Below, one piece after another: positions 1-64,000 of a stretch of 64,000 bases of DNA (positions are counted from its first letter, which is position 1; each line of letters starts with the position of its first letter). The stretch comes from Chthonomonadales bacterium. Lineage in GTDB: Bacteria; Armatimonadota; Chthonomonadetes; Chthonomonadales; CAJBBX01. Under the pieces are notes generated by a model. The model had not been told where the DNA came from. It worked only from the letters and a program-made list of their open reading frames with translations, and searched no databases. The translations under genes and the position numbers were made by a program. Location: the NCBI GenBank assembly GCA_013360745.1, contig JABWBA010000004.1, forward strand, positions 13,275 through 77,274, read 5' to 3'.

Positions 1-2
1 AG

Positions 3-419
3 GTACGCCTGTACGCGCATCCGATTCCGACATGGGCGGGTCCACGCAACCTGAATGCCGCCGATGACCGGATCCTCGTTGCTGGAGACGCGGCGTCACT
101 GGTCGGTCCGCTTTTTGGCGACGGCATCCTGAACGCCGTACGGTCGGGCAAGATCGCCGCGGAGACGATCGTCGAAGGCCGTCCGAACCGCTACACCAGC
201 AGGATCAACGAGGAAATCGGGCGGGAGCTCACGGCGGCGTCGAACCTTGCTCGAGTCTTCTATTCGTTTCCCCGGGCATGCTTCCGCGGGCTGGTCACCC
301 GCCCCGGCGCGACCTACACGGCGGGCCGGCTCTTGGGCGGTCAGCTTGGCTACAGGGAGATAACCCCGGACCTCCTCCATCGCGTCCGTCGGATGATCCT
401 TCGTGACGGAGCGACCTAG
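3..419 (+). CDS. FAD-dependent oxidoreductase, geranylgeranyl-reductase family (C-terminal part; 5' end outside window)
   Basis: The frame is open from the window edge to TAG 417-419. The translation ...RILVAGDAASLVGPLFGDGILNAVRSGKIAAETIVEG... carries the C-terminal GDAA..P..G.GI FAD-binding motif of this family. It is not in the ORF track because there is no in-window start. Confidence 0.6.
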   Translation, partial: VRLYAHPIPTWAGPRNLNAADDRILVAGDAASLVGPLFGDGILNAVRSGKIAAETIVEGRPNRYTSRINEEIGRELTAASNLARVFYSFPRACFRGLVTRPGATYTAGRLLGGQLGYREITPDLLHRVRRMILRDGAT

Positions 420-1486
420 GGGATCCAGTCCGCGATAAAGATGTCGGTTTGTCGGCTCGGACCGTTTCGATTCGAGCACCACACGAGTTTGGTTCCGTCC
501 GGACTGAACATCGGGAAGCAGTCGAACTCACCGCCATAGGTGATCTGTTCCAGGCCTGATCCATCGAGGTTGACGAGGAACAGGTCGAACAGGCGCCCGG
601 CCGGATCGTGATGGTTGCTCGAAAAGATGATCTTCTTACCGTCCGGCGCGAAACTCGGCGCAAAGCTGGCCGCCTTGAGGTTCGTCACCTGCCGGGGGTT
701 GGTTCCATCGGCCCGTGCTACCCATAGATCCATCCGACTGGGCTTAACCAGCTCTTTGGCCAGCAAGTCCCGGTACTCCGCCCGGACCTGTGCGTTCGGC
801 GGATAATACGCTCGCCAGACGAACATCGTACCGTCGGGCGAATAGAACGGGCCGCCGTCGTACCCCTCTCGATTCGTCAACCGTCGGACATCTGATCCGT
901 CCGGCTTCATCGAATAGATATCCAGATCGCCGTCCATGTTCGATGTGAAGATCACCCGTGTGCCATCCCGAGACACGGTCGCCTCGGCGTAATAGGCCGT
1001 TCGGGTTCCTTTCTGCACCGTCCGCGGCAGAATAGGCCGGGCGCCTGTGCCATCCGCCTGCGCTCGATAGATGGCATACATGTTCCATACTGGCCAGACA
1101 TAGCCCTGTGATCGATCGGGCGGCGGCGGCGGCTCCTCTGCGCAGCCCGCGGTACTGGAGTAAAGGATCTCCTTATCGCCGTGCAGGAAGTAGCCGCAGG
1201 TGCACCGCCCCGTACCGTCTGAGACCCGCCGCTCATCCGTACCGTCGACATTGAGAACGAACATCTGATCGGCCTTCATATCGCCGCGCCGGACCTGACA
1301 GATGAGCTTATCCCCGTTCGAACTCCAATACGCTTCCGCATATCCGCCGGTCGTCGTCACCTGCCGGACGTTGCCCAGGTGGACTTCTCGATCATCCCGA
1401 AGCGCCTGCAGCGGTCCCTGCGGGGCTTGCAGACCTGCCGCGATGAAGGAGGTTAGCGCGGCAAGACCGCCGATGATCAGGCGCAT
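416..1486 (-). CDS. TolB-like periplasmic beta-propeller (PD40 repeat) protein
   Basis: N-terminal signal-like segment MRLIIGGLAALTSFIAAGLQA. Repeated PD40 blades are present (YSPDGTMFVW, FAPDGKKIIFSSN, FSPDGTKLVWCSNR). The start overlaps the upstream stop by 1 nt (TGATG). Confidence 0.75.
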   Translation of the reverse strand: MRLIIGGLAALTSFIAAGLQAPQGPLQALRDDREVHLGNVRQVTTTGGYAEAYWSSNGDKLICQVRRGDMKADQMFVLNVDGTDERRVSDGTGRCTCGYFLHGDKEILYSSTAGCAEEPPPPPDRSQGYVWPVWNMYAIYRAQADGTGARPILPRTVQKGTRTAYYAEATVSRDGTRVIFTSNMDGDLDIYSMKPDGSDVRRLTNREGYDGGPFYSPDGTMFVWRAYYPPNAQVRAEYRDLLAKELVKPSRMDLWVARADGTNPRQVTNLKAASFAPSFAPDGKKIIFSSNHHDPAGRLFDLFLVNLDGSGLEQITYGGEFDCFPMFSPDGTKLVWCSNRNGPSRQTDIFIADWIP

Positions 1487-3309
1487 CAGCGTACCGACTC
1501 CGCCAGGGTTACGGTAACGGTGATCTCTTTGCCGTTCCGTCGGACCACCACCTCGGTCTTCGCGCCCGGCTCGAGATCGGTCAGGGCCGCCATATAGTCC
1601 TCGATGTTACGCACCGATTTCCCGGCCACCTTGATGATCACATCGCCCGCCTTGATGCCGGCCTTTTCCGCCGGACCGCCAGCTCGAACCCCGCTCACCG
1701 GCAGGCCAGCTGCGTCGCTCGAATACTCCGGGATAATCCCGACCGAGACGCGAGGGCCTCGCGGAGCCGGATTGGCGGCCATGCCCGCGCGAGTGGAGGG
1801 CTCCCGGTAATCGGGCCGTTCCGGCGTGTTCGCGACGCGATCGGCGATGACCGCCACCATTTCGACGATCCTGACCTCGTCCATGATGTTGATCTTCTCT
1901 ACTGTGTCCGAAGGCCGGTGGTAGTCAGGGTGCATGCCGCTGAAGAAGAAGAGAACCGGCACCCTGGCGCGATCAAAGGATTGGTGATCGCTGCCGCCGA
2001 TGCCGATGTTGGATCGACTCATCTGAAACGATGCGGTCTTGTTCACCTCATCCAACAGCGGATCCCATATCGACGAACTGCCGATGCCGATGACGGTCAG
2101 CTGATTGTTCTGCAGCCTGCCGATCATATCGAGGTTCAACATCGCGACGGTCTTATCTAGCGGCAGGATCGGGCTCTTCGTATAGTGCGCAGATCCCAGC
2201 AGGCCGAGCTCTTCCCCGGAGAAGGCCATGAAAACCAGACTTCGCTTCGGCCGAACGGGCCGCGTGGCGAAGTATTCCGCGAGCATCAGAAGGCCAGCCG
2301 TACCCGAGGCATTGTCATCAGCCCCATAATGGATGGCAGGGCCGCCTCCCGCGTTCAGCGATCCAGGCCCGCCCATGCCGAGATGGTCCATGTGCGCGCC
2401 GATGACAACGTACTCTTTGGCCAGTTCCGGGTCCGAACCGGGCAGGAGGCCGATGATGTTGGCCGAGGGTTCCTCCACCTTCGTTACCTCGGTCTGGACG
2501 GAGGCTTTGATGCCCGTATCGAAGGACGCCGGCGAATCCGCAACGCTGTTTAGAACCAGGCTCGGATCCTTCCCGGCCGCCTTCAGGATATCGGCGACCA
2601 CCGACTGGCGGACCGAGACCACGGGTAGGCCGGAGTCCATCGCGCGGGTTACAGAGCTGAACGTGGGCTTATCGTCGGGACCGGCAAGCCCCAACAGGAG
2701 GGCGACAGCGCCAGCGTCTCGGGCGGACTGCACGCGGCGAAACACCTCCATGCCGCGAAACCGCGGGCGGGCGTTCGGATCCTCCGGCGGCAGGACTGCG
2801 ACGACGATCTTCCCTTTGGCGTCGAGCCCGGCGTAGTCGTCTCGAGTCGCCCCGCGAATACCGTAGCCGGCGAATACCACATCGGCAACAACGTTGCCGG
2901 TGGACGAAGCGGTCGACGGCTCGAAATCCCTGCCCAGCGTCCACTTCCTGGTCGAGCCGCCTGCGATGATGCTCAGATGATTGTTGTCGCGGCTCCGCTG
3001 TGATCCGGCCGGGAAAAGAAACGGCTGATAGTAGCCCTTACCGTCCATGGGCGCTGATGGATCTCGCTGACGGGACGTTCCGATCGGTTCAAGCCCCCAG
3101 CGGCGGAAGTGGTCGGCGATGTACTTCGCGGCAAGCTCATTGCCGCGATCCCCCGTTCCTCGCCCGCGAGTAACGTCGCCCGCGAGGTACTCCAGGTGCG
3201 CACGGATGATCGACCCACTGATGGCGACCGGTTCCAGCGGCGCCGACAACGCGCTGCCAGCCATGACCATCAGGATCGCTATGTACGCCAGATATCTGTT
3301 TTTTCCCAT
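1486..3309 (-). CDS. M28-family zinc aminopeptidase with PA insert and C-terminal PDZ domain
   Basis: M28 motifs HMDHLG, GADDNASGTAGLL and FSGEELGLLGS. The C-terminal PDZ reads GVRAGGPAEKAGIKAGDVIIKVAGKSV. I moved the start to MGKNRYL (ATG 3309), which is followed by a signal peptide and overlaps the surE stop as TGATG. Confidence 0.8.
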   Translation of the reverse strand: MGKNRYLAYIAILMVMAGSALSAPLEPVAISGSIIRAHLEYLAGDVTRGRGTGDRGNELAAKYIADHFRRWGLEPIGTSRQRDPSAPMDGKGYYQPFLFPAGSQRSRDNNHLSIIAGGSTRKWTLGRDFEPSTASSTGNVVADVVFAGYGIRGATRDDYAGLDAKGKIVVAVLPPEDPNARPRFRGMEVFRRVQSARDAGAVALLLGLAGPDDKPTFSSVTRAMDSGLPVVSVRQSVVADILKAAGKDPSLVLNSVADSPASFDTGIKASVQTEVTKVEEPSANIIGLLPGSDPELAKEYVVIGAHMDHLGMGGPGSLNAGGGPAIHYGADDNASGTAGLLMLAEYFATRPVRPKRSLVFMAFSGEELGLLGSAHYTKSPILPLDKTVAMLNLDMIGRLQNNQLTVIGIGSSSIWDPLLDEVNKTASFQMSRSNIGIGGSDHQSFDRARVPVLFFFSGMHPDYHRPSDTVEKINIMDEVRIVEMVAVIADRVANTPERPDYREPSTRAGMAANPAPRGPRVSVGIIPEYSSDAAGLPVSGVRAGGPAEKAGIKAGDVIIKVAGKSVRNIEDYMAALTDLEPGAKTEVVVRRNGKEITVTVTLAESVR

Positions 3310-4115
3310 CAACGTCCCTCCGTAGAAGTTGGCGACTGCCGATCGCGGCCCCACCATGCACGGACCTCGCCGATCAGATCGACGGCCGTCATATCGATCT
3401 CCAGCGGTGTAACGCTCACCGCGCCCCGCCGGATCGCCTCGATATCCGAACCCTCTTGACCGTTCTCATCCTTGATATTGCCCGCGAGCCAGTAGTACGG
3501 CGACTCCCGCGGATCCTGTCGGGTGACTACCCTGTCTACATATTCGCGCCGTCCCTGATGGGTTACTTCAATCGCCCGGGGCCGCTCCGGTCGACCGTCC
3601 GGCACGTTCACGTTCAACAACGTATGCGCCCGCAGACCGTTCGACAGCGCCCGCTGCGCGATATCCACCGCCGCAGACGCCGCGCTCTCGTAATGCGCAA
3701 CGGGATGATCGCCGTCGGCCACCACCGAGATCGCGATCGCCGGCACGCCGAGGATGGCCGCCTCCATGGCCGCCATTACGGTGCCGCTATAGGTGACATC
3801 CCATCCGAGATTGGCGCCATCGTTGATGCCCGCGCAAGCCAGATCCGCGCGACCCTGCATGACGATCTCATAGGCCAGTGAGACACAATCCGTAGGCGTG
3901 CCGCTCGACGCCCAGGCGGGAGATCCATCCGGAAGACAGGTCTCGCGAAGGCGCAACGGCTTATGAAGGGTAACCGCGTGGCCGATGGCGCTCCTTGGCC
4001 GCTCCGGCGCGACCACGAACACCTGACCGATCGGTTCCAGGGCTCGCTTCAGCGCAAGCAGCCCTGGCGCATGGATGCCGTCGTCGTTGGTGACGAGGAT
4101 GCGAGGACGATTCAT
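3309..4115 (-). CDS. surE: 5'/3'-nucleotidase SurE
   Basis: N-terminal signature RILVTNDDGIHAPGLLAL, and SurE-like length and layout. Confidence 0.9.
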   Translation of the reverse strand: MNRPRILVTNDDGIHAPGLLALKRALEPIGQVFVVAPERPRSAIGHAVTLHKPLRLRETCLPDGSPAWASSGTPTDCVSLAYEIVMQGRADLACAGINDGANLGWDVTYSGTVMAAMEAAILGVPAIAISVVADGDHPVAHYESAASAAVDIAQRALSNGLRAHTLLNVNVPDGRPERPRAIEVTHQGRREYVDRVVTRQDPRESPYYWLAGNIKDENGQEGSDIEAIRRGAVSVTPLEIDMTAVDLIGEVRAWWGRDRQSPTSTEGR

Positions 4116-4175
4116 AAGCCCTGCGTCATCATACCGCCGGTTGCCGCAGAAGTCCGGGAATAGTGCATCGCAGCA

Positions 4176-5441
4176 TTATACCGGTACATCCTCCCCGTCC
4201 ATCGATGCTCGTCGGCGATATCCGTTCATCGAGGCCACCTGCAGCAGCAGACCGACCAGCATGATGACTTCGGCGATCCAAAACGTCCTCTGCGCCCCGA
4301 ACCGCTCCATCAGCGGAATCGCCACGTGCGGGGCGATGCTGCCCCGGATCCCGAACAGGCTCGAGTGGAGCGCCTGGTACTGCGCCGCCCTCCCCGGCTC
4401 CGAGAAGAACAGCGTCGTATTCAGATAGCCGAGCTCGATACCAGAGAGCGCGATCCCGCCGGCCGCAGCCGCCCATCGCAGATACTCGACGCTCGGCGCT
4501 GAGGCGTAGACGATCGGCATCGCGCAGATGATCAAAATGGAGAGGAATACGGTCGCCAGCGGCCCTCGCCGGTCCATGAATGACCCCCAGAAGAAGAAGC
4601 CGACGATGGTCGAGACCGCGCCGACGTTCTGGAGATTGGCCACCTCGGTGTTGGTAATATGGAACCGATCCACCTGATAGACCGGGTACAGGGTCGCCGC
4701 GATTAGATTGCCGAAACCGTAGACGAAGACGGACGCGGTGAACCAGCGATAGGCGGGATTCCGCTTGAGGATCGCGAATGTGTCCAGCACGAACGCCCGG
4801 GTTGAGATGGCTTCGACGGGCTCATCCATGGCCACCGGGCGGATCCGACTGAACGCCCACGCGCTCAGAGCGCCGAATACGCCGCCTCCGCAAAAGACCG
4901 TGCGCCAATCGACACCGGCATCAAGCAGGCGCCCGACAATCAGCGCAGATCCGAAGGTTACGACGTTGAGCACGATCCGGACCGCGCTCATGAGCCGCCC
5001 CCGGTAGGCATCCGGGTAGATGTCCTTCATCACGGCTGTATAGGCCGGGCTCGAGATCGAGAAGATGATGGGCGTAATGCAGACGAGGAGGATATATTGA
5101 TCGCGGGTACGGATAGCCGGAGTGAGGATAAACAAGCCTCTGGCGATGAGCCACGTCCAGTATACAAACGGGAGTTTCGAGCGCCCCTCCATCTGGCGCG
5201 CCCACACGGTCGCGAATACATAGCCAACGGCCGGCGCGGCCGCGAACCAGCCCATCTGGACGCCGGTCGCGTGCATATCGGCCCGTGCGATCCGGCCCGC
5301 AAAGGTCCATACGCTCCCCGTATAAACGCCAGCGCAGGCCCCGGACACGAGCTCCCAGGCCCACGCCGTTCGCGTCGCCTCGGGCAGCAAACCCACGCGC
5401 AGAAGGATGGAACACCGCAGTCGCGAGACGATGGAGGGCAT
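4176..5441 (-). CDS. MFS transporter
   Basis: 421 aa with about 12 hydrophobic spans and an MFS-like organisation. The substrate cannot be assigned. Confidence 0.7.
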   Translation of the reverse strand: MPSIVSRLRCSILLRVGLLPEATRTAWAWELVSGACAGVYTGSVWTFAGRIARADMHATGVQMGWFAAAPAVGYVFATVWARQMEGRSKLPFVYWTWLIARGLFILTPAIRTRDQYILLVCITPIIFSISSPAYTAVMKDIYPDAYRGRLMSAVRIVLNVVTFGSALIVGRLLDAGVDWRTVFCGGGVFGALSAWAFSRIRPVAMDEPVEAISTRAFVLDTFAILKRNPAYRWFTASVFVYGFGNLIAATLYPVYQVDRFHITNTEVANLQNVGAVSTIVGFFFWGSFMDRRGPLATVFLSILIICAMPIVYASAPSVEYLRWAAAAGGIALSGIELGYLNTTLFFSEPGRAAQYQALHSSLFGIRGSIAPHVAIPLMERFGAQRTFWIAEVIMLVGLLLQVASMNGYRRRASMDGEDVPV

Positions 5442-5646
5442 GATCGTGATCGCCGACCGACTCGCGTCAGAGAGGCGTTGCGGGTATTGTACCGGTTTCG
5501 GAACGGAGGGCGATGCCGCAGCGCGCGACCCGCGCTTGCCCGAAATAGGTTCGCGTCATCACGAAGTCTCCCTTCAGGGCCGCAGGAGACTGCGTTTCGC
5601 CGGCGAATCAATACGGGTACGAGGAGTATCTGAGGAGGGCGATATC

Positions 5647-6807
5647 ATGACGACCACATTACAGGCACATTCCACTACGCTGGAGGCGATATGCTCTCGT
5701 AAAGGGCTCAGCGAGGCGTTGCAGCTCGTCGGGCATGCCGTTTCGGAGCGGAACCCCCTCCCCATCCTTACCCACGTGCTGATCCAATCCGTGGAAGGAG
5801 GCCTGCTCCTGAGCGCCAGCGATCTGGAGCTCGGCATCGCGACGACGGTACCCGCCGATGTGCGGCAGCCCGGGGCGATCACGGCGCCCTCGAAGCTGAT
5901 CTCCGATCTTCTGGCCACGTTCCCCGATGGCGAGATCACCATCGCCGCCGATCGGAGCCACTCTACGGCCATCCGCATACCGGGTTCGGATTACCGCATC
6001 GCAGGCCAGGCGCCCGAGGAGTATCCAACACTGCCGGAAGTGGACGACACGGTCGGCTTTCGAGTGGCGCAGCCCCTGCTCCGACAGGCCATACGTCAGA
6101 CGATCTTCGCCGTGCTGGCGGAGAACAAGGGCCGTCCGCAACTGACCGGCGTTCTGCTCGAGTTCGGCGAATCGACGCTCACCATGGTCTCGACGGATAC
6201 CCTGCGCATGTCGATCCGCTCTGCCCCCGTATCCGATGCGAAGGGCGCGATGCAGGTGATCGTGCCGGCCCGGGCGCTTGCCAACCTCGCACGATGCCTC
6301 AATGACGATACCGGCGATGTGGCGGTTCGATTGACCGAAAAGCAGGCCGAGTTCGTAACGTCCGGAGGGGTTCGCGTATACACGCGCCTCATCGAGGGCC
6401 AGTTCCCCGCCTATCGGCGCGTGATCCCGCAGAACTGGCAGACGCGGATCAGTCTGCCCACCGGCCCGTTCCAGCAAGCGGTCAAACGGGTTTCGATCGT
6501 CGCGCGCAGCGCGGACAATCGCATGGAGATGCGAACCCATGAGCAGCGATTGGTCTTACGCGCCGAAGCGTCGCCCGGCGGCAAGGCGGTCGAGGAGATC
6601 GAAGCCCTCGTGGACGGCCCCGACATCGAAACGGCGTTCCACACCGACCATCTGCTCGATATACTGTCCGCCATCGATACGGAAGGCGTGGACTTCGAGA
6701 TGACCGATCCGGGTAAGGCCGCGCTCATCAGGCCGCGGGTCGAACCCGATCAAGAGGCTCGCCACGGCGAATACTGCGGCGTGCTCATGCCGCTGCAGCT
6801 CATCTAG
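5647..6807 (+). CDS. dnaN: DNA polymerase III subunit beta (sliding clamp)
   Basis: Clamp homology throughout (LPILTHVLIQSVEGGLLLSASDLELGI..., three-domain length of 386 aa). The start is set at ATG 5647 behind GAGGAGG. The upstream 80 codons of the track ORF look non-coding. Confidence 0.9.
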   Translation: MTTTLQAHSTTLEAICSRKGLSEALQLVGHAVSERNPLPILTHVLIQSVEGGLLLSASDLELGIATTVPADVRQPGAITAPSKLISDLLATFPDGEITIAADRSHSTAIRIPGSDYRIAGQAPEEYPTLPEVDDTVGFRVAQPLLRQAIRQTIFAVLAENKGRPQLTGVLLEFGESTLTMVSTDTLRMSIRSAPVSDAKGAMQVIVPARALANLARCLNDDTGDVAVRLTEKQAEFVTSGGVRVYTRLIEGQFPAYRRVIPQNWQTRISLPTGPFQQAVKRVSIVARSADNRMEMRTHEQRLVLRAEASPGGKAVEEIEALVDGPDIETAFHTDHLLDILSAIDTEGVDFEMTDPGKAALIRPRVEPDQEARHGEYCGVLMPLQLI

Positions 6808-6887
6808 CCTCTCCCAACCAGGCATCGGGCCGGTCGTTACGCCCCGTTCCCCGGCGGGTCGACCACCACAGCGCACGCCTCGTCACA

Positions 6888-6913
6888 GGACTGCCGCCGG
6901 TCAGAGGCAGTCC
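6888..6913 (+). terminator. Stem-loop downstream of dnaN (GGACTGCC-N10-GGCAGTCC)
   Basis: Perfect 8-bp inverted repeat 80 nt after the dnaN stop. There is no clear U-tract, so terminator function is uncertain. Confidence 0.3.
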
Positions 6914-6943
6914 CGCTTAGCTCCAACGCGGGTTCTCCCCTGC

Positions 6944-7023
6944 TGTCCTACAGACACTTCCTACGCATAATCCTACAAAATCGCCACACGCATTGTAGGA
7001 CACATGCCTTGCGCTTGTAGGAC
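6944..7023. promoter_or_regulatory. Array of five TCCTAC(A)/(T)GTAGGA motifs (candidate operator cluster)
   Basis: TCCTAC occurs at 6946, 6959 and 6971, and GTAGGA at 6995 and 7017. The outer pair GTCCTACA / TGTAGGAC and the inner pair TCCTACAA-N14-TTGTAGGA form nested inverted repeats. The array lies about 100 nt upstream of the 7124 gene in a relatively AT-rich gap. Confidence 0.5.
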
Positions 7024-7123
7024 AATCGGGCGTATAGTAATGCGAACGCACATTATCATGGTGCGAAGACGTTACCGAATATGAACGCGCGACGGCCAAT
7101 GCCGTCAGGGAGATCAAATCAGA

Positions 7124-8197
7124 ATGCGCACGTTGTTGAAAGGGAGCCTGGCGCTCCTGACCGTCTTTTGCCTCGCGACTCTCTCTGTCCAGTCTCTTGC
7201 CGGTGATACCTACAATCGCGTGACGAAGACCCTCTACGCAGGACAGAAGACCCCGGTCGGAACCCTCACTGTGGAGCAGTACAAATCTGGCGGTAAGAAG
7301 ATGCTCCGCGTCACCTACGATACGTCCTCATCCGGCTGGGTGATGAACACCACCCACCTGTATGTGGGGACCAGCGCACCGTCGAAGTCCGCCCCCGGCC
7401 GCTTCCCCTACAAGCACGAGGGCCTCGATAAGGTCACCGTAGACGTCTACGAGATCCCCATTGGCTGCAAGCCGCTCTACATCGCCGCCCACGCCGATGT
7501 GTGTGAAGATACTGCCGGCTCTGGCGGATGCGTGCCGGACTACGCAGCAGCGGCAGCTGCATTGCCAGGCGGCCTCACGGACCTGAATGTTGAGTGGGCA
7601 GGCTACATCAGCAGCTACTTCACCTCGCATACGACGTTCGGAACATTCTTGTCGTGGTGCCTCGACTACAACGGCCCGATTGGCAATGAGGTGACCTATG
7701 GCACCGCCTATGTCTTCTCGCTCCTTCCCGACGGTTCGCCGAACCCAGCGGCTGCAGCGCTTCTAGGCTCTCAGGCGGCTGCCCTATCTGGATCACCTAT
7801 TAACTATCTGAACTACCTGATCAATCAGCCCTATGTCATCGACTGCGGCAACGGCGGCCCATACTCTGTGGTCGACATCCAGGTCGCCATCTGGCACATC
7901 ACCAATGGACTGGCAATCTCGAGCTTCGGCGCAAACGTGGCGAATGTCACCGCTATTCTGGACGACGTGATCGCCAACGGTGCGAGCTTCGTGCCGACTT
8001 GCGACGATCTTGCCCTGGTAGTCGGCGATCCTCAGACCCCGGATCCCGGCGGTAACTACCAGCATAATCAGCATTTCGGATTTGCCGTACCCGTAACCGG
8101 CGAAGTGGTTCAGGGCGATTGCGAGACGGCATGGGCGAAGGGCACCTGCCAGTTCCGCACGGGCTGGGGTTCCTACTTCAAGTACTGCGTCAAATAG
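7124..8197 (+). CDS. Secreted hypothetical protein with possible thioester-domain (TED/TQXA-like) signature
   Basis: Signal peptide MRTLLKGSLALLTVFCLATLSVQSLAG. It contains WCLDY (Cys179) and DIQVAIWHITNG (Gln253), which resemble the CxD and TQxA(I/V)W motifs of internal Cys-Gln thioester domains. A C-terminal ETAWAKG...GWGSYFKY motif is also present. Confidence 0.7.
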   Translation: MRTLLKGSLALLTVFCLATLSVQSLAGDTYNRVTKTLYAGQKTPVGTLTVEQYKSGGKKMLRVTYDTSSSGWVMNTTHLYVGTSAPSKSAPGRFPYKHEGLDKVTVDVYEIPIGCKPLYIAAHADVCEDTAGSGGCVPDYAAAAAALPGGLTDLNVEWAGYISSYFTSHTTFGTFLSWCLDYNGPIGNEVTYGTAYVFSLLPDGSPNPAAAALLGSQAAALSGSPINYLNYLINQPYVIDCGNGGPYSVVDIQVAIWHITNGLAISSFGANVANVTAILDDVIANGASFVPTCDDLALVVGDPQTPDPGGNYQHNQHFGFAVPVTGEVVQGDCETAWAKGTCQFRTGWGSYFKYCVK

Positions 8198-8254
8198 GAT
8201 ATACTCCTGATAGGATTGAAGGTTGCCCATCACCCATTAGCCAGGAGTATCGAT

Positions 8255-8392
8255 ATGAGCTCAGATCAACAGATAGAGCGACGTCAATACGTGAAACCGT
8301 TAGTGCGCGTCGTTGAGTTCCACGTAGAAGAGCGTTTGATGGGATGTAACAAACTGCCGTTCGCAGGTTGCACTACCCAGAAGGACAGCTGA
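8255..8392 (+). CDS. 45-aa Cys-containing small peptide (candidate precursor peptide; not in ORF track)
   Basis: ATG 8255 has AGGAG 7 nt upstream. Translation is MSSDQQIERRQYVKPLVRVVEFHVEERLMGCNKLPFAGCTTQKDS. It is followed 34 nt later by a perfect 15-bp hairpin. Confidence 0.45.
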   Translation: MSSDQQIERRQYVKPLVRVVEFHVEERLMGCNKLPFAGCTTQKDS

Positions 8393-8425
8393 AGTCGAAA
8401 CTCTAGCGTTCGTCCGTCGATCATC

Positions 8426-8459
8426 GTGCCCGTACGATCCTGGCGGATCGTACGGGCAC
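8426..8459. terminator. Perfect 15-bp stem / 4-nt loop hairpin between convergent genes
   Basis: GTGCCCGTACGATCC-TGGC-GGATCGTACGGGCAC lies between the small-peptide gene (+) and the ECF sigma gene (-). It is a likely bidirectional terminator. Confidence 0.6.
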
Positions 8460-8535
8460 TTCCGTATACGGCCTTTTCAGGAATCAGATTGCGCCGGCAA
8501 CGCGGTGGTCGCTGCCCACCGCATCTAAAGCCGCG

Positions 8536-9135
8536 TCAGTCGACAATGCCGTGATCGAGGTCGCGCGACGCCGCGCCGGCAGAGAGGTGCGTCCGCATCA
8601 GTCGCCGCGCACGGTGCAGCCGGGATCGGACCGTACCGACCGCGCAATCCAGAACGTCTGCCGCGTCTTCGTACGATAGTCCCTCGACATCGGTCAGAAG
8701 TACCGTCTGTCGAAACGCCATCGGCAGTGCGTTCAACGCTCTCTGAAGCTCCTCGTCCACGATATCGCGCAGGACAAGCCGGGACGGGTCTGCGTCTTCA
8801 TCGGCGATCTCGGCGTACGTCTCCTGCGTCCGGCCCGAACCAGCGCTCAGATCCAGCGACAACGGCACGGTACGCGGGCGAGTCCGGAGCCGATCGACGA
8901 AGAGGTTGGCGATGATCCGATAGAGCCATCGGTCGAAGGGCCGTGCGCCGTCGTATCGGTCCCGGGCTCGATAGGCGCGCAGGAAGGCATCCTGGGTCAG
9001 GTCCTCGGCGTCCTCACGGTTGCCGGTCATCCGATAAGCGAACCGAAAGGCGCGGCGATGGTGTTCGCGGATGATCCGGTCGAAGTCGCATAGCGACATC
9101 AGCGGCGCGCTCTGTTCGATCTCGATCGGAGGCAT
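8536..9135 (-). CDS. ECF (sigma-70 family, group 4) RNA polymerase sigma factor
   Basis: Region 2 reads FRFAYRMTGNREDAEDLTQDAFLRAYRA. Region 4 reads LTDVEGLSYEDAADVLDCAVGTVRSRLHRARRLM. Confidence 0.9.
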   Translation of the reverse strand: MPPIEIEQSAPLMSLCDFDRIIREHHRRAFRFAYRMTGNREDAEDLTQDAFLRAYRARDRYDGARPFDRWLYRIIANLFVDRLRTRPRTVPLSLDLSAGSGRTQETYAEIADEDADPSRLVLRDIVDEELQRALNALPMAFRQTVLLTDVEGLSYEDAADVLDCAVGTVRSRLHRARRLMRTHLSAGAASRDLDHGIVD

Positions 9136-9228
9136 GTCCCCTGTCCTCGTGGAGTGTCCTGTGGTCCTTTCGCGGCAACGCGGGTATCGACTGCGAAACG
9201 ACGCCTAAGCGCTTATCGCTGCTACAGA

Positions 9229-9257
9229 AGTATACGGAACCGTCAGCGCCGTGTCAA
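9229..9257 (-). promoter_or_regulatory. Near-consensus sigma70-type promoter for the ECF sigma gene
   Basis: The minus strand reads TTGACA (9257-9252), then a 17-nt spacer, then TATACT (9234-9229), about 90 nt upstream of ATG 9135. Confidence 0.6.
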
Positions 9258-9392
9258 TAACCCGCATTCGCGCATCGGGCAGGCGCTTTCGGATCGGACG
9301 GTACAGGCCGGGCTCGATGTCCCCGGCTCCCCTGGGCGCCTGGCGGATAATCGAGCCGACGCTCATGAACCGGGAATCGGCTCCCGTCCATG

Positions 9393-10514
9393 TCAGGACG
9401 GCGACGGATCCTCAGCTACGTCCTCCGATGGATCAGCGCTGGCGAAGTACCGGGGGGCCAGCTGAACCAGGGTTTTCTGGACCGATGCGGCCACCGGCAC
9501 GGCAAGGATCATCCCCCATACGCCGAACAGAGTTACCCCGCACATAATCGCGAAGATATTGACCAGTGGATGCAGCCCTACGGATCCGCCGACAACCCTC
9601 GGCGTTACGCCGTAGTCGAACGAGACGTGCATCACGATGAAGAGGCCGACAACGAGAAGCGTCGCGCCCAGCGCCTTGCCGGTTGTCAGTGCGATGAAGA
9701 CAACGCTGAGCACCGACATCGCAGGGCCGACATAGGGCACCGCGTAGAACGTCCCGGCTGCGAGCCCGAGGAACAGAGCGTAGGGCACGCGCAGGATCCA
9801 GAACAGGATCGCTGCCGTCGCGGCATAGAGCACGCAGACCTTGGCAAGCCCCCGAACATAGGCGCCGAAGATATTCAAGACATCCTGGATGACCCGGTCC
9901 ATCTGGGCGCGCCGTGAGGTCGGCGCCATGACGAGAGCTCGGGATCGGATGGCAGGGTATTCGAGGAGGAAGTAGAACAACGACACCGGGATGATGATGA
10001 GCCAGAGCACCTGGCCCAACAGGCCGATCACCGCATCACGCACTCCGGTCAGAGCTTGCTGGACGCTGTTCGACAACGGCCCGGATTGGCGCGCGACAAA
10101 GACCGAGGGCTTTTCGGAGAGGCCAAGCATGCCCAGGGTCCGCGCGTGCTCTTCGTACCAGCCATCGGCCCGATCGGTCAGCTTCCGGGACGACACGCTG
10201 AGATTATCCGCGTAGACGCTGATATTGGCGCCGAGCTCCGTGACCTGCGCAATCGCGGACGGGAGGACTAAGAACGCTCCCAGGAGGACCACAGCGCCTG
10301 CGAGCGCAAAGAGGGATGCGACCGCGCGCGCACGGGACACACCCTTCCGTGTCAGGCGGCAGACGGCCGGATCCAGCAGCGCCGCCGTAAACAGGGCGAT
10401 TAGGAACGGAGGGAGGATGTCCCGCACACGCCACAGGAAGTAGGCGACCACGAAGGTCGGCGCGGCCACCGATAGGATCCGGCGCCACGGTATGCGCACG
10501 CCCACCGATGTCAC
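9393..10514 (-). CDS. AI-2E family transporter (PerM/UPF0118)
   Basis: 373 aa and multi-pass, with the family-typical C-terminal GMILAVPVAASV segment and overall layout. Confidence 0.8.
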   Translation of the reverse strand: MTSVGVRIPWRRILSVAAPTFVVAYFLWRVRDILPPFLIALFTAALLDPAVCRLTRKGVSRARAVASLFALAGAVVLLGAFLVLPSAIAQVTELGANISVYADNLSVSSRKLTDRADGWYEEHARTLGMLGLSEKPSVFVARQSGPLSNSVQQALTGVRDAVIGLLGQVLWLIIIPVSLFYFLLEYPAIRSRALVMAPTSRRAQMDRVIQDVLNIFGAYVRGLAKVCVLYAATAAILFWILRVPYALFLGLAAGTFYAVPYVGPAMSVLSVVFIALTTGKALGATLLVVGLFIVMHVSFDYGVTPRVVGGSVGLHPLVNIFAIMCGVTLFGVWGMILAVPVAASVQKTLVQLAPRYFASADPSEDVAEDPSPS

Positions 10515-10578
10515 GTGCTCGCCTTCAACCCGGACGGCTCAGGCAAGGTTCGACGAGAAGATGGATTCAGCCGTGGCC

Positions 10579-10857
10579 TCAGACGGCCTGCGAGCCGTTC
10601 GGATCCGCCTCCTGGACTTTGTCCTCCATGGCTTGCTTGCCGGTTTCCACGGCCGTCTTCAGCCTGGTGGCGACCTGCTGGCTCAGTTCGCTGATCTTGT
10701 GGCCGAGATCGGACAGGGTATGGCCGACGTTCTCGCGAACCTCGCTGCCCGGCTTCGGCGCAAAGAGCAACCCCGCAATGGCCCCGACGAGGACACCGAT
10801 GCCGATCCCCGCCAGCACACTCACCATGACGCTTCTTTCGTTATCCTGATTCTCCAT
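10579..10857 (-). CDS. YtxH domain-containing protein
   Basis: 92 aa. The Gly-rich TM segment VLAGIGIGVLVGAIAGLLFAPKPGSEVRE is followed by a helical region. A GGGGAAGG RBS lies upstream. Confidence 0.75.
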   Translation of the reverse strand: MENQDNERSVMVSVLAGIGIGVLVGAIAGLLFAPKPGSEVRENVGHTLSDLGHKISELSQQVATRLKTAVETGKQAMEDKVQEADPNGSQAV

Positions 10858-11365
10858 GTCCTTCCCCTTTCGTGGTTTTGGCCGACCTGCGGCCTCGTCG
10901 TGTCAGCACACCTTGAAATAGAGCCAGCGCACCTGCCGCCAGCAGGGCGACTCTCCCCGGACCGCTGCCCGCCGTGCGCTCAATCGCCGCTGAGATCACC
11001 GACGGGCCGGTCAGGGCTTCAGCCCCGGCTGCGATGCGCCGTACTGAGGTCGTCGCATCCGCCACGCCCTTGAGGGTGACGTCCACGTGCGTGAGCGCTG
11101 ACCGTGCTGTCTGCAGCGTCGGCGTTACCTCGCTCTGCAGGAGGTTATCGAGCGTGCTCAGCGCGGAGCCCATCTGCGTGAGGGCCGTATGAGTCTCCTG
11201 CAGGGTCCTGACCGTATCTCGCTGGATCTCCTCCATCGCCGAATCGAGCCGGATCGATAGGCTGGTCAGGCGCTTCAACGTCAGGATCATCGCAGACGAA
11301 AGGACGCCCAGATTTGCGATCAGGAGCAGCAGAAGTACGATCTCAATCCAGTCACGACCGGTCAA
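10841..11365 (-). CDS. DUF948-like membrane-anchored coiled-coil protein
   Basis: N-terminal TM (WIEIVLLLLLIANLGVLSSAMILTL) followed by a long helical region. The TTG start overlaps the mnmA stop (TTGA). Confidence 0.55.
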   Translation of the reverse strand: MTGRDWIEIVLLLLLIANLGVLSSAMILTLKRLTSLSIRLDSAMEEIQRDTVRTLQETHTALTQMGSALSTLDNLLQSEVTPTLQTARSALTHVDVTLKGVADATTSVRRIAAGAEALTGPSVISAAIERTAGSGPGRVALLAAGALALFQGVLTRRGRRSAKTTKGEGHGESG

Positions 11366-12465
11366 CGAGGCGCTCCTTCCGTCGCAGTAGCGATGATGCC
11401 GCCGCAGCAGACGCGATCGTCATCGTAGAACACGGCGGATTGCCCCGGCGTAACGGCACGCTGCGGGATATCGAATACGGCGCGCAGACCGCCCGACACC
11501 GGGGTGACGACAGCACGGCTCATGACGCCATTATAGCGGATACGGCCGCGGAGGGCAATCGGGCCGACGGGCTCGTCGATACTTACCCAGACCGGCTCGA
11601 CGGCCATAAGTCGATAGGACCAGAGATCGGCCTCGGGCCCAATCCGGATGGCTCCTGAGGCGGGCTCGATGCCGGTCACGTATTTCGGCCCGGAGGCGCT
11701 CGAGGGGAGGCCCTTCCGCTGGCCGATCGTGAAGTTCGCGATGCCGCCATGAGCGCCCGCGATCCTTCCATCCTCGGCGATGAAGGATCCCGCTCGCATA
11801 CGCCCCCCGCTGCGACGGTCGACGAACTCGCCGTAACCGCCGGCGGTGACAAAACAGACGTCCTGGCTCTCCCGCCTTGCCGCGACCGAAAGGCCGCGGC
11901 TTCGCGCCCAGTCCCTCACGGTCGCCTTCGAGGGCATCTCTCCGAGAGGAAAGATCGCAGCGGCAAGCTGATCCTGAGTGAGCCGATAGAGCATGTACGT
12001 CTGATCCTTCTCGATGCATCGGGCTACCCGCAATGCATAACGGCCTGACCCGGAGTCGTAGTCCGATCGGACGTAATGACCTGTGGCGACGCGGCCCAGT
12101 CCCATCTGGGACGCAAGGCGCAGGAGGCGATCGAACCGGACGAAGCGATTGCACAGTACGCAGGGATTCGGCGTCGTGCCCGATAGATAGCTGTCGACGA
12201 AGGGTTGGACCACGTGCCGCTCGAACTCATCATGAAGGTCGACCACGACGTGTTCGATGCCGAGTTCGGCGCACGTCCTTCGAGCCGCCTCGACACCGGC
12301 CAGCGAACAGCAGCCGCCCGCGGTCGGATCGCCCGAGGGGTCGGTCCAGAGCCGCATGGTGATACCGACGACCTCGAACCCCTCCTCCGAAAGGAGGGCG
12401 GCCGCCACCGCGCTATCCACCCCGCCGCTCATCCCGACGAGCACGGATGCCTTTCTACTGCCCAT
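11362..12465 (-). CDS. mnmA: tRNA 2-thiouridine(34) synthase
   Basis: PP-loop VLVGMSGGVDSAVAAALL, conserved Cys motifs, and 367 aa. Confidence 0.95.
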   Translation of the reverse strand: MGSRKASVLVGMSGGVDSAVAAALLSEEGFEVVGITMRLWTDPSGDPTAGGCCSLAGVEAARRTCAELGIEHVVVDLHDEFERHVVQPFVDSYLSGTTPNPCVLCNRFVRFDRLLRLASQMGLGRVATGHYVRSDYDSGSGRYALRVARCIEKDQTYMLYRLTQDQLAAAIFPLGEMPSKATVRDWARSRGLSVAARRESQDVCFVTAGGYGEFVDRRSGGRMRAGSFIAEDGRIAGAHGGIANFTIGQRKGLPSSASGPKYVTGIEPASGAIRIGPEADLWSYRLMAVEPVWVSIDEPVGPIALRGRIRYNGVMSRAVVTPVSGGLRAVFDIPQRAVTPGQSAVFYDDDRVCCGGIIATATEGAPR

Positions 12466-12532
12466 GGGGGTGTATTATGTCACAGGCATACCGGACCGGT
12501 TCGTAGTATGCGGTCCGAAGCAGGAGGCGCCG

Positions 12533-13024
12533 ATGGGCTCGATCATCGCTATCGTAATGGGCTCCAAATCGGATTGGCCCGTGATGGAACACGCATCCCG
12601 GACGCTCGATGAGCTCGGCGTCGCGCACGAGGTTCGCGTCCTGTCGGCGCACCGGTCGCCGCAGGCGGTGGCACAATACGCCGGCAGCGCGGAGGAACGA
12701 GGTATCGAGGTCATCATCGCCGCAGCAGGCGGAGCGGCGCACCTTGCGGGCGTCATCGCGGCTCATACCGTCCTGCCGGTCCTCGGCATACCCATGGAGA
12801 CCCGCCTCTCTGGAGGCCTCGACTCCCTGTTGAGCACCGTGCAGATGCCAGCGGGCATACCCGTGGGCACCCTGGCCATCGGACGCGCGGGCGCGGTCAA
12901 CGGAGCGCTACTCGCGGCGAACATCGCAGGCGCCGCCCATCCGGAGCTCCGCGAAGCCGTCCGCCGATATCGGGACGCGCAGACCCGCGCCGTACTTGAG
13001 ATTACGGATCCGCGAGAAGGTTAG
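12533..13024 (+). CDS. purE: 5-(carboxyamino)imidazole ribonucleotide mutase
   Basis: IIAIVMGSKSDWPVM... and AAGGAAHLAGVIAAHTVLPVLGIP. The start is set at ATG 12533 behind AGGAGG; the longer track ORF is an artefact. Confidence 0.9.
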   Translation: MGSIIAIVMGSKSDWPVMEHASRTLDELGVAHEVRVLSAHRSPQAVAQYAGSAEERGIEVIIAAAGGAAHLAGVIAAHTVLPVLGIPMETRLSGGLDSLLSTVQMPAGIPVGTLAIGRAGAVNGALLAANIAGAAHPELREAVRRYRDAQTRAVLEITDPREG

Positions 13025-13025
13025 G

Positions 13026-14519
13026 ATGGTCCTCGAGATGATTCGCATATCGCCCCTACTCGCCGCGTTGCTGACCATGGCCGGAGCGCGCGCGCAAACG
13101 CCGCCTGCAGCTGCCGAGGTTACGCCGCCGCCGATTGCCCGGGAGTTCCGGGCTGCTTGGGTGGCAACCGTCGCGAACATCGATTGGCCATCGGAACCCG
13201 GGCTGCCCGTCAGTCGGCAAAAGGCCGAGCTCGTCGCCATCATGGATCGCGCTGCCCGGCTCCGCCTCAACGCCCTCATCTTTCAGGTTCGACCAGCGTG
13301 CGACGCCCTCTATGCCTCACGGATCGAGCCGTGGTCCGAGTATTTGACCGGCGTCGCCGGCAAGGCGCCCGAACCGTTCTACGACCCTCTGGCATTCGCG
13401 GTCGCTGAAGCGCATAAGCGGGGCATCGAGCTGCACGCGTGGTTCAACCCCTATCGGGCGAAACATCCGTCGGCGAAGTCGCGGATCCCGTCGGGACACG
13501 TGAGCAAGAAGCGGCCGGAGATCGTGCGCACTTATGGGAAGCACCTGTGGCTGGATCCTGCCGATCCCCGGACCCGTCGGTACACTCTGGACGTCGTGAT
13601 GGACGTCGTACGGCGCTATGACATCGACGGCATCCATCTGGACGACTACTTTTATCCCTACAAGGAGCGGAATGCGGCAGGCGCGATCATCGACTTCCCC
13701 GATGAGCGGACATGGGCTGCCTACCGGGCGAACGGGGGCAAGCTCAGCCGTGCGGACTGGAGGAGGGATGCCGTCAACCAGCTCGTTCGAGATCTGTACG
13801 AGGCGAAACAGGCGGTAAAGCCGTGGGTGCGATTCGGTGTCAGTCCATTCGGCATCTGGAGGCCCGGCAATCCACCCTCGATCAAAGGATTCGATGCGTA
13901 CGCGGAGATCTACGCGGATTCGAAGACGTGGCTCCAGAAAGGCTGGGTGGACTACTTCACCCCGCAGCTCTACTGGTCCATTGCGTCACCGGGACAGAGC
14001 TATCCGGTCCTCCTCAAATGGTGGGATTCGCAGAACACCCTCCGCCGCAATCTGTGGCCCGGGAACTTCACCAGCCGCATTAAGGACGGCAGCTCCAACT
14101 GGGCCGCACAGGAGATCCTGAACCAGATTGCCGCGACGCGGTCTCAACCGGGTGCAGGGGGCAATGTCCATTTCAGTATGCGAGTTCTGCTGCGCAATCT
14201 GGACGGGATCGCCGACAAGCTTGCCGCGGGTCCCTATGCCCAGCCGGCGCTGCCCCCCGCCTCACCGTGGCTGTCGAAGTCGCGCCCGGGAGCGCCGCAC
14301 GCTCAGCTGCACGGCGAGGCGATCCATGTCCGCGCCGGTTCCGGCAGTAAGCCGTGGCTATGGGCCCTTCAGGTGCGGAGGGCCGGCGCATGGTCGACGA
14401 CGATCGTACCGGCGGAGGCGGATCTCCGGCTGGACGATCGAACGGACGTCGATGCGGCGTTCGTTCGTGCTGTCGATCGGGTCGGCAATGAAAGCCCGCC
14501 CACACGCATCCCGCTTTAG
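13026..14519 (+). CDS. Glycoside-hydrolase-like family 10 (YngK/UPF0748-type) secreted protein
   Basis: A signal peptide is followed by the hallmark REFRAAWVATVANIDWPS and GIELHAWFNPYR motifs. Confidence 0.75.
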   Translation: MVLEMIRISPLLAALLTMAGARAQTPPAAAEVTPPPIAREFRAAWVATVANIDWPSEPGLPVSRQKAELVAIMDRAARLRLNALIFQVRPACDALYASRIEPWSEYLTGVAGKAPEPFYDPLAFAVAEAHKRGIELHAWFNPYRAKHPSAKSRIPSGHVSKKRPEIVRTYGKHLWLDPADPRTRRYTLDVVMDVVRRYDIDGIHLDDYFYPYKERNAAGAIIDFPDERTWAAYRANGGKLSRADWRRDAVNQLVRDLYEAKQAVKPWVRFGVSPFGIWRPGNPPSIKGFDAYAEIYADSKTWLQKGWVDYFTPQLYWSIASPGQSYPVLLKWWDSQNTLRRNLWPGNFTSRIKDGSSNWAAQEILNQIAATRSQPGAGGNVHFSMRVLLRNLDGIADKLAAGPYAQPALPPASPWLSKSRPGAPHAQLHGEAIHVRAGSGSKPWLWALQVRRAGAWSTTIVPAEADLRLDDRTDVDAAFVRAVDRVGNESPPTRIPL

Positions 14520-14574
14520 ACCGATATCGCCGAGAACCCGGCGCTGACAACGCACAACATAGGAGCAGCATGGA

Positions 14575-15645
14575 ATGACTCATCGTATCACCGCTATCCC
14601 GGGGGACGGCATCGGCCCCGAACTGATGGACGCCGCAATGCGGGTATGGGAGGCTACGGGCGTCCGCTTTGACTGGGATGTACAGACCGCCGGAGCCGCC
14701 GTGGCCGAGACAGAGGGCACACCCCTGCCCCAACGAGTCCTGGATAGTATCCGACGGAACAAGATCGCGATCAAAGGCCCGATCACGACGCCGATCGGCA
14801 CCGGCTTTCGCTCGGTGAACGTGGCGCTGCGCAAGGAACTGGATCTCTACGCTTGCCTGCGCCCCTGTCACCTGTATCCGGGAGTGCAATCCCACTTCGA
14901 TACCGTCGATATCATCGTTGTCCGGGAGAATACGGAGGACCTCTATGCAGGCGTCGAGTTCGATCTGAATACGCCCGATGCGCAGAAGATCATCGAGATG
15001 GGAGGGGGCAAGATCCGGTCCGATGCGGCCATCTCGATCAAGCCGATCTCCCGATCCGGCACGGAGCGAATCGCCCGCTTCGCCTTTGAATACGCTCGAT
15101 CGACAGGCCGCAAGCGGGTGACCGCGGTCGCGAAGGCCAACATAATGAAGTTTACCGATGGGCTCTTCTATCGGGTTTGCGGTGAGGTCGCCTCCGAATA
15201 CCCGGGGATCACGTACGATGAGGTCCTTGTCGACGCCATCTGTATGCAGCTCGTGCAGCACCCGGAGAAGTTCGATGTTCTCATCCTGCCGAACCTCTAC
15301 GGCGACATCATCTCGGATTTGTGCGCCGGGCTCATCGGCGGACTCGGCATGGCGCCGGGGGCGAATATCGGAAATGGCGTCGCCCTCTTTGAACCAACCC
15401 ACGGTTCGGCGCCCCGATATGCAGGCCAGAACAAGGCGAACCCGACCGCTCTGATCCTCTCAGGGATGCTGATGCTCCGGCATATCGGCGAGACGGAGGC
15501 GGCAGATCGATTGGAGCAGGCGATCGCCGGCGTGATTGCCGATGGCACCAGCGTAACGTACGATATGAAGACAGATCGGAGCGATCCATCGGCCGTCGGG
15601 ACGTCGCAGATGGCCGACGCCATCATTGCCCGCTTGCGCGCGTAA
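14575..15645 (+). CDS. Isocitrate/isopropylmalate dehydrogenase family enzyme, most like NAD-dependent isocitrate dehydrogenase
   Basis: IPGDGIGPE, KANIMKFTDGLF and HGSAPRYAGQNKANPTALILSG motifs; 356 aa. Confidence 0.85.
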   Translation: MTHRITAIPGDGIGPELMDAAMRVWEATGVRFDWDVQTAGAAVAETEGTPLPQRVLDSIRRNKIAIKGPITTPIGTGFRSVNVALRKELDLYACLRPCHLYPGVQSHFDTVDIIVVRENTEDLYAGVEFDLNTPDAQKIIEMGGGKIRSDAAISIKPISRSGTERIARFAFEYARSTGRKRVTAVAKANIMKFTDGLFYRVCGEVASEYPGITYDEVLVDAICMQLVQHPEKFDVLILPNLYGDIISDLCAGLIGGLGMAPGANIGNGVALFEPTHGSAPRYAGQNKANPTALILSGMLMLRHIGETEAADRLEQAIAGVIADGTSVTYDMKTDRSDPSAVGTSQMADAIIARLRA

Positions 15646-15671
15646 CGACCGGTAACTCCTGTTCGTCCAAC

Positions 15672-15700
15672 CCTCTGGCGGCGTAGATCGTCGCCAGAGG
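15672..15700 (+). other. 9-bp stem-loop whose 3' arm contains the Shine-Dalgarno of the next gene
   Basis: CCTCTGGCG-N11-CGCCAGAGG; the GAGGAG RBS of the 15712 gene lies in and adjacent to the 3' arm. It could be the terminator of the preceding gene or a translational occluder. Confidence 0.35.
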
Positions 15701-15711
15701 AGATACCGGAT

Positions 15712-16464
15712 ATGAGACGCGCCATCATCGGCTTGCTGCCTGCATTTTGGTTTGTCGGACACCCGGGCGCCGCCGCTCAGACTCCGGATGAATCGGCGGC
15801 TCCGATCCTCGCCCCGGCGATCCGCGTGGCCAGCTCAGGGACGCTATCGCTCATCAGACGATCTGATGTTCAGAATGGCCTTCGCCTCAGCCTTCGTCAG
15901 AGGAACGAGCTGCAGGCGCTCCTCGCGGCGCCGCAGCAGTTCCGCCTATTGCTGAACCTGGGCGCGGATTCTGCGAACGGCGGCCCGCGTCAGGCCGAGG
16001 ATCAGGTCGAACAGCAGGCCGGAGACCATGAGGCTCGCTTGCGGGCGATCCTGGATGAGAAACAATGGGCGCGCCTGGCTCAGATCCGCCTCCAATGGCA
16101 AGGGGCGCTGGCGCTCGCGGAGCCTGCAACTGCCGATCTTGCGGGGCTCTCCGATAACAGCCGCAACGCGGTCGTGGCGATTGCTGCCGAGTACGAGGAC
16201 GTTCGCCGAGAGGTGTTCGCTTCCCTGACAAGGAAGCGTGAGGAAGACTCATCGAACGGAACTCGGCGGCGAATCGCGATTCGGATCGACACTGCGGAAC
16301 TGGAGCAACCGGGTTCGCCCGCCTACAAGAAGCTGGCGGCCGCCAAAAAGGACGCCGAGGAGCGCATCATCAAGAGCCTTCTCGATACAGAGAAGAAGGC
16401 ATGGGCGAAGGCCTGCGGAGCCCCGTTTGTCTTCCGCGCTGATATCAAAGGGCTCCGCTTCTGA
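15712..16464 (+). CDS. Hypothetical secreted protein
   Basis: Signal-like N-terminus MRRAIIGLLPAFWFVGHPGAAAQ, a good RBS, and GC3-rich codons. I recognise no family. Confidence 0.5.
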   Translation: MRRAIIGLLPAFWFVGHPGAAAQTPDESAAPILAPAIRVASSGTLSLIRRSDVQNGLRLSLRQRNELQALLAAPQQFRLLLNLGADSANGGPRQAEDQVEQQAGDHEARLRAILDEKQWARLAQIRLQWQGALALAEPATADLAGLSDNSRNAVVAIAAEYEDVRREVFASLTRKREEDSSNGTRRRIAIRIDTAELEQPGSPAYKKLAAAKKDAEERIIKSLLDTEKKAWAKACGAPFVFRADIKGLRF

Positions 16465-16599
16465 GATCGTCCATATCCCTCGCGGCCCCGAACCTCCGAC
16501 GGATACCGGAGCTACGACCAACGCCATTCCGACGGGAGCGCTGATCCATCTCGCTGGTATACTAGGATCGAAGCACGTTACGATCGAGAGGATTGCGCC

Positions 16600-17496
16600 A
16601 TGGGAAACATCGATACAGTAAAGTCCACCTGGAGGAACAAGGTCGGTCTGGCCGAGATGTTGAAGGGCGGCGTGATCATGGATGTTGTCACCGTCGAACA
16701 TGCGACGATCGCCGAAGAGGCCGGCGCCTGTGCCGTCATGGCGCTGGAGCGAGTGCCGGCCGATATTCGCGCTACGGGCGGTGTCGCGCGGATGTCGGAC
16801 CCGCGTCTCATCAAAGAGATCATGGCGGCGGTGTCCATACCGGTGATGGCCAAGGCGCGCATCGGCCATTTCGCCGAAGCGCAGCTCCTGGAATCCCTGG
16901 GCGTCGATTTCATCGATGAGAGCGAGGTGCTCACTCCGGCCGACGAGGAATACCACATCAACAAGCACGCCTTCAGCGTTCCCTTCGTCTGCGGCTGCCG
17001 CAACCTCGGCGAGGCCCTTCGGCGGATCGGTGAAGGCGCGGCGATGATTCGGACGAAGGGCGAAGCGGGTACCGGCAACGTCGTCGAGGCAGTTCGCCAT
17101 ATGCGGGCTGTGATGGGCGGCATGCGGCGGCTGCAGGCGATGCCCGAAGAGGAGCTGATGACCGCCGCCAAAGAGATGGGCGCTCCGTACGATCTCGTCT
17201 GCGAGATACATCGGACGGGCCGCCTGCCTGTGCCGAACTTCAGCGCCGGCGGGATTGCGACTCCGGCTGATGCCTCTCTCATGCGTCAGCTGGGTGCCGA
17301 GGCGATCTTCGTCGGCTCCGGCATCTTCAAATCGGCCAATCCGGCGGCTCGGGCGAAAGCCATCGTCACAGCGAATACGTATTATGATAAGCCCGAGGTC
17401 GTCGCAGAGGTTTCTGAAGGTCTCGGTGACGCTATGTTCTCCATCGATGTCCGCAAACTCGATGAAGAAGACCGAATGGCCTCGCGCGGCTGGTAG
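16600..17496 (+). CDS. pdxS: Pyridoxal 5'-phosphate synthase lyase subunit
   Basis: [38 protein letters not shown]... is canonical PdxS. Confidence 0.95.
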
Positions 17497-17639
17497 CCAG
17501 TAGCCCCGCATCGAACCGGCGCTAGATCGCCGTTCTAGAGCGAAACCAAATAGCCCTCTCCGTGCGTAAGGTTTCGTACTAGACAAGGCAGACGACAGCC
17601 ACACCGGACGAAAGAGACGCCCAACGAACCGTCGGGTGC

Positions 17640-19388
17640 ATGCCTATCGGCTCTGCATCAGGAATACCATACATGGGACCCATAGATCACGAGCCGCTCA
17701 TCGAGGGAGACGACGATTCGTCGTTCGGCAACGCGAGCGGTAAACGGCGTCAATCCGCATCGCGGCTTCTGACCGAGATCATCCAGGACACCACGCACGA
17801 CGACCCGCGTTTGGCCAAGCTCTATGCGCTCCGGATGATCATCGAACGCCAGCGCAAGGAGAGCGAAGAGGCCCAGCGCCTCAAGGCCGAATACGAAGAG
17901 ACCTTCAAACGCCTGACATCGCCTGCCAACCGGGTCGCGGTCTACCTCGGACCGGAGTCGGACGGAACGGCGTGTATCGCCATTGGCGACCAGGAGTACG
18001 TCGCAAGCGTCACCCCGGAGATGGAAGAGCGGACTCCTAAGATCGGCTCACGGGTGAAGGTGAACGAGGCGTTCGCGGTGATCGGCGATCTGGGCTATCA
18101 CCCTGCAGGCCCGCTGGTGAAAATCAGCGACGTGATCGACGACCGTCTTCTCCGTATCTCAACCGACCCTCAGGGTCTACAATCGCGCGTAATCCAGCGC
18201 TCCACGGATCTTCAAGACGTTACGCTGCACGCGGGCGACGAAGTGCGCCTCGAGCCGAATCTCAAGGTGGCCATCGAGCGATATCCGACGAAGGAGGCGC
18301 GAGACTACTTCCTCGAGGATGTCCCACCGCTGGAGTGGAGCCAGGTCGGCGGCCAGGAGCACGTCATCCAGGTGATTAACGACGCGATCCAGCTCCCGCT
18401 GCTCCATCCGGAACTCTATGCCCGATTTGAGAAGCGACCGCTCAAAGGGATCTTATTGTACGGCCCTCCCGGATGCGGCAAGACGTTGATCGGAAAAGCC
18501 ACCGCCTACAATCTGACGCGCGAATACCGAGAGCTTACCCACACGAAAGTCACTGAGTACTTTATGTATATCAATGGCCCCAAGGTACTGAGCATGTGGG
18601 TCGGTGAGACCGAACGGATGATCAGAGAGATCTTCGCAACGGCCAGGGAACGCGCAAGAGAAGGGCGCCTTGTATTCGTCTTTATCGACGAAGCCGAATC
18701 GTTGTTGCGAACTCGAACGTCGGGCCGGTGGTTCAACATCTCCAACACCGTGGTCCCTCAGTTTTGCGCCGAGATGGACGGTCTCGTAAGCCTGGACAAT
18801 GTCGTCGTCATCCTCACCTCCAATCGCCCGGACTATATCGATCCAGCCATCCTCCGGCCCGAACGGATTGACCGTAAGGTTAAGGTCAAACGGCCAGATC
18901 GGCAGGCCTCGCGGGACATTTTCGGCATCTATCTCCATTCGGGTATCCCCGTGGATCCGGATCTCGTTCGCCAGCATAAGGGCGACCCTGCCGCGGCGAG
19001 AGAGGAGATGCTTGACATCATCGTCGACTATCTCTGGCAGCGGAATACCGAAACGAGTTTTCTTGAGGTGTTCCTCCGTAACGGCAGCGTTGAGACGCTC
19101 TATTGGCGAGACCTCGTAAGTGGAGCCCTCATCCGTTCGGTTGTAGAACGAGCCAAGGATTTCGCGATACGTCGCAGCATTCAGAACCGCTCCGAAGTGG
19201 AGGGCATCACGGTCCACGACCTTCGAGAAGCGACCCGGATCGAGTACAAGGAAAATGAGATCTTCCCGAAAAGCGACGCTCAGGAGGACTGGTTGAAACT
19301 GCTCGACTACGATCCGGAAAACGTCGCCGCTGTTCGCCCTATTCGGCCTGAACGCAAACGCACCAGTTCAAAGCGCGATATTATCTAA
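17640..19388 (+). CDS. arc: Proteasome-associated AAA ATPase ARC/Mpa
   Basis: N-terminal coiled coil (RLAKLYALRMIIERQRKESEEAQRLKAEYEETFKRL) and an OB-like region. Walker A is GPPGCGKT and Walker B is VFVFIDEAES. It sits first in the pup-proteasome cluster. Confidence 0.9.
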   Translation: MPIGSASGIPYMGPIDHEPLIEGDDDSSFGNASGKRRQSASRLLTEIIQDTTHDDPRLAKLYALRMIIERQRKESEEAQRLKAEYEETFKRLTSPANRVAVYLGPESDGTACIAIGDQEYVASVTPEMEERTPKIGSRVKVNEAFAVIGDLGYHPAGPLVKISDVIDDRLLRISTDPQGLQSRVIQRSTDLQDVTLHAGDEVRLEPNLKVAIERYPTKEARDYFLEDVPPLEWSQVGGQEHVIQVINDAIQLPLLHPELYARFEKRPLKGILLYGPPGCGKTLIGKATAYNLTREYRELTHTKVTEYFMYINGPKVLSMWVGETERMIREIFATARERAREGRLVFVFIDEAESLLRTRTSGRWFNISNTVVPQFCAEMDGLVSLDNVVVILTSNRPDYIDPAILRPERIDRKVKVKRPDRQASRDIFGIYLHSGIPVDPDLVRQHKGDPAAAREEMLDIIVDYLWQRNTETSFLEVFLRNGSVETLYWRDLVSGALIRSVVERAKDFAIRRSIQNRSEVEGITVHDLREATRIEYKENEIFPKSDAQEDWLKLLDYDPENVAAVRPIRPERKRTSSKRDII

Positions 19389-19440
19389 GCCGTCCGATCG
19401 CCCCGTTAGTGCGGAGCGATACGCGCGGCGGCTATGATCC

Positions 19441-21003
19441 ATGACGCGACTCCTGGGACTCGAAACGGAATACGGCCTGGACATCGATGGGATTGAACCC
19501 GGACAGATGATCGCGGAGAGCCGAGAGGTCGTTCTCTGCTGTCCGCAACCCTATTTCGACAAATGGGACTACGCCCATGAGGATCCGCGTCGGGACATCC
19601 GGGGATACCGAGTCAAACGGCTCCGCCGACCCGCTTCCGAGGTCGAGTACGCTTCGGCTGACCCGCGATTTCGGTCGATCAGCGAGGAGCACGCCGATCG
19701 GATCCTCCCATGTGGTGCGCGATTGTATAACGACCATGGCCATCCCGAGTTCAGTACGCCCGAATGCGTATCGCTGCAGGATCTGGTCCGCTATGACCGG
19801 GCCGGTGAGCGGATCGTGCGCCAGTGCGCGGCCTTCTACACTCAGCGTACCGGCCGCGCGACCCGGATCGTCAAGAACAACACGGACTTCCACGGGTCCA
19901 GCTATGGCTCCCATGAGTCGTATCTGGTCACCAGAACCATTCCGGCCGATACTCTTATCGCCGCGCTCGCCCCGTTCCTCGCCACCCGTCAGATATTCGC
20001 TGGCGCCGGTAAAGTCGGTCACGACGTGCGGAGGCATAGAGGCTCCTCCTATCAGATCAGTCAACGCGCCGAGTACATCGATACCGTCGCAAGTGTCGAC
20101 ACGCTCACGCGGCGGGCTCTGGTCAACACGCGAGACGAACCTCATGCAGATGAGAACCTGTATCGCCGTCTCCATATTATCGTCGGCGACGCGAACATGA
20201 GCGAATGGGCCACGGCGATGAAGGTGGGCTCCCTGGCGCTCGTCCTCGATGCGCTGGAAGCCGGCTGGACGCCTCCGTTCACCCTTACCAACCCCGTGGC
20301 GGCGGTGCGGGCGATCGCCATGGATCCGTCCCTCAGCGCGCTGGTGCCGGTCGACGCCGTCCATCGCAGCGGCAGTCATCCGTCAGCGATGTCGGCGATT
20401 GAGATCCAGCGAGCCTACAGGGACGCCGCAGGCGAATGCAGCTCCGATCTTCGGGAGAGAGACTGGGTGCTGTCGGAATGGACCGAAGCCCTTGATGATC
20501 TGATGGAAGACCCGGAACGATGCGGTGATCGGATCGATTGGATCGCCAAACGGCGAATGATCCAACTCTTCGAAGAGCATACCGACGGCCAGGCGGATCC
20601 TCAGGGGGCGCTTCAGAGCATCGACCTCGCTTATCACGACACGGATCCTGCCGAAGGTCTATACCACGCGTTGGAGGACGAGGGTGCGATTCGGCGAGTA
20701 GTGACCGACGATGCGATCGAGCAGGCACTCAGGGAGCCGCCTATCGCGACGCGGGCGTTCGTCCGCGGCCATTTCGTCTCTCATCATAGAGACAGGATGA
20801 TCGCCGCCAGCTGGTCGGAGATCGCGTTCCGATCGGAGGACGGCGCCCGAGTGTTCGATATGAGCGGACTGGTCGACGGCTCGCTCGAGCCAATGAACAG
20901 GGACCTGGCCGCGGCGTGTTCCCTGGCGGATACAGAACGCGCGCTTCGGCGATATCGGGCCACAGGAACACGTATAGAAGGTACGAAACAGGATCAAGAA
21001 TGA
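19441..21003 (+). CDS. dop: Pup deamidase/depupylase Dop
   Basis: Member of the PafA/Dop family (GLETEYG ... HPEFSTPEC). It has a roughly 25-residue longer insert between these two motifs than its paralog at 22815, and it lies immediately upstream of the modifier gene, as in known loci. Confidence 0.85.
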   Translation: MTRLLGLETEYGLDIDGIEPGQMIAESREVVLCCPQPYFDKWDYAHEDPRRDIRGYRVKRLRRPASEVEYASADPRFRSISEEHADRILPCGARLYNDHGHPEFSTPECVSLQDLVRYDRAGERIVRQCAAFYTQRTGRATRIVKNNTDFHGSSYGSHESYLVTRTIPADTLIAALAPFLATRQIFAGAGKVGHDVRRHRGSSYQISQRAEYIDTVASVDTLTRRALVNTRDEPHADENLYRRLHIIVGDANMSEWATAMKVGSLALVLDALEAGWTPPFTLTNPVAAVRAIAMDPSLSALVPVDAVHRSGSHPSAMSAIEIQRAYRDAAGECSSDLRERDWVLSEWTEALDDLMEDPERCGDRIDWIAKRRMIQLFEEHTDGQADPQGALQSIDLAYHDTDPAEGLYHALEDEGAIRRVVTDDAIEQALREPPIATRAFVRGHFVSHHRDRMIAASWSEIAFRSEDGARVFDMSGLVDGSLEPMNRDLAAACSLADTERALRRYRATGTRIEGTKQDQE

Positions 21004-21012
21004 GGTGCGTCC

Positions 21013-21192
21013 ATGATAATCCATATTGAGGATCGACTACGGCGCCCGGCCCCGACGGGACCGGAGCGGAAGCCGGATACCGGCCCGTCCAAGCCCGATG
21101 TGCAGCGGCCAACATCGGATGAGCTCCTGCGAAGGATGAAGAAGGTTGACCCGGAGTCCGCACGGCGATACCGCCAACGAAGCGGCCAGTAG
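21013..21192 (+). CDS. pup: Prokaryotic ubiquitin-like modifier, UBact/Pup type (59 aa; not in ORF track)
   Basis: GAGGTG SD 5 nt upstream. Translation is MIIHIEDRLRRPAPTGPERKPDTGPSKPDVQRPTSDELLRRMKKVDPESARRYRQRSGQ, ending in Gly-Gln. It sits exactly between dop and prcB. Confidence 0.8.
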   Translation: MIIHIEDRLRRPAPTGPERKPDTGPSKPDVQRPTSDELLRRMKKVDPESARRYRQRSGQ

Positions 21193-21195
21193 CTC

Positions 21196-21984
21196 ATGTC
21201 CCATCGCGACCTTCGCGCGCTGATCAGCGGCGAGACCCCTGTAATCCCGATACCGGAGCCGGCGGCGCCGAATCCGGCTGCCACGGCGCCGCATCCGTCG
21301 CATGGATCCGCAGTGCACGGCACCACGGTCATTGCCGTCAAATACGCGGGCGGCGTGATCAACGTCGGAGATCGACGCGCGACCGCCAACTATGCCGTGA
21401 TGTACGATCGTGCGGAGAAGGTGCTCCCTATCGACGACTACACACTCCTCGCCATCTCCGGATCCTACGCGCGCTCGATGGAGGTGGTTCGGTACCTCCG
21501 CCATTCGTTCCGGTACTTCGAACGCTCCCAGCTCCAGCCGATGAGCCTGGACGGCAAGCTCTCCGAGCTCGCGAAGGTGATCGCGGCCGGGCTGCCCGCC
21601 GCAATGCAGGGGATCGGCGGCTTTCTACCGTTGCTGAGCACGTATGACCGAACGGCCGGAGAAGGGCGGATTTTCTTCTACGATGTCATGGGAGCCCGCT
21701 TCGAGAGCGGAGAGTTCGCTGCGGCCGGGTCCGGCTCCATGCAGATCCGCGGGGTGTTCAACTATATCGCGCGAACCCGGGGTCCTTTTCACACGATGGA
21801 TCGCCGTACAGCCCTTCGCGAGGCGCTGTTCCTCCTCGATATCGCAGCGGATCTGGACGCGGCGACCGGCGGATGGTCCAAAGTGCTGCCGCTGGCAAAG
21901 ACGATTAGCGCCGAGGGCATCGAGGACGTACCGGAACCCGAGCTGGCAGAGCTGACCAGCGAGATTACGGAACTAGAGGGCTAA
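21196..21984 (+). CDS. prcB: 20S proteasome subunit beta (with 42-aa propeptide)
   Basis: ...SAVHG/TTVIAVKYAGGVINVGDRRAT matches the propeptide cleavage site and catalytic Thr1 context of bacterial PrcB. Confidence 0.9.
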   Translation: MSHRDLRALISGETPVIPIPEPAAPNPAATAPHPSHGSAVHGTTVIAVKYAGGVINVGDRRATANYAVMYDRAEKVLPIDDYTLLAISGSYARSMEVVRYLRHSFRYFERSQLQPMSLDGKLSELAKVIAAGLPAAMQGIGGFLPLLSTYDRTAGEGRIFFYDVMGARFESGEFAAAGSGSMQIRGVFNYIARTRGPFHTMDRRTALREALFLLDIAADLDAATGGWSKVLPLAKTISAEGIEDVPEPELAELTSEITELEG

Positions 21985-21990
21985 TACCGC

Positions 21991-22803
21991 ATGGCGTTCA
22001 CTCCATTTGACTTCAACGAAGCCGTGAGCCAGCGACGGGACCATGCGAACGAGGGCCTGCGTTTCGGCAGCCCTGTTGTCGGCGTCAGCTGCACCGAGGG
22101 CCTCGCGATCGTCACCATACGGCGATCCCAGCGCAAGGTGTTCGAAATCTACGACCGCATCATATACTCGGCTATCGGGAACCAGTCGGATATCGAGGCG
22201 ATCCGGCTCGGAGCCGTCGATCTCGCGGCGCGGGAAGGTTTTCAGCGGAGTCCGGACGACGTGACGGCGCAGCGCCTCGTCGGATTTTCCCTCAGCCCGG
22301 CGCTGAAGGAGATATTCCGAGATCAATGGAGAGCCCCGTCCATAATCCGCGCGCTCTTCGGCGAGCTCGGCGATGTAGCCGAACAAGATCGGTTCTATAT
22401 CCTGAACTATGACGGCGAGTTCGCAGCGCACACCGATCGGGCCGCGCTGGCCGGATCCGCTGCCGCAGAAGATCGGATGCTCGAAACGCTCCATGCTTCG
22501 ATGGGGGATTCCCTTCCTGATCTTTCACATGCGATCGAGGCAGCGCTCCGCGCCTGGGCGACCGGGAGTATCGTCCTGAACGAAAGACACGACGATGATT
22601 CCGATAGCGCGGCATACGACGATCGGGCCCTCCGCAGTCGGCTTCGCGAAGAGCTTCGATCGGCCCGAGTCGAGGTTGGGATCCTCGAACGGGCTCCGAA
22701 CCGTGAAGCCCGTTTTCGCCTCCTTGAGTCGGCCTATCTCGATCCTATCGTTGCTCTGCTGATCGAGGACAACGCGGCCGGCAACGGATTAGAGCAGAGC
22801 TAG
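21991..22803 (+). CDS. prcA: 20S proteasome subunit alpha
   Basis: MAFTPFDFNEAVSQRRDHANEGL...KVFEIYDRIIYSAIG resembles the N-terminus and core of bacterial PrcA. It starts 6 nt after prcB. Confidence 0.85.
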   Translation: MAFTPFDFNEAVSQRRDHANEGLRFGSPVVGVSCTEGLAIVTIRRSQRKVFEIYDRIIYSAIGNQSDIEAIRLGAVDLAAREGFQRSPDDVTAQRLVGFSLSPALKEIFRDQWRAPSIIRALFGELGDVAEQDRFYILNYDGEFAAHTDRAALAGSAAAEDRMLETLHASMGDSLPDLSHAIEAALRAWATGSIVLNERHDDDSDSAAYDDRALRSRLREELRSARVEVGILERAPNREARFRLLESAYLDPIVALLIEDNAAGNGLEQS

Positions 22804-22814
22804 GCGTTGCATCG

Positions 22815-24359
22815 ATGCTCCCACGTGTCGTCGGTCTGGAGACGGAGTTCGGATGCTTCGTGCGGGATTCGGATCTTGGCGAGCCGGAAGACATCGTCGA
22901 GATCGTAAAGAACACCATATTCCAGAACCGACGGGTTGGGGCGCTGGATATCCACACGCGCGATTTTGCGTTCGAACCCGCCGGAGCCGGGGGCTTCCTC
23001 ATCAACGGCGGCCGTCTCTATATCGACGCCGTCGGGAGTCACGAGGAATACGCGACACCCGAATGCGCCTCTCTGACGGACCTTGCGCTCTACGATCGCG
23101 CAGGACGAATGCTCCTACAGTCGGCGCTGGATGACCTGCAGATCGCCGATCGCGTGAGTTTTCACGATAACTCCGTCGATCATTTCGGCGGGCATACGTT
23201 CGGATGCCACGAGAACTATCTCATCCGAGTGGATGAGGATCGGTATCTTCATGCGATCGGCCTCCTGCTGCCGTTCTTGATTACACGGCAGATATTCGCC
23301 GGAGTAGGACGGGTTGGGGGGCATCGTCTCACACGTCCGGACAGCCGGTCCAATATCATGAGCCTCAGCGATCGTGATATCGACTACGTCTGGGTCAGCA
23401 ACTTCTATGGTGTCGAGATCGATCCGGAGGTCGACTTCCAGCTGTCTCAGCGCGCGGACCACATAGTCCGGGCGGTTTCGTCCCGAGTTCGATTCAATCG
23501 GGCCATCATCAACCCCAAGTGGGATGCGTACTACAGCCATGAAGGCGCCCACCGTCTCCATATTCTCTTCGGCGAGGCGAACAAGAGCGAATACGCAACG
23601 ATGCTCAAGGTCGGCGCTACGGCCGCAGTCCTGGATATCATCGAGCGTGGGGAAGCTCCCGAAGACCTGATTCTTGAAGAGCCGCTTCGTGATCTCCGAT
23701 CGGTATCGCGCGATTCCACGTACCGCTGGCTGGTCACGCTGCTGGATGGCAGCACCATCGGTGCGGTCGACCTCCAACGGCGCTATCTCGCAACAGCGCA
23801 GCGCTGTCTCAGCGGTCAGGACGCGGAGACCGATTGGGTCCTCAGCGAATGGGAACGGACGCTGGATGATCTTGAGCGGGATCCTATGTCAACCTCCGAT
23901 CGCCTCGATTGGTCCGCCAAACGGTCGTTGTACGAAGGGTTCATCGCATCCGAAGGGCTATCCTGGCAGGATGACATGCTCCACAGCCTGGACCTCGAGT
24001 ACCACAATATCAACCCGGCCGCAGGCCTGCATGCCGCGCTGGAAGACCAGGGCCGAATGATCCGTTACTCCGACGATGTCTCCGTCGCAAGGGCGATGAC
24101 ATCGCCCCCGGCATCGACACGGGCCCATGCCAGAGGCGGGATCGTCTCGGCGCTGATCGAACGCCCGGGCCTGGGTTACATCGTCGACTGGGATGGCGTT
24201 TTCGTCGAGTCCCGACGTCAGATCAATCTGACCAACCCGCTGCGCACCTATGCGGCCGAGGCACAGCGTTTCATCGAACGGCTGCCGACACCGTCGACTG
24301 CCGAGAAGGGCGCCGGCGCGAAACGCCGGAAGAGCCGAGGTCAGGACCCCGCGGAGTGA
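22815..24359 (+). CDS. pafA: Pup--protein ligase PafA
   Basis: PafA/Dop family (GLETEFG ... GSHEEYATPEC) without the Dop-type insert. It is the last gene of the cluster. Confidence 0.85.
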   Translation: MLPRVVGLETEFGCFVRDSDLGEPEDIVEIVKNTIFQNRRVGALDIHTRDFAFEPAGAGGFLINGGRLYIDAVGSHEEYATPECASLTDLALYDRAGRMLLQSALDDLQIADRVSFHDNSVDHFGGHTFGCHENYLIRVDEDRYLHAIGLLLPFLITRQIFAGVGRVGGHRLTRPDSRSNIMSLSDRDIDYVWVSNFYGVEIDPEVDFQLSQRADHIVRAVSSRVRFNRAIINPKWDAYYSHEGAHRLHILFGEANKSEYATMLKVGATAAVLDIIERGEAPEDLILEEPLRDLRSVSRDSTYRWLVTLLDGSTIGAVDLQRRYLATAQRCLSGQDAETDWVLSEWERTLDDLERDPMSTSDRLDWSAKRSLYEGFIASEGLSWQDDMLHSLDLEYHNINPAAGLHAALEDQGRMIRYSDDVSVARAMTSPPASTRAHARGGIVSALIERPGLGYIVDWDGVFVESRRQINLTNPLRTYAAEAQRFIERLPTPSTAEKGAGAKRRKSRGQDPAE

Positions 24360-24461
24360 GAGGACAATCGGCGTTGCTCACGATCGGACGGGTACAATGC
24401 TCCGATCCGGATGGATACGCTGCTTGCCGATTCCGGTCAGGGAAATGAGGAGTCTGTGAAT

Positions 24462-24983
24462 ATGAACGACAGAACAGTTACCATGCGCGGCACACCGCTG
24501 CACCTCCGGGGTATCGAGCTCCGTGTCGGCGACCGTGCACCCGATATACGGCTTCAGCAGCGAAGCCCGGAGGGGCTGAAAGATATCACCTGGGACGATT
24601 TCGACGGCAAGAACGTAATCCTCAGCGTCGTGCCGTCGCTCGACACACCCGTCTGCGAGAAGCAGACCGTACGCTTCAACGATGAGGTCATCAGCCTGCC
24701 CGCCAACGTCGAAGTGCTGACGGTTAGTATGGACCTGCCCTTCGCCCAGGCTCGTTTCTGCTCCGAGAAAGGGACCCATCAGGTTCAAACGGCTTCCGAT
24801 CACCGTACCGCAGAGTTCGGCGAGGCCTACGGGGTTCTGATCGAGGAACTCCGGCTTCTCGCCCGCGCCATCTTCGTCGTCGATGTCAACAGGCAGATTC
24901 GCTACGTGGAGTACGTGCCCGAGGTAACCGACCAGCCCGACTACGATCGTGCTCTGGCAGCCGCGCGGGAACTGACAGACTGA
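24462..24983 (+). CDS. tpx: Thiol peroxidase (atypical 2-Cys peroxiredoxin)
   Basis: VVPSLDTPVCEKQT active-site context; 173 aa from ATG 24462 behind GAGGAG. Confidence 0.9.
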   Translation: MNDRTVTMRGTPLHLRGIELRVGDRAPDIRLQQRSPEGLKDITWDDFDGKNVILSVVPSLDTPVCEKQTVRFNDEVISLPANVEVLTVSMDLPFAQARFCSEKGTHQVQTASDHRTAEFGEAYGVLIEELRLLARAIFVVDVNRQIRYVEYVPEVTDQPDYDRALAAARELTD

Positions 24984-25035
24984 CGGCGCTCGCTCGCCGC
25001 AGGCTTGCGCCCGATCTCGCTGAGAACGATCGGAT

Positions 25036-26763
25036 GTGAAGCGACCTTCGTACGGTGATGCCATCGCGCTGGCGGCGCTGGGCTTCCTTTGTTTTCTCTG
25101 GCGTCTCGGCGCTCCCGGGCTGTTTGACTTCAATGAAGGACTCTATGTCGAAGCCGCACGGGAGATGGTCCTCCGTTCTGACTACATCACTGGCCGCGTC
25201 AACGGTGTCCCGTTCTACGACAAGCCACCGCTCGCCCTGTGGCTCGTTGCCCTTAGCTTCAAAGCGCTCGGCCAGAGCGAAATGGCGGCCCGGCTGCCCG
25301 TAGCTCTCTCTGCGCTGATCGCCGTGTTCGGGGCTTACTGGTTCGGCCTTCAAGGCTGGAACCGGCGCACCGGACTCCTTGCCGCCGTCTTCTGCGCCTC
25401 CAGCCCCATCTTCGTGGGCACCGCGCGGCAGATGACCATGGACATCCATCAGTCAGCAACGGTGACGCTCGCGATGATCTGCATGTTCCTCGGCATGCGC
25501 GCCGACGAAGCGAAGAAATCCCGTGCGGCTGCCGTGTGGTGGATGGGCTTCTGGGCGATGTGCGGCGCCGGTTTTATGGCCAAGAGTTTCCCGGGCCTTC
25601 TCCCGATTCCCATAGCCGTCGTCGTACTGGCGGTCCGGTCGCGACTCGCTCCGCTGCCAACGCTGCGCGCATGGTGGTCCGCACGTCCTGTGCATGGCAT
25701 GCTGGCGCTCGCGGCTGTGGTGGCGCCCTGGCACCTTGCGGCTTATCATAAGGACGGCTCCTACTTTGTCTATGAGTACTGGACCCTTCACCATGTCGCT
25801 CTCTTCAAGGGAACTCAGTTCGATCATGTCCAACCGTTCTGGTACTACGGACCCGCCCTACTCGGCGGCTTCTACCCCTGGAGCATCCTGACGCCGCTTG
25901 GGCTGCGCCGTTATGACGCCAGCGCCGCCGACCGTACGGTCCAGATCCTTATGTGGACCTGGGCGCTCGTTACCGTTGGTATCTTCAGCCTGATGACATC
26001 CAAGCTCGTCAGCTACCTCCTCCCGATGTATCCGGCCATCGCCATCATCACTGCGGCCGGAGTGGATCGGGCATTATCGAAGGCACAGGGAGCGAAGAAG
26101 GCCCGTGCTGTTCCGTTACTCCCACTATCGATCTCGCTGATCGCCGTGCTGCAGCTGGTTGCGATCGCCGCGCTCTGGCAGTATGTCACGCCCCGCCTCC
26201 ACGAGATCCGTGATCCCGAAGCCTTGCCTCTGCTGGCGCCCAATCTGGTCCGTTATTTGTGGCGCGCGGTTGGTCTGCTAGCCTGCGGATCGACATTCGC
26301 TGCGTTTCTCGCATGGCGACGACCCGATCGAGGCGTCACAGCCCTCGTCCTTACATTCCTGGGCTTCCTGATGTTGAGCTGGGAGCAAGGCCTCCCGGCC
26401 TATGATCAAGCCGTGAACCTGCCGCTCCGCAAAGCGGTCCGCAAGGCCGATGCGCTTTCCGGCTCGGGTTCGCCGCTCGTGGTGTTCATCGGGCGGCCGC
26501 GCCGACCCAGCGTGTTTTTCTATCTGGACGATCGTCGCTTGATCAGATCCGCATCAGCTGGCAGACCTAACGACCCCATTATGTTGGAGACGATCGATCA
26601 AGAGCCCCTCCGGCGCTATGTATCGGAGCACGGCCGCACCGTAATCCTTGCAGACCGACAGCGTGGCAAGGACGCCCTTGGCTCGATTGCCCCTTACGAA
26701 GAAGCCTACCGTTCCGGCCGCTGGTCGGTGTTGGTCACGGAACCGGGAGCCTCGAAGCCGTGA
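25036..26763 (+). CDS. GT39-family (ArnT/PMT-like) membrane glycosyltransferase, copy 1
   Basis: Multi-pass protein with the first-loop motif FNEGLYVEAAREMV...GVPFYDKPPLALWL typical of ArnT/PMT enzymes. Confidence 0.8.
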   Translation: MKRPSYGDAIALAALGFLCFLWRLGAPGLFDFNEGLYVEAAREMVLRSDYITGRVNGVPFYDKPPLALWLVALSFKALGQSEMAARLPVALSALIAVFGAYWFGLQGWNRRTGLLAAVFCASSPIFVGTARQMTMDIHQSATVTLAMICMFLGMRADEAKKSRAAAVWWMGFWAMCGAGFMAKSFPGLLPIPIAVVVLAVRSRLAPLPTLRAWWSARPVHGMLALAAVVAPWHLAAYHKDGSYFVYEYWTLHHVALFKGTQFDHVQPFWYYGPALLGGFYPWSILTPLGLRRYDASAADRTVQILMWTWALVTVGIFSLMTSKLVSYLLPMYPAIAIITAAGVDRALSKAQGAKKARAVPLLPLSISLIAVLQLVAIAALWQYVTPRLHEIRDPEALPLLAPNLVRYLWRAVGLLACGSTFAAFLAWRRPDRGVTALVLTFLGFLMLSWEQGLPAYDQAVNLPLRKAVRKADALSGSGSPLVVFIGRPRRPSVFFYLDDRRLIRSASAGRPNDPIMLETIDQEPLRRYVSEHGRTVILADRQRGKDALGSIAPYEEAYRSGRWSVLVTEPGASKP

Positions 26764-28544
26764 GCGCCCGGCTCATCACCCTCCAGGCGTGCTTGCTGAC
26801 TGCTCTATGCTACGTCGCTTTCTGGAACGGGCTCGGCCATCTCGACATCACCGATCTGGACGAAGGTCTCTACGCCGCTGCCGCTCGTGACATGGCGCTG
26901 ACGGGAGACTGGATTACGCCGCGCGTCAACGGCGCGCCGTTTTTCGAGAAGCCTCCGTTGCTGTACTGGCTCTCCTCTTCATCGATCCGCTGGCTCGGGC
27001 CGACCGAAGCGGCTGTCCGGACGCCAACCGCCCTCGCCGCCTCCGTCCTCGTATTCATGACATGGCTGGTCGGCATCCGGTATCTGGATCGTCGGGCGGG
27101 CTTCCTGAGCGCGGCGTTCCTGGCCTTGTCCCCGATCTCGGCAGGCTCCGGGCGACTCGTCACTACGGACATGCTGCTCACCCTCACGTTGTCTGCCGGG
27201 ATCCTCCTTCTGTTCGCGGCAAGAAATGCGCGCGGCAGCCGGGCGATACTCGCATCCGCAGCCGTCGGCTTCCTGTGCGGTCTTGCGGTATTGGCCAAAG
27301 GAGCGCCGGGAATCATGATCCCAGCCGGTGTCGTCGGTATCTGGACACTGCTTCGTCGCCGGCGCGGCATCGGCGCGCCATCGATCGTCCGCAACCCGGC
27401 GCTCGCCGGACTCGCGCTTATGGTCTTCCTGGCGACCATGCTCCCGTGGCATTTGGCGGCATGGAGGGCGAATGGTCGGAGCTTTACCGAGGAGTATGTG
27501 CTCCGACAGCACATTGGACGGTTCAAGGGCGGCGATGTTAGCCACCACGCACCGCCCTACTTCTTCATTCCCGGCTTTATTGCGGGGTTTTTCCCGTGGA
27601 GCCTGTTTACTGCCGCGGCTCTCTGCAGCCGGCGAGGAGCCTCACAGATGGCAAACGAGTCTGGAGGAGCATCAGAACCGGCGGAGAATCCCACGGTGGA
27701 ACTCCGATCGCTTCTCAGGACCTGGTTCTGGGTGGTATTCCTCGTATTTTCTGCCAGCGGATCCAAACTGATCAGCTACATCCTCCCGCTCTACCCGCCG
27801 GCAGCGCTTCTGGCGGGCGATTGGGCGACGGCTGCACAGGCATCGGTACGTGGCCGCCGGATCCTGATCACGGGTGGATTCATCGCGGCGACCCTGCTGG
27901 CGTTGACCCTGGGCCTCTTCTCGTGGCCCGATCCTCTCATCCGTATCATCGAGCGGTATGCAAACCGTCCGATCGAGGCGCCGCCGCTGGATGCAGCGAT
28001 ATTGCATACGGTCCAGATTCTAGCCGCAACGGCGGCTGGCGGAGTTCTGTCCTTTTGTGTGTCGATGAGCCTCCGGCGTGCTGCCATCGCATGGACCTCG
28101 CTTCTCGCAGGGATGGCGATGTTCTTAATGATCGCCGTCCATCGAGGCATTCCGCTTATCGACCATGAGACGGTCGGATCACTGCACCGGCTCGCGGCAG
28201 CCGCAGGAGCGCGAGCTGGAGATGAGGCAAGCGTCGCGTTCCTCGTCGGGCCGCCCCGACGACCGAGCGCCCTTTTCTATCTCCCGGACGATTTGCTGAA
28301 GGAACGAAGGGTTACAGAACGCGCCAGAGCGCTGATCGCTACCGTGCCGGCAGGTCGGTCAAGCCCCCGCACGCGTGATCTCTGGGTAGTGGCGCCAAAA
28401 CGCGCGGCCTCGATCCTCAGACAGGCAGGTGCGGTGTGCACTGTCCGCGAATCGGACTATGAGTTGTGGGTGCTTCGCGCCATCCCGCCTTCGAAGCCGT
28501 CCTCAGACCGGCGCTCCCACCGCGAAGAAGGAACAACATCGTGA
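26760..28544 (+). CDS. GT39-family (ArnT/PMT-like) membrane glycosyltransferase, copy 2
   Basis: DEGLYAAAARDMALTGDWITPRVNGAPFFEKPPLLYWL. The GTG start overlaps the upstream stop (GTGA). It is a paralog of the preceding gene. Confidence 0.8.
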   Translation: MSARLITLQACLLTALCYVAFWNGLGHLDITDLDEGLYAAAARDMALTGDWITPRVNGAPFFEKPPLLYWLSSSSIRWLGPTEAAVRTPTALAASVLVFMTWLVGIRYLDRRAGFLSAAFLALSPISAGSGRLVTTDMLLTLTLSAGILLLFAARNARGSRAILASAAVGFLCGLAVLAKGAPGIMIPAGVVGIWTLLRRRRGIGAPSIVRNPALAGLALMVFLATMLPWHLAAWRANGRSFTEEYVLRQHIGRFKGGDVSHHAPPYFFIPGFIAGFFPWSLFTAAALCSRRGASQMANESGGASEPAENPTVELRSLLRTWFWVVFLVFSASGSKLISYILPLYPPAALLAGDWATAAQASVRGRRILITGGFIAATLLALTLGLFSWPDPLIRIIERYANRPIEAPPLDAAILHTVQILAATAAGGVLSFCVSMSLRRAAIAWTSLLAGMAMFLMIAVHRGIPLIDHETVGSLHRLAAAAGARAGDEASVAFLVGPPRRPSALFYLPDDLLKERRVTERARALIATVPAGRSSPRTRDLWVVAPKRAASILRQAGAVCTVRESDYELWVLRAIPPSKPSSDRRSHREEGTTS

Positions 28545-30748
28545 TACTGGCCCCGCTGATGAGTGTCCTGCCACTGATGGTCCCGGACCTGCCAACGGGT
28601 CCGACGCCTCTGCCGGCGCCGATGCGCCATTTCCCCGATCGGCTCCATGCCTTCGTCTGGCGCAACTGGCAACTTGCGCCCGCAAACCGCATGGCGAAGG
28701 TGGTCGGCGCCCGGACTGCCGATATCGTCCAGCTCGGACGTTCGATGGGACTGACGGGTCCGCCCCGTATCAGCCCCGATCAGTTCCGAAGGTCCCACGT
28801 CTCGATCATTCGTCGAAACTGGCACATCCTCCCCTATGAGCAGCTGCTGACGCTCCTTGGCTGGACCTCGGCTCAGCTAGCCTATGCTCTGCGTGAGGAC
28901 GACTTCCTCTACATCAAGCTCGGGAGTCTCAAGCCGCAGTGCGATCCGCTGGTCTTCCATGCGCCCGATGCCCATGCACAGCTTCAGGCTGCTCGGATCG
29001 CTGCGTCTCTGAAGGAGCTCTTCCCGAACGGCGTCGGGATGATGCCGAAAGCGCCCTTCTCCTTTGTCAAGGAGCTGAGCACAGGACCTGTTGATCGGGG
29101 GTCTTCGGCGAGAGATCGCCCTCCACGATATTGCTACTCCTATTTCGGTCTGTACGGCGATCCATTCGGCCCGGAGGCCGGTGACCCGTATCCGCCCGCC
29201 TATCTGACCCGGCTATCCCGTCTCGGGGTCAACGGAGTCTGGTTGCAGGCGGTGCTGCCACAGCTCCATCCGCTGCCCTGGGCTCCTGAGCTCAGCCAGG
29301 GAGCCGAAGTCCGCCTCAAGAAGCTCGGCGCTATGGCGCGGCAGGCTCGGCGGAGCGGGATCGGCCTGTACCTCTATCTCAACGAGCCCCGTGCCATGCC
29401 GCTGAGCTTCTATGCACATCACCCTGAGCTGAAAGGCGCGGACGAAGGGGACCACGCAGCCCTATGCACCAGCGCCGAACCGGTTCGCCGATACCTCACC
29501 GATGCCATCGAAGCGATTTGCCGCGCTGCGCCCGATCTGGCGGGTTTCTTCACCATCTCGATGTCCGAGAATCTCACCAACTGCTTTTCGCATGGCGGCG
29601 CGGCCCGTTGCCCCCGATGCTCTACGCGGACCGGCAGCGAGGTTATCGGTGAACTCCACGAGGCGCTATGGAACGGCATACGCAATGCGGACGGACAGCA
29701 GCAGCTAATCGCCTGGGATTGGGGCTGGCCGGACGCATGGGCTCAGGACGCGATCGCGCACCTGCCGACGGGCGTCACCTTCATGAGCGTTTCCGAATGG
29801 AGCCTCCCCATCACGAGAGGCGGGGTGGCCTCAGAGGTGGGCGAATACTCGATCAGCTCGGTCGGACCCGGTCCGCGCGCCGAACGCCACTGGGCCTGCG
29901 CGCAGGAGCGCGGACTGAAAACCCTGGCCAAGGTACAGGCAGGTGCGACCTGGGAGATGTCCGCCATGCCCTATGTGCCCGTACTGCGGCTGATCGCTGA
30001 GCACGCTGCCAACCTGCGGCGGGCCGGCGTCCAGGGCGCCATGCTCGGATGGACCCTTGGCGGATATCCATCGCCCAATCTCGAGGTGTTCAACCGGGTA
30101 CTCGACGGCGAGGATCCGGAGCGCTCTCTACAGGCGGTAGCCGAGAAACGATATGGCAAGGACGCCGCGGATGAAGTCGTACGGGCCTGGGACGACATGA
30201 GCCAATCGTTCCGGGAGTTCCCTTATCACATCGGCGTTGTATACACCGGTCCGCAGCAGCTCGGGCCAGCGAATCCTCTCTGGTTGGAGCCGACCGGGTA
30301 TCGAGCCACCATGGTAGGTTTCCCCTATGACGACCTCGACGCCTGGCGATCCATCTATCCGCCTGATGTCTTCATCGCGCAAATGGACAAGACGGCCGCA
30401 GGATTCACCACGGCCGCCAATCGGTTAGAGGCGTTGTCCGATCGTGGCGTCGGCAGCCACTCCGCAGTACAGCTCGAGGCCGGCCTCGCGCGTGCGTGTG
30501 CGATCCACTTCACATCTGTGGCCGATCAGGCCCGATTCATCCTCCGACGTAGTCAGGCTAGAACAGATACAGTGCGTGATGAGCTGAGAGACATCCTGCA
30601 TCGCGAGATCGAGCGGGCGCGCCGACTCTACAACCTCCAATGCGAAGACCCGCGTATCGGGTTCGAAGCAACCAATCAGTACTACTACCTGCCGCTGGAC
30701 CTCGTCGAAAAAGCCCTCAACTGCAGAGAACTGCTCTCCAGACTCTAG
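28541..30748 (+). CDS. Hypothetical protein, putative clan GH-A-like TIM-barrel glycoside hydrolase
   Basis: LGVNGVWLQAV...GIGLYLYLNEPRAM (an NEP acid/base-like motif) and ...FMSVSEWS. The start is uncertain: GTG 28541 overlapping the upstream stop, or ATG 28559. Confidence 0.55.
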   Translation: MILAPLMSVLPLMVPDLPTGPTPLPAPMRHFPDRLHAFVWRNWQLAPANRMAKVVGARTADIVQLGRSMGLTGPPRISPDQFRRSHVSIIRRNWHILPYEQLLTLLGWTSAQLAYALREDDFLYIKLGSLKPQCDPLVFHAPDAHAQLQAARIAASLKELFPNGVGMMPKAPFSFVKELSTGPVDRGSSARDRPPRYCYSYFGLYGDPFGPEAGDPYPPAYLTRLSRLGVNGVWLQAVLPQLHPLPWAPELSQGAEVRLKKLGAMARQARRSGIGLYLYLNEPRAMPLSFYAHHPELKGADEGDHAALCTSAEPVRRYLTDAIEAICRAAPDLAGFFTISMSENLTNCFSHGGAARCPRCSTRTGSEVIGELHEALWNGIRNADGQQQLIAWDWGWPDAWAQDAIAHLPTGVTFMSVSEWSLPITRGGVASEVGEYSISSVGPGPRAERHWACAQERGLKTLAKVQAGATWEMSAMPYVPVLRLIAEHAANLRRAGVQGAMLGWTLGGYPSPNLEVFNRVLDGEDPERSLQAVAEKRYGKDAADEVVRAWDDMSQSFREFPYHIGVVYTGPQQLGPANPLWLEPTGYRATMVGFPYDDLDAWRSIYPPDVFIAQMDKTAAGFTTAANRLEALSDRGVGSHSAVQLEAGLARACAIHFTSVADQARFILRRSQARTDTVRDELRDILHREIERARRLYNLQCEDPRIGFEATNQYYYLPLDLVEKALNCRELLSRL

Positions 30749-30754
30749 CGCCTG

Positions 30755-31066
30755 CTAGAGGAGCCGCACTTCGACACGGATGCCGATCGTTGCGATGATA
30801 CCGGCGGCGCGATGGCACTCCTCCTCGCCGCCGTGGTGCACGATGGACCGTCCGAGGTTGTGGATCTCCCAGGTCTCCATGGCGGCCTCCTGAGAACTGC
30901 ACGCAGTCGCCACGATCAGGATATTGATCACCTCATCGATCGTATTGGTATCGTTATCATATACGATGACGATGTATTCGGATCCGCCTGTTGACGTGTC
31001 CGCCGGGCTGATCTCCGGCACGCTCTTAACACCCATAGCATAAAGCGTACCCGCCTCCTCCGACAA
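30755..31066 (-). CDS. clpS: ATP-dependent Clp protease adaptor ClpS-like protein
   Basis: YIVIVYDNDTNTIDEVINILI...SSQEAAMETWEIHNLGRSIV follows the ClpS core pattern (Y.V.L.ND..T....V...L......A......H..G). Confidence 0.75.
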   Translation of the reverse strand: MSEEAGTLYAMGVKSVPEISPADTSTGGSEYIVIVYDNDTNTIDEVINILIVATACSSQEAAMETWEIHNLGRSIVHHGGEEECHRAAGIIATIGIRVEVRLL

Positions 31067-31203
31067 CTTTGCCAGATGAACGACTGACTTCGCGTTGACG
31101 CGACAGTCCTTAGCCCACGAGGCACTCGTTGGAGATGAGCGGCTCCGGCTGGCGTGTCAACGAACAGGGGGCTGGGCGTATGGGCGGCATCACGATGGGA
31201 TTA

Positions 31204-31233
31204 TTGACCTGCGTCCTGCCGTGCGGCTATAAT
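31204..31233 (+). promoter_or_regulatory. Sigma70-type promoter upstream of secDF
   Basis: TTGACC (31204-31209), an 18-nt spacer, then TATAAT (31228-31233). The predicted leader starts with the hairpin GAGCCGTC-N14-GACGGCTC (31245-31274). Confidence 0.6.
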
Positions 31234-31338
31234 GCTCGACTTGTGAGCCGTCGATGCATGTCTCAGGACGGCTCTTCCGTGATTGATGCCGCCTCGATAT
31301 GGTCGAACGGCTAAGCCCTAATCTTAAGGACTGCAACT

Positions 31339-33795
31339 TTGAAGAACATCCACTGGCGCCTGTTCGCTCTGATTCTACTGCTCGTCGCGGGCTCTATCTA
31401 CGCCGCGGTCGTGATGCGCCCGCGACTGGGCCTGGACATCCAGGGCGGAATGAGGGTCGTGCTGCGGGCAAAGAAGGAAGATCTGCGGCACGGCAAGTGG
31501 TCTCGGGAAAGTCTTGATACAATCGCCAACATCATCCGGAGTCGCGTGGATGCTCTTGGCGTCGCGGAGCCGGTGATCTACACCAAACCGGATAGCGATC
31601 AGGTCATCGTCGAGCTGCCGGGCATCCGAGATAAGCAGCAGGCTCTGCAGGCGATTCAGACTACGGCCAGATTGGAGTTTCGGTACGTAGAAGAGCTGGA
31701 ACGGGACTGGCAGTTTGATCCCGAAGTGATCGGCGGTAAAGAGACCGGTTACCAGGTCATCACAGGACCAAACGGACCGATCTCCGAAGAAGAGCTTAAT
31801 GCCCGTGTCTTCTCGAAGGAGCCGGTTCTCGCCGGTGACGAGCTCGAGCCGAACTCACGGGCTGAACTGACCAGCCAGGGTACCGTCATCCACTTTGAGT
31901 TCAAGGGTCCGAGCAAACGCGTCTTCGAGAGCTTCACCCGATCCCACATCGGAAAGAAGCTGGCGATCTTCCTGGACAAGAAGCTGATCTCCGCTCCCGG
32001 CATCGATGAGCCCATTCCCGGGGTCGGCATCATTCGCGGCAGCTTTACACCGGAGCAGGCCCGGATGCTGGCCGGACAGCTCAACGCTGGCGCCCTGCCG
32101 GTCCCCCTGGAACTCATGCAGCAGCAGACCCTTGAGGCCACCCTCGGCCGTGAAGCCATGCACCAGACCCTCTTCGCGGGCATCATCGGCCTCGCCATCG
32201 TCCTGATCTACATGATCCTCTACTACCGGCTTCCCGGTGTCCTTGCCTCGATCGCGCTGCTCCTCTACACCCTTTTTGCCTACGCGGTGTTCGTCGGCGG
32301 TCTTTCCTGGCTCGGATTCCCCGGCGTCACCATGACGGTGCCGGGCATTGCGGGCTTCATTCTCTCCATCGGAATGGCCGTCGATGCGAATATTCTGATA
32401 TTCGAACGGATGCGCGAAGAACGGGTATCGGGCAAGTCGATCCGCGCCTCCATCGAAGCAGGCTTCAAGCGCGCCTTCACCGCGATCTTTGATTCGAACG
32501 TCTGTACGATGATCACGTGCGTGATCCTGTATTCGCTCGGCACCGGCGCTGTCCGGGGCTTCGCGATCACGCTCGGCATCGGCGTCGTGTTATCGATGTT
32601 CACCGCCATCACATGCTCCCGCACGTTCCTTCTGATCCTTGCGGGTACGCCATTGGGCCAGAATGATCGGTTCTACACCCTTCGGAACCATATGGAACCC
32701 CGGCTCCACGTTTCCAAGAGGATTCCGCTCTGGTTCGGGATATCCGCCGCCCTGATGGTGCCCGGATTGATCGCATGGATCGGACTGAACGGCATCAAGT
32801 ACAGCATCGAGTTCACAGGCGGTACGGAAGCCATCGTTCGATTTGACAAGCGGGTTACTGCCGGCGATATCACATCCGCGATGAATAAGGCCGGTTTCGA
32901 GGATGCCCGCGTCGTTCTGGCCGAAGGCAATCGAGCGTTCATCACGACTGCTGCACTGAAGGATCCGAAGGATCAGGCAAGATCCCGCGCAGCCATCGAG
33001 AACCTCAACGGCCACATCGAATCGCTTTCGTCCGTTAGCGGAGCGATCAGCCGAGAACTCCGCACCAATGCGTTCTGGGCGGTTCTGCTTGCCTCAGGGG
33101 TCATTGTCGTCTATCTGGCTATCCGCTTTGCCATCGGCGGTCTAATGGAGGGATTCAAGTTCGGCGTATGCGCCATCGCCGCTACCCTCCACGATGTCGC
33201 CATCCTGTGGGGACTATTCGCCCTGTTTGGGCTCCTACTCGGTTGGCAGGTTGATCTGCTGTTCATCACTGCGCTGTTGACTACGATCGGTTTCTCCACG
33301 CACGATACGATCGTGATCTTCGATCGACTGCGCGAGAACCTGCGGCTGAAATCCCGCTCGGACACCTTTGCCGACGTGACCGACCGGAGCGTCGATCAGA
33401 CCTTTGCCCGATCGATCAATACCTCAGTTACGGTGATGATCACCCTGACGGCTCTGCTGATCTGGGGCGGTCCGGTTATTCGCGTGTTCGGTGCAGCCCT
33501 GCTGATTGGTGTGATTATCGGCACCTATTCGTCCATTTTTAACGCCAGTCCACTACTGGTGATCTGGCGCCGAGTCGCGGCAAACCGCCAGACAGCTGCC
33601 GCAGGATCAAGCCAGGCCGCTCGACCCGCTCAGCGCGTAGCCCAGCCGACCTCACGGACATCATCCGCGTCCGATCGTCCTGCCTCCGCGGCCGATCCCG
33701 CATCGGAAGCCGCTGCCACGCCACACCCACGGCCAGCCGGGCCGGGTCCTGCAGCGGCCAAAGCCAGATCGGCAAAGCGCAAACGCCGTATGTGA
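31339..33795 (+). CDS. secDF: Fused protein-export membrane protein SecDF
   Basis: The SecD periplasmic domain plus 12 TM segments with SecD and SecF motifs form one 818-aa ORF. TTG start behind AAGGA. The C-terminus has a Pro/Ala/Ser-rich tail ending KRKRRM. Confidence 0.9.
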   Translation: MKNIHWRLFALILLLVAGSIYAAVVMRPRLGLDIQGGMRVVLRAKKEDLRHGKWSRESLDTIANIIRSRVDALGVAEPVIYTKPDSDQVIVELPGIRDKQQALQAIQTTARLEFRYVEELERDWQFDPEVIGGKETGYQVITGPNGPISEEELNARVFSKEPVLAGDELEPNSRAELTSQGTVIHFEFKGPSKRVFESFTRSHIGKKLAIFLDKKLISAPGIDEPIPGVGIIRGSFTPEQARMLAGQLNAGALPVPLELMQQQTLEATLGREAMHQTLFAGIIGLAIVLIYMILYYRLPGVLASIALLLYTLFAYAVFVGGLSWLGFPGVTMTVPGIAGFILSIGMAVDANILIFERMREERVSGKSIRASIEAGFKRAFTAIFDSNVCTMITCVILYSLGTGAVRGFAITLGIGVVLSMFTAITCSRTFLLILAGTPLGQNDRFYTLRNHMEPRLHVSKRIPLWFGISAALMVPGLIAWIGLNGIKYSIEFTGGTEAIVRFDKRVTAGDITSAMNKAGFEDARVVLAEGNRAFITTAALKDPKDQARSRAAIENLNGHIESLSSVSGAISRELRTNAFWAVLLASGVIVVYLAIRFAIGGLMEGFKFGVCAIAATLHDVAILWGLFALFGLLLGWQVDLLFITALLTTIGFSTHDTIVIFDRLRENLRLKSRSDTFADVTDRSVDQTFARSINTSVTVMITLTALLIWGGPVIRVFGAALLIGVIIGTYSSIFNASPLLVIWRRVAANRQTAAAGSSQAARPAQRVAQPTSRTSSASDRPASAADPASEAAATPHPRPAGPGPAAAKARSAKRKRRM

Positions 33796-33934
33796 TCGGA
33801 TCTCCCTGACTGCGGAGATCATCCGCGGTTAGAAACCGTAAGCACAACCTGGCAGCCTGGTTTACCTCGCCGTAGAGGTGGACAGGCTGCCGTCGCATTC
33901 AACCCAATACACTTCTGAGGTTCTTGTCGATACA

Positions 33935-34204
33935 ATGAGCGATAATCCCATAACGACCCCGACGCCCCGTCGGCGGATTCCGGTCAGGCTGATCGTCTTC
34001 GTTCTTCTTGCGGTCGGCCTTGTTGCGTTCGCCTATCTGAATACCGATCCGATCCGCGTACGCCCCTTCGGGGAAGCGCCGCTCTGGCAGATCATGCTCC
34101 TTCCGTTCGGCGCCGGTACCATTGTTGGATGGACCGTTCGGTCGAAGTTCCGATTTCGGAACGACGCTCCGAACAGAGCCAGCGCAGCGAACCGGTCCGA
34201 ATAG
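33935..34204 (+). CDS. LapA-domain-like small membrane protein
   Basis: 89 aa with two TM segments (IPVRLIVFVLLAVGLVAFAYLN... and LWQIMLLPFGAGTIVGW). Start set at ATG 33935. Confidence 0.5.
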   Translation: MSDNPITTPTPRRRIPVRLIVFVLLAVGLVAFAYLNTDPIRVRPFGEAPLWQIMLLPFGAGTIVGWTVRSKFRFRNDAPNRASAANRSE

Positions 34205-34239
34205 CCAGAGGATTCTCAGGACGCAAGGACGCTCGGGCC

Positions 34240-35994
34240 ATGATCGTACCGGACCAAAACACACGCTGGTTCGTCGCGCCTCGTAAGCCCGAGGCCGAGA
34301 CACTCGCGCGGGAGACTGGATGCCCGCCGCTGACCGCCCATATCCTGCAGCAGCGCGGCATCGAGACGGCATCCGAGATCATGGCCTATCTTCATCCATC
34401 CTATGATCACCTCGCCGATCCGGCGCTTCTCCCCGACGCCGACCTCGCAGTAAGGCGGCTGAGAAAGGCCCTGGAGCAAGAGGAGATCATCTACATCCAC
34501 GGCGACTACGACAGCGACGGCATCACGTCCGCCGCGCTATGGACGAGGCTGTTGGAAATGCTCGGGGGCAGGGTGTTGACCCATGTGCCCCATCGGTTAC
34601 GAGACGGCTACGACGTTCGGTCCGGTTTCATCGAGACAGCCCGGACAGCAGGCGCTGCGTTGATCGTTACTGCCGATTGCGGAAGCCAACGCCACGAGGA
34701 GGCCGCCGCTGCCGCACGCTCGGGTATCGATGTCCTCATCACCGATCACCACGAGGTAGGCAGGACGCTCCCGAAGGCGGTGGCGGTTGTCAATCCCCAG
34801 CGGGCCGACTCAAAGTACCCCTTCCGGCACCTCTCCGGTGTTGGAGTCTCGTTCCGCCTCCTCGAGCTCCTGGTCCGGGATCTCGCGCTCCCCGTAGGGA
34901 AGTACCGTGATGCGTTCGTCGAGCTTGCCGCGATCGGGACCATCACGGACGTCATGCCGTTGCTGGGCGAAAACCGTGTAATCGCAAAGGCGGGCTTGAG
35001 CGCGATGGGTTCGACTCGGAGACGCGGACTCCGAGCGTTGATGAGGGTCGCTGGCCTGGCTGACGCAAAGCCTGTCGCCAGTTCTGATATCGGGTTCATG
35101 ATTGGTCCGCGCATCAACGCCATCGGCAGGATTGATGAGCCCAGCAAAGCGCTCGAACTCCTGCTGACAAGGGATGATGCGACCGCTCAGGCCCTGGCTG
35201 TCGAGCTAGATCAGGCCAATAGGGACCGTAGAGAGCAGGAGGCCGCGATTCTGGCTGATGCCATACGCTTGATCGAGGACGCCCACAGCCATCCTACACC
35301 ATGCATCGTACTCGCCGCTCCCGGCTGGCACAGAGGGATCATCGGCATTGTAGCCAGCAGGCTCGTGGAACGCTATTACCGTCCGACGGCGCTGATCTCG
35401 ACCGATCCGGAAACCGGAATAGGCCGGGGATCATGCCGGAGCATACCGTGTTTCAATATCCACGAGGCCCTGCTGGAGTGCTCTGACTATCTCATCGAGT
35501 TCGGCGGCCACGCACATGCCGCGGGATTCAGCATCGCTGCCGACGCCATTCCCTCATTTCGGGAGGCGCTGAACAAGGCGGCTATGGAACGCCTCAACCC
35601 GGAGGACCTGGTTCCCAGCGTTGCGATCGACGCCGAGATCGCCCTGGCGGACCTTGACCGCCAGCTCCTTCAAACATTCGCGGATATGGAGCCATTCGGT
35701 CATGGCAACGATGAACCTCGTCTCGGGACCTTCGGTGTGCCCGTTCGAAGCAGCCGACGGATCGGTAAAGACGGAGCCCACCTTCGTCTTGAGCTCGGAT
35801 CACGGAGCGATCCTCCGACATCCGCAGTGATGTGGCATCGAGGCGACTGGGCCGATCGGATCTCCCCGAACTCCCGCATCGATCTCTGCTATCACATCCG
35901 CCCTGATCACTACCGGGGCCCCGAACGGATCCAACTCCGCCTCCTGGCGGTTCGACCGGCCGCAGACCACCCAAGAAAGGAGTTATCGCGATGA
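34240..35994 (+). CDS. recJ: Single-stranded-DNA-specific exonuclease RecJ
   Basis: DHH motifs (IYIHGDYDSDGITS, ADCGS, VLITDHH) and a DHHA1 region (GGHAHAAGFS). Start at ATG 34240. Confidence 0.9.
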   Translation: MIVPDQNTRWFVAPRKPEAETLARETGCPPLTAHILQQRGIETASEIMAYLHPSYDHLADPALLPDADLAVRRLRKALEQEEIIYIHGDYDSDGITSAALWTRLLEMLGGRVLTHVPHRLRDGYDVRSGFIETARTAGAALIVTADCGSQRHEEAAAAARSGIDVLITDHHEVGRTLPKAVAVVNPQRADSKYPFRHLSGVGVSFRLLELLVRDLALPVGKYRDAFVELAAIGTITDVMPLLGENRVIAKAGLSAMGSTRRRGLRALMRVAGLADAKPVASSDIGFMIGPRINAIGRIDEPSKALELLLTRDDATAQALAVELDQANRDRREQEAAILADAIRLIEDAHSHPTPCIVLAAPGWHRGIIGIVASRLVERYYRPTALISTDPETGIGRGSCRSIPCFNIHEALLECSDYLIEFGGHAHAAGFSIAADAIPSFREALNKAAMERLNPEDLVPSVAIDAEIALADLDRQLLQTFADMEPFGHGNDEPRLGTFGVPVRSSRRIGKDGAHLRLELGSRSDPPTSAVMWHRGDWADRISPNSRIDLCYHIRPDHYRGPERIQLRLLAVRPAADHPRKELSR

Positions 35995-38360
35995 CCGGCA
36001 ACGATGATCGATCCTCAGATCATCAACGTACCACGGCCGCCGTGGACGAACACGCCTCCGAGATGTCCCTTGCCTCTATACCGAACGACAAGCTAATCGA
36101 AGACGCGTATGCGGCACTGGAAGCCAGTATCGTCGCGCTCCGACCGGAGGCGGATCTTCAACGGATCCGGAGCGCCTATATATTCGCGCGTGACGCGCAT
36201 CAGTCCCACAGACGGAAATCGGGACTTCCCTATATCACCCATCCCATCGCCGTAGCCCAGGTCGTCGTCGACCTCAAGCTCGACGATGTAGCGATTATCG
36301 CTGCGCTGCTTCACGACATCATCGAAATGACGCCGTTCACGGTAGACGATATCCGGTCTCGCTTTACCGACGAAGTGGCCGTGATTGTCGACGGTCTCAC
36401 CAAGATCGAAAAGCTGGTCTTCGAATACAACGCACGAAACCCGTACGCCGAGGAGGAGACCGAGCCTCGCGAAGAGGAGCCCGGTGAAGACGACCGGCGC
36501 CGGACTCGACCCGTCAAAAGCGCGACCCGAGCGGCCAATCTACGGCGGTTCTTCTTCGCCATCGCCAAGGATCTCCGGGTAATCCTGGTGAAGCTCGCAG
36601 ACAGGCTGCACAATATGCGGACGCTGCAGTCCAAGCCGTCGGCTGACCAGCGCCGCATCGCAGTCGAAACTCTGCAGATATTCGCTCCGCTAGCCCACCG
36701 ATTGGGGATATGGCAGATCAAATGGGAGCTGGAGGATCTAGCGTTTCGTTACTCCGAACCTGAGGAGTATCAGCGCGTTGCCAACCTTGTCGCACAGACG
36801 CGTGCGCAGCGCCAGACAGAAGTCGACGAGGCGATCCAGCTGATCCAGGAGCACCTTCTCGCCAGAGGATTGACGCGCGCATTGGTGATCGGACGGGCCA
36901 AGCATCTCTACAGCATCTATAACAAGATGCGCAACCAGGGTGTCGAGTTTCAGAGCATCTACGATCTGATCGCGCTGCGTGTCATCGTCGATCGCCGCGA
37001 ACAGTGCTATGAGGCCCTGGGCTATATCGGCGAGGTGTGGCCAACCGTCCCGAACACCTATGCTGATTACATCAGCATACCGAAGTCCAACCTCTACCAG
37101 TCGATCCACCTGAAAGTCATTGGCCCCCGCAATCGGCCGATCGAGATCCAGATCCGCACGAGGGAGATGCACCGAACTGCGGAATACGGCATGGCCGCTC
37201 ACTGGGCGTACAAAGAGCAAGGCGAAGGAGGCCGCGCGGAGTCGGACGCGGATCGGCGCATTGCCCAGTTCACAAGAGAGTTCCACGAACTGTCCGATGA
37301 AGCAACCGACCCCAACTCGTTCCTATCTCAGCTGCTGCAGGAGCTCTTTAGCGATAAAGTGATGGTCTTCACCCCGATGGGCGAACCCTACGACCTTCCC
37401 ATCGGATCGACGGTTATCGACTTCGCCTATCGGATCCACTCGGACATCGGCCACCACGCGATCGGAGCTCGAGTGCATGGTACGTTCCGCCCTCTCGACT
37501 ATATCCTGCAGAACGGCGACTGGATCGAGGTAGTGACGCGATCCAATACATCCCCCTCACCCGATTGGCTTCGCTTCGCGAAGACTACACAGGCTCGTGC
37601 CAAGATCAAGGCGTATTTCCGCAAAGAGACCTACGAAGCCGACGTTGAGAAGGGCCGTGCTCTCCTCCTTGCCGAGGCCAGCAAGGCCGGGCTCGATCGA
37701 GATCGCACCCGAGACGACCTGCTCACCGAGGCCGCAATCGCCATGGGCTACCAGACCGTACGGGATCTACTGGCCGCATTGGGCAATAAGACCGCCAGCA
37801 TTCAGACGATCCTGCGTCATCTGGCGCCCGCGCTGCCGCCTCGCCCAGAACCTGCCCCTCTCCCTGACTCCGCAGAGCCGCCTGAGGATACCGGTACCGT
37901 TATCACTATGGGCAGCGAGACCAACGTCGCGTATCGTCGATCTCGATGCTGTCTCCCGTTGCCCGGGGAGGAGGTCTGGGCGTATGTATCCCGAGGATCC
38001 GGCCTGTTGATCCACCGCGCCGACTGCCCGAATCTTAAGAAGCTTGCCGAAGCCGAGCCGGAACGGGTTCTGAAAATCGCCTACAAAGCGGGGATTGGCA
38101 ATCCCCTGAGCGTTATCCTGCGGGTCCACTGCCATGATCGCGCGGGACTGCTCTCAGACGTGAGCGGCGTGATCACGGACAGTCGAGTCAATATCACCGG
38201 TGTCCGAACTCAGACCCACCGTAACGGTACTGCCACGCTCCAATACACGGTCGCGGTACCCGACATCGAGGGCCTGAACCGCTTGATCGAGCACCTTCAG
38301 CGATTGCCGGATACCATCAGGGTGGAACGACCGTTCAGCGGCGGAGGCTCGTCCCGTTGA
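35991..38360 (+). CDS. rel: Bifunctional (p)ppGpp synthetase/hydrolase (RelA/SpoT family)
   Basis: HD hydrolase domain (AALLHDIIE), synthetase domain (GRAKHLYSIYNKM), TGS domain (VFTPMGEPYDLPIGSTVIDFAYRIHSDIG) and a C-terminal ACT-like region. Confidence 0.95.
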   Translation: MTGNDDRSSDHQRTTAAVDEHASEMSLASIPNDKLIEDAYAALEASIVALRPEADLQRIRSAYIFARDAHQSHRRKSGLPYITHPIAVAQVVVDLKLDDVAIIAALLHDIIEMTPFTVDDIRSRFTDEVAVIVDGLTKIEKLVFEYNARNPYAEEETEPREEEPGEDDRRRTRPVKSATRAANLRRFFFAIAKDLRVILVKLADRLHNMRTLQSKPSADQRRIAVETLQIFAPLAHRLGIWQIKWELEDLAFRYSEPEEYQRVANLVAQTRAQRQTEVDEAIQLIQEHLLARGLTRALVIGRAKHLYSIYNKMRNQGVEFQSIYDLIALRVIVDRREQCYEALGYIGEVWPTVPNTYADYISIPKSNLYQSIHLKVIGPRNRPIEIQIRTREMHRTAEYGMAAHWAYKEQGEGGRAESDADRRIAQFTREFHELSDEATDPNSFLSQLLQELFSDKVMVFTPMGEPYDLPIGSTVIDFAYRIHSDIGHHAIGARVHGTFRPLDYILQNGDWIEVVTRSNTSPSPDWLRFAKTTQARAKIKAYFRKETYEADVEKGRALLLAEASKAGLDRDRTRDDLLTEAAIAMGYQTVRDLLAALGNKTASIQTILRHLAPALPPRPEPAPLPDSAEPPEDTGTVITMGSETNVAYRRSRCCLPLPGEEVWAYVSRGSGLLIHRADCPNLKKLAEAEPERVLKIAYKAGIGNPLSVILRVHCHDRAGLLSDVSGVITDSRVNITGVRTQTHRNGTATLQYTVAVPDIEGLNRLIEHLQRLPDTIRVERPFSGGGSSR

Positions 38361-38806
38361 GGGCGGTAATCCAGCGAGTATCAAGAGCATCCGTGTCGGT
38401 AGACTCCCGCATCTACGGCGAAATCGGTCCGGGCTTGCTCGTATTGCTCGGAGTGCAGCGGGACGATACCGACACGGATGCGGACTATATCGCCGCCAAG
38501 ACGCTGGGACTCAGAGTGTTTCCAGATGTCGAGGGTAAGATGAATCGATCGGTCGTCGATACGGGCGGCAGCGTCCTCATCATCTCACAGTTCACCCTGT
38601 TCGGCGATGTCCGACGGGGGAAGCGCCCGAGCTTCATAGAGGCCGCTGAGCCTGCGCTCGCCGATGATCTCTACGAGCGCGTATGCTCGGCGATCGAAGC
38701 CGCATCCATACCGGTACAGAAAGGAATCTTTGGGGCGCATATGGCCGTTTCGCTGATCAATGACGGTCCCGTCACGATCCAGCTCGATAGCCGCCGCCTG
38801 TATTGA
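38357..38806 (+). CDS. dtd: D-aminoacyl-tRNA deacylase
   Basis: MRAVIQRVSRASVSV... and SQFTLFGDVRRGKRPSF; 149 aa. The start overlaps the rel stop. Confidence 0.95.
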   Translation: MRAVIQRVSRASVSVDSRIYGEIGPGLLVLLGVQRDDTDTDADYIAAKTLGLRVFPDVEGKMNRSVVDTGGSVLIISQFTLFGDVRRGKRPSFIEAAEPALADDLYERVCSAIEAASIPVQKGIFGAHMAVSLINDGPVTIQLDSRRLY

Positions 38807-38821
38807 TCGACGGACCAGCCT

Positions 38822-39466
38822 ATGGACCGACCGTCTGACCCATCACATTGCTATCGATCGCACCGGACCGATAGAACAACGGCGCGGCGACCGGGTATCG
38901 GGGCGTTTCGGCGAGCCGAGACCCTGCGACGCGTCGGCAGAACGCGAGAGGCGATCTCCGAATATGCACGGGCGGTGGAGCTTGCACCCGACGATGGGTA
39001 TTACCACTGTCGATACGCGGAAGCGCTGCTCGAGCTGGGATCCATCGATGAGGCGGCCGATACGCTCGCAGGCGCCTGTTCGGTTGAGCCGGATAATCCG
39101 TATTACCATTATCGACTCGGCGAAGTACAGTATATGCGCGGACGGATGGATGCGGCGATCATGAGACTGTATCGCGCCGCGGACCTTGCGAAGGAAGACG
39201 CTTATTACTATGCCCGACTCGGCAGTCTATGCTACCAGGCGGGCCGTCCGTCCGAAGCCGCGCAGGCCCTGGCCGCAGCGATCCGATTAACGCCTGATAA
39301 CGCCGCCTATCACTGCCTCCTTGCGGATGTTTATGTACGCCTTGGCTCAGACCAATACGCGCTTAAGCACTACAGACAAGCGGGCATGCTGGGCGACTAC
39401 GATGCCCAGCTCGTAGCCCGTATTCGTCGATTCCTGCCGTTGAGATCCAACGACAGGCTCCGTTAG
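38822..39466 (+). CDS. Tetratricopeptide (TPR) repeat protein
   Basis: Successive 34-aa repeats, each with an A..Y..A..L.PD(N/D)..Y pattern. Confidence 0.7.
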   Translation: MDRPSDPSHCYRSHRTDRTTARRPGIGAFRRAETLRRVGRTREAISEYARAVELAPDDGYYHCRYAEALLELGSIDEAADTLAGACSVEPDNPYYHYRLGEVQYMRGRMDAAIMRLYRAADLAKEDAYYYARLGSLCYQAGRPSEAAQALAAAIRLTPDNAAYHCLLADVYVRLGSDQYALKHYRQAGMLGDYDAQLVARIRRFLPLRSNDRLR

Positions 39467-39504
39467 GGACAAGCCGATCTACTCAATCCTGAAAGGACGA
39501 TCCT

Positions 39505-39945
39505 ATGTTCAACAATATCCTGCTCGCCTCAGACGGCTCCGACTACGCTCTTCGCGCGGCTGAGACCACGGCCGAACTCGCCAGGAGCCTGGGCTCCGCG
39601 GTTACGGTCCTGCACGTCTTCACTCTGCCCGTAGTGCAGACGGCCATGCCCGGGCTGCCCAGTGTCAGCCTGGAGCCGGGCGCCGTCAACGCCTACATGG
39701 AAGAGGTTCAGGACGCGGTCGCCAAACGCACCGGCAAGGTATTCGACTCCGCCGGCCTGTCCTATCAGATTCGCATGGAAGCTGGACATCCGGCAGAGGT
39801 AATCGTCCGAGTAGCCGAGGATCAGAAGTTCGATCTGATCGTGATGGGCAGCCGCGGTATGAGCGCCATCAAGTCCTTCTTGCTGGGCAGCGTCTCCGAC
39901 CGCGTTCTGCACCATGCCCATTGTCCGGTCCTGATTGTCAAATAG
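39505..39945 (+). CDS. Universal stress protein (UspA family)
   Basis: ILLASDGSDYALRA..., DLIVMGSRGMSAIKSFLLGSVSDRVLHHAHCPVLIV. Confidence 0.9.
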   Translation: MFNNILLASDGSDYALRAAETTAELARSLGSAVTVLHVFTLPVVQTAMPGLPSVSLEPGAVNAYMEEVQDAVAKRTGKVFDSAGLSYQIRMEAGHPAEVIVRVAEDQKFDLIVMGSRGMSAIKSFLLGSVSDRVLHHAHCPVLIVK

Positions 39946-39970
39946 TCCCGTCTGCAGCGCAGAGGTCTGG

Positions 39971-40984
39971 TTACAGCGGCAGGCGCATGGTCGTACCGCT
40001 ATCTGCGGCACGCTTGCCGGCTTCGAGTATCTCCTGAGCATCGCGGGAGACGCTCATGGAACAGAAACCCGTGATCGGTTCGCCGGTCTGAAGGCAGTGG
40101 ATCAGATACTCCGGTCCGTTCCGTCGCGGGTACTCGGTCGGCGGCGCTATGATCGTCTTTGCCCCGGAGGTCGTCTGCATGAGCACCTCGCTGCCGGAAA
40201 TCGCAAGGCTGCCGTCGGTCCCATAGGCAACCGGATTGGGAGTCGCGTAACCGACGGGCTGCGTCCAACACGCCTCGGCCACGCCGAACGCGTCCCGGTA
40301 CCGCATCAAGATAATCGCGTTATCGTCCGGCACCGGATAGGTCTTCACAAACGTCCCGCGCATCCCCGCAACCTGTTCCGGCAGGCCCATGAACCGTGCG
40401 CACATATCGGCGGCGTAGCAGCAGTAGTCCATCAGCGCGCCAGCGCCGTTCAACTCCTCGTCGTAGAGCCAGCTCCAGAAGTGCGTGGAACAGCCGATCT
40501 CCTTCGGACCGTTGTGGGCGCTCCGCTGTTTCAGGTAGATCAAGCGGCCGATCTCGCCCCCCACGATACGTCGCTCCATCTCCTGCACGGTCGGCGCCCA
40601 CGCCGTTGGCCAGTTGATCATAACTCGAATGTCCGTCGCCTCCGCGGCCCGGACCATCCGGTTGGCCTGATCGAGGGTTGCGCTCATTGGCTTTTCGCTG
40701 ATCACGTGGATTCCACGCGGCGCACAGGCTTCGACGATATCGGCGGCGTCCCGATTGTTCGATGCCGCCTGAACGATATCCAGTTCCTCCCGTTCGACCA
40801 TCTCCTGCCACGTGTCGTAGACCCGCGGCACACCATACTCCGCCTGTACTTTATGGCGCAGGTCCTCGTTGGGGTCACCCGCCGCGACCAACTCCACGTC
40901 AGGATGGGATGCCCAGTGAGCCAGCTCCCCCCAGACGTGATCATGGACCATCATTGCCACTCCGACACGGTACTTCCTGGCCAT
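39971..40984 (-). CDS. Gfo/Idh/MocA family oxidoreductase
   Basis: N-terminal Rossmann fold KYRVGVAMMVHDHVWGEL followed by ...HVISEKPMS. Start moved to ATG 40984. Confidence 0.85.
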   Translation of the reverse strand: MARKYRVGVAMMVHDHVWGELAHWASHPDVELVAAGDPNEDLRHKVQAEYGVPRVYDTWQEMVEREELDIVQAASNNRDAADIVEACAPRGIHVISEKPMSATLDQANRMVRAAEATDIRVMINWPTAWAPTVQEMERRIVGGEIGRLIYLKQRSAHNGPKEIGCSTHFWSWLYDEELNGAGALMDYCCYAADMCARFMGLPEQVAGMRGTFVKTYPVPDDNAIILMRYRDAFGVAEACWTQPVGYATPNPVAYGTDGSLAISGSEVLMQTTSGAKTIIAPPTEYPRRNGPEYLIHCLQTGEPITGFCSMSVSRDAQEILEAGKRAADSGTTMRLPL

Positions 40985-41151
40985 CGCACCCTCCCATGGG
41001 CCTGATCTCGATCGTATCTTCCGCGTGCGCCTCAGGCGCTCCTGCCGCAGGTGTCGTGATACACTCAGATCCCCTGTCGCAGGAGGCAGATGCCCAACCA
41101 CGAATCATCAAAGGACATTCCTGCGTATACAGATAGAGGGCAAGCGCCGTT

Positions 41152-42639
41152 ATGGGCAGTGTGGACTTCATAAAGATACCGACCATCAAAACCGCCGGGG
41201 GATTTCGGCAAGCCCTGGAGGGTCTGTCGATCGATCTTCCCATCGACGATGAGATCGTACCGGCCCCGGACTCACCCCTGGCACAATCGATAGAGATCGG
41301 CGGGCGTTCGATCGGCAACCGCTTCTGCGTCCAGCCAATGGAAGGCTGGGATGGCACGATCGACGGTCGGCCCAGCGCCTTGACTGAGCGCAGATGGCGG
41401 CGCTTCGGACAGAGCGGCGCGAAGCTCATCTGGGGCGGCGAGGCCGTGGCCGTGCGGCACGACGGCAGAGCCAATCCGCACCAGCTGATGCTGAACTCGG
41501 AGACGGTAGCCGATATCGCGCGCCTTCGGGAAACGCTCGTTGAGGAACATCGGGCCGCGCACGGGTCGACCGAGGATCTAATGATCGGCCTGCAGCTCAC
41601 CCATTCCGGGCGCTTTTGTCGACCTGATCGCTGGGACAAGGCAGAGCCGATCATCGCCCATCGGCACCCGATCCTGGATCGCCGACAGGGTTTGCCGCCC
41701 GAGTACCCGGCGCTGAGCGATGGAGACATCCGCGGTCTCGTCGACGATTATGCGGTTGCCGCGCGTCTGGCCAGAGACGCAGGCTTCGACTTCGTGGACA
41801 TAAAGCACTGCCACGGCTATCTGGGTCACGAGCTGCTTGGCGCCCACACCCGGCCCGGCGAATACGGCGGCTCCCTTGCCAATCGCACACGATTCCTGAG
41901 CGAGATCGTAGAGGCCATCCGGGCCGGCGCGCCGGACCTGAGCATCGGGGTGCGGGTCAGTGCGTTCGACATCGTCCCCTTCGAACCAGACCCATATCAG
42001 GCCGCCCCGGGCAAGCTGGGGCCGGGGATACCCTCCAACTTCTGCGACTGCGTCCCGTATCTCTGGGGATTCGGAGTCTCACAGGATCAGCCGACCGAGA
42101 TGGACCTGAGCGAACCGCTCGAGTTCATGTCGATTCTCCGAACTCTCGGGATCATGATGGTCAACCTGACGGCGGGCAGCCCATACTACAGTCACCATAT
42201 TCAGCGGCCCGCGCTCTATCCGCCCTCCGATGGCTATCAGCCGCCCGAAGACCCACTTATAGGAGTTGCACGACTCCTCTTCGTTGCCAGGCTGATCAAG
42301 TGCCAGAACCCGGACATGACCTTTGTTGGAACGGGCTTCACCTATCTGCAGGAATATCTGCCGCATGTGGCGCAGGCGATGATCCGCGACGGTTGGGTGG
42401 ACTTCGTCGGTCTGGGCCGGAGTATGCTGTCCTACCCCACCATCGCCAGCGACGTTTTGAACGGAAGGGGGCTGAGTCGGAAACGGCTCTGCCGCACCTT
42501 CAGCGACTGCACGACCGCGCCTCGCGCCGGACTGGCGTCCGGCTGCTATCCGCTGGACGACCATTACGGCAACGGCCCCCTGGCTCCGTCGCTCGTCGAA
42601 GCGAAAGACGCGTTGAAGCGGAGGCTGCAGTCGGTATGA
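41152..42639 (+). CDS. NADH:flavin oxidoreductase (Old Yellow Enzyme family)
   Basis: QLTHSGRF and FDFVDIKHCHGYLGHELLGAHTRPGEYGGSLANRTRFLSEIVEAIR match the OYE TIM-barrel motifs. Confidence 0.8.
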   Translation: MGSVDFIKIPTIKTAGGFRQALEGLSIDLPIDDEIVPAPDSPLAQSIEIGGRSIGNRFCVQPMEGWDGTIDGRPSALTERRWRRFGQSGAKLIWGGEAVAVRHDGRANPHQLMLNSETVADIARLRETLVEEHRAAHGSTEDLMIGLQLTHSGRFCRPDRWDKAEPIIAHRHPILDRRQGLPPEYPALSDGDIRGLVDDYAVAARLARDAGFDFVDIKHCHGYLGHELLGAHTRPGEYGGSLANRTRFLSEIVEAIRAGAPDLSIGVRVSAFDIVPFEPDPYQAAPGKLGPGIPSNFCDCVPYLWGFGVSQDQPTEMDLSEPLEFMSILRTLGIMMVNLTAGSPYYSHHIQRPALYPPSDGYQPPEDPLIGVARLLFVARLIKCQNPDMTFVGTGFTYLQEYLPHVAQAMIRDGWVDFVGLGRSMLSYPTIASDVLNGRGLSRKRLCRTFSDCTTAPRAGLASGCYPLDDHYGNGPLAPSLVEAKDALKRRLQSV

Positions 42640-42730
42640 GTTCGTTACAAATCGGGCGTTCACGTGTCCAATAGGCTGGGCTTGGTCTGACGGATCCGGC
42701 GCAGACGCTCGACTATGAGGAGGAATACCC

Positions 42731-43468
42731 TTGAGATACCTGAGTGCGATTCTGATCGCGTGCACCTTATCAACGCGTTCCACGTCGACGTTTGCGGACG
42801 TTCCGACGAACATCAATGCGTACCTCTGCGCTAAACTGGACGATTTCACCGCGACGGGAGTCGTCGACAAATCCAACCAGCGCGAACTGCAGAAGATCAG
42901 CAAGGATCTCGGATTCATGTATCGCTTCGGCAAGCTGCTGATGCGTTATAAGGAACCGAACAAGGTACGCGTTGAAGGGACGGTTGAGGGGACGAAAGGT
43001 GTCTACATCGTCAATGGCACGATCCAGAGGGTGTCCGTACCGAAGATACGGCTCAATACGCGCAGGGACTTCGGCGACGCTCCGGGAAAGCGCAAATCGC
43101 TCGTCGACATCGGGCTGATCTCCCCGTACTACATGAGCTACTCCACCGCGAAGTTCGTGCGTGAGGGGAGCGTTGATGGGACGCCGGTAGGGATCTTCGA
43201 CGTTCGGTACAAAGACCAGGACGCCGACACCTCACACCACCTGTTTTACATAGATCCGAAGACGCGGGTGATCCTTAAGCGGGATGCGTACCATCAGGAT
43301 GGTCGGTACCGAGCCACCTATCGGTATCTCGACGTGAAACAGGTTGCGCCCGGGATCTGGTTTCCGACGCGGATCGAGGTCTACAATGCGGAGCGGAAAC
43401 TGGCAGGGTCGACCCGCTACGAGGATATCAAGGTGAACACCGGCCTGCCCGACAGCCTCTTTGAATAG
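42731..43468 (+). CDS. LolA-like outer-membrane lipoprotein-sorting family protein (putative)
   Basis: Signal peptide, about 245 aa, beta-rich, with a C-terminal ...VNTGLPDSLFE motif typical of LolA/RseB-like folds. TTG start. Confidence 0.5.
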   Translation: MRYLSAILIACTLSTRSTSTFADVPTNINAYLCAKLDDFTATGVVDKSNQRELQKISKDLGFMYRFGKLLMRYKEPNKVRVEGTVEGTKGVYIVNGTIQRVSVPKIRLNTRRDFGDAPGKRKSLVDIGLISPYYMSYSTAKFVREGSVDGTPVGIFDVRYKDQDADTSHHLFYIDPKTRVILKRDAYHQDGRYRATYRYLDVKQVAPGIWFPTRIEVYNAERKLAGSTRYEDIKVNTGLPDSLFE

Positions 43469-43510
43469 GCGCAGGGCGAGAGAGAACGGCGCAACGCCGG
43501 AGGGGGTTCT

Positions 43511-44602
43511 ATGGCGGCTTCAATAGTCACCTTCGGTGAGATTATGGGGCGGATCGCGCCGTCCGGCATGGCGCGATGGTCTCAGGCTCTACCCGGCTCC
43601 GTCGAGTTCACCTTCGGCGGAGGCGAGGCGAACGTAGCGATATCGCTCGCGACGCTCGGGGTCGAGTCCTGCTTCGTATCGGCCCTTCCCCGCAACCCCG
43701 TCGCCAACGCCGGCGTACGGTTTCTCCAGGCCATGGGGGTCGACACGTCACGGATCATCCGAACGGACGAAGGGCGTTTGGGCCTCTACTTCCTCGAAGG
43801 CGGAGCCAATCAGCGCCCGAGCGTCGTTACCTACGATCGCGCGGGCTCCAGCCTGGTTTCCTGTCCTGCCGAAGCCTACGATTGGCCGGACATTCTGACC
43901 GGAAGGAAATGGCTGCATATCACCGGGATCACGCCTGCATTGAGCAGGGCAACGGCGGATGCGTCCCTGGCCGCAGTTCGCTCGGCGTCCGAGCTCGGTC
44001 TCACCGTCTCGTGCGATTTGAACTATCGGCGTAAGCTATGGCAATGGCATAGCTGCGTACAGCCCCGGGATCTGGCGGAACGGACGATGCGCTCGATCCT
44101 GCCCTATGTTCACGTGGTGATCGCCAACGAGGAGGATGCCGAACAGGTCCTCGGCATCGCGGCTCCCGAGACCGATGTCGAGGCCGGCGCCCTTCGCGTC
44201 GATGGTTATCGCCTCGTCGCGCAGGAGATTGTGCGCCAGTTCCCGAATGTAGCCCATGTGGCCATCACCCTGCGAGAGAGTGTGTCCGCCTCCCACAACA
44301 ACTGGGGCGGCATGCTCTATGAAGCGTCGACGAAGACGGCCGTGTTCGCTCCGGTTGATCAGGACGGCGCCTACCGACCGTACGAGATTCGCAACATCGT
44401 CGACCGTGTGGGGGCCGGGGATGCCTTCGCAGCTGGTCTGATCTGCGCGATGCGAGACCCTGCTCTATCCAGTTCCGCGGTCGCATTTGCAGCCGCGGCC
44501 TCATGCCTGAAGCACTCCATTCCCGGCGATGTCAACCTGGTCACCCGCGGCGAGGTGGAGGCGCTGATGCGGGGTTCGGGCGCCGGCAGGGTCGTCCGCT
44601 AG
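43511..44602 (+). CDS. kdgK: PfkB-family sugar kinase, 2-dehydro-3-deoxygluconokinase-like
   Basis: FGEIMGRIAP...FGGGEANVAISLATLG at the N-terminus and C-terminal VDRVGAGDAFAAGL. Adjacent to eda. Confidence 0.8.
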   Translation: MAASIVTFGEIMGRIAPSGMARWSQALPGSVEFTFGGGEANVAISLATLGVESCFVSALPRNPVANAGVRFLQAMGVDTSRIIRTDEGRLGLYFLEGGANQRPSVVTYDRAGSSLVSCPAEAYDWPDILTGRKWLHITGITPALSRATADASLAAVRSASELGLTVSCDLNYRRKLWQWHSCVQPRDLAERTMRSILPYVHVVIANEEDAEQVLGIAAPETDVEAGALRVDGYRLVAQEIVRQFPNVAHVAITLRESVSASHNNWGGMLYEASTKTAVFAPVDQDGAYRPYEIRNIVDRVGAGDAFAAGLICAMRDPALSSSAVAFAAAASCLKHSIPGDVNLVTRGEVEALMRGSGAGRVVR

Positions 44603-44613
44603 GCCGACGCTAG

Positions 44614-45255
44614 ATGAACCGACACGACGTCACGACTCAAATCGAAACCTCAGGCCTCATCGCGGTCATCCGCGCGGAGAGCGGACCGCAGGCGCTGCGG
44701 ATCGCAGAAGCCTGTCGGGATGGCGGGGCCGGAGCCGTGGAGATCACCTTTACGGTACCGGGTGCGCATCGGATCATCGAGGCGCTGGCGGAGGCTTTTT
44801 CGGACGAAGGCATCCTCGTCGGGGCCGGCACGATCCTTGACCCCGAAACGGCACGAACGGCGATCCTTGCCGGGGCCGATTTCATCGTATCGCCCTGCCT
44901 CAATAATGACGTCGTTCGCCTCTGTCATCGTTATGGCCTGTGCTGCATACCAGGCGCGATGAGCGTTCGCGAGGTGGTCGAGGCGCTGGAGCTAGGCGTC
45001 GACCTGATCAAAGCGTTTCCCGGCGAAGTCCTCGGCCCCGAGTTCGTCAAGGCGATCCGAGGACCGCTGCCGAACGCTCGCCTCGTGCCAACCGGAGGGG
45101 TTTCTCTCGAGAACGTGGGTGCATGGATACGCGCGGGAGCGGTGGCGGTCGGAGTCGGCGGCAGTCTGACCGCAGGCGCCGGCAGAGGCGACTATGAGGC
45201 GGTTACCGCCGCTACGCGCAGCTTCGCAGACGCTGTCGCTGCAGCTCGCGCCTAG
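44614..45255 (+). CDS. eda: KDPG/KHG aldolase
   Basis: GLIAVIRAES..., GAGAVEITFTVPGA, and IKAFPGEVLGPEFVKAIRGPLP with a Schiff-base Lys context. Confidence 0.85.
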   Translation: MNRHDVTTQIETSGLIAVIRAESGPQALRIAEACRDGGAGAVEITFTVPGAHRIIEALAEAFSDEGILVGAGTILDPETARTAILAGADFIVSPCLNNDVVRLCHRYGLCCIPGAMSVREVVEALELGVDLIKAFPGEVLGPEFVKAIRGPLPNARLVPTGGVSLENVGAWIRAGAVAVGVGGSLTAGAGRGDYEAVTAATRSFADAVAAARA

Positions 45256-45260
45256 TCCCG

Positions 45261-46190
45261 ATGCGTCGCGCCCTCAGGGACGCCCGCGAGCTTCCAGCAG
45301 TCGTGCTTCTGGTCGCTGCTGCGCTCTGGCTGCTCCTGAGCAAGCCCTCCTTTCGCTCTCCCGGGAACCTGGCCGTCGTAGGTCAGGATGCCGGGATGCT
45401 CGGATTGATGGCCTGTGGCGAGACACTGGTCATCCTGACCGGCGGGATCGATCTCTCCGTGGCTTCGGCCCTGGCGATGTCGGCATGCCTTTGCGGCGCG
45501 TTGATCATGGCCGGTACGCCGTGGCCAGCCGCCGCGATCGCCGCGATCGGTCTCGGTCTTCTCGCCGGCTGGGTCAATGGCGCCCTCGTAACATGGCGGC
45601 GTTTGCCCCCGATCCTCGTTACTCTGGCGACGCTGCTCCTGTTCCGAGGGATCACCAACATCCTTACCGGAGCCGCGCCGTACAACCTTCTCCCCGAGGC
45701 CTACAAGGCCATTGGGCGAGGCGGTTGGCCGATGCTCGCGCTCGTGGTCGTCGCCTCCGTGTTGTCCATCGGCATCGGTCGATCGAGGTTCGGACGACAT
45801 CTGGTGGCATCAGGGGGCAATGAGAGTGCAGCGCGGCTGTCGGGCATCGGTGTGCCGTCGGTCCTGCGGCGAGCCTACGCCCTTTCGGGCATGCTGGCGG
45901 CCTCAGCAGGCTTGCTTATGGCAGCCGCCAACGGCAACGCGCAATGGACCCTCGCCGACGGCTGGGAACTCGATGTGATCGCAGCCGTGGTTATCGGCGG
46001 AGTTCGGTTGACCGGCGGCCAGGGCAGCGTCTTCGGAGCCACCGTTGGTGCGTTGATCATCGTCATTTTGCGTAACGCCCTGTTCTTATCCGGTGTTCCT
46101 ACCGAACAGTACGGTCTGGTCACCGGTGGGGTCATCGTGGCCGCGGCATTATCGGAACGCTGGCGGAGCACAGCGGCGGATCGGCGATGA
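45261..46190 (+). CDS. Sugar ABC transporter permease (RbsC/CUT2-type)
   Basis: TGGIDLSVASALAMSA motif with about 9-10 TM segments. Confidence 0.85.
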   Translation: MRRALRDARELPAVVLLVAAALWLLLSKPSFRSPGNLAVVGQDAGMLGLMACGETLVILTGGIDLSVASALAMSACLCGALIMAGTPWPAAAIAAIGLGLLAGWVNGALVTWRRLPPILVTLATLLLFRGITNILTGAAPYNLLPEAYKAIGRGGWPMLALVVVASVLSIGIGRSRFGRHLVASGGNESAARLSGIGVPSVLRRAYALSGMLAASAGLLMAAANGNAQWTLADGWELDVIAAVVIGGVRLTGGQGSVFGATVGALIIVILRNALFLSGVPTEQYGLVTGGVIVAAALSERWRSTAADRR

Positions 46191-47131
46191 AAACGCGCCT
46201 GCCGCCCGAAACCGGCGTCGCCGTGGTCGCTCTTCTCTGCTACACATGGTTAGCATCGTTTCTGCCATCGTTCAGGACGGGCGCTACCGCCTCGGTTGTC
46301 CTGAGCAACTCGGCCGAGATCGCCATCCTTGCCTCCGGTATGACGCTAGTCATCGCCACCGGTGGCATCGATGTGTCCGTCGGGTCGGTCCTCGGGCTTT
46401 GCGCCATCGTCTTCGCGCGACTGATGGCCGATGGGAGCTGGTCGATTCCTGCGGCCGCAGCTGCGTGCCTTGCGGCCGGAGCGACCTGCGGCTGGATCAA
46501 CGGAATCCTGATCGCCCGCTACCGTCTGCCGTCCATCGTCGCCACTCTTGCCATCTTTGCTGCTGCTCGTGCCGGGGCCTATTTGCTGAGCGGCGGCGAA
46601 AGCATTTCGAGCCTGCCCGAGGGCTTGATCCGGTTCGGGTATGGGAGCATCGGCGGGATACCGCTTCCGGCCCTACCGGCCATTGCGGCTCTCGTCGCGT
46701 GTGCCATCATATTGAAGCGAACGGCCTACGGGAGGCAGATCCTGGCCCTCGGCGGCAGCCGTGAGGCATCCTTTCTGAGCGGGCACCGTGTCCAGCAGGT
46801 CGAGTGTGGCGTGTTCGTGATGAGCGGGCTGCTGGCTGGCCTTGCGGCGATCCTTACCGTCGCCCGGGGCGCCACGGCCATACCCGACGCTGGCCGGTTT
46901 ACGGAAATGACGGCCATCACCGCAGTTGTGCTCGGAGGGACGCCGGTATCCGGCGGTAACGCTACAATATTGGGCACCGGTCTCGGAGTTCTGACCATAG
47001 GTCTGATCACCAACGGCGTTCGGGCGTATGGCCGGGGTGATATCTGGGTTTTACTGGTACTGGGCCTGGCGCTCCTCGTGTCGGTCGAGGTCGACCGCTG
47101 GCGCTCACGTGAAAGGAGTACGCTCTCATGA
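46187..47131 (+). CDS. Sugar ABC transporter permease (RbsC/CUT2-type), second copy
   Basis: TGGIDVSVGSVLGL motif. The start overlaps the upstream stop. Confidence 0.85.
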   Translation: MKTRLPPETGVAVVALLCYTWLASFLPSFRTGATASVVLSNSAEIAILASGMTLVIATGGIDVSVGSVLGLCAIVFARLMADGSWSIPAAAAACLAAGATCGWINGILIARYRLPSIVATLAIFAAARAGAYLLSGGESISSLPEGLIRFGYGSIGGIPLPALPAIAALVACAIILKRTAYGRQILALGGSREASFLSGHRVQQVECGVFVMSGLLAGLAAILTVARGATAIPDAGRFTEMTAITAVVLGGTPVSGGNATILGTGLGVLTIGLITNGVRAYGRGDIWVLLVLGLALLVSVEVDRWRSRERSTLS

Positions 47132-48120
47132 TTCATTACTTCCGCCTGATCGCACTCAGCATAGCGGTCATGACCATGACACTGCTGATCGCCTCGTGCG
47201 CGCAGGAGCAGCCAGGCGACAAGACACGCAGGATCGCCTTCGTGTTCAAGGTCGATGGGCTCCTGTACAGCGAGGTCTGTAAGCAAGGGGCCGAACAGGC
47301 AGCGAAGGATCTGGGAATCCGGGTCGACTACCTGGCTCCCGACAAGGCCGAGGTCGGCAAGCAGATCGCGATCATCGAACAGTTGATCGCAGAGAAGGCC
47401 GATGCCATTATCGTCTCACCCAACGATGCAGACGCGATCGTGCCCGTGATCGCGAAGGCGATGGACGCCGGGATCAAGGTATTCACCTGGGACTCCGATG
47501 CTCCCAAGTCCCAGCGGATCTTCTACGTCGCAGCGGCGGACGATGTCCAGATCGGTGTCGACATCGCCGACGCTCTGGCCAAACAGATCAACGGCAAGGG
47601 CAAGGTGCAGATCGTCAGCGGCGGACGCGGAGCTGCCAACCTGAACCTGCATGTGACGGGGATGGAGAAAGCCTTCGCCAAATATCGGGGCATCACGCTG
47701 GTCAAGCCCTATATCTACAACGACGATGATAACCAGAAAGCCCGCTCCATGGCGGTCGCGGCGCTTCAGAAGGATCCGGACATCGTGGGCTTCGCGTGCG
47801 CCAACTCACCGAGCGCACCGGCGGTAGGGGAAGCCATCACGAGTCTGAAGAAGATCGGCAAGATCGGTGTCTGGGGTCTGGCGCTTCCGAGCGAAACGCG
47901 CTCGTACCTGAAGTCCGGTGCGGTGTCCGGCCTGATGCTCTGGGATCCCGCCAAACTGACGGCGTTCACCGCCAGAGCCGTCAACGATTATCTCGATGGC
48001 AAGCAGCCGACGGACGGCGCCGAGGTCGAGGGTGTGGGCAAGATCACCTATAAGAACGGAGTGCTGCTCATACCCGGAGCCACCATCACGAAGAACAACG
48101 TCGATCAGTTCGACTTCTAG
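47128..48120 (+). CDS. Sugar ABC transporter substrate-binding lipoprotein (PBP1/RbsB-like)
   Basis: Lipobox LLIASC, with a type-I periplasmic binding fold pattern (IAFVFK...ADAIIVSPNDADAIVPVIAKAMDAGIKVFTWDSD). Confidence 0.85.
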   Translation: MIHYFRLIALSIAVMTMTLLIASCAQEQPGDKTRRIAFVFKVDGLLYSEVCKQGAEQAAKDLGIRVDYLAPDKAEVGKQIAIIEQLIAEKADAIIVSPNDADAIVPVIAKAMDAGIKVFTWDSDAPKSQRIFYVAAADDVQIGVDIADALAKQINGKGKVQIVSGGRGAANLNLHVTGMEKAFAKYRGITLVKPYIYNDDDNQKARSMAVAALQKDPDIVGFACANSPSAPAVGEAITSLKKIGKIGVWGLALPSETRSYLKSGAVSGLMLWDPAKLTAFTARAVNDYLDGKQPTDGAEVEGVGKITYKNGVLLIPGATITKNNVDQFDF

Positions 48121-48127
48121 CATAAAC

Positions 48128-48159
48128 GACGGCGGACGCCTCGGCTGGCGTCCGCCGTC
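48128..48159. terminator. Perfect 13-bp stem / 6-nt loop hairpin between convergent operons
   Basis: GACGGCGGACGCC-TCGGCT-GGCGTCCGCCGTC lies between the ABC binding-protein gene (+) and sufT (-). Confidence 0.65.
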
Positions 48160-48174
48160 GCGGTTCCTCCGGTC

Positions 48175-48513
48175 CTACAACCAGCCAAGCTCGAGCTTCG
48201 CAGCCTCGCTCATGCGATCGGGTGTCCACGGCGGATCCCAGACTACATCCACGATCGCGTCAAAGACGCCGCGCACCTGTTTGATGCTCTCCTCGACTTC
48301 GATCGGCATCGACACCGCCACGGGACATCCAGGCGCCGTCAGAGTCATCTCGACATGGACGATCGCGTCCTCGCGAACATCAACGCTATAGATCAGCCCC
48401 AGATCATAGATGTTTACCGGGATTTCCGGATCATAGATCCTCTTGAGCGCTTCGATCGTATCGGATTCGATCGCCAGCCTCTCGACCTTGTTCAGTTTAT
48501 CGCCGCTTTCCAT
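48175..48513 (-). CDS. sufT: DUF59/SufT-type Fe-S cluster assembly protein
   Basis: IEALKRIYDPEIPVNIYDLGLIY...MTLTAPGCPVA. Start set at ATG 48513, 2 nt after the sufU stop. Confidence 0.8.
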   Translation of the reverse strand: MESGDKLNKVERLAIESDTIEALKRIYDPEIPVNIYDLGLIYSVDVREDAIVHVEMTLTAPGCPVAVSMPIEVEESIKQVRGVFDAIVDVVWDPPWTPDRMSEAAKLELGWL

Positions 48514-48515
48514 GT

Positions 48516-48968
48516 TTACTCCGTTGTAACAATGCCCTTGCCGTCCTTTATGGCAGCGAGGAGCGTGTGCCATGCCAGACTAGCGCATTTGACCCGCGCA
48601 GGGAACTCACAGACGCCCGAGAACGCCGCGAGTTTGCCCATTCGCTCCACATCCGGCAGAGCGCTCGGGTCGTCGGTGACCATTCGATGGAACTCATCGA
48701 ACAGACGGATGACCTCGTCGCGCGACTTACCGCGGATCGCCTCGGTCATCATCGAGGCCGACGCCTTGGAGATCGCACACCCGGCGCCCTGAAACGTGAC
48801 GTCTCGAACGGCATCGCCGTCCATATCCACATAGACCGTGATCTCATCACCGCATAGCGGGTTGTGTCCAACCGCGCTTCCGTCGGGATGCTCGATGACC
48901 CGGAAGTTCCTCGGCCGCCGATTATGGTCGAGGATCACCTCCTGATATAACTCGCTGAACTCAGACAA
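48516..48968 (-). CDS. sufU: SUF-system Fe-S scaffold/sulfur acceptor SufU (NifU-like)
   Basis: LYQEVILDHNRRPRN...NPLCGDEI...GAGCAISKASASMM...CASLAW. Confidence 0.9.
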   Translation of the reverse strand: MSEFSELYQEVILDHNRRPRNFRVIEHPDGSAVGHNPLCGDEITVYVDMDGDAVRDVTFQGAGCAISKASASMMTEAIRGKSRDEVIRLFDEFHRMVTDDPSALPDVERMGKLAAFSGVCEFPARVKCASLAWHTLLAAIKDGKGIVTTE

Positions 48969-48994
48969 CCATGCCTCCTCGGACCGTCTGACGC

Positions 48995-50254
48995 CTATCC
49001 GCCTGAGAACAGCCCATGTACTCTCTCAAGGGCGTCGGCGAGAGCATCGACCTCAGCCCGAGTATTATAGAGCGCAAAGGACGCCCGCGCAGTCGCAGGC
49101 AAACAGAGCCGTTTCATGAGTGGCATCGCGCAGTGATGGCCTGTTCGGATCGCAACGCCCTGCAGATCCGCAATCGTCCCGATGTCATGCGGATGAGCCG
49201 CATCCATGACAAACGAGACGATGCCGATCTTGTTCGGAGCCGTCCCGACCACCGTTAACCCGTTGATGGCGGAGAGCCGTTCCGTAGCGTACTGGAGCAG
49301 ATCCCGCTCGTGGGCCTCCATCGCCACCCGGTCGCAGGCCATCAGATACTCGAGCGCGGCGCCCAGCCCGATCACCCCCGCAATATGGGGCGTCCCCGCC
49401 TCGAACTTGCCAGGAACATCGCTGTACGTCGTCTTTTCGAAGGAGACCGTGCGGATCATATCCCCGCCCCCCTGGTACGGTGGCATCTGCTCGAGCAGGC
49501 TCATGCGGCCCCAGAGAACGCCAATACCAGTCGGACCGAGCGCTTTGTGGCCGGAAAAGGCGTAGAAGTCGCACCCGAGCGACTGGACATCGACCGGGAG
49601 ATGCCCCGCCGCCTGAGCGCCGTCCACCAGAACCGCCGCCCCTGCCTCATGGGCCATGCGGCATATCTCACGGATGGGGTTCACCGTCCCCAGGGCATTC
49701 GATGCATGCCCAACGGCGACGATCGCGGTCTTGCTCGACAGCATGCCCGCAAGCGTGTCGAGTCGGAGTTCTCCTTCATCCGTGATCGGCACGACGCGCA
49801 GCGTGGCGCCGAACCGCTCACACGCCATCTGCCACGGGACGATGTTGGCATGATGCTCCAGTTCGGTCACCAGCACTTCCCGCCCCGGGCCCAGTGCGAT
49901 CGAACCATACGAACTCGCCACTAGGTTGATCGCTTCGGTCGTCCCCCGAACGTAGATGATCTCCCGGTTGTCGGGAGCGTTCATAAAGCGCCGCACAACG
50001 CAGCGGGCGCATTCGTACGCATCCGTCGCTCGCTGGCTCAGCGAGTGGACCCCTCGATGGATGTTGGCGTTGTCCTCGGTGTAGAACCGCCGCATCGCGT
50101 CGAGCACATGCAATGGTTTCTGGGTAGTGGCAGCGTTATCGAGATAGACCAGCGGGCGCCCGCGCACGGTCTGGGCCAGCGCAGGGAAATCCTCCCGAAT
50201 CCGCTCCACATCGAAGGAGCCATCGATCTGGCGATCGAGTACTTGAAGGCTCAT
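48995..50254 (-). CDS. sufS: Cysteine desulfurase SufS
   Basis: Class-V aminotransferase with SGHKALGPTG (PLP Lys) and RTGHHCAMPL (catalytic Cys loop). Confidence 0.95.
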   Translation of the reverse strand: MSLQVLDRQIDGSFDVERIREDFPALAQTVRGRPLVYLDNAATTQKPLHVLDAMRRFYTEDNANIHRGVHSLSQRATDAYECARCVVRRFMNAPDNREIIYVRGTTEAINLVASSYGSIALGPGREVLVTELEHHANIVPWQMACERFGATLRVVPITDEGELRLDTLAGMLSSKTAIVAVGHASNALGTVNPIREICRMAHEAGAAVLVDGAQAAGHLPVDVQSLGCDFYAFSGHKALGPTGIGVLWGRMSLLEQMPPYQGGGDMIRTVSFEKTTYSDVPGKFEAGTPHIAGVIGLGAALEYLMACDRVAMEAHERDLLQYATERLSAINGLTVVGTAPNKIGIVSFVMDAAHPHDIGTIADLQGVAIRTGHHCAMPLMKRLCLPATARASFALYNTRAEVDALADALERVHGLFSGG

Positions 50255-50278
50255 GTACAGGTCCTCCTGACCCGCATC

Positions 50279-51622
50279 CTAGCCGGTGAACGGCGCGGAC
50301 GGCGTCGGCAAGCTGACCAGCAGATCGGCATCGATGCGGCTCCGGATCTCGGCGATCCCCATCCGATCGAGGATATCCGTGGCGAAGGCATGCACCAGCA
50401 CGGCCCGAGCGTCCTCCTGCTTGATGCCCCGGGAGCGGAGATAGAAGAGCGATTCCGCGTCGAGCTGGCCTACGGTGGCGCCATGCGTGCACCGAACGTC
50501 ATCCGCGAAGATCTCCAACTGCGGTTTGGTATCGATCTGCGCAGCCTCCGAGAGTAGCAGCGTCTGGTTGCTCTGCTTCGCGTTCGTCTTCTGGGCATCC
50601 TCGCGGACGAATACTTTGCCGTTGAACACGCCCCTGGCCCGATCTGCCAGTATGCTCTTGTACGTCTCGTGGCTCTCGCAATGAGGCACTGCGTGATCGA
50701 TGGTGGTGTGGTTGTCGATCAGCTGCCGGTCGTTTGCGACGCAGAGGCCGTTAAGCGTGCATTCCGCGCCCGGCCCAAGCAGCGCCGCGCTTAGGTCGTG
50801 CCGACCCAGGCTCGCGCCGGTCTGTACGACGTGGGAGGTGTAGCGGCTATCCCTGCCCATACGGACCGCCGTCTGCCCGAGATGGTACGCCGTCCGGGGC
50901 TCCTGCTGCAGCCGGTAGTGCTCCACGGCCGCTCCATCGCCGACCCCGACCTCTGTGACGCCATTGGTCCAGTAGGCTGCCCCCTCCTGGCCGATGTACG
51001 TCTCGATCACCGTGACGCTGCTCATCGGCTGGGCCAATACCAGAGCTCGTGTGCTATGCACCGCGGGCGTCCGATCGGCGGCGCCGATATAGAGAACGTG
51101 CACCGGAGCGTCGACCTGAACGCCCCGATCCACGACGATCACGAGCGCGTCCGCCATGAGTGCGGTGTTCAGGGATGCCAGTGCGCTCCCGCGCGCCGTG
51201 AGCTTGCCGAGGGCTTCGGATACCATCGGCGCCAGATCGGCCGGCAGCTCCCTGAGGCGGGCAACGGTAAGGCCGGCGGTCGACTTGCCCGTGGTCCGGA
51301 TGACGCCGTTTGCCACCACAACCTGAGTGGCTCCCGGGAGAGCCTGCTGGCGCGCCAACGGTTCCCATACATCGACGCTCGCCTCCGAGGGCGTCGTGAA
51401 CAGCCCTTCGGCGATCGGTCCGATCGGGGTAAACCGCCATTCCTCGTCCCGCGGCAGGGGAAAACCCTGCTCTTCAAACGCGTCCATCCCCTCCTCGCGG
51501 AGCGCATGGAGCCATGCCGGCTCATGGGCACGTCCGCTAGCTCCGTCGTCGTAGAGCCTGCGGTAGTGGGTGACGCGGCCCGGACGCGTCCGCACCGCCT
51601 GACCTCGGGGCATAGCACTCAT
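50279..51622 (-). CDS. sufD: Fe-S cluster assembly protein SufD
   Basis: C-terminal beta-helix region with ...PQLEIFADDVRCTHGATVGQLD.... The start ATG 51622 overlaps the sufC stop (ATGA). Confidence 0.9.
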   Translation of the reverse strand: MSAMPRGQAVRTRPGRVTHYRRLYDDGASGRAHEPAWLHALREEGMDAFEEQGFPLPRDEEWRFTPIGPIAEGLFTTPSEASVDVWEPLARQQALPGATQVVVANGVIRTTGKSTAGLTVARLRELPADLAPMVSEALGKLTARGSALASLNTALMADALVIVVDRGVQVDAPVHVLYIGAADRTPAVHSTRALVLAQPMSSVTVIETYIGQEGAAYWTNGVTEVGVGDGAAVEHYRLQQEPRTAYHLGQTAVRMGRDSRYTSHVVQTGASLGRHDLSAALLGPGAECTLNGLCVANDRQLIDNHTTIDHAVPHCESHETYKSILADRARGVFNGKVFVREDAQKTNAKQSNQTLLLSEAAQIDTKPQLEIFADDVRCTHGATVGQLDAESLFYLRSRGIKQEDARAVLVHAFATDILDRMGIAEIRSRIDADLLVSLPTPSAPFTG

Positions 51623-52401
51623 CGCCGCGCCCCCGCAGGCGTCGGGGCCTCCTCGTCGATCCAACCGTAGCCTTTGTCCTCGAGCTCCAACGCCAGGGTC
51701 TTATCGCCGGAGCGGAGGATGCGGCCGTCCGCAAGCACATGGACGAAGTCAGGGACGATATAGTCGAGAAGCCTCTGATAATGGGTCACAACGATCGTGG
51801 CTCGCTCGGGCGACCGAAGCGCGTTGACGCCGCTCGCGACGACGCGGAGGGCGTCGATATCGAGTCCCGAATCGGTCTCATCCAGGATCGCGAGTTTCGG
51901 GCTGAGAACGGCCATCTGGAGGATCTCATTACGCTTCTTTTCGCCGCCTGAAAATCCCTCATTCACCGGGCGATTGAGAAGCGCGGGGTCCATGTCCAGT
52001 TCCTTGATCCGGCTTCGGATCAGCGACATGAACTCCATCGCGTCGAGCTCGTTTTCGCCCCTGGCCTTTCGCTGCGCGTTGAGCGCCGCTTTGAGGAAGT
52101 AGGTGTTGTTCACACCGGGAATCTCGATCGGATACTGAAAGGCCATGAAGATGCCTGCCCAGGCCCGCTCCTCCGGCTCCAGTTCCAGCAGATCCTGCCC
52201 CTCGAAGAGAACCTCTCCGGACGTCACCTCGTAATCATGGTGCCCGGCGATCACCCGGGCCAGCGTACTCTTCCCAGAACCGTTGGGCCCCATGATCGCA
52301 TGGACCTCACCCGCCCGAACCGACAGACTGATCCCCCGCAGGATCTCATTGCCGCCGACACCAGCGTGCAGTTCTCGTATATCAAGCATTGTTGTATTCA
52401 T
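51619..52401 (-). CDS. sufC: Fe-S cluster assembly ATPase SufC
   Basis: Walker A GPNGSGKST, signature FSGGEKKRNEI, Walker B LAILDETDSGLD. Confidence 0.95.
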   Translation of the reverse strand: MNTTMLDIRELHAGVGGNEILRGISLSVRAGEVHAIMGPNGSGKSTLARVIAGHHDYEVTSGEVLFEGQDLLELEPEERAWAGIFMAFQYPIEIPGVNNTYFLKAALNAQRKARGENELDAMEFMSLIRSRIKELDMDPALLNRPVNEGFSGGEKKRNEILQMAVLSPKLAILDETDSGLDIDALRVVASGVNALRSPERATIVVTHYQRLLDYIVPDFVHVLADGRILRSGDKTLALELEDKGYGWIDEEAPTPAGARR

Positions 52402-52419
52402 CCTTATAATCGATTTCGT

Positions 52420-53868
52420 CTAGCCTACGCTGCCTTCGAGGCTGATGCTCAGCAGCTTCTGCGCCTCGACCGCAAACTCCATCGGCAGGACCCGGAAGAC
52501 CTCCTTGCAGAAACCGCTCACGATCATATTCACGGCATCCTCCGTCGGGATGCCCCGCTGCCGACAGTAGAAGATCTGATCCTCACCAATCTTGGACGTA
52601 CTGGCTTCGTGCTCTACCTGGGCCGTTCGGTTGCGGACGTCGATGTAGGGCATGGTGTGGGCGCCGCACCGATCGCCGATCAGCAGCGAATCGCACTGGG
52701 AATAGTTGCGCGCTCCCGTAGCGCCGGAGTTCACCTTGACCAGACCCCGGTACGTGTTCTGCCCGCGACCGGCCGATATCCCTTTGGATACGATCGTGCT
52801 GCGGGTATTGCGGCCGATATGCACCATTTTCGTGCCCGTATCCGCCTGCTGCCTGTTGTTCGTCACGGCAACCGAATAGAACTCACCTACCGATTCATCC
52901 CCGATGAGCAGACAGGACGGGTATTTCCAGGTGATCGCCGAGCCTGTCTCCACCTGCGTCCAGGTGATTTTCGAACGGGCTCCGAGGCATTTGCCCCGTT
53001 TCGTAACGAAGTTGTAGATGCCCCCTCGCCCCTCTTTGTCCCCCGGATACCAGTTCTGCACGGTCGAGTACTTGATGGTCGCGCTCTCATGGGCGACGAG
53101 CTCGACGACCGCAGCATGCAGCTGGTTCTCGTCCCGCATTGGAGCCGTACAGCCCTCCAGATAGCTCACATGGCTGCCAGGATCCGCGATGATCAGCGTC
53201 CGCTCGAACTGGCCGGTATTTCGTGCGTTGATTCGAAAGTAGGTGGAGAGCTCCATCGGACAGCGGACGCCTTCGGGGATATAGCAAAACGAGCCGTCGC
53301 TGAAGACCGCTGAGTTGAGGGCGGCGAAGTAGTTATCGCTATAGGGCACGACGCTGCCGAGATAGCGCCGCACGAGGTCCGGATGCTCACGGACGGCTTC
53401 CGAGAACGAGCAGAAGATGATGCCCAGTTCGGCCAGCTTCGCCCGGAACGTCGTGGCCACAGAGACGCTATCGAACACGGCATCCACGGCAACGCCCGCC
53501 AGCATCTTCTGTTCCTCCAGCGGTATTCCGAGTTTGTCGAATGTGCGGAGGAGTTCGGGATCGACCTCGTCCAGGCTCTTCGGTCCTTCCTTCTGCGACT
53601 TCGGAGCCGAGTAGTAGATAATATCCTGATAGTCGATGGGGTCGAAGTGGACGTTCTGCCACGTCGGCTGCTCCATGGTCAACCATCGCCGATAAGCCTT
53701 CAAGCGCCACTCCAGGAGCCACTCCGGTTCCTCTTTGCGACGGGAGATCTCGGCGACGATCTCCTCGCTGAGCCCTTTAGGCAGCGTATCCGATTCTATA
53801 TCCGTACTCCAGCCGTGCTTATATTCCTGAGTGGCCAGAGCCTCGATCGAGTCTGTTGTCGTATTCAT
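52420..53868 (-). CDS. sufB: Fe-S cluster assembly scaffold SufB
   Basis: Canonical SufB sequence over 482 aa (...[28 protein letters not shown]...). Confidence 0.95.
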
Positions 53869-54314
53869 CCTCTACCTCGAGATCCCCGTTCCGTCGAGAT
53901 CTCATCATTATCCTGGGTCAGTTCACTGATAGGTATGGCATCCAGCATCCGAAACACCTGACGGCTGATGCGGGCCAGGGGGCGCCGGATCGTGCAGTGC
54001 GTATGCTGAACACAGCCGATCTCGGCCTCGCGAAGGCAATGGGCCAGCGCAGGAGTGCCTTCGACCGCCTCAAGCACTGCCCCGATCGAGATATCGTCCG
54101 CTGGCCTCGCCAGCGAGTAGCCGCCGCTGCGACCTGCGGTCGAGTTCAGAAGACCGGATCGGGCGAGCTTCTGGAGGATCTTCGCGAGGAGATCCGCCGG
54201 AATCTCATAGTGCTCGGCGATTTCCCGTGCACGTATCGAACGCTGCCCGCCCGCCAGCGCGACGTACGTCAGGGCGAGCAGCGCATAATCGGTTCTCTTG
54301 GTAATCCCAATCAT
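53865..54314 (-). CDS. Rrf2-family transcriptional regulator (IscR/SufR-like role)
   Basis: [19 protein letters not shown]... is a winged-HTH start typical of Rrf2. Cys residues (C..C..C: [17 protein letters not shown]) suggest a cluster ligand set. The stop overlaps the sufB start. Confidence 0.9.
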
Positions 54315-54329
54315 CGCATGAGTAAATCC

Positions 54330-54344
54330 CGACCGTTTCGGTCG
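54330..54344. promoter_or_regulatory. Palindrome CGACCGTTTCGGTCG upstream of the Rrf2 gene (candidate autoregulatory operator)
   Basis: A perfect 6-bp arm palindrome with a GAC-N7-GTC core, like IscR type-1 sites. It lies 16 nt upstream of the ATG and just downstream of a minus-strand TAGAAT -10-like hexamer (54355-54350). Confidence 0.45.
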
Positions 54345-54614
54345 TAGATATTCTACCCTACGCCCAGACGCAGACTGCGGTTCCGCGCTGCTCACCATCC
54401 TGAAGTATCGGGAGGTACGACGACGCCAGGAAGGAATCGAGCCGGTACGCGCCGTAGTTGCTGTAAGAGGCGACGTGTCCTTGCCCGTCGTCTGGAGAGC
54501 AGTCCGTTCACGACTCATACGCCGAGATCCATAGGCAAATGACGGCGTGCGGGCAGCGCATTGTTAGATGCGCCGCCGCACAACTACATGATCTGTAAGG
54601 ACGGAGGTAATGGG

Positions 54615-57035
54615 ATGTTGATGAGATACACCGAAGTTCGACGGCGGATGGCCTTCATCATTGCCCTATCGCCGCTTGCGTTCCTACCCGCGGCGGAAGC
54701 GAGCTCGCCTGTCAGGGCCGGACAGGCATCCAGGATCACCTCAGCCGAGGTCTTGAAACGACTGGAGACAGCAAGAAAGGCGTACAGTCAAGGTGATTAT
54801 GCCGCCATCCTTCTCGCCACCCAGCGCATTGTGGAGAGTCCCGTTCTGAGCAAGACCACGAGCGAAGGGCAACCTGTGGCAAGCGAAATCTGGTTCTATC
54901 ATGGCTGGGCTTGTCTGCAATCTGGTAATACGCACGGCGCGCGCACCTACCTGCGAAAGAGCGCTTCGACTGGCGAGAATCGCTGGGCCAAACAATCCGC
55001 TGAACTGCTTGGCGATCTCGATACCAGTGATCTCGATCGCGCTGTATCGAGGCTCATCGACTACCTCAGCAAGAACGCGTATGACCAGGCTCGTAATGCC
55101 TTGAAAGTAGCGCGCCGAGACTATCCGTCTCCACCAACTGGTGTAAAAGAAGACCTTGAGTGCGTCGATGGGATCCTTGCGTGTTATGACGCTGCGGGTC
55201 GCGAGAGCAGAGGCCCTCTAAGAGACTGTCTGCGCCAATACAGCGCTCGACATCCGGATGGCAGGTTGGCTCTGTACGCCTCGAACAAACTGGCTCAGCT
55301 CTCCCGACCAAAGGTGTGCTTTGTTGAACAGGGTCAGGGTCTCCTCGGCTATTCTGAGTACGACGGTACACATCGCGAATGGCTGACAAGCCGCGAACAC
55401 GGCCGTGTTCAGTTCGCTGAGATCGCGGCCGACTCCAACCAATACGCCTTTGTTGCTTGGGCGCCCGATAGCGGCGTCCTGCAAGTCTATGTTGGGCGAA
55501 TGGGCGGATCTGAGACGCCGGCAGTGATATGGAGCAAGCGGGTGCCCGAAGCGGCCATCGCCCGGCCAGTCGTTCGCGATCTGCGATGGACGCCAACGCC
55601 GGAACGACAATCACTCGCGTTTATCGCCCCAACAGCGAATGATGAAATAGCCGTGTGGCTGTGGAACTCCGGAGATCGAAGGGCCGAGAGTCTGGAGGGC
55701 AGTGTCACGCCGCCTGACAGCGCAGAACAAAGCTCGTTTCGCTGGTCTCCCGACGGTCACTACCTGGCATATCTCGACGGAGGTCGTTTCCTTCGCGTGG
55801 TTCGCAGAGACCGTACCGGTGTCGGCGGGGGCAAGCGGATCACGACGGCCAGTGAGGTTCTGGACTTCACCTGGGCACGATCTCCCGATGTCGGCGCCGA
55901 ACCGGTTCTGATCGGCCTTACGAGGGGTGGCGTCTTTATGGCCAGCGTCCTGGGCGGGGATATTAGAGTCGACGCTTTGGAGTTAACCATGTCGGAACCA
56001 TCGGCGCCGGCAGGTGGGATCGCTCCGACGCCGCAGACACGCGTGGCGACCTGTGCCGTAACCGCAGCAGATGTTGTTACAGCGGATAAGGAGCGGACGC
56101 TGGGTTCCATCGGACTATCCTGCAGAGCGGACACCGGAATGGTCGCGGTCGGCGAGACGACTCTGTACCTGAATCCTGAGGCGCGACGCGAGGTTGAATC
56201 CAAACTGCTGAAACAGATCGGGAAGCAGACGGGCAAGGTAAAGATCGACCTGAATCGGGCGATCGTCGTCGATATCCAGTTCGATCGCTATGTCTACGAC
56301 GCTGCGACCCAGACAGGCCGTCTCGACGGCATCCGCGTACGCGGCATCCGTACGGATATTAGCCCGGATAATGTCTCACGCCTTTCCGATCTCGGGCCAG
56401 CCGTGGTGCAGCTCCCGCCGGAGGAATGGGAGAAGCGATCTCGCATCGATGTCTCCAGCGATGGTTCGTATGCGTCTCTCTTCGATGAAAAGAGCCAGAC
56501 CGCCTATATCTACGGCCTTGCTCCGTTCCGAGAACTGGATCGCCTGAAGGGCGTGAGCGACGTTAAGTTCGCCCCTCAAGGCCCCTTCCTCGCCTTTCGA
56601 TCGCCTGACGGTCTCTATCTTGCGCCGAACCCGTCGACCGCGAGTAAGCTTCACTATCGCATCGCAGGGTCCGGTGCGGGTACGGGTTTCGAGTGGTCGC
56701 CCGCCGGCAACGAACTGGTCCGCTGGGGCGACGTCGGGAGTAGCGTCAAAGCCGTCTATATGAACCAGGTTCTCTACGGCTGCGAGGGCCCTCCAAAAGA
56801 GACCGCGGCGCTGTATCCAACCGGCGTCTATGAGAAGTGCCGTTTTGCCCCGGATGGGACCATGGTCGCGCTGCAACGAAAGGAACGCCAGAGCGGCAAC
56901 TCCGAAGAGACCGCCGGCGTCTACACGATGATTAGGGGACGCGTCTATACCCCTACCCCGGAAACGGCGCGATTGGTCCGCTTGCCCTTCGACGATCGCA
57001 ACACACTGGTCGGATGGCTCTGGTATCGCGAATGA
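54615..57035 (+). CDS. Hypothetical secreted TPR plus PD40/TolB-like beta-propeller protein
   Basis: Signal-like MAFIIALSPLAFLPAAEA. The N-terminal third is TPR-like, followed by PD40-type blades (FRWSPDGHYLAYLDGG, VKFAPQGPFLAFRSPDG, FEWSPAGNELV, CRFAPDGTMVALQ). Start set at ATG 54615 behind GGAGGT. Confidence 0.6.
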   Translation: MLMRYTEVRRRMAFIIALSPLAFLPAAEASSPVRAGQASRITSAEVLKRLETARKAYSQGDYAAILLATQRIVESPVLSKTTSEGQPVASEIWFYHGWACLQSGNTHGARTYLRKSASTGENRWAKQSAELLGDLDTSDLDRAVSRLIDYLSKNAYDQARNALKVARRDYPSPPTGVKEDLECVDGILACYDAAGRESRGPLRDCLRQYSARHPDGRLALYASNKLAQLSRPKVCFVEQGQGLLGYSEYDGTHREWLTSREHGRVQFAEIAADSNQYAFVAWAPDSGVLQVYVGRMGGSETPAVIWSKRVPEAAIARPVVRDLRWTPTPERQSLAFIAPTANDEIAVWLWNSGDRRAESLEGSVTPPDSAEQSSFRWSPDGHYLAYLDGGRFLRVVRRDRTGVGGGKRITTASEVLDFTWARSPDVGAEPVLIGLTRGGVFMASVLGGDIRVDALELTMSEPSAPAGGIAPTPQTRVATCAVTAADVVTADKERTLGSIGLSCRADTGMVAVGETTLYLNPEARREVESKLLKQIGKQTGKVKIDLNRAIVVDIQFDRYVYDAATQTGRLDGIRVRGIRTDISPDNVSRLSDLGPAVVQLPPEEWEKRSRIDVSSDGSYASLFDEKSQTAYIYGLAPFRELDRLKGVSDVKFAPQGPFLAFRSPDGLYLAPNPSTASKLHYRIAGSGAGTGFEWSPAGNELVRWGDVGSSVKAVYMNQVLYGCEGPPKETAALYPTGVYEKCRFAPDGTMVALQRKERQSGNSEETAGVYTMIRGRVYTPTPETARLVRLPFDDRNTLVGWLWYRE

Positions 57036-57365
57036 GACGGAGAGCGCAGCCCGGACGCGTCTGAAGCCGCCTCCACAAGCCTGTAGGCCCGCGTGCGCCT
57101 TGATGGATCACGCCCAGGATGCCCCCACCGGGGACATTCACGCGAGGGTCACGACCATCGTGCGGCGCTGGTCCCATCAGTCATAGGCTCCCCGAACACT
57201 GCCACTGGACAAATCGCCGATACGCTTATACAATCTACAAGTACGGGATTCGGAGTTAGCCGTCGCAATGCTGGAAGGTTCGATGATCGGCACCTTCGTA
57301 CGCTCTGACATCTGCCAGTTTGCCATTCGGGAGCCGCACACACGGCCGACATTCCGGGGCGCCCT

Positions 57366-58964
57366 GTGCGCAGGTCGCGCACATACCGCTTCGCCCTCCA
57401 CCATTCCCCGGCCATGTGCTTGCATCGAGCAGCACACGGATGGGACATCTCACGACAGTCAGAGCCGCCCGGTCCCTGTCGGACTTTGCAGGAAGACAGG
57501 ATCGGGCGGCGGCGCCGGGTCATAGCCGATAATCCGGGGAGTCATCGAACGAACGCGTGGCGTCGGGTCTTTGCATACACGATATTGGAGTTGGCGTTCG
57601 TATGGCTTGGGCATGGCGCCGCTCTGGCATTGGAGATCGGTCCGATCACGGCTCCGATGCGCGCCGACGATCCACGCCTTGAACAGCGGCTATCCGTTCG
57701 CGCCGGCCGATGGTATGTCGGCGCGCTGTGCGAGCGCATGGCTGACATCACAGAGGGCGCTGTGGTCGCGAACGAGCGCGACGGCGCGGCCGATCCTCGG
57801 GTCATCGCGATTCTGCGGGATATTACGCTCGCCGACGCCATGAATGCGCTTCGCCCGCTTCTGAGCTACAAGGATGCGCCGTACATCTGGGACAGGTACG
57901 GCGACGCGCCGGCCAACCGTTATGTGCTGCGCCGTTCCCTGAATGCGCAACGACTCGCTGCGGAGGTTGACGCGCGCATTCAGGCGGACTTCGAGGCGGA
58001 ATGTGCGAAGCTGCTTCGCTTATCCCGCCTCAACAATGACGATCTAAAGGAGCTTGCCCGGGACGACGCCATGGCCAACAACATGGTGCGATTTCCGCGC
58101 GTAGCGGAGGCCTGGCGAATGCTGGGGGATAGCCTCTCCTCGGACATGCTCAATGCGGTTCTTCGCGGCGCCCAGACGCTGACTTTGACAGTCGCGGACC
58201 TGCCAGCGAGCGGTCAACGCTTTGTGACGACAGTGTGGTCGGAAGGACAGCATACCATCCTCACCCCTGAGGGCGGGCGTGCAGAGGCCCCAGAGCCGAA
58301 GACCATCCGCGTACAGGTGGATCATGTTGGGCCGAGCGCTGCGCCGGTTCTCGTCATTGGCCTCCCCCATGCAGGTGGCTATGGCTATGCAGGAGGGCTC
58401 CCGTTATTGCGCCGTCTGTCCATCGGATATCTTCCAGCCTGGATTCTGCCAGCCGATCGGGCTCGCGATCCCCGTGAGGACGCGGTCCTGCCTCGTCCAT
58501 CGTTCGAGCCGTCTGATCAGCCGCAAACCGAGAACCTTGCATGGCGGCTAACGCAGCTCGCGCGCGCGGCTCGTATCTCCGTCTTCTGCCGTCTCTCACA
58601 TCCCTACGACGCGATGCAGCCGCCCGCTCCCTACGGCCAGGTCCTGTCCGACTGGATCGATGCACTGGGACGTCAGAGGGCGCTGATGCAAACAAAGTGG
58701 CAATCGGATACGCTCCTCATATCATCCTCTGGATGGATAACGCACGACGCTGATCAGACGACATGGCGTACGGAGAAGGCTCTGCGGAAAAGCCTCAGGC
58801 GAAAGGACGGGATGACCTTCCAAGAGGTCGCGGCGCTCGCGGCTTCGATGACCGATCAACAAGCGCTAACCATCGGCGCGGACCATCCTTCACTAGCTTT
58901 CCTTAGGAAGCCGGGGCTATACGCGGCGCTCGGACAGGCGCCGGACCTCATATCCCATGCATAA
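57366..58964 (+). CDS. Hypothetical protein (start uncertain)
   Basis: Long GC3-rich ORF. The first roughly 60 codons are Arg-rich and look non-coding. A hydrophobic segment AYTILELAFVWLGHGAALA suggests a signal or anchor. Possible starts are 57414 (ATG), 57585 (TTG) and 57656 (ATG). I recognise no family. Confidence 0.45.
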   Translation: MRRSRTYRFALHHSPAMCLHRAAHGWDISRQSEPPGPCRTLQEDRIGRRRRVIADNPGSHRTNAWRRVFAYTILELAFVWLGHGAALALEIGPITAPMRADDPRLEQRLSVRAGRWYVGALCERMADITEGAVVANERDGAADPRVIAILRDITLADAMNALRPLLSYKDAPYIWDRYGDAPANRYVLRRSLNAQRLAAEVDARIQADFEAECAKLLRLSRLNNDDLKELARDDAMANNMVRFPRVAEAWRMLGDSLSSDMLNAVLRGAQTLTLTVADLPASGQRFVTTVWSEGQHTILTPEGGRAEAPEPKTIRVQVDHVGPSAAPVLVIGLPHAGGYGYAGGLPLLRRLSIGYLPAWILPADRARDPREDAVLPRPSFEPSDQPQTENLAWRLTQLARAARISVFCRLSHPYDAMQPPAPYGQVLSDWIDALGRQRALMQTKWQSDTLLISSSGWITHDADQTTWRTEKALRKSLRRKDGMTFQEVAALAASMTDQQALTIGADHPSLAFLRKPGLYAALGQAPDLISHA

Positions 58965-58967
58965 TCA

Positions 58968-59252
58968 ATGAACGGCATTCCACTGACCGGCAGGTTCGCC
59001 GAGATCATCGCCCCGAAGAACGACGAAGACGCACAGACTCGCTTGACAGCCTTTCGTATCGTCGAGAAGCCACTGAAACCACTTATCGCCGAAGACGGAA
59101 CGATGAGCCTCGTCGCCGGTAAAGGTCATATCTGGCAGCTCGAGCTCCGGCAGTCGGATGGCGTCTGGCGCCCCCATTCAACCATAGTAAGGCCAAAGGA
59201 GGAAGCCGACGACTCGACCGTCCCGCTTCGTACAACGGGATCGGAAGACTGA
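58968..59252 (+). CDS. Hypothetical 94-aa protein
   Basis: The ATG lies 3 nt after the upstream stop. Coding-like codon usage, but no recognisable family. Confidence 0.35.
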   Translation: MNGIPLTGRFAEIIAPKNDEDAQTRLTAFRIVEKPLKPLIAEDGTMSLVAGKGHIWQLELRQSDGVWRPHSTIVRPKEEADDSTVPLRTTGSED

Positions 59253-59929
59253 CGGGCGAAACGCGGACGGGGACGAACGCCTTTACGGCGAGCTGCACCG
59301 TGGACGGAGAAGGAAATCGGACGAGCCAGACCATCGGAGGCGTAACGACCAGCTTCACCCTCAACGACGACGATGAACTGACGGCGACGAGCGGCGGGTT
59401 CACGAACAGCTACTCCTACAACGCCAACGGCGAGCAGACGGGCCGGACGCTGTCGGGAACGGCCTACACGCTCGAGTACGACTATGAGGGCCAACTCACC
59501 CAGATCACGCAGGGCCAGAACACTACCGACTTCGTCTACGACGCCCTCGGCAGGCGCTGCAGCCGCACGGCCGGCGGAACGACGACGGTCTTCTACTACG
59601 CCGGCGACGCGATCCTTCTGGAGAAGCAGGGCAGCAGCTTCACCGGCGTCTACACCTACGGCAACGCCCTGCTCCGCCGCAACTCCGAATACCCGCTCTA
59701 CGACGGTCACGGATCGGAGCGGACCGTCCCTTCAAGCAACCAGACGGTAACGGGGAGCATCAACTACGAGGCCTTCGGCCAGACTGCCGGGGCGAGCGGA
59801 TCCTCCGACAGTCCCTATATGTACGCGGGAGCTTGGGGCTATCGTACCGACGGCGATGCGGAACGTAGAGCGGCGGCAAGGGAGCCGTCAACCCAGATCA
59901 CCTCCGGGGGCGAGATGAGGCTCTGGTAG
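59231..59929 (+). pseudogene. RHS/YD-repeat protein fragment (truncated at both ends)
   Basis: YD repeats read YNGIGRLTGET, YSYNANGEQTGRT, YTLEYDYEGQLTQIT and FVYDALGRRCSRT, then PYMYAGAWGYRTDGDA. The expected ...RYYDP..GRF core end and toxin domain are missing. Beyond about 59845 the frame is simply the antisense of the convergent gene. No N-terminal RHS region or plausible start is present. Confidence 0.65.
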
Positions 59930-62900
59930 TCCTCCTGCCCCACCGAAGGGGACGCTCCAGCCCCATGGAACCGATAGGCGATCGTGCACGGCTGTTCCTG
60001 CGGCGCGACGAAGCCGATGCCGCCCATGTCGGCGGCGTCCCAATAGGCTAAGCCGTAGAACGTCGTCATGGCAATGCACGTATGCGCCCACGACTGCGAA
60101 CGAACCGTGTACCAACGTGGCGGACCTGAACCGTCGGTCACCCCCTCGGCATCCCCCCGTCCATCGATGGTCGCCCGCCGCTCCCGAGAGTCCTCGTATG
60201 CTCCCCCGGTCGCATAGAAGGCACGGGAGGGCACTCCTACGGCGGGTTGCCATTCTGTTTGCACCTCGATATGAGTCGCTGCGAAGGTGAAACGCTTCGT
60301 GAAGCGGACCCCGGAACGGAGCTCCTTGCGCACTTCGACAACGGTGCGCACCGGGCCATCTGCCAGAATCCGTGTTGATCGCACGGTACCCGGCTCATCG
60401 GTCCAACCGGTTTCCTCGGACGATACCATCAATCGCAGTATCACCGGAATTGCCGCGCGCCCCGCCTGTCGAACGGCGATGTCCCGAACCACGCCATCCG
60501 CCAGCCGCGCCTCATAGGTTTCCGCCCGGACCGCACCGGTCTGCGAATCGTACCATCCACCGCTCGGGGCCATCAGTCGATCGGCCCCGCCTCTGTCGTT
60601 CCAGACGATTCGAAATCGCCGCACGGAACCTCGAGGGAACGGTCCGATTGGCGCGAAACTCAGGTACCTGCCTTCTGCAAGCTCGTCTACCTGCGCAGGG
60701 ACCGGGCCCTTCTTCGGGCCATCCATCGCGACCACGCGCACCGAGGCCGGATCCATCGAAGGCGCCGCCACTGGCAGAATGATCGGAAGGCCGGTCCGGT
60801 CCTGCTCCCCTGCCCGGATCTCCACGACGGCAGCATGGCGCCAACGACGCGAATCGGCTGCAATCGCGGCAGTGAGATCCAGCCGGTTATCACCCGGGCA
60901 CAGGTCGGCGCGGCGGGTGCGCACCACCAGCCGTATCCGCCGAACGCCATCGAGACGATCGGTCGGCACGGTCAGCGAGATGGTTCGAACGTCGTTCGGA
61001 GGGAGGTCGACCCTGGTTCTGGCGAGAAGACGATCGGCCTTTTCGGTCTCGGCATAGGCCAGCACATCGGCCTTCGGCGCCGCAGCATCGCCGAGATTAC
61101 GCAACGTCGCCCTCGCCGTAAGCGGCTCCCCCTGACGGACCGACGGCTTCAGCAGCCTGGATCGGCCTGCCACGACTGAGACGTCGGCCCGTGCGAGGGC
61201 AGGGCCGGCCATGATGCCGTAAAGACCCGCCCGCAGCCTCCCCTGCCCGATCGAGGTGTCCGGCGGAACGGAGCGAAGGGGATTCCCGGCGGAATCGAGG
61301 ATGTAGACGACGCGCCGACCGGCGCCCGCCAGCCGCGCCACCTCAGCCTCGGGGAGTTCCATGCGGCCTGCGCCGGCGAGCCGCACTCGTACGTTGCCGG
61401 GCCCCTCGCGCCACAGGCTGATCGTCCGTGTACCGTCGGACTGGAACCACAACCGCTCCGTTCGCAGGGTGGTCACCGGCTCGCCGTCGCGGAGGACGCG
61501 CGCGAGGGAGATTCGGGGTCCGGCCACGGCATAGCCGTTCTGCGGCAGGGTAAACAGTTTCCCACCGAGCGTAACGCGCCGCGCCTTTGTCCCGAAGTTC
61601 GTGATGCACGTGGTGCCGTCTGCGAACCTCGTCCGCTGCAGGTCACGATCGCCGCCGACAAAGGCATGATCCACCATCGCGGCCTCAGCCACTTCACGAT
61701 GGACGGCCGACGCCACGGTCGCAGTGCGGAGGAAGAGCTCGCGATCCACCGCCCATGCCCCCTCCCGATTGGCCCAGAGCATCGGCATCGTTCCATAGAG
61801 AACGTTGAAGGCTTCCTTCTTCGCCGTCATCTCAGGCGCGGCCTCGATCAGAAAATCGTTGGAATCGCCCCAATACCAGGTCGACACCACGCAGTCATGG
61901 AACGTCAGCTGCCAGAGCGGCGCCCGGTACCTGTGGCCAATACCCCACCTCTCGTAGTTCTCCCACGTATCGACGTCGTAGGGTCCGTCGAACGAATCGG
62001 ATCGATTCCTCGGCCGGATCAGGTGTCCGGCTGGCCACGCGAACTGGTAGCTGCTCATCATCCCTTCGACGTACGATAGATAGGGCGCCCCCCACCAGAT
62101 CCCGTGCTCGCCGCCTACAACAAGCCCGAGGCTTGCCACGGCCGCCAGCAGCCGTTCGCCGCATCGGCGCTTGTCGGCGCGAGTCAGCGGGTGGTCGGGA
62201 TCCCAGCACTCGTAGAGCCCTTCAGCCGTGGTCACATCGATGAACCGCCCGCCGAACGGGAGCGTCCGGAGCCGTTCGGCGATCACCTCCCGGGCGCGGA
62301 TCTCCCAGAGCGACGGGCAGCGCTTCATGTACTGCACCTTTTTGTCATAGGTCAGCCACGCCTTCATCCGCTCTCCGTCCGGGTTCAGCACCGCGGCGCC
62401 GGGCAGAGTGTCGTGGTTCTGATCGGGTCGCTTGCCAGCTTCGACCGGCAGGATATCGGTGTAGTTGTCATACTCCGATGTGAGATAGCCGAGCTCGTTG
62501 ATTCGGCGCATTTCCTCCGGGCCCGGGGCGCCATGGAGCAGCATCCGATCGATCCCTGCGGCCCGAGTCTGACCGGCGAGGTCGATCGTGGCATTGCCCC
62601 AGACGTCCACGGCGCCGTACAGTTGACGCACCCTGGGATTCGCTCGAGCCTTCTCCCGAAGGGGTCTGATGAGACCGTGTGTCGCGGCATAGGCGCGATA
62701 GGACCGGGCCATGGCCACATAGCCTCCGCCTGCCAGAAAGCGATAGAGCACGCGGCGGGGGTAGGCGAAGGTCCCCCGGGAGGGATGCCATCCGATCCTC
62801 GGCAGCGAGAGAGGGAATCCGGCTCCGGACGCCGAGCGTGTGGTGATGTAGGCATCGTCGCTTGTTTCGATGATCGCCAGATAGCCAGCGCCTGTCAGCG

Positions 62901-63447
62901 TGTCGCCGATGCCGAACCAGGGCATGTCGAGACGATCCGCCGAGAGCCAGGTGCGTGGGAACGGATCGAGGGTGAGCGGATAGAGGTGTCCGTCGGTATA
63001 GTCGGCAACCGCCATGTACGCGTCTCGGGTCGCTGGTAGAAAGGCGTCGGGCGCCAGCGCTCCGGTGAACGGACCGGACCGATCCTGCATATCCATAGCT
63101 ACCTGAAGGTCCGCAGGCTCGGGACCAATGCTCAGCCGCACCCGACAATCCCGTCCCCATGACGCCATGACGATGCTGATGCCGCCGTCGTCCCTGTCTA
63201 CGTCCCGAAACGGCTTCCGGTCGTCACGGCCCGCCGGCTCGGGCTGTTTCCAGACGCGACCGCACCGCCTGTCGGTGACCTCGATGGTCCCCGCATCGGG
63301 ATCGACGCGCACGATCAAAGCCGACGATCTAAGGGAGACCGGCTCCAAACAACTCGCCCGTACGCAGGCGACCAGCAGGCCCAATGCAAGCGGCCATACC
63401 ATGGCCTTGGTGGTCAGCGACACTCGGCGATCGGTCGCTCCTCTCAT
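59839..63447 (-). CDS. Large secreted hypothetical protein, glycoside-hydrolase-like N-terminal region plus C-terminal beta-sandwich-like domains
   Basis: Start set at ATG 63447 behind GAAGGAGG, giving a signal peptide (MRGATDRRVSLTTKAMVWPLALGLLVACVRA). The central region reads ...FIDVTTAEGLYECWDPDHPL...LGLVVGGEHGIWWGAPY..., like uncharacterised TIM-barrel hydrolases. 1202 aa. Confidence 0.7.
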   Translation of the reverse strand: MRGATDRRVSLTTKAMVWPLALGLLVACVRASCLEPVSLRSSALIVRVDPDAGTIEVTDRRCGRVWKQPEPAGRDDRKPFRDVDRDDGGISIVMASWGRDCRVRLSIGPEPADLQVAMDMQDRSGPFTGALAPDAFLPATRDAYMAVADYTDGHLYPLTLDPFPRTWLSADRLDMPWFGIGDTLTGAGYLAIIETSDDAYITTRSASGAGFPLSLPRIGWHPSRGTFAYPRRVLYRFLAGGGYVAMARSYRAYAATHGLIRPLREKARANPRVRQLYGAVDVWGNATIDLAGQTRAAGIDRMLLHGAPGPEEMRRINELGYLTSEYDNYTDILPVEAGKRPDQNHDTLPGAAVLNPDGERMKAWLTYDKKVQYMKRCPSLWEIRAREVIAERLRTLPFGGRFIDVTTAEGLYECWDPDHPLTRADKRRCGERLLAAVASLGLVVGGEHGIWWGAPYLSYVEGMMSSYQFAWPAGHLIRPRNRSDSFDGPYDVDTWENYERWGIGHRYRAPLWQLTFHDCVVSTWYWGDSNDFLIEAAPEMTAKKEAFNVLYGTMPMLWANREGAWAVDRELFLRTATVASAVHREVAEAAMVDHAFVGGDRDLQRTRFADGTTCITNFGTKARRVTLGGKLFTLPQNGYAVAGPRISLARVLRDGEPVTTLRTERLWFQSDGTRTISLWREGPGNVRVRLAGAGRMELPEAEVARLAGAGRRVVYILDSAGNPLRSVPPDTSIGQGRLRAGLYGIMAGPALARADVSVVAGRSRLLKPSVRQGEPLTARATLRNLGDAAAPKADVLAYAETEKADRLLARTRVDLPPNDVRTISLTVPTDRLDGVRRIRLVVRTRRADLCPGDNRLDLTAAIAADSRRWRHAAVVEIRAGEQDRTGLPIILPVAAPSMDPASVRVVAMDGPKKGPVPAQVDELAEGRYLSFAPIGPFPRGSVRRFRIVWNDRGGADRLMAPSGGWYDSQTGAVRAETYEARLADGVVRDIAVRQAGRAAIPVILRLMVSSEETGWTDEPGTVRSTRILADGPVRTVVEVRKELRSGVRFTKRFTFAATHIEVQTEWQPAVGVPSRAFYATGGAYEDSRERRATIDGRGDAEGVTDGSGPPRWYTVRSQSWAHTCIAMTTFYGLAYWDAADMGGIGFVAPQEQPCTIAYRFHGAGASPSVGQEDYQSLISPPEVIWVDGSLAAALRSASPSVR

Positions 63448-63604
63448 CTCGGCCTCCTTCGTCTCCGTTTCAGCCGATGCGACTATTCCCCGTCGACCCG
63501 CAACATCCTGCGTAGGGCTCGGCGGCCACGGATCCACCGCCGCGCCTGGGGCCGCCCCGCGCAATCCCTTCCGCGGGCGCCCCGACAGACCCCGAGCGAT
63601 ATAC

Positions 63605-63633
63605 TTGACACCCCCGCAAAGGCAGCGTATAGT
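63605..63633 (+). promoter_or_regulatory. Consensus-like sigma70 promoter for the gene starting at 63698
   Basis: TTGACA (63605-63610), a 17-nt spacer, then TATAGT (63628-63633). Confidence 0.6.
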
Positions 63634-63697
63634 CAAATAGGCGTTCTATCCACATTGATGTCTTGACCGGAATGGTCCACATCAGGAGGATGGACCC

Positions 63698-64000
63698 ATG
63701 ATGACGGAGTGTCGTGGTTGCTCGCGTGGTGGGGTACACCACCGCCGCGCACGGACTGGCCTGTGCAGTACGACCGCTCTCCGCAGCCTGCTCCGACGCC
63801 GACTGGTTGCCATGATCGTCCCGGTTTTTCCCCTCGTTGTCGCACTGGTTGCGCCGGTTGCCGCTGCCGTGGAATGCAGGATATGGTGGGGCACGCTGCC
63901 GGGCCAGGACCCGCTGGATCGCTTCCCAACCTACCTGAGCGGAACGCGTGTGGCAGCGTTCAGCCCCTACCCCCTTCTGTCAGATCGCGATGAGATCACT
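63698..64000 (+). CDS. Hypothetical membrane/secreted protein (N-terminal part; runs off window end)
   Basis: AGGAGG 7 nt upstream of ATGATG. The frame is open to the window end. Translation reads MMTECRGC...LLRRRLVAMIVPVFPLVVALVAPVAAA (signal or anchor), then ...WWGTLPGQDPLDRFPTYLSG.... It is not in the track because there is no in-window stop. Confidence 0.45.
   Translation, partial: MMTECRGCSRGGVHHRRARTGLCSTTALRSLLRRRLVAMIVPVFPLVVALVAPVAAAVECRIWWGTLPGQDPLDRFPTYLSGTRVAAFSPYPLLSDRDEIT

Follow-up and report, generated by a model that had tools for sequence, protein, structure and literature searches.

A six-gene UBact-proteasome locus in a Chthonomonadales genome and its comparison with actinobacterial pupylation

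In pupylating organisms, the gene order mpa-dop-tag-prcB-prcA-pafA has been described as rigidly conserved (PMC3511204). Proteasome and pupylation genes have been reported in Armatimonadetes, Nitrospirae and Verrucomicrobia, and the proteasomes of Gram-negative bacteria are considered to derive from Actinobacteria through ancient transfer (PMC5666114, PMC7947786). The two paralogous enzymes of these systems carry distinctive characters. Dop is marked by a Dop loop of about 40 residues and by a set of residues that was defined experimentally (PMC7947786 Table 1). The catalytic motifs of the ligase family are GhExE, LYxD, H-E-N and H-x4-[DE] (PMC2588565). Searches of the open-access literature returned reviews and unrelated word matches and no experimental work on any UBact system, in agreement with a first-pass annotation of the DNA analysed here, which had called the substrates and physiology of such lineages essentially unstudied. 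The name UBact was reportedly introduced by Lehmann, Udasin, Livneh and Ciechanover in 2017 (BBRC 483:946). Archaea possess beta-grasp SAMP/ubiquitin-like tags with E1-like activation and no glutamine-synthetase-fold ligase acting with a disordered tag.

The window, which is the whole stretch of 64,000 nt that was analysed, contained a locus that is very probably a UBact-proteasome operon of a Chthonomonadales bacterium, carried on the chromosome and inherited vertically, and the Gram-negative counterpart of the actinobacterial Pup-proteasome system. The open reading frame coordinates agreed with the six same-strand genes proposed by the first-pass annotation at positions 17640-24359, with gaps of 52, 9, 3, 6 and 11 nt (Table 1). 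Its identification of these genes as mpa, dop, tag, prcB, prcA and pafA was backed by profile matches in Pfam and NCBIfam. The flanking genes were pdxS and tpx, as it had proposed, both above the NCBIfam cut-offs, and the neighbour of pafA was tpx instead of pafBC. The data directly show which genes are present, how they are ordered, which motifs they carry, how conserved they are and to which lineage they belong. Judged by homology, the six genes would form an intact operon for UBact tagging and proteasomal degradation. A terminator scan revealed no terminator-like site on the plus strand between any two genes of the locus, which is compatible with a single transcript but is no proof of it. 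No sigma-70-like site was found in the promoter scan, where the intergenic gaps gave nothing useful, and the window yielded no match when scanned for tRNA genes and Rfam families. The locus type is already known. It has been published, Armatimonadetes being listed in the literature since 2007-2017, and is included in curated profile libraries, and a protein identical to this very tag is named 'ubiquitin-like protein UBact [Chthonomonadales bacterium]' at NCBI (NUQ69490.1).

Table 1. Features of the UBact-proteasome locus and its flanks (positions within the window)
Feature	Position	Strand	Length	Remarks
pdxS	16600-17496	+		upstream flank, outside the system; NF003215 508.8 bits (cut-off 395)
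mpa (Mpa/ARC-type proteasomal AAA+ ATPase)	17640-19388	+	582 aa	
dop (Dop-type deamidase/depupylase)	19441-21003	+	520 aa	Dop loop present
UBact modifier	21013-21192	+	59 aa	ends RRYRQRSGQ
prcB (20S proteasome beta subunit)	21196-21984	+	262 aa	
PrcB propeptide, coding part	21196-21321	+		
PrcB Thr1 codon	21322-21324	+		
prcA (20S proteasome alpha subunit)	21991-22803	+	270 aa	
PafA-like gene (putative UBact ligase)	22815-24359	+	514 aa	without Dop loop
tpx (thiol peroxidase)	24411-24983	+		downstream flank, outside the system; NF001808 188 bits (cut-off 123)

The modifier exceeded both curated UBact models, with 71.1 bits for PF20513 of Pfam (cut-off 27.8, E 6.6e-20) and 70.6 bits for NF033388 of NCBIfam (cut-off 35). 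Together with the RSGQ end and the lack of a Pup match, this bore out the earlier description of a UBact-type tag. Among 71 tag homologues from related loci, the ends were RSGE (43), RSGQ (25) and RTGQ (3). Most matches in the representative library aligned up to the last residue, and 30 sequences had 15 invariant columns and an end that was always G[EQ]. The Pup families in Pfam gave no match to the tag at E<=10. Pup chains were likewise not matched among all PDB chains, neither by phmmer with the tag nor by the 30-sequence profile. An assignment as canonical Pup was therefore rejected, the SGQ instead of GGQ end also being at odds with it. Comparison of the tag profile with M. tuberculosis Pup by hhalign covered the last 27 columns only (P=0.009, probability 4.4%), which suggests a distant kinship but is no evidence that the tag belongs to Pup. 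With the UBact loci of Gram-negative bacteria, the locus shares the match to the curated models, the R-[ST]-G-[EQ] end, the non-actinobacterial host and a tag adjoining homologues of Mpa, Dop, PrcB, PrcA and PafA. It showed no substantial difference from them and is an ordinary member of this group.

The Mpa homologue had a helical region at its N-terminus, and Pfam recognised AAA together with the two proteasomal-ATPase OB domains Prot_ATP_ID_OB_N and Prot_ATP_ID_OB_C. Its best NCBIfam match was TIGR03689 (pup_AAA) with 436.7 bits, below the cut-off of 504.75, and residues 72-574 were covered in the alignment with M. tuberculosis Mpa (328 bits). The Walker motifs A (GPPGCGKT) and B (FIDEAES) were intact, as was the W-V-G pore loop. 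Actinobacterial Mpa ends in GQYL, the 20S-docking motif, whereas the protein of the window lacks this motif and ends in KRDII. Homologues ended in RNII, RNVI, KNII or RDII, and this conservation of the tail itself as [RK][NDS][IV][IV] suggests a conserved docking function.

PrcB matched the Proteasome family of Pfam with E=5.5e-23 and, as best NCBIfam model, the bacterial 20S beta subunit TIGR03690 with 155.5 bits, below the cut-off of 191.9. Scores against solved beta subunits were 114 bits for Rhodococcus and 107 bits for M. tuberculosis, with HG/TTV at the processing site. Residue count and structure alignments agreed with the proposed propeptide of 42 aa ending in HG and followed by TTV from residue 43. 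Asp59 and Lys75 were located at +16 and +32, the spacing of the proteasomal Asp17 and Lys33. PrcA had TIGR03691 (20S_bact_alpha) as best NCBIfam match at 80.7 bits (E=1.1e-22, below the cut-off of 139.05), 20.8 bits for Pfam Proteasome, below the gathering score of 22.4, and 46 bits (E=3.8e-11) against M. tuberculosis PrcA. The archaeal PAN-20S system has an AAA+ unfoldase with OB ring and a Thr1 20S core in common with the locus. PAN was only a secondary match of the ATPase (170 vs 437 bits), as was the archaeal beta subunit for PrcB (57 vs 155).

The first-pass annotation had told the two paralogs apart by spacing, counting about 25 additional residues in the upstream one. This held up: GLETEYG and HPEFSTPEC of the upstream protein are separated by 88 residues, GLETEFG and SHEEYATPEC of the downstream protein by 61, a difference of about 26. 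The upstream protein, a member of Pup_ligase in Pfam (E=4.7e-143), scored 413.3 bits with the Dop model TIGR03688 (cut-off 492.3) and 324 with the PafA model TIGR03686. Among solved structures, Acidothermus Dop (4b0r, 309 bits) preceded C. glutamicum PafA (226 bits). In the alignment, the motif KWDYAHEDPRRDIRGY matched the known Dop loop, with W-D-[YF]..E-[DN]-P..D.RG. Dop-type residues were S27, V31, an equivalent of I84, D-H-G-HPEFSTPE, Tyr at position 25 and Ser at position 46. Departures from the Dop-type set were Asn instead of Val at position 9 and Gly instead of Ala at position 12. In the H-E-N motif of strand 4, the third residue was Ser. The loop, the residues and the higher Dop scores for profile and structure identify the upstream paralog as Dop.

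The downstream protein also belonged to Pup_ligase (E=2.6e-122), and its overall similarity, in sequence or predicted fold, did not separate PafA from Dop. NCBIfam gave 296.9 for Dop and 292.9 for PafA (TIGR03686 cut-off 551.3), and the PDB comparison gave 232 bits for Dop and 204 bits for PafA. The HMM of the family scored 334 with Acidothermus Dop and 338 with Mycobacterium PafA. An AF2 model (pLDDT 84.6) compared with the PDB by Foldseek reached a TM of 0.77 for Dop and 0.69-0.74 for PafA. Characters of the PafA type were present. D71-A-V-G-S-H-E-E-Y-A-T aligned with D64-V-G-S-H-P-E-Y-A-T of C. glutamicum, revealing an insertion beside the catalytic Asp. F61 corresponded to Phe54 and the Asp in VDW (position 46) to Asp439 of the same enzyme, to which the protein aligned up to its end. 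GhExE was present in both paralogs, the catalytic Asp lay inside LYxD, and the H-E-N and H-x4-[DE] motifs were both found in the PafA-like enzyme. Its alpha-loop contained H216..VSS and matched four of nine PafA-specific residues (H, S and S, plus an unlisted V); W, E, G, A, R and S of the list H, W, E, G, S, S, A, R, S were unmatched. For residues 210-229, AF2 predicted no helix (pLDDT 64-86), whereas the alpha-loop of PafA is helical. The absence of the Dop loop, together with the insertion and the residues near the catalytic Asp that are typical of PafA, supports a PafA-type assignment of the downstream paralog.

Descent of the PafA-like gene from a Dop-like ancestor by a separate duplication in UBact lineages, as an independent paralog whose activity could differ, is unlikely, although two paralogs of one lineage resembled each other about as much as orthologues of different lineages do. 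Acidothermus Dop and Mycobacterium PafA shared 303 bits, and Dop and PafA of one related locus (L063) shared 299, compared with just 225-247 bits between PafAs of different lineages. The AF2 fold was marginally closer to Dop, and the two PafA groups differed in most of their unique changes at conserved columns (15 and 8). Neighbour joining, with two PDB-derived actinobacterial enzymes as references, united these two enzymes with a bootstrap of 0.87. This tree was not trusted as history, with distances saturated at 37-42% everywhere, few references and contrary character counts; the distance methods applied here were crude and drew on few actinobacterial Dop references. The rare characters point the other way. 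The PafA-like enzyme and actinobacterial PafA have in common the G-S insertion, F at position 7 and A-T at positions 13/14, to which H..VSS, Asp at position 46, the C-terminus and the absent Dop loop can be added. Exclusive shared states numbered 17 for orthology, eight for grouping by lineage and seven for the noise control. The gene following prcA is the position of PafA in Actinobacteria, too, and a published maximum-likelihood tree that includes Nitrospirae resolved Dop and PafA as two well-supported clusters (PMC7947786). A strict four-group column test yielded one column for orthology, none for lineage and one for the cross grouping, too few to inform.

All biochemical steps of the pathway are proposed by homology to the mycobacterial system. 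UBact would be synthesised with a C-terminal Gln, which the Dop homologue would convert to Glu by deamidation. The PafA-like enzyme would use ATP to phosphorylate the terminal gamma-carboxylate of UBact and would then join it to a lysine of the target. The Mpa hexamer is predicted to bind the tag, to thread it through the OB and AAA pore and to deliver the unfolded target to a PrcA7-PrcB7-PrcB7-PrcA7 particle, whose beta subunits would process themselves at Gly42/Thr43 and thus expose the Thr1 nucleophile. Dop would have a second role in tag removal.

A genome scan detected 491 stretches with a Dop relative, and 4940 PafA-like proteins were found at E<=1e-10; the description of the host as one of the rare non-actinobacterial lineages with a proteasome was thus overstated. 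From these stretches, 80 loci were examined. All six genes were present in 48 of the 80 and had the order mpa-dop-tag-prcB-prcA-pafA in every one of the 48. A non-degradative regulatory role has been proposed for pupylation in Corynebacterium, which has no proteasome. That UBact tagging is likewise mainly regulatory and non-degradative, with a proteasome working largely independently of the tag, appears very improbable here. Six loci from MAGs of Chthoniobacterales, an order of Verrucomicrobiota, would fit, as they carried dop, in two cases together with mpa, but no adjacent proteasome genes, and the Mpa of the window has no GQYL tail. On the other hand, the six genes were tightly packed and collinear in all complete loci, the alternative Mpa tail was itself conserved, and the propeptide and catalytic residues of PrcB were intact.

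The UBact-proteasome operon is embedded in a Chthonomonadales chromosome. In NCBI, exact matches to two proteins of the window, UBact and Rel, belonged to a MAG of a 'Chthonomonadales bacterium', from an order of the phylum Armatimonadota. Of the related loci, L001 and L002 ranked best; both were from Chthonomonadales genomes and shared a neighbourhood of 12 genes with the order icd, hypothetical gene, pdxS, the six genes, tpx and two glycosyltransferases. The syntenic counterparts in L001 were 88% identical for PdxS and 84% for Tpx, and at species level the nearest relatives among the collected genomes reached only 54-88% identity per protein. The non-actinobacterial context that had been read from the sequence is thereby confirmed, the Rel match and the flanks placing the contig in Chthonomonadales and outside Actinobacteria. 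A G+C content of 0.59-0.63 in the locus was inside the range of 0.59-0.66 in the window. A recent transfer from Actinobacteria, or a contaminant actinobacterial contig, with a canonical Pup system is extremely unlikely, even though the best structural relatives of each component are actinobacterial: the tag is UBact, the housekeeping genes on either side keep their order in Chthonomonadales genomes, with 79-88% identity, composition is even throughout locus and window, the operon is spread over Chthonomonadales, Abditibacteriaceae and Capsulimonadaceae, and all five enzymes remained under the actinobacterial equivalog cut-offs (TIGR03689, 03688, 03686, 03690 and 03691) and reached an identity of about 41% at most to their actinobacterial counterparts, the range being 37-41% for Dop and the PafA-like enzyme against actinobacterial Dop and PafA, distances that exclude a recent event. 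The ancient transfer favoured in the literature is compatible with the data, and only a recent one is refuted. The finding mostly confirms existing annotation of UBact-proteasome operons in Armatimonadota. The locus is of practical value: its six genes are intact and closely packed, and its lineage is related to Chthonomonas calidirosea, which is in culture. The set could serve to reconstitute the UBact pathway and to see whether a tag that is basic, a ligase that is divergent and acidic and an unfoldase tail other than GQYL operate as in the mycobacterial system.

The locus has the same five enzyme families and the same gene order as the Pup-proteasome system of M. tuberculosis and other Actinobacteria. 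Further common features are the Dop loop, GhExE and the catalytic Asp, a propeptide before Thr1 and a G-[QE] end of the tag, which in its Q form needs deamidation. That UBact systems are a deeply diverged, electrostatically inverted form of pupylation, and more than a plain copy of it, can be suggested only tentatively, and rather doubtfully. Under this reading, the equal distance of the PafA-like enzyme from actinobacterial Dop and PafA may mean that the split between hydrolase and ligase was refined, or even arose, separately in the two lineages. Pup is acidic (pI ~4), whereas the tag of the window is basic (pI 10.8, net +6). The family of the PafA-like enzyme had a mean net charge of -20 vs -6 for 120 actinobacterial PafAs, being about 14 charges more acidic. 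The different conserved tail of the unfoldase, R-N/D-I-I, is a further point of this kind, as is an active-site segment of the ligase, where NTRDEPHAD of actinobacterial Dop and PafA was replaced by NPKWDAYYSH.

The first-pass annotation had described a complete six-gene pupylation/20S proteasome locus in a non-actinobacterial host; the observation was confirmed and its interpretation supported. In the ORF list for 15-27 kb of the window, six plus-strand genes were recovered exactly as first annotated, with intergenic gaps of 52, 9, 3, 6 and 11 nt. The proposed flanks, PdxS and thiol peroxidase, each scored above their own NCBIfam equivalog cut-off. A terminator scan of the plus strand found no terminator-like site within the intergenic gaps of the locus, a result compatible with co-transcription of the six genes but no proof of it. 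PrcB carried the described propeptide of 42 residues, ending with HG and followed by TTV. Its Asp59 and Lys75 were spaced like the proteasomal Asp17 and Lys33.

Coordinates of features in the window or, for the two inserted genes, in the related loci L028 and L014, with protein identity to the best locus, L001 (Chthonomonadales bacterium)
Feature	Position	Strand	Remarks	Identity
ORF 1, Mpa ATPase, 582 aa	17640-19388	+	Pfam AAA and both proteasomal-ATPase OB domains; NCBIfam best pup_AAA	72%
Mpa tail RDII	19374-19388	+		
ORF 2, Dop, 520 aa	19441-21003	+	Pfam Pup_ligase E = 4.7e-143; NCBIfam best Dop	54%
Dop motif GSHESY	~19900-19915	+	Ser at third H-E-N position	
ORF 3, UBact, 59 aa	21013-21192	+	PF20513 71.1 bits (cut-off 27.8); NF033388 70.6 (cut-off 35)	
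ORF 4, PrcB, 262 aa	21196-21984	+	Pfam Proteasome; NCBIfam best 20S beta	75%
ORF 5, PrcA, 270 aa	21991-22803	+	Pfam Proteasome 20.8 bits, below gathering; NCBIfam best 20S alpha	64%
ORF 6, PafA-like, 514 aa	22815-24359	+	Pfam Pup_ligase E = 2.6e-122	69%
UBact-type ligase segment	23505-23585	+	PafA residues ~231-257	
PdxS				88%
Tpx				84%
Icd				79%
PMT_2/ArnT-like gene 1	25036-26763	+	directly 3' of tpx	
PMT_2/ArnT-like gene 2	26760-28544	+	overlaps gene 1	
Long ORF	7124-8197	+	no Pfam match	
Long ORF	15712-16464	+	no Pfam or NCBIfam match	
Long ORF	28466-30748	+	no Pfam or NCBIfam match	
Long ORF	54561-57035	+	no Pfam match	
Long ORF	57366-58964	+	no Pfam match	
dnaN ORF	5407-6807	+		
1265-aa protein	59839-63636	-	GH129-like glycoside hydrolase domain at 372-670	
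Inserted gene, L028	11517-12446	-		
Inserted gene, L014	12794-13924	-		

For the upstream paralog, the NCBIfam Dop model reached 413 bits against 324 for the PafA model, and the comparison with solved structures favoured Acidothermus Dop (309 bits) over C. glutamicum PafA (226 bits). It held the Dop loop with the conserved W-D-Y..E-D-P..D-x-R-G motif. The reported difference in spacing was reproduced, with 88 residues from GLETEYG to HPEFSTPEC and 61 over the same interval in the downstream paralog. At the positions found by experiment to separate Dop from PafA activity (Hecht et al., PMC7947786 Table 1), it showed the Dop-type S27, V31, I, D-H, S-T-P, Tyr25 and Ser46. Model scores, PDB Dop score, loop and residues concurred, and the upstream gene was assigned as Dop by every test applied.

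Overall similarity did not tell Dop from PafA for the downstream gene, at the level of sequence or of predicted structure. Its product scored 296.9 with the NCBIfam Dop model and 292.9 with the PafA model, and 232 bits with PDB Dop against 204 with PafA. An HMM of UBact-type PafA from 54 sequences (the window's protein and 53 from related loci) gave 334 bits for Acidothermus Dop and 338 bits for Mycobacterium PafA. The AlphaFold model (pLDDT 84.6) reached a TM of 0.77 on Dop and 0.69-0.74 on PafA, and its alpha-loop had no predicted helix. The rare characters were PafA-type: the Dop loop was absent, position 7 was Phe, a V-G-S insertion lay beside the catalytic Asp (DAVGSHEEYAT vs DVGSHPEYAT of PafA), the alpha-loop held the PafA-type His and Ser-Ser, the VDW motif contained Asp, and the PafA alignment ran to the end of the C-terminus. 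An independent origin of this gene has a small probability; a crude neighbour-joining tree paired the two actinobacterial enzymes (bootstrap 0.87), but exclusively shared residues favoured orthology (17, compared with 8 that support lineage pairing and 7 in the noise control), as did a published maximum-likelihood tree including Nitrospirae, in which Dop and PafA each form a single cluster (PMC7947786). Based on the rare characters, the residue counts and the published tree, we call the downstream gene, first annotated as pafA, a predicted ligase and fast-diverging PafA orthologue.

With the mycobacterial pathway as homology template (PMC3511204, PMC7947786), the UBact system most likely works as follows. 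Dop would deamidate UBact-Gln, and the PafA-like enzyme would phosphorylate the terminal gamma-carboxylate of UBact and then ligate it to a substrate lysine. The Mpa hexamer would capture the tag and unfold the substrate into the 20S core, and Dop would recycle the tag. The features that such a pathway requires were present: the ligase motifs GhExE, catalytic Asp, H-E-N and H-x4-[DE], Walker A, Walker B and the aromatic pore loop of Mpa, and Thr1, Asp17, Lys33 and the propeptide of PrcB. No experiment on any UBact system was found in the searchable literature, in line with the view that substrates and physiology are essentially unstudied.

A Dop protein scan with one genome per species detected 491 stretches encoding a relative, topped by Chthonomonadales MAGs with 54% identity at most. 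Window proteins were mapped onto 80 fetched loci of these. The entire 12-gene neighbourhood was common to the window, L001 and L002 (Chthonomonas calidirosea MAG), in the order icd, conserved hypothetical, pdxS, the six genes, tpx and two PMT_2 glycosyltransferases. NCBI entries identical to the window's UBact (NUQ69490.1, 'ubiquitin-like protein UBact [Chthonomonadales bacterium]') and Rel (NUQ69502.1), both from a MAG contig of 668,943 nt, and near-identical to its PafA (NUQ69493.1) were found, and the taxonomy look-up placed Chthonomonadales in Armatimonadota. Other window genes were ordinary chromosomal ones (dnaN, secDF, recJ, rel, suf operon, mnmA, purE), and G+C was even at 0.59-0.66. 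The host is therefore non-actinobacterial, as claimed, and the locus is not island or contaminant DNA. tRNA genes and Rfam families were not detected at threshold in window 1-64000.

A recent actinobacterial import with canonical Pup, which the first-pass annotation had named as refuting its reading, was ruled out by the divergence of the enzymes and the absent Pup match. All five enzymes scored under the actinobacterial NCBIfam equivalog cut-offs, and across 360 columns that aligned well, Dop and PafA shared 37-41% identity with Acidothermus Dop and C. glutamicum PafA. The tag matched no Pup family or PDB Pup chain, either as single sequence or as 30-sequence profile. In hhalign, only the last 27 columns aligned with M. 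tuberculosis Pup, in register (DLL...R.Y.Q..GQ; P = 0.009, probability 4.4%), which would at most fit a very distant relationship.

The system itself was not rare. PafA-like proteins at E <= 1e-10 numbered 4940 among 8000 candidates tested, UBact formed 113 clusters at 50% identity, and the six-gene order was identical in 48/48 fetched loci with all six genes, including Abditibacteriaceae, Capsulimonadaceae, Gemmatimonadota and Latescibacterota MAGs. The name UBact was reportedly coined by Lehmann et al. in 2017. UBact models exist in Pfam and NCBIfam, and the NCBI pipeline already names this protein UBact. Pupylation genes outside Actinobacteria were described by Iyer et al. 2008, a separate proteasome-subunit cluster from 'armatimonadetes, nitrospirae, and verrucomicrobia' by Fuchs et al. 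2017 (PMC5666114), and Armatimonadetes among the phyla with Dop/PafA homologues by Hecht et al. 2020 (PMC7947786). We regard the locus as an ordinary representative of a system described before, and one that databases already annotate.

Homologous tags ended in Glu (43/71) or Gln (28/71), the same dimorphism as in Pup. Unlike the strongly acidic Pup, the window's UBact was basic (pI 10.8, net charge +6; mean pI of 71 homologues 10.3). Mean net charge was -20 in UBact-type ligases versus -6 in 120 actinobacterial PafAs, and charge co-adaptation of tag and ligase is possible. A ligase segment, NPKWD[AS]YYS..HRLH..GE, was conserved across 53 homologues, whereas actinobacterial Dop and PafA and also UBact-type Dop have NTRDEPHAD..RRLH..GD there. 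UBact-type Dop was the fastest-diverging operon gene (44-54% identity). The third residue of its strand-4 H-E-N varied among 79 sequences (G30, N18, S13, C8, A5, D5), whereas this Asn was invariant in the UBact-type PafA paralog. Mpa homologues of UBact loci L001-L079 shared a conserved tail, [RK]-[NDS]-[IV]-[IV], most commonly RNII. GQYL, the actinobacterial proteasome-docking motif of Mpa, was absent from these homologues and the window.

Six Chthoniobacterales MAG loci differed in architecture from the Armatimonadota operon. L059, L066, L068, L069, L071 and L080 held dop, with mpa too in L059 and L071, and their fetched flanks yielded no detectable UBact, prcB, prcA or pafA. In some Chthonomonadaceae, an opposite-strand gene of ~1.4 kb interrupted the operon between prcA and pafA (L028, L014), and similar gaps occurred in L027, L031, L036, L037 and L041. 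At its C-terminus, the product of the inserted gene combined a Gly/Pro-rich stretch with a hydrophobic segment and a basic tail, by eye resembling a PEP-CTERM-type sorting signal.

The tandem glycosyltransferase genes kept their synteny in L001 and L002, as did the position of a 250-aa ORF between icd and pdxS. The long ORFs lacking Pfam matches encoded 250-824 aa. The dnaN ORF overlapped the end of the opposite-strand MFS transporter gene. Residue 95 is where the first beta-clamp domain of its product starts, so the listed start of this ORF is probably ~90 codons too far upstream. In the 1265-aa protein, long unassigned regions lay on either side of the glycoside hydrolase domain.

Follow-up and report, generated by a model that had tools for sequence, protein, structure and literature searches.

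A predicted UBact gene between dop and prcB in a compact proteasome operon of a Chthonomonadales bacterium

Organization of the locus

The window, which here means the whole 64-kb stretch of DNA that was analysed, contains six genes arranged on the same strand in the order mpa-dop-UBact-prcB-prcA-pafA and separated by gaps of only 52, 9, 3, 6, and 11 nt, respectively. The genes, together with the presumed ribosome binding site of the smallest of them, are as follows.

17640 to 19388 (+): Mpa/ARC-like proteasomal AAA+ ATPase, 582 aa from the first ATG, with the Pfam domains AAA, Prot_ATP_ID_OB_N, and Prot_ATP_ID_OB_C
19441 to 21003 (+): Dop homolog, presumed UBact deamidase and deconjugase (Pfam Pup_ligase, 477.8 bits; Dop-loop and motifs present)
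21002 to 21007 (+): Shine-Dalgarno-like GAGGTG, read from the sequence, overlapping the dop stop codon and followed by a 5-nt spacer (cgtcc) to the UBact ATG
21013 to 21192 (+): UBact gene, 59 aa ending RSGQ and then TAG (PF20513 and NF033388 matches, identical NCBI protein, 71 syntenic orthologs)
21196 to 21984 (+): PrcB, 20S proteasome beta subunit with propeptide (Pfam Proteasome, 82 bits; 20S_bact_beta, 155.5 bits, below the cut-off of 191.9)
21991 to 22803 (+): PrcA, divergent 20S proteasome alpha subunit (20S_bact_alpha, 80.7 bits, below the cut-off of 139.05; Pfam Proteasome, 20.8 bits, just under its cut-off; syntenic in relatives)
22815 to 24359 (+): PafA-like paralog, presumed UBact-protein ligase (Pfam Pup_ligase, 409.4 bits; no Dop-loop)

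Translation of UBact is probably coupled to that of the neighbouring genes. When positions 16400-25200 were scanned for promoters and terminators, nothing resembling a promoter was detected, nor was any terminator at the operon ends convincing, and the boundaries of the operon are therefore drawn from the small intergenic gaps only.

The Mpa homolog, which public gene calls start at 17673 to give a protein of 571 aa, contains in its translation Walker A (GPPGCGKT) and Walker B (FIDEAE) motifs, the WVG pore-loop motif and an N-terminal helical segment, and scores 436.7 bits against the NCBIfam model TIGR03689 (pup_AAA), under the cut-off of 504.75. It terminates in ...KRTSSKRDII, and 55 relatives mostly end [RK]-[ND]-I-I (RNII in 14 of them). 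The RDII terminus is unlike the C-terminal motif through which mycobacterial Mpa docks on the 20S core. In PrcB the propeptide cleavage site (HG/TTVIAVKY) is evident, and Thr1, Asp17, and Lys33, as counted in the translation, are in place. None of the five homologs (Mpa, Dop, PafA, PrcB, and PrcA) reaches the NCBIfam equivalog cut-off of its family, and as read from the translations the catalytic motifs are intact in all of the operon enzymes.

The UBact open reading frame

The UBact open reading frame (ORF) begins with an ATG at 21013 and ends with a TAG at 21190-21192 on the forward strand, encoding a protein of 59 aa, MIIHIEDRLRRPAPTGPERKPDTGPSKPDVQRPTSDELLRRMKKVDPESARRYRQRSGQ. The dop stop codon (TGA) occupies 21001-21003 and the prcB ATG, at 21196, lies 3 nt past the UBact stop. 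An earlier interpretation of this DNA (the sequence-only reading) had described an ATG-initiated ORF between dop and prcB, preceded at a distance of 5 nt by GAGGTG, and both its coordinates and its translation were reproduced exactly. The same reading had remarked that the ORF was absent from the ORF track, which is accounted for by its length; by default the ORF lister reports nothing shorter than 60 aa, and this frame of 59 aa is listed once the minimum ORF length is set to 40 aa.

Taken by itself, the length of the frame is within chance expectation, in that a run of 59 stop-free codons has, by a hand estimate, a probability of ∼17% per frame at 62% GC. A frame of this size is unremarkable in such DNA, and the case for a gene therefore rests on homology and conservation. 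Against the Pfam model PF20513 (“Prokaryotic ubiquitin-like protein UBact”), which has a cut-off of 27.8 bits, the product scores 71.1 bits (E 6.6e-20), and against the NCBIfam equivalog model NF033388 (“ubiq_like_UBact”; cut-off 35) it scores 70.6 bits, so that the profile comparison against Pup and UBact proposed along with the sequence-only reading returned the UBact models well above their cut-offs. The 59-aa sequence is identical to that of the NCBI protein NUQ69490.1, named “ubiquitin-like protein UBact [Chthonomonadales bacterium]”, the neighbours of which, NUQ69489.1 and NUQ69493.1, are both named only “PafA2 family”, and public assemblies call the ORF as a gene carrying PF20513.

The protein also resembles known UBact in its small size (∼60 aa), in its extreme C-terminus, R-[T/S]-G-[E/Q] (here RSGQ), in being adjoined by genes for Dop/PafA homologs, an Mpa-like ATPase and the alpha and beta subunits of a 20S proteasome, and in its host, which lies outside the Actinobacteria (the NCBI record is assigned to Chthonomonadales, and the nearest loci are from Chthonomonadales or other Armatimonadota metagenome-assembled genomes (MAGs)). 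No material difference from known UBact was found, the Chthonomonadales-type clade having Ser at position -3 (RSG[QE]). On the strength of these sequence matches, ORF 21013-21192 is a real UBact gene, and an ordinary call, given that curated Pfam and NCBIfam models exist and that NCBI already lists this very protein under the name UBact. A second copy of UBact was not found in the 64-kb window.

Coding signals within the ORF are of the kind expected for a gene. GC content by codon position (0.68/0.52/0.70) matches that of the flanking genes and the pattern is lacking in the other two forward frames. Across 8.2 kb, three near-identical contigs show 0, 8, and 50 base differences, only one of which falls within UBact, as a synonymous change at a third codon position. 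Three antisense ORFs of 131-155 aa (window 20741-21504, reverse strand) overlap dop, UBact, and prcB, and were rejected as genes since shadow ORFs of this kind are typical of GC-rich coding DNA.

Conservation and distribution of UBact

Related loci were collected by using the Dop homolog as query against a set in which each species is represented by a single genome. This yielded 80 loci, in which Dop is 43-54% identical and which come mostly from MAGs of Chthonomonadales or other Armatimonadota; one of them (L002), from a MAG of the cultured relative Chthonomonas calidirosea, carries the operon. A UBact homolog lies directly after dop and before prcB, on the same strand, in 71 of the 80 loci, with one further locus cut by the end of its contig, and the gene order of the related loci is the same as that of the operon in the window. 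Since all 71 loci that have prcB after dop contain a UBact ORF in between, every prcB-bearing locus carries UBact, in agreement with the expectation that the ORF would be conserved at this position in relatives. The remaining eight loci (L022, L025, L059, L066, L068, L069, L071, and L080), several of which are from Chthoniobacterales, contain a Dop homolog without UBact or proteasome genes; in these, no proteasome genes were detected within 4 kb downstream of dop, and a search of both strands revealed neither an ORF ending in [STG]G[EQ] nor a profile match.

The tail of the protein is near-invariant in the relatives (LL.RM.RVDP..A.RYRQR[ST]G[EQ]), and in an alignment of 29 diverse sequences 15 columns are invariant (P17, G24, P25, P28, P33, R41, M42, D46, P47, A50, Y53, R54, Q55, R56, and G58). 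All 71 relatives end in RSGE (43), RSGQ (25), or RTGQ (3), bearing out the terminal signature R-[T/S]-G-[E/Q] that had been given for UBact in the sequence-only reading. The last residue is thus Glu in 43/71 and Gln in 28/71, and dop is kept in both cases. A search of a library of 1.84 billion cluster representatives yielded 182 clusters at E≤0.001 and shows UBact, at the level of predicted proteins, to be a widespread family. Of the 150 best among these clusters, 118 end in [ST]G[QE], distributed as TGQ (63), TGE (27), SGE (15), and SGQ (13), so that the signature also holds in the wider family; the Thr form is commoner in the family at large (90 of the 118 canonical ends), in contrast to the Ser form of the Chthonomonadales-type clade. 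Seven UBact-like products in the library (P0080, P0082, P0089, P0115, P0120, P0123, and P0131) run 20-50 residues past G-[QE] (e.g., ...RYRQRTGQWWTDHSW...), and these most likely represent frameshifts, read-through, or gene calls under another genetic code in low-coverage assemblies rather than precursor forms. One further match, an 852-aa protein with TPR repeats (P0165), is a false positive.

These data also bear on whether the ORF is a frame that stays open by chance, or GC-rich spacer DNA that is not translated, as might be suggested by its length, which is well within what such DNA produces, and by the three longer antisense ORFs that overlap it. This explanation is already refuted by the conservation of UBact, the amino acid sequence of which is kept in 71 loci despite Dop being only 44-54% identical, and it is likewise at odds with the match to a curated profile, the Shine-Dalgarno sequence at the correct spacing before the ATG, the codon-position GC shared with neighbouring genes and the synonymous nature of the sole substitution among near-identical strains; its probability is considered negligible. 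A role for the ORF as a leader peptide or upstream ORF of prcB was also rejected, because it is the amino acid sequence itself that is conserved, rather than the mere presence of a frame, and because the product belongs to a defined protein family.

Relationship of UBact to Pup

The sequence-only reading had termed the product a UBact/Pup-type modifier, and of the two names the first is upheld, by PF20513 and NF033388 scores above their cut-offs, and the second is not, there being no match to Pfam Pup. Specifically, no match to the Pup model was obtained at E≤1 for the protein from the window, nor at E≤10 for any of 29 UBact sequences, and among the PDB chains matched by a UBact profile at E≤10 none was Pup. 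When the UBact profile was compared by hhalign to Mtb Pup, only the last 27 columns were aligned, at 37% identity and with a probability of 3.9%; residues common to the two are D-x-LL and Y-x-Q-x-x-G-Q. The absence of a Pup profile or PDB match and the low hhalign probability are the basis on which the product is assigned, by family, to UBact and not to Pup.

The two proteins nevertheless have much in common. Both are small and mostly unstructured, carry a terminal Gln or Glu after Gly that alternates between the two residues, have a C-terminal half that is, or for UBact is predicted to be, composed of two helices, and are partnered by Dop and PafA paralogs and an Mpa-like ATPase. They differ in that the UBact tail is SGQ rather than GGQ, in that a significant sequence match between them is lacking, and in the charge of the helical half. 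In UBact this half (window 21100-21189) is basic, the final 26 residues having a net charge of +4 (+2 to +5 in the 71 relatives), whereas the corresponding part of Mtb Pup is strongly acidic, at about -9. Neither the G-G-[Q/E] tail nor the acidic helical half that characterize the Pup family (PF05639) is found in UBact. Contacts known from Pup recognition are therefore not simply transferable, and an inversion of charge in the recognition half implies that the binding grooves and the coiled coil of the ATPase would have had to co-vary with it.

The position of the gene between dop and prcB is, on the other hand, that of a pup gene, since pupylation loci in actinobacteria have the conserved order dop-tag-prcB-prcA (PMC3511204). 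It could thus be argued that the product is a true, though divergent, Pup and that no separate UBact family need be invoked, a view with which the terminal Gly-Gln, the predicted two-helix C-terminal half and the 27 columns alignable to Mtb Pup at 37% identity are also consistent. Against this stand the failure of either the 29 UBact sequences or the protein from the window to match Pfam Pup, the lack of a Pup chain among PDB matches to the UBact profile, an hhalign probability of only 3.9%, the SGQ tail and the opposite charge of the helical half, and membership of the Pup family is regarded as very unlikely; assignment to UBact is preferred.

An AF2 model of UBact consists of coil over residues 1-34 and of two helices, at 35-43 and 47-57, which are split by V-D-P (pLDDT 70, pTM 0.26). 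The input was a shallow alignment of four sequences, and the model therefore supports only the absence of a globular fold and the presence of two C-terminal helices, in keeping with the disorder-like N-terminal half and helix-prone C-terminal half that had been read from the sequence. The predicted arrangement is reminiscent of Pup, which forms two orthogonal helices on PafA and Dop (Cui et al., PMC8599861).

The Dop-like and PafA-like paralogs

The two paralogs that flank the tag and 20S genes were compared at the positions that discriminate Dop from PafA (Hecht et al., Table 1; PMC7947786), the structural roles of which were taken from Cui et al. (PMC8599861). Both are Dop/PafA-type members of the carboxylate-amine ligase superfamily (Pfam PF03136), with a full Pup_ligase domain, and both keep the GhExE motif together with R90, Y92, D94, R205, R239, and H241 (Acidothermus cellulolyticus Dop numbering).

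The product of the upstream gene most closely resembles Dop. Its best match in the PDB is Dop (4B0R, 309.5 bits, end-to-end), compared with 226.4 bits for PafA (4B0T), and it scores 413.3 bits against the NCBIfam Dop model (TIGR03688) and 323.9 against that for PafA, the former being below the equivalog cut-off of 492.3. A segment, KWDYAHEDPRRDIRGY, aligns to the Dop-loop of A. cellulolyticus Dop and includes W-D-Y, i.e., the conserved Trp and an aromatic residue; a His directly follows the catalytic Asp in LYNDHGHPEFSTPEC, NTRDEPHAD is present, and S-T-P follows the HPE motif. The Dop-loop, LYNDHGHPEFSTPEC, and NTRDEPHAD are conserved in 81 sequences.

The downstream paralog has the hallmarks of PafA, namely the lack of a Dop-loop, a one-residue insertion and G-S after the catalytic Asp (LYIDAVGSHEEYATPEC; LYIDAVGSH, or D-x-V-G-S-H) and an alpha-loop with His and Ser-Ser as in PafA (H..SS; DHIVRAVSS), and these are conserved in 39 orthologs. 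Its N-terminal region is ∼23 aa shorter than that of Dop and the SQR arginine is kept. Other alpha-loop positions (W190, E191, G192, A196, R199, and S200) are not PafA-like, and in overall similarity the protein is not closer to PafA, scoring 296.9 bits against the NCBIfam Dop model and 292.9 against that for PafA (TIGR03686; cut-off 551.3), both under the cut-offs, and 231.7 and 204.3 bits against Dop and PafA in the PDB.

Both paralogs fall under the equivalog cut-offs for the actinobacterial enzymes, and the putative ligase is unusual in further respects. It carries an extra insertion of ∼25 aa near residues 169-206, and NTRDEPHAD, the motif shared by Dop and PafA, is replaced by NPKWDAYYS (NPKWDxYY), which changes the phosphate-binding R227 to Lys and, in addition, H231 to Tyr (A. 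cellulolyticus Dop numbering). In 39 orthologs the replacement is likewise kept, as NPkwdsyy, which speaks against decay and in favour of a functional variant.

A proposed mechanism and its alternatives

Pupylation serves as the model for the steps proposed here for UBact (PMC3511204). Conjugation, unlike that of Pup, is put forward for UBact by analogy, and we infer on the same footing every biochemical step, including deamidation, ligation to lysine and delivery to Mpa and the 20S core. Free UBact would be largely unstructured, its conserved C-terminal half (LLRRMKKVDPESARRYRQRSGQ) forming a pair of short helices once seated in the groove of the Dop-like or PafA-like protein. The Dop homolog would deamidate the terminal Gln to Glu, the gamma-carboxylate of which would then be phosphorylated by the PafA-like ligase at the expense of ATP and joined to the epsilon-amino groups of lysines in target proteins. 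The Mpa-like AAA ATPase would recognise the tag and thread the conjugate into the 20S PrcAB core, and removal of the tag would also be carried out by the Dop homolog. The alternation of Gln and Glu among close relatives, the retention of dop where UBact ends in Glu and the two helices of the AF2 model would all favour such a Pup-like route. As a whole, a UBact gene in a compact proteasome operon, with a mechanism derived from that of Pup, appears to be the best explanation of the locus, with a probability of roughly 85%.

The sequence-only reading had held that a terminal Gln makes deamidation by Dop obligatory before ligation. This is too strong, because a hybrid engineered by converting Dop toward PafA pupylates directly from Pup-Gln and ATP, with no Pup-Glu released (PMC7947786). 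It is conceivable, therefore, that the PafA-like paralog likewise uses UBact-Gln directly, in a transamidation of mixed Dop/PafA character without separate deamidation, and that the main role of the Dop homolog is deconjugation. Besides the precedent of the engineered hybrid, such a scheme would accord with profile scores that place the paralog as near to Dop as to PafA and with the retention of dop in the 43 loci where UBact already ends in Glu. The paralog, however, resembles PafA in its missing Dop-loop, in the insertion with G-S and in the H..SS alpha-loop, frequent Gln/Glu alternation at the terminus of UBact fits a ligase that uses Glu, as in Pup, and wild-type PafA requires Pup-Glu (PMC7947786), and direct use of UBact-Gln is judged very unlikely in comparison with the Pup-like route.

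A more general possibility is that the UBact system may not simply be Pup written in other letters, and that its chemistry or recognition could differ from those of pupylation. This is suggested by the combination of a basic, charge-inverted tag half with a Dop-like ligase in which the phosphate-site motif has been rewritten (NPKWDxYY; R227 to Lys, H231 to Tyr), and a low probability, under one in ten, is accorded to it. Were UBact to depart from Pup, it might do so, for example, through direct transamidation from the terminal Gln with no free Glu intermediate, or by being docked on an Mpa homolog that ends, unlike its actinobacterial counterparts, in R-[ND]-I-I.

Significance and surrounding genes

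The UBact family was reportedly described by Lehmann, Udasin, Livneh, and Ciechanover in 2017. In the literature consulted, UBact is named only in passing or in reference lists and no experiment on UBact conjugation was found, and a 2025 minireview of pupylation is silent on non-actinobacterial systems (PMC12288473). The interest that remains lies in this scarcity of experiments on UBact systems and not in the present locus, which is nonetheless a clean and complete example of a UBact-proteasome operon in Armatimonadota. Because all six of its genes are intact and tightly packed, it would make a reasonable template for reconstitution. A practical lesson is that genes encoding fewer than 60 aa drop out of default ORF tracks.

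Elsewhere in the window, three ORFs with coding-like GC, at 15712-16464 (+, 250 aa), 28466-30748 (+, 760 aa), and 54561-57035 (+, 824 aa), matched no Pfam family at E≤1e-5, and the whole 64 kb yielded neither a tRNA gene nor an Rfam family above its gathering score. The operon is flanked by ordinary housekeeping genes, which encode PdxS (16600-17496), a redoxin (24411-24983), a GHL10 hydrolase-like protein, an isocitrate/isopropylmalate dehydrogenase, RecJ, RelA/SpoT, a SecDF fusion, two PMT_2 glycosyltransferases, and a GH129-like protein of 1265 aa.
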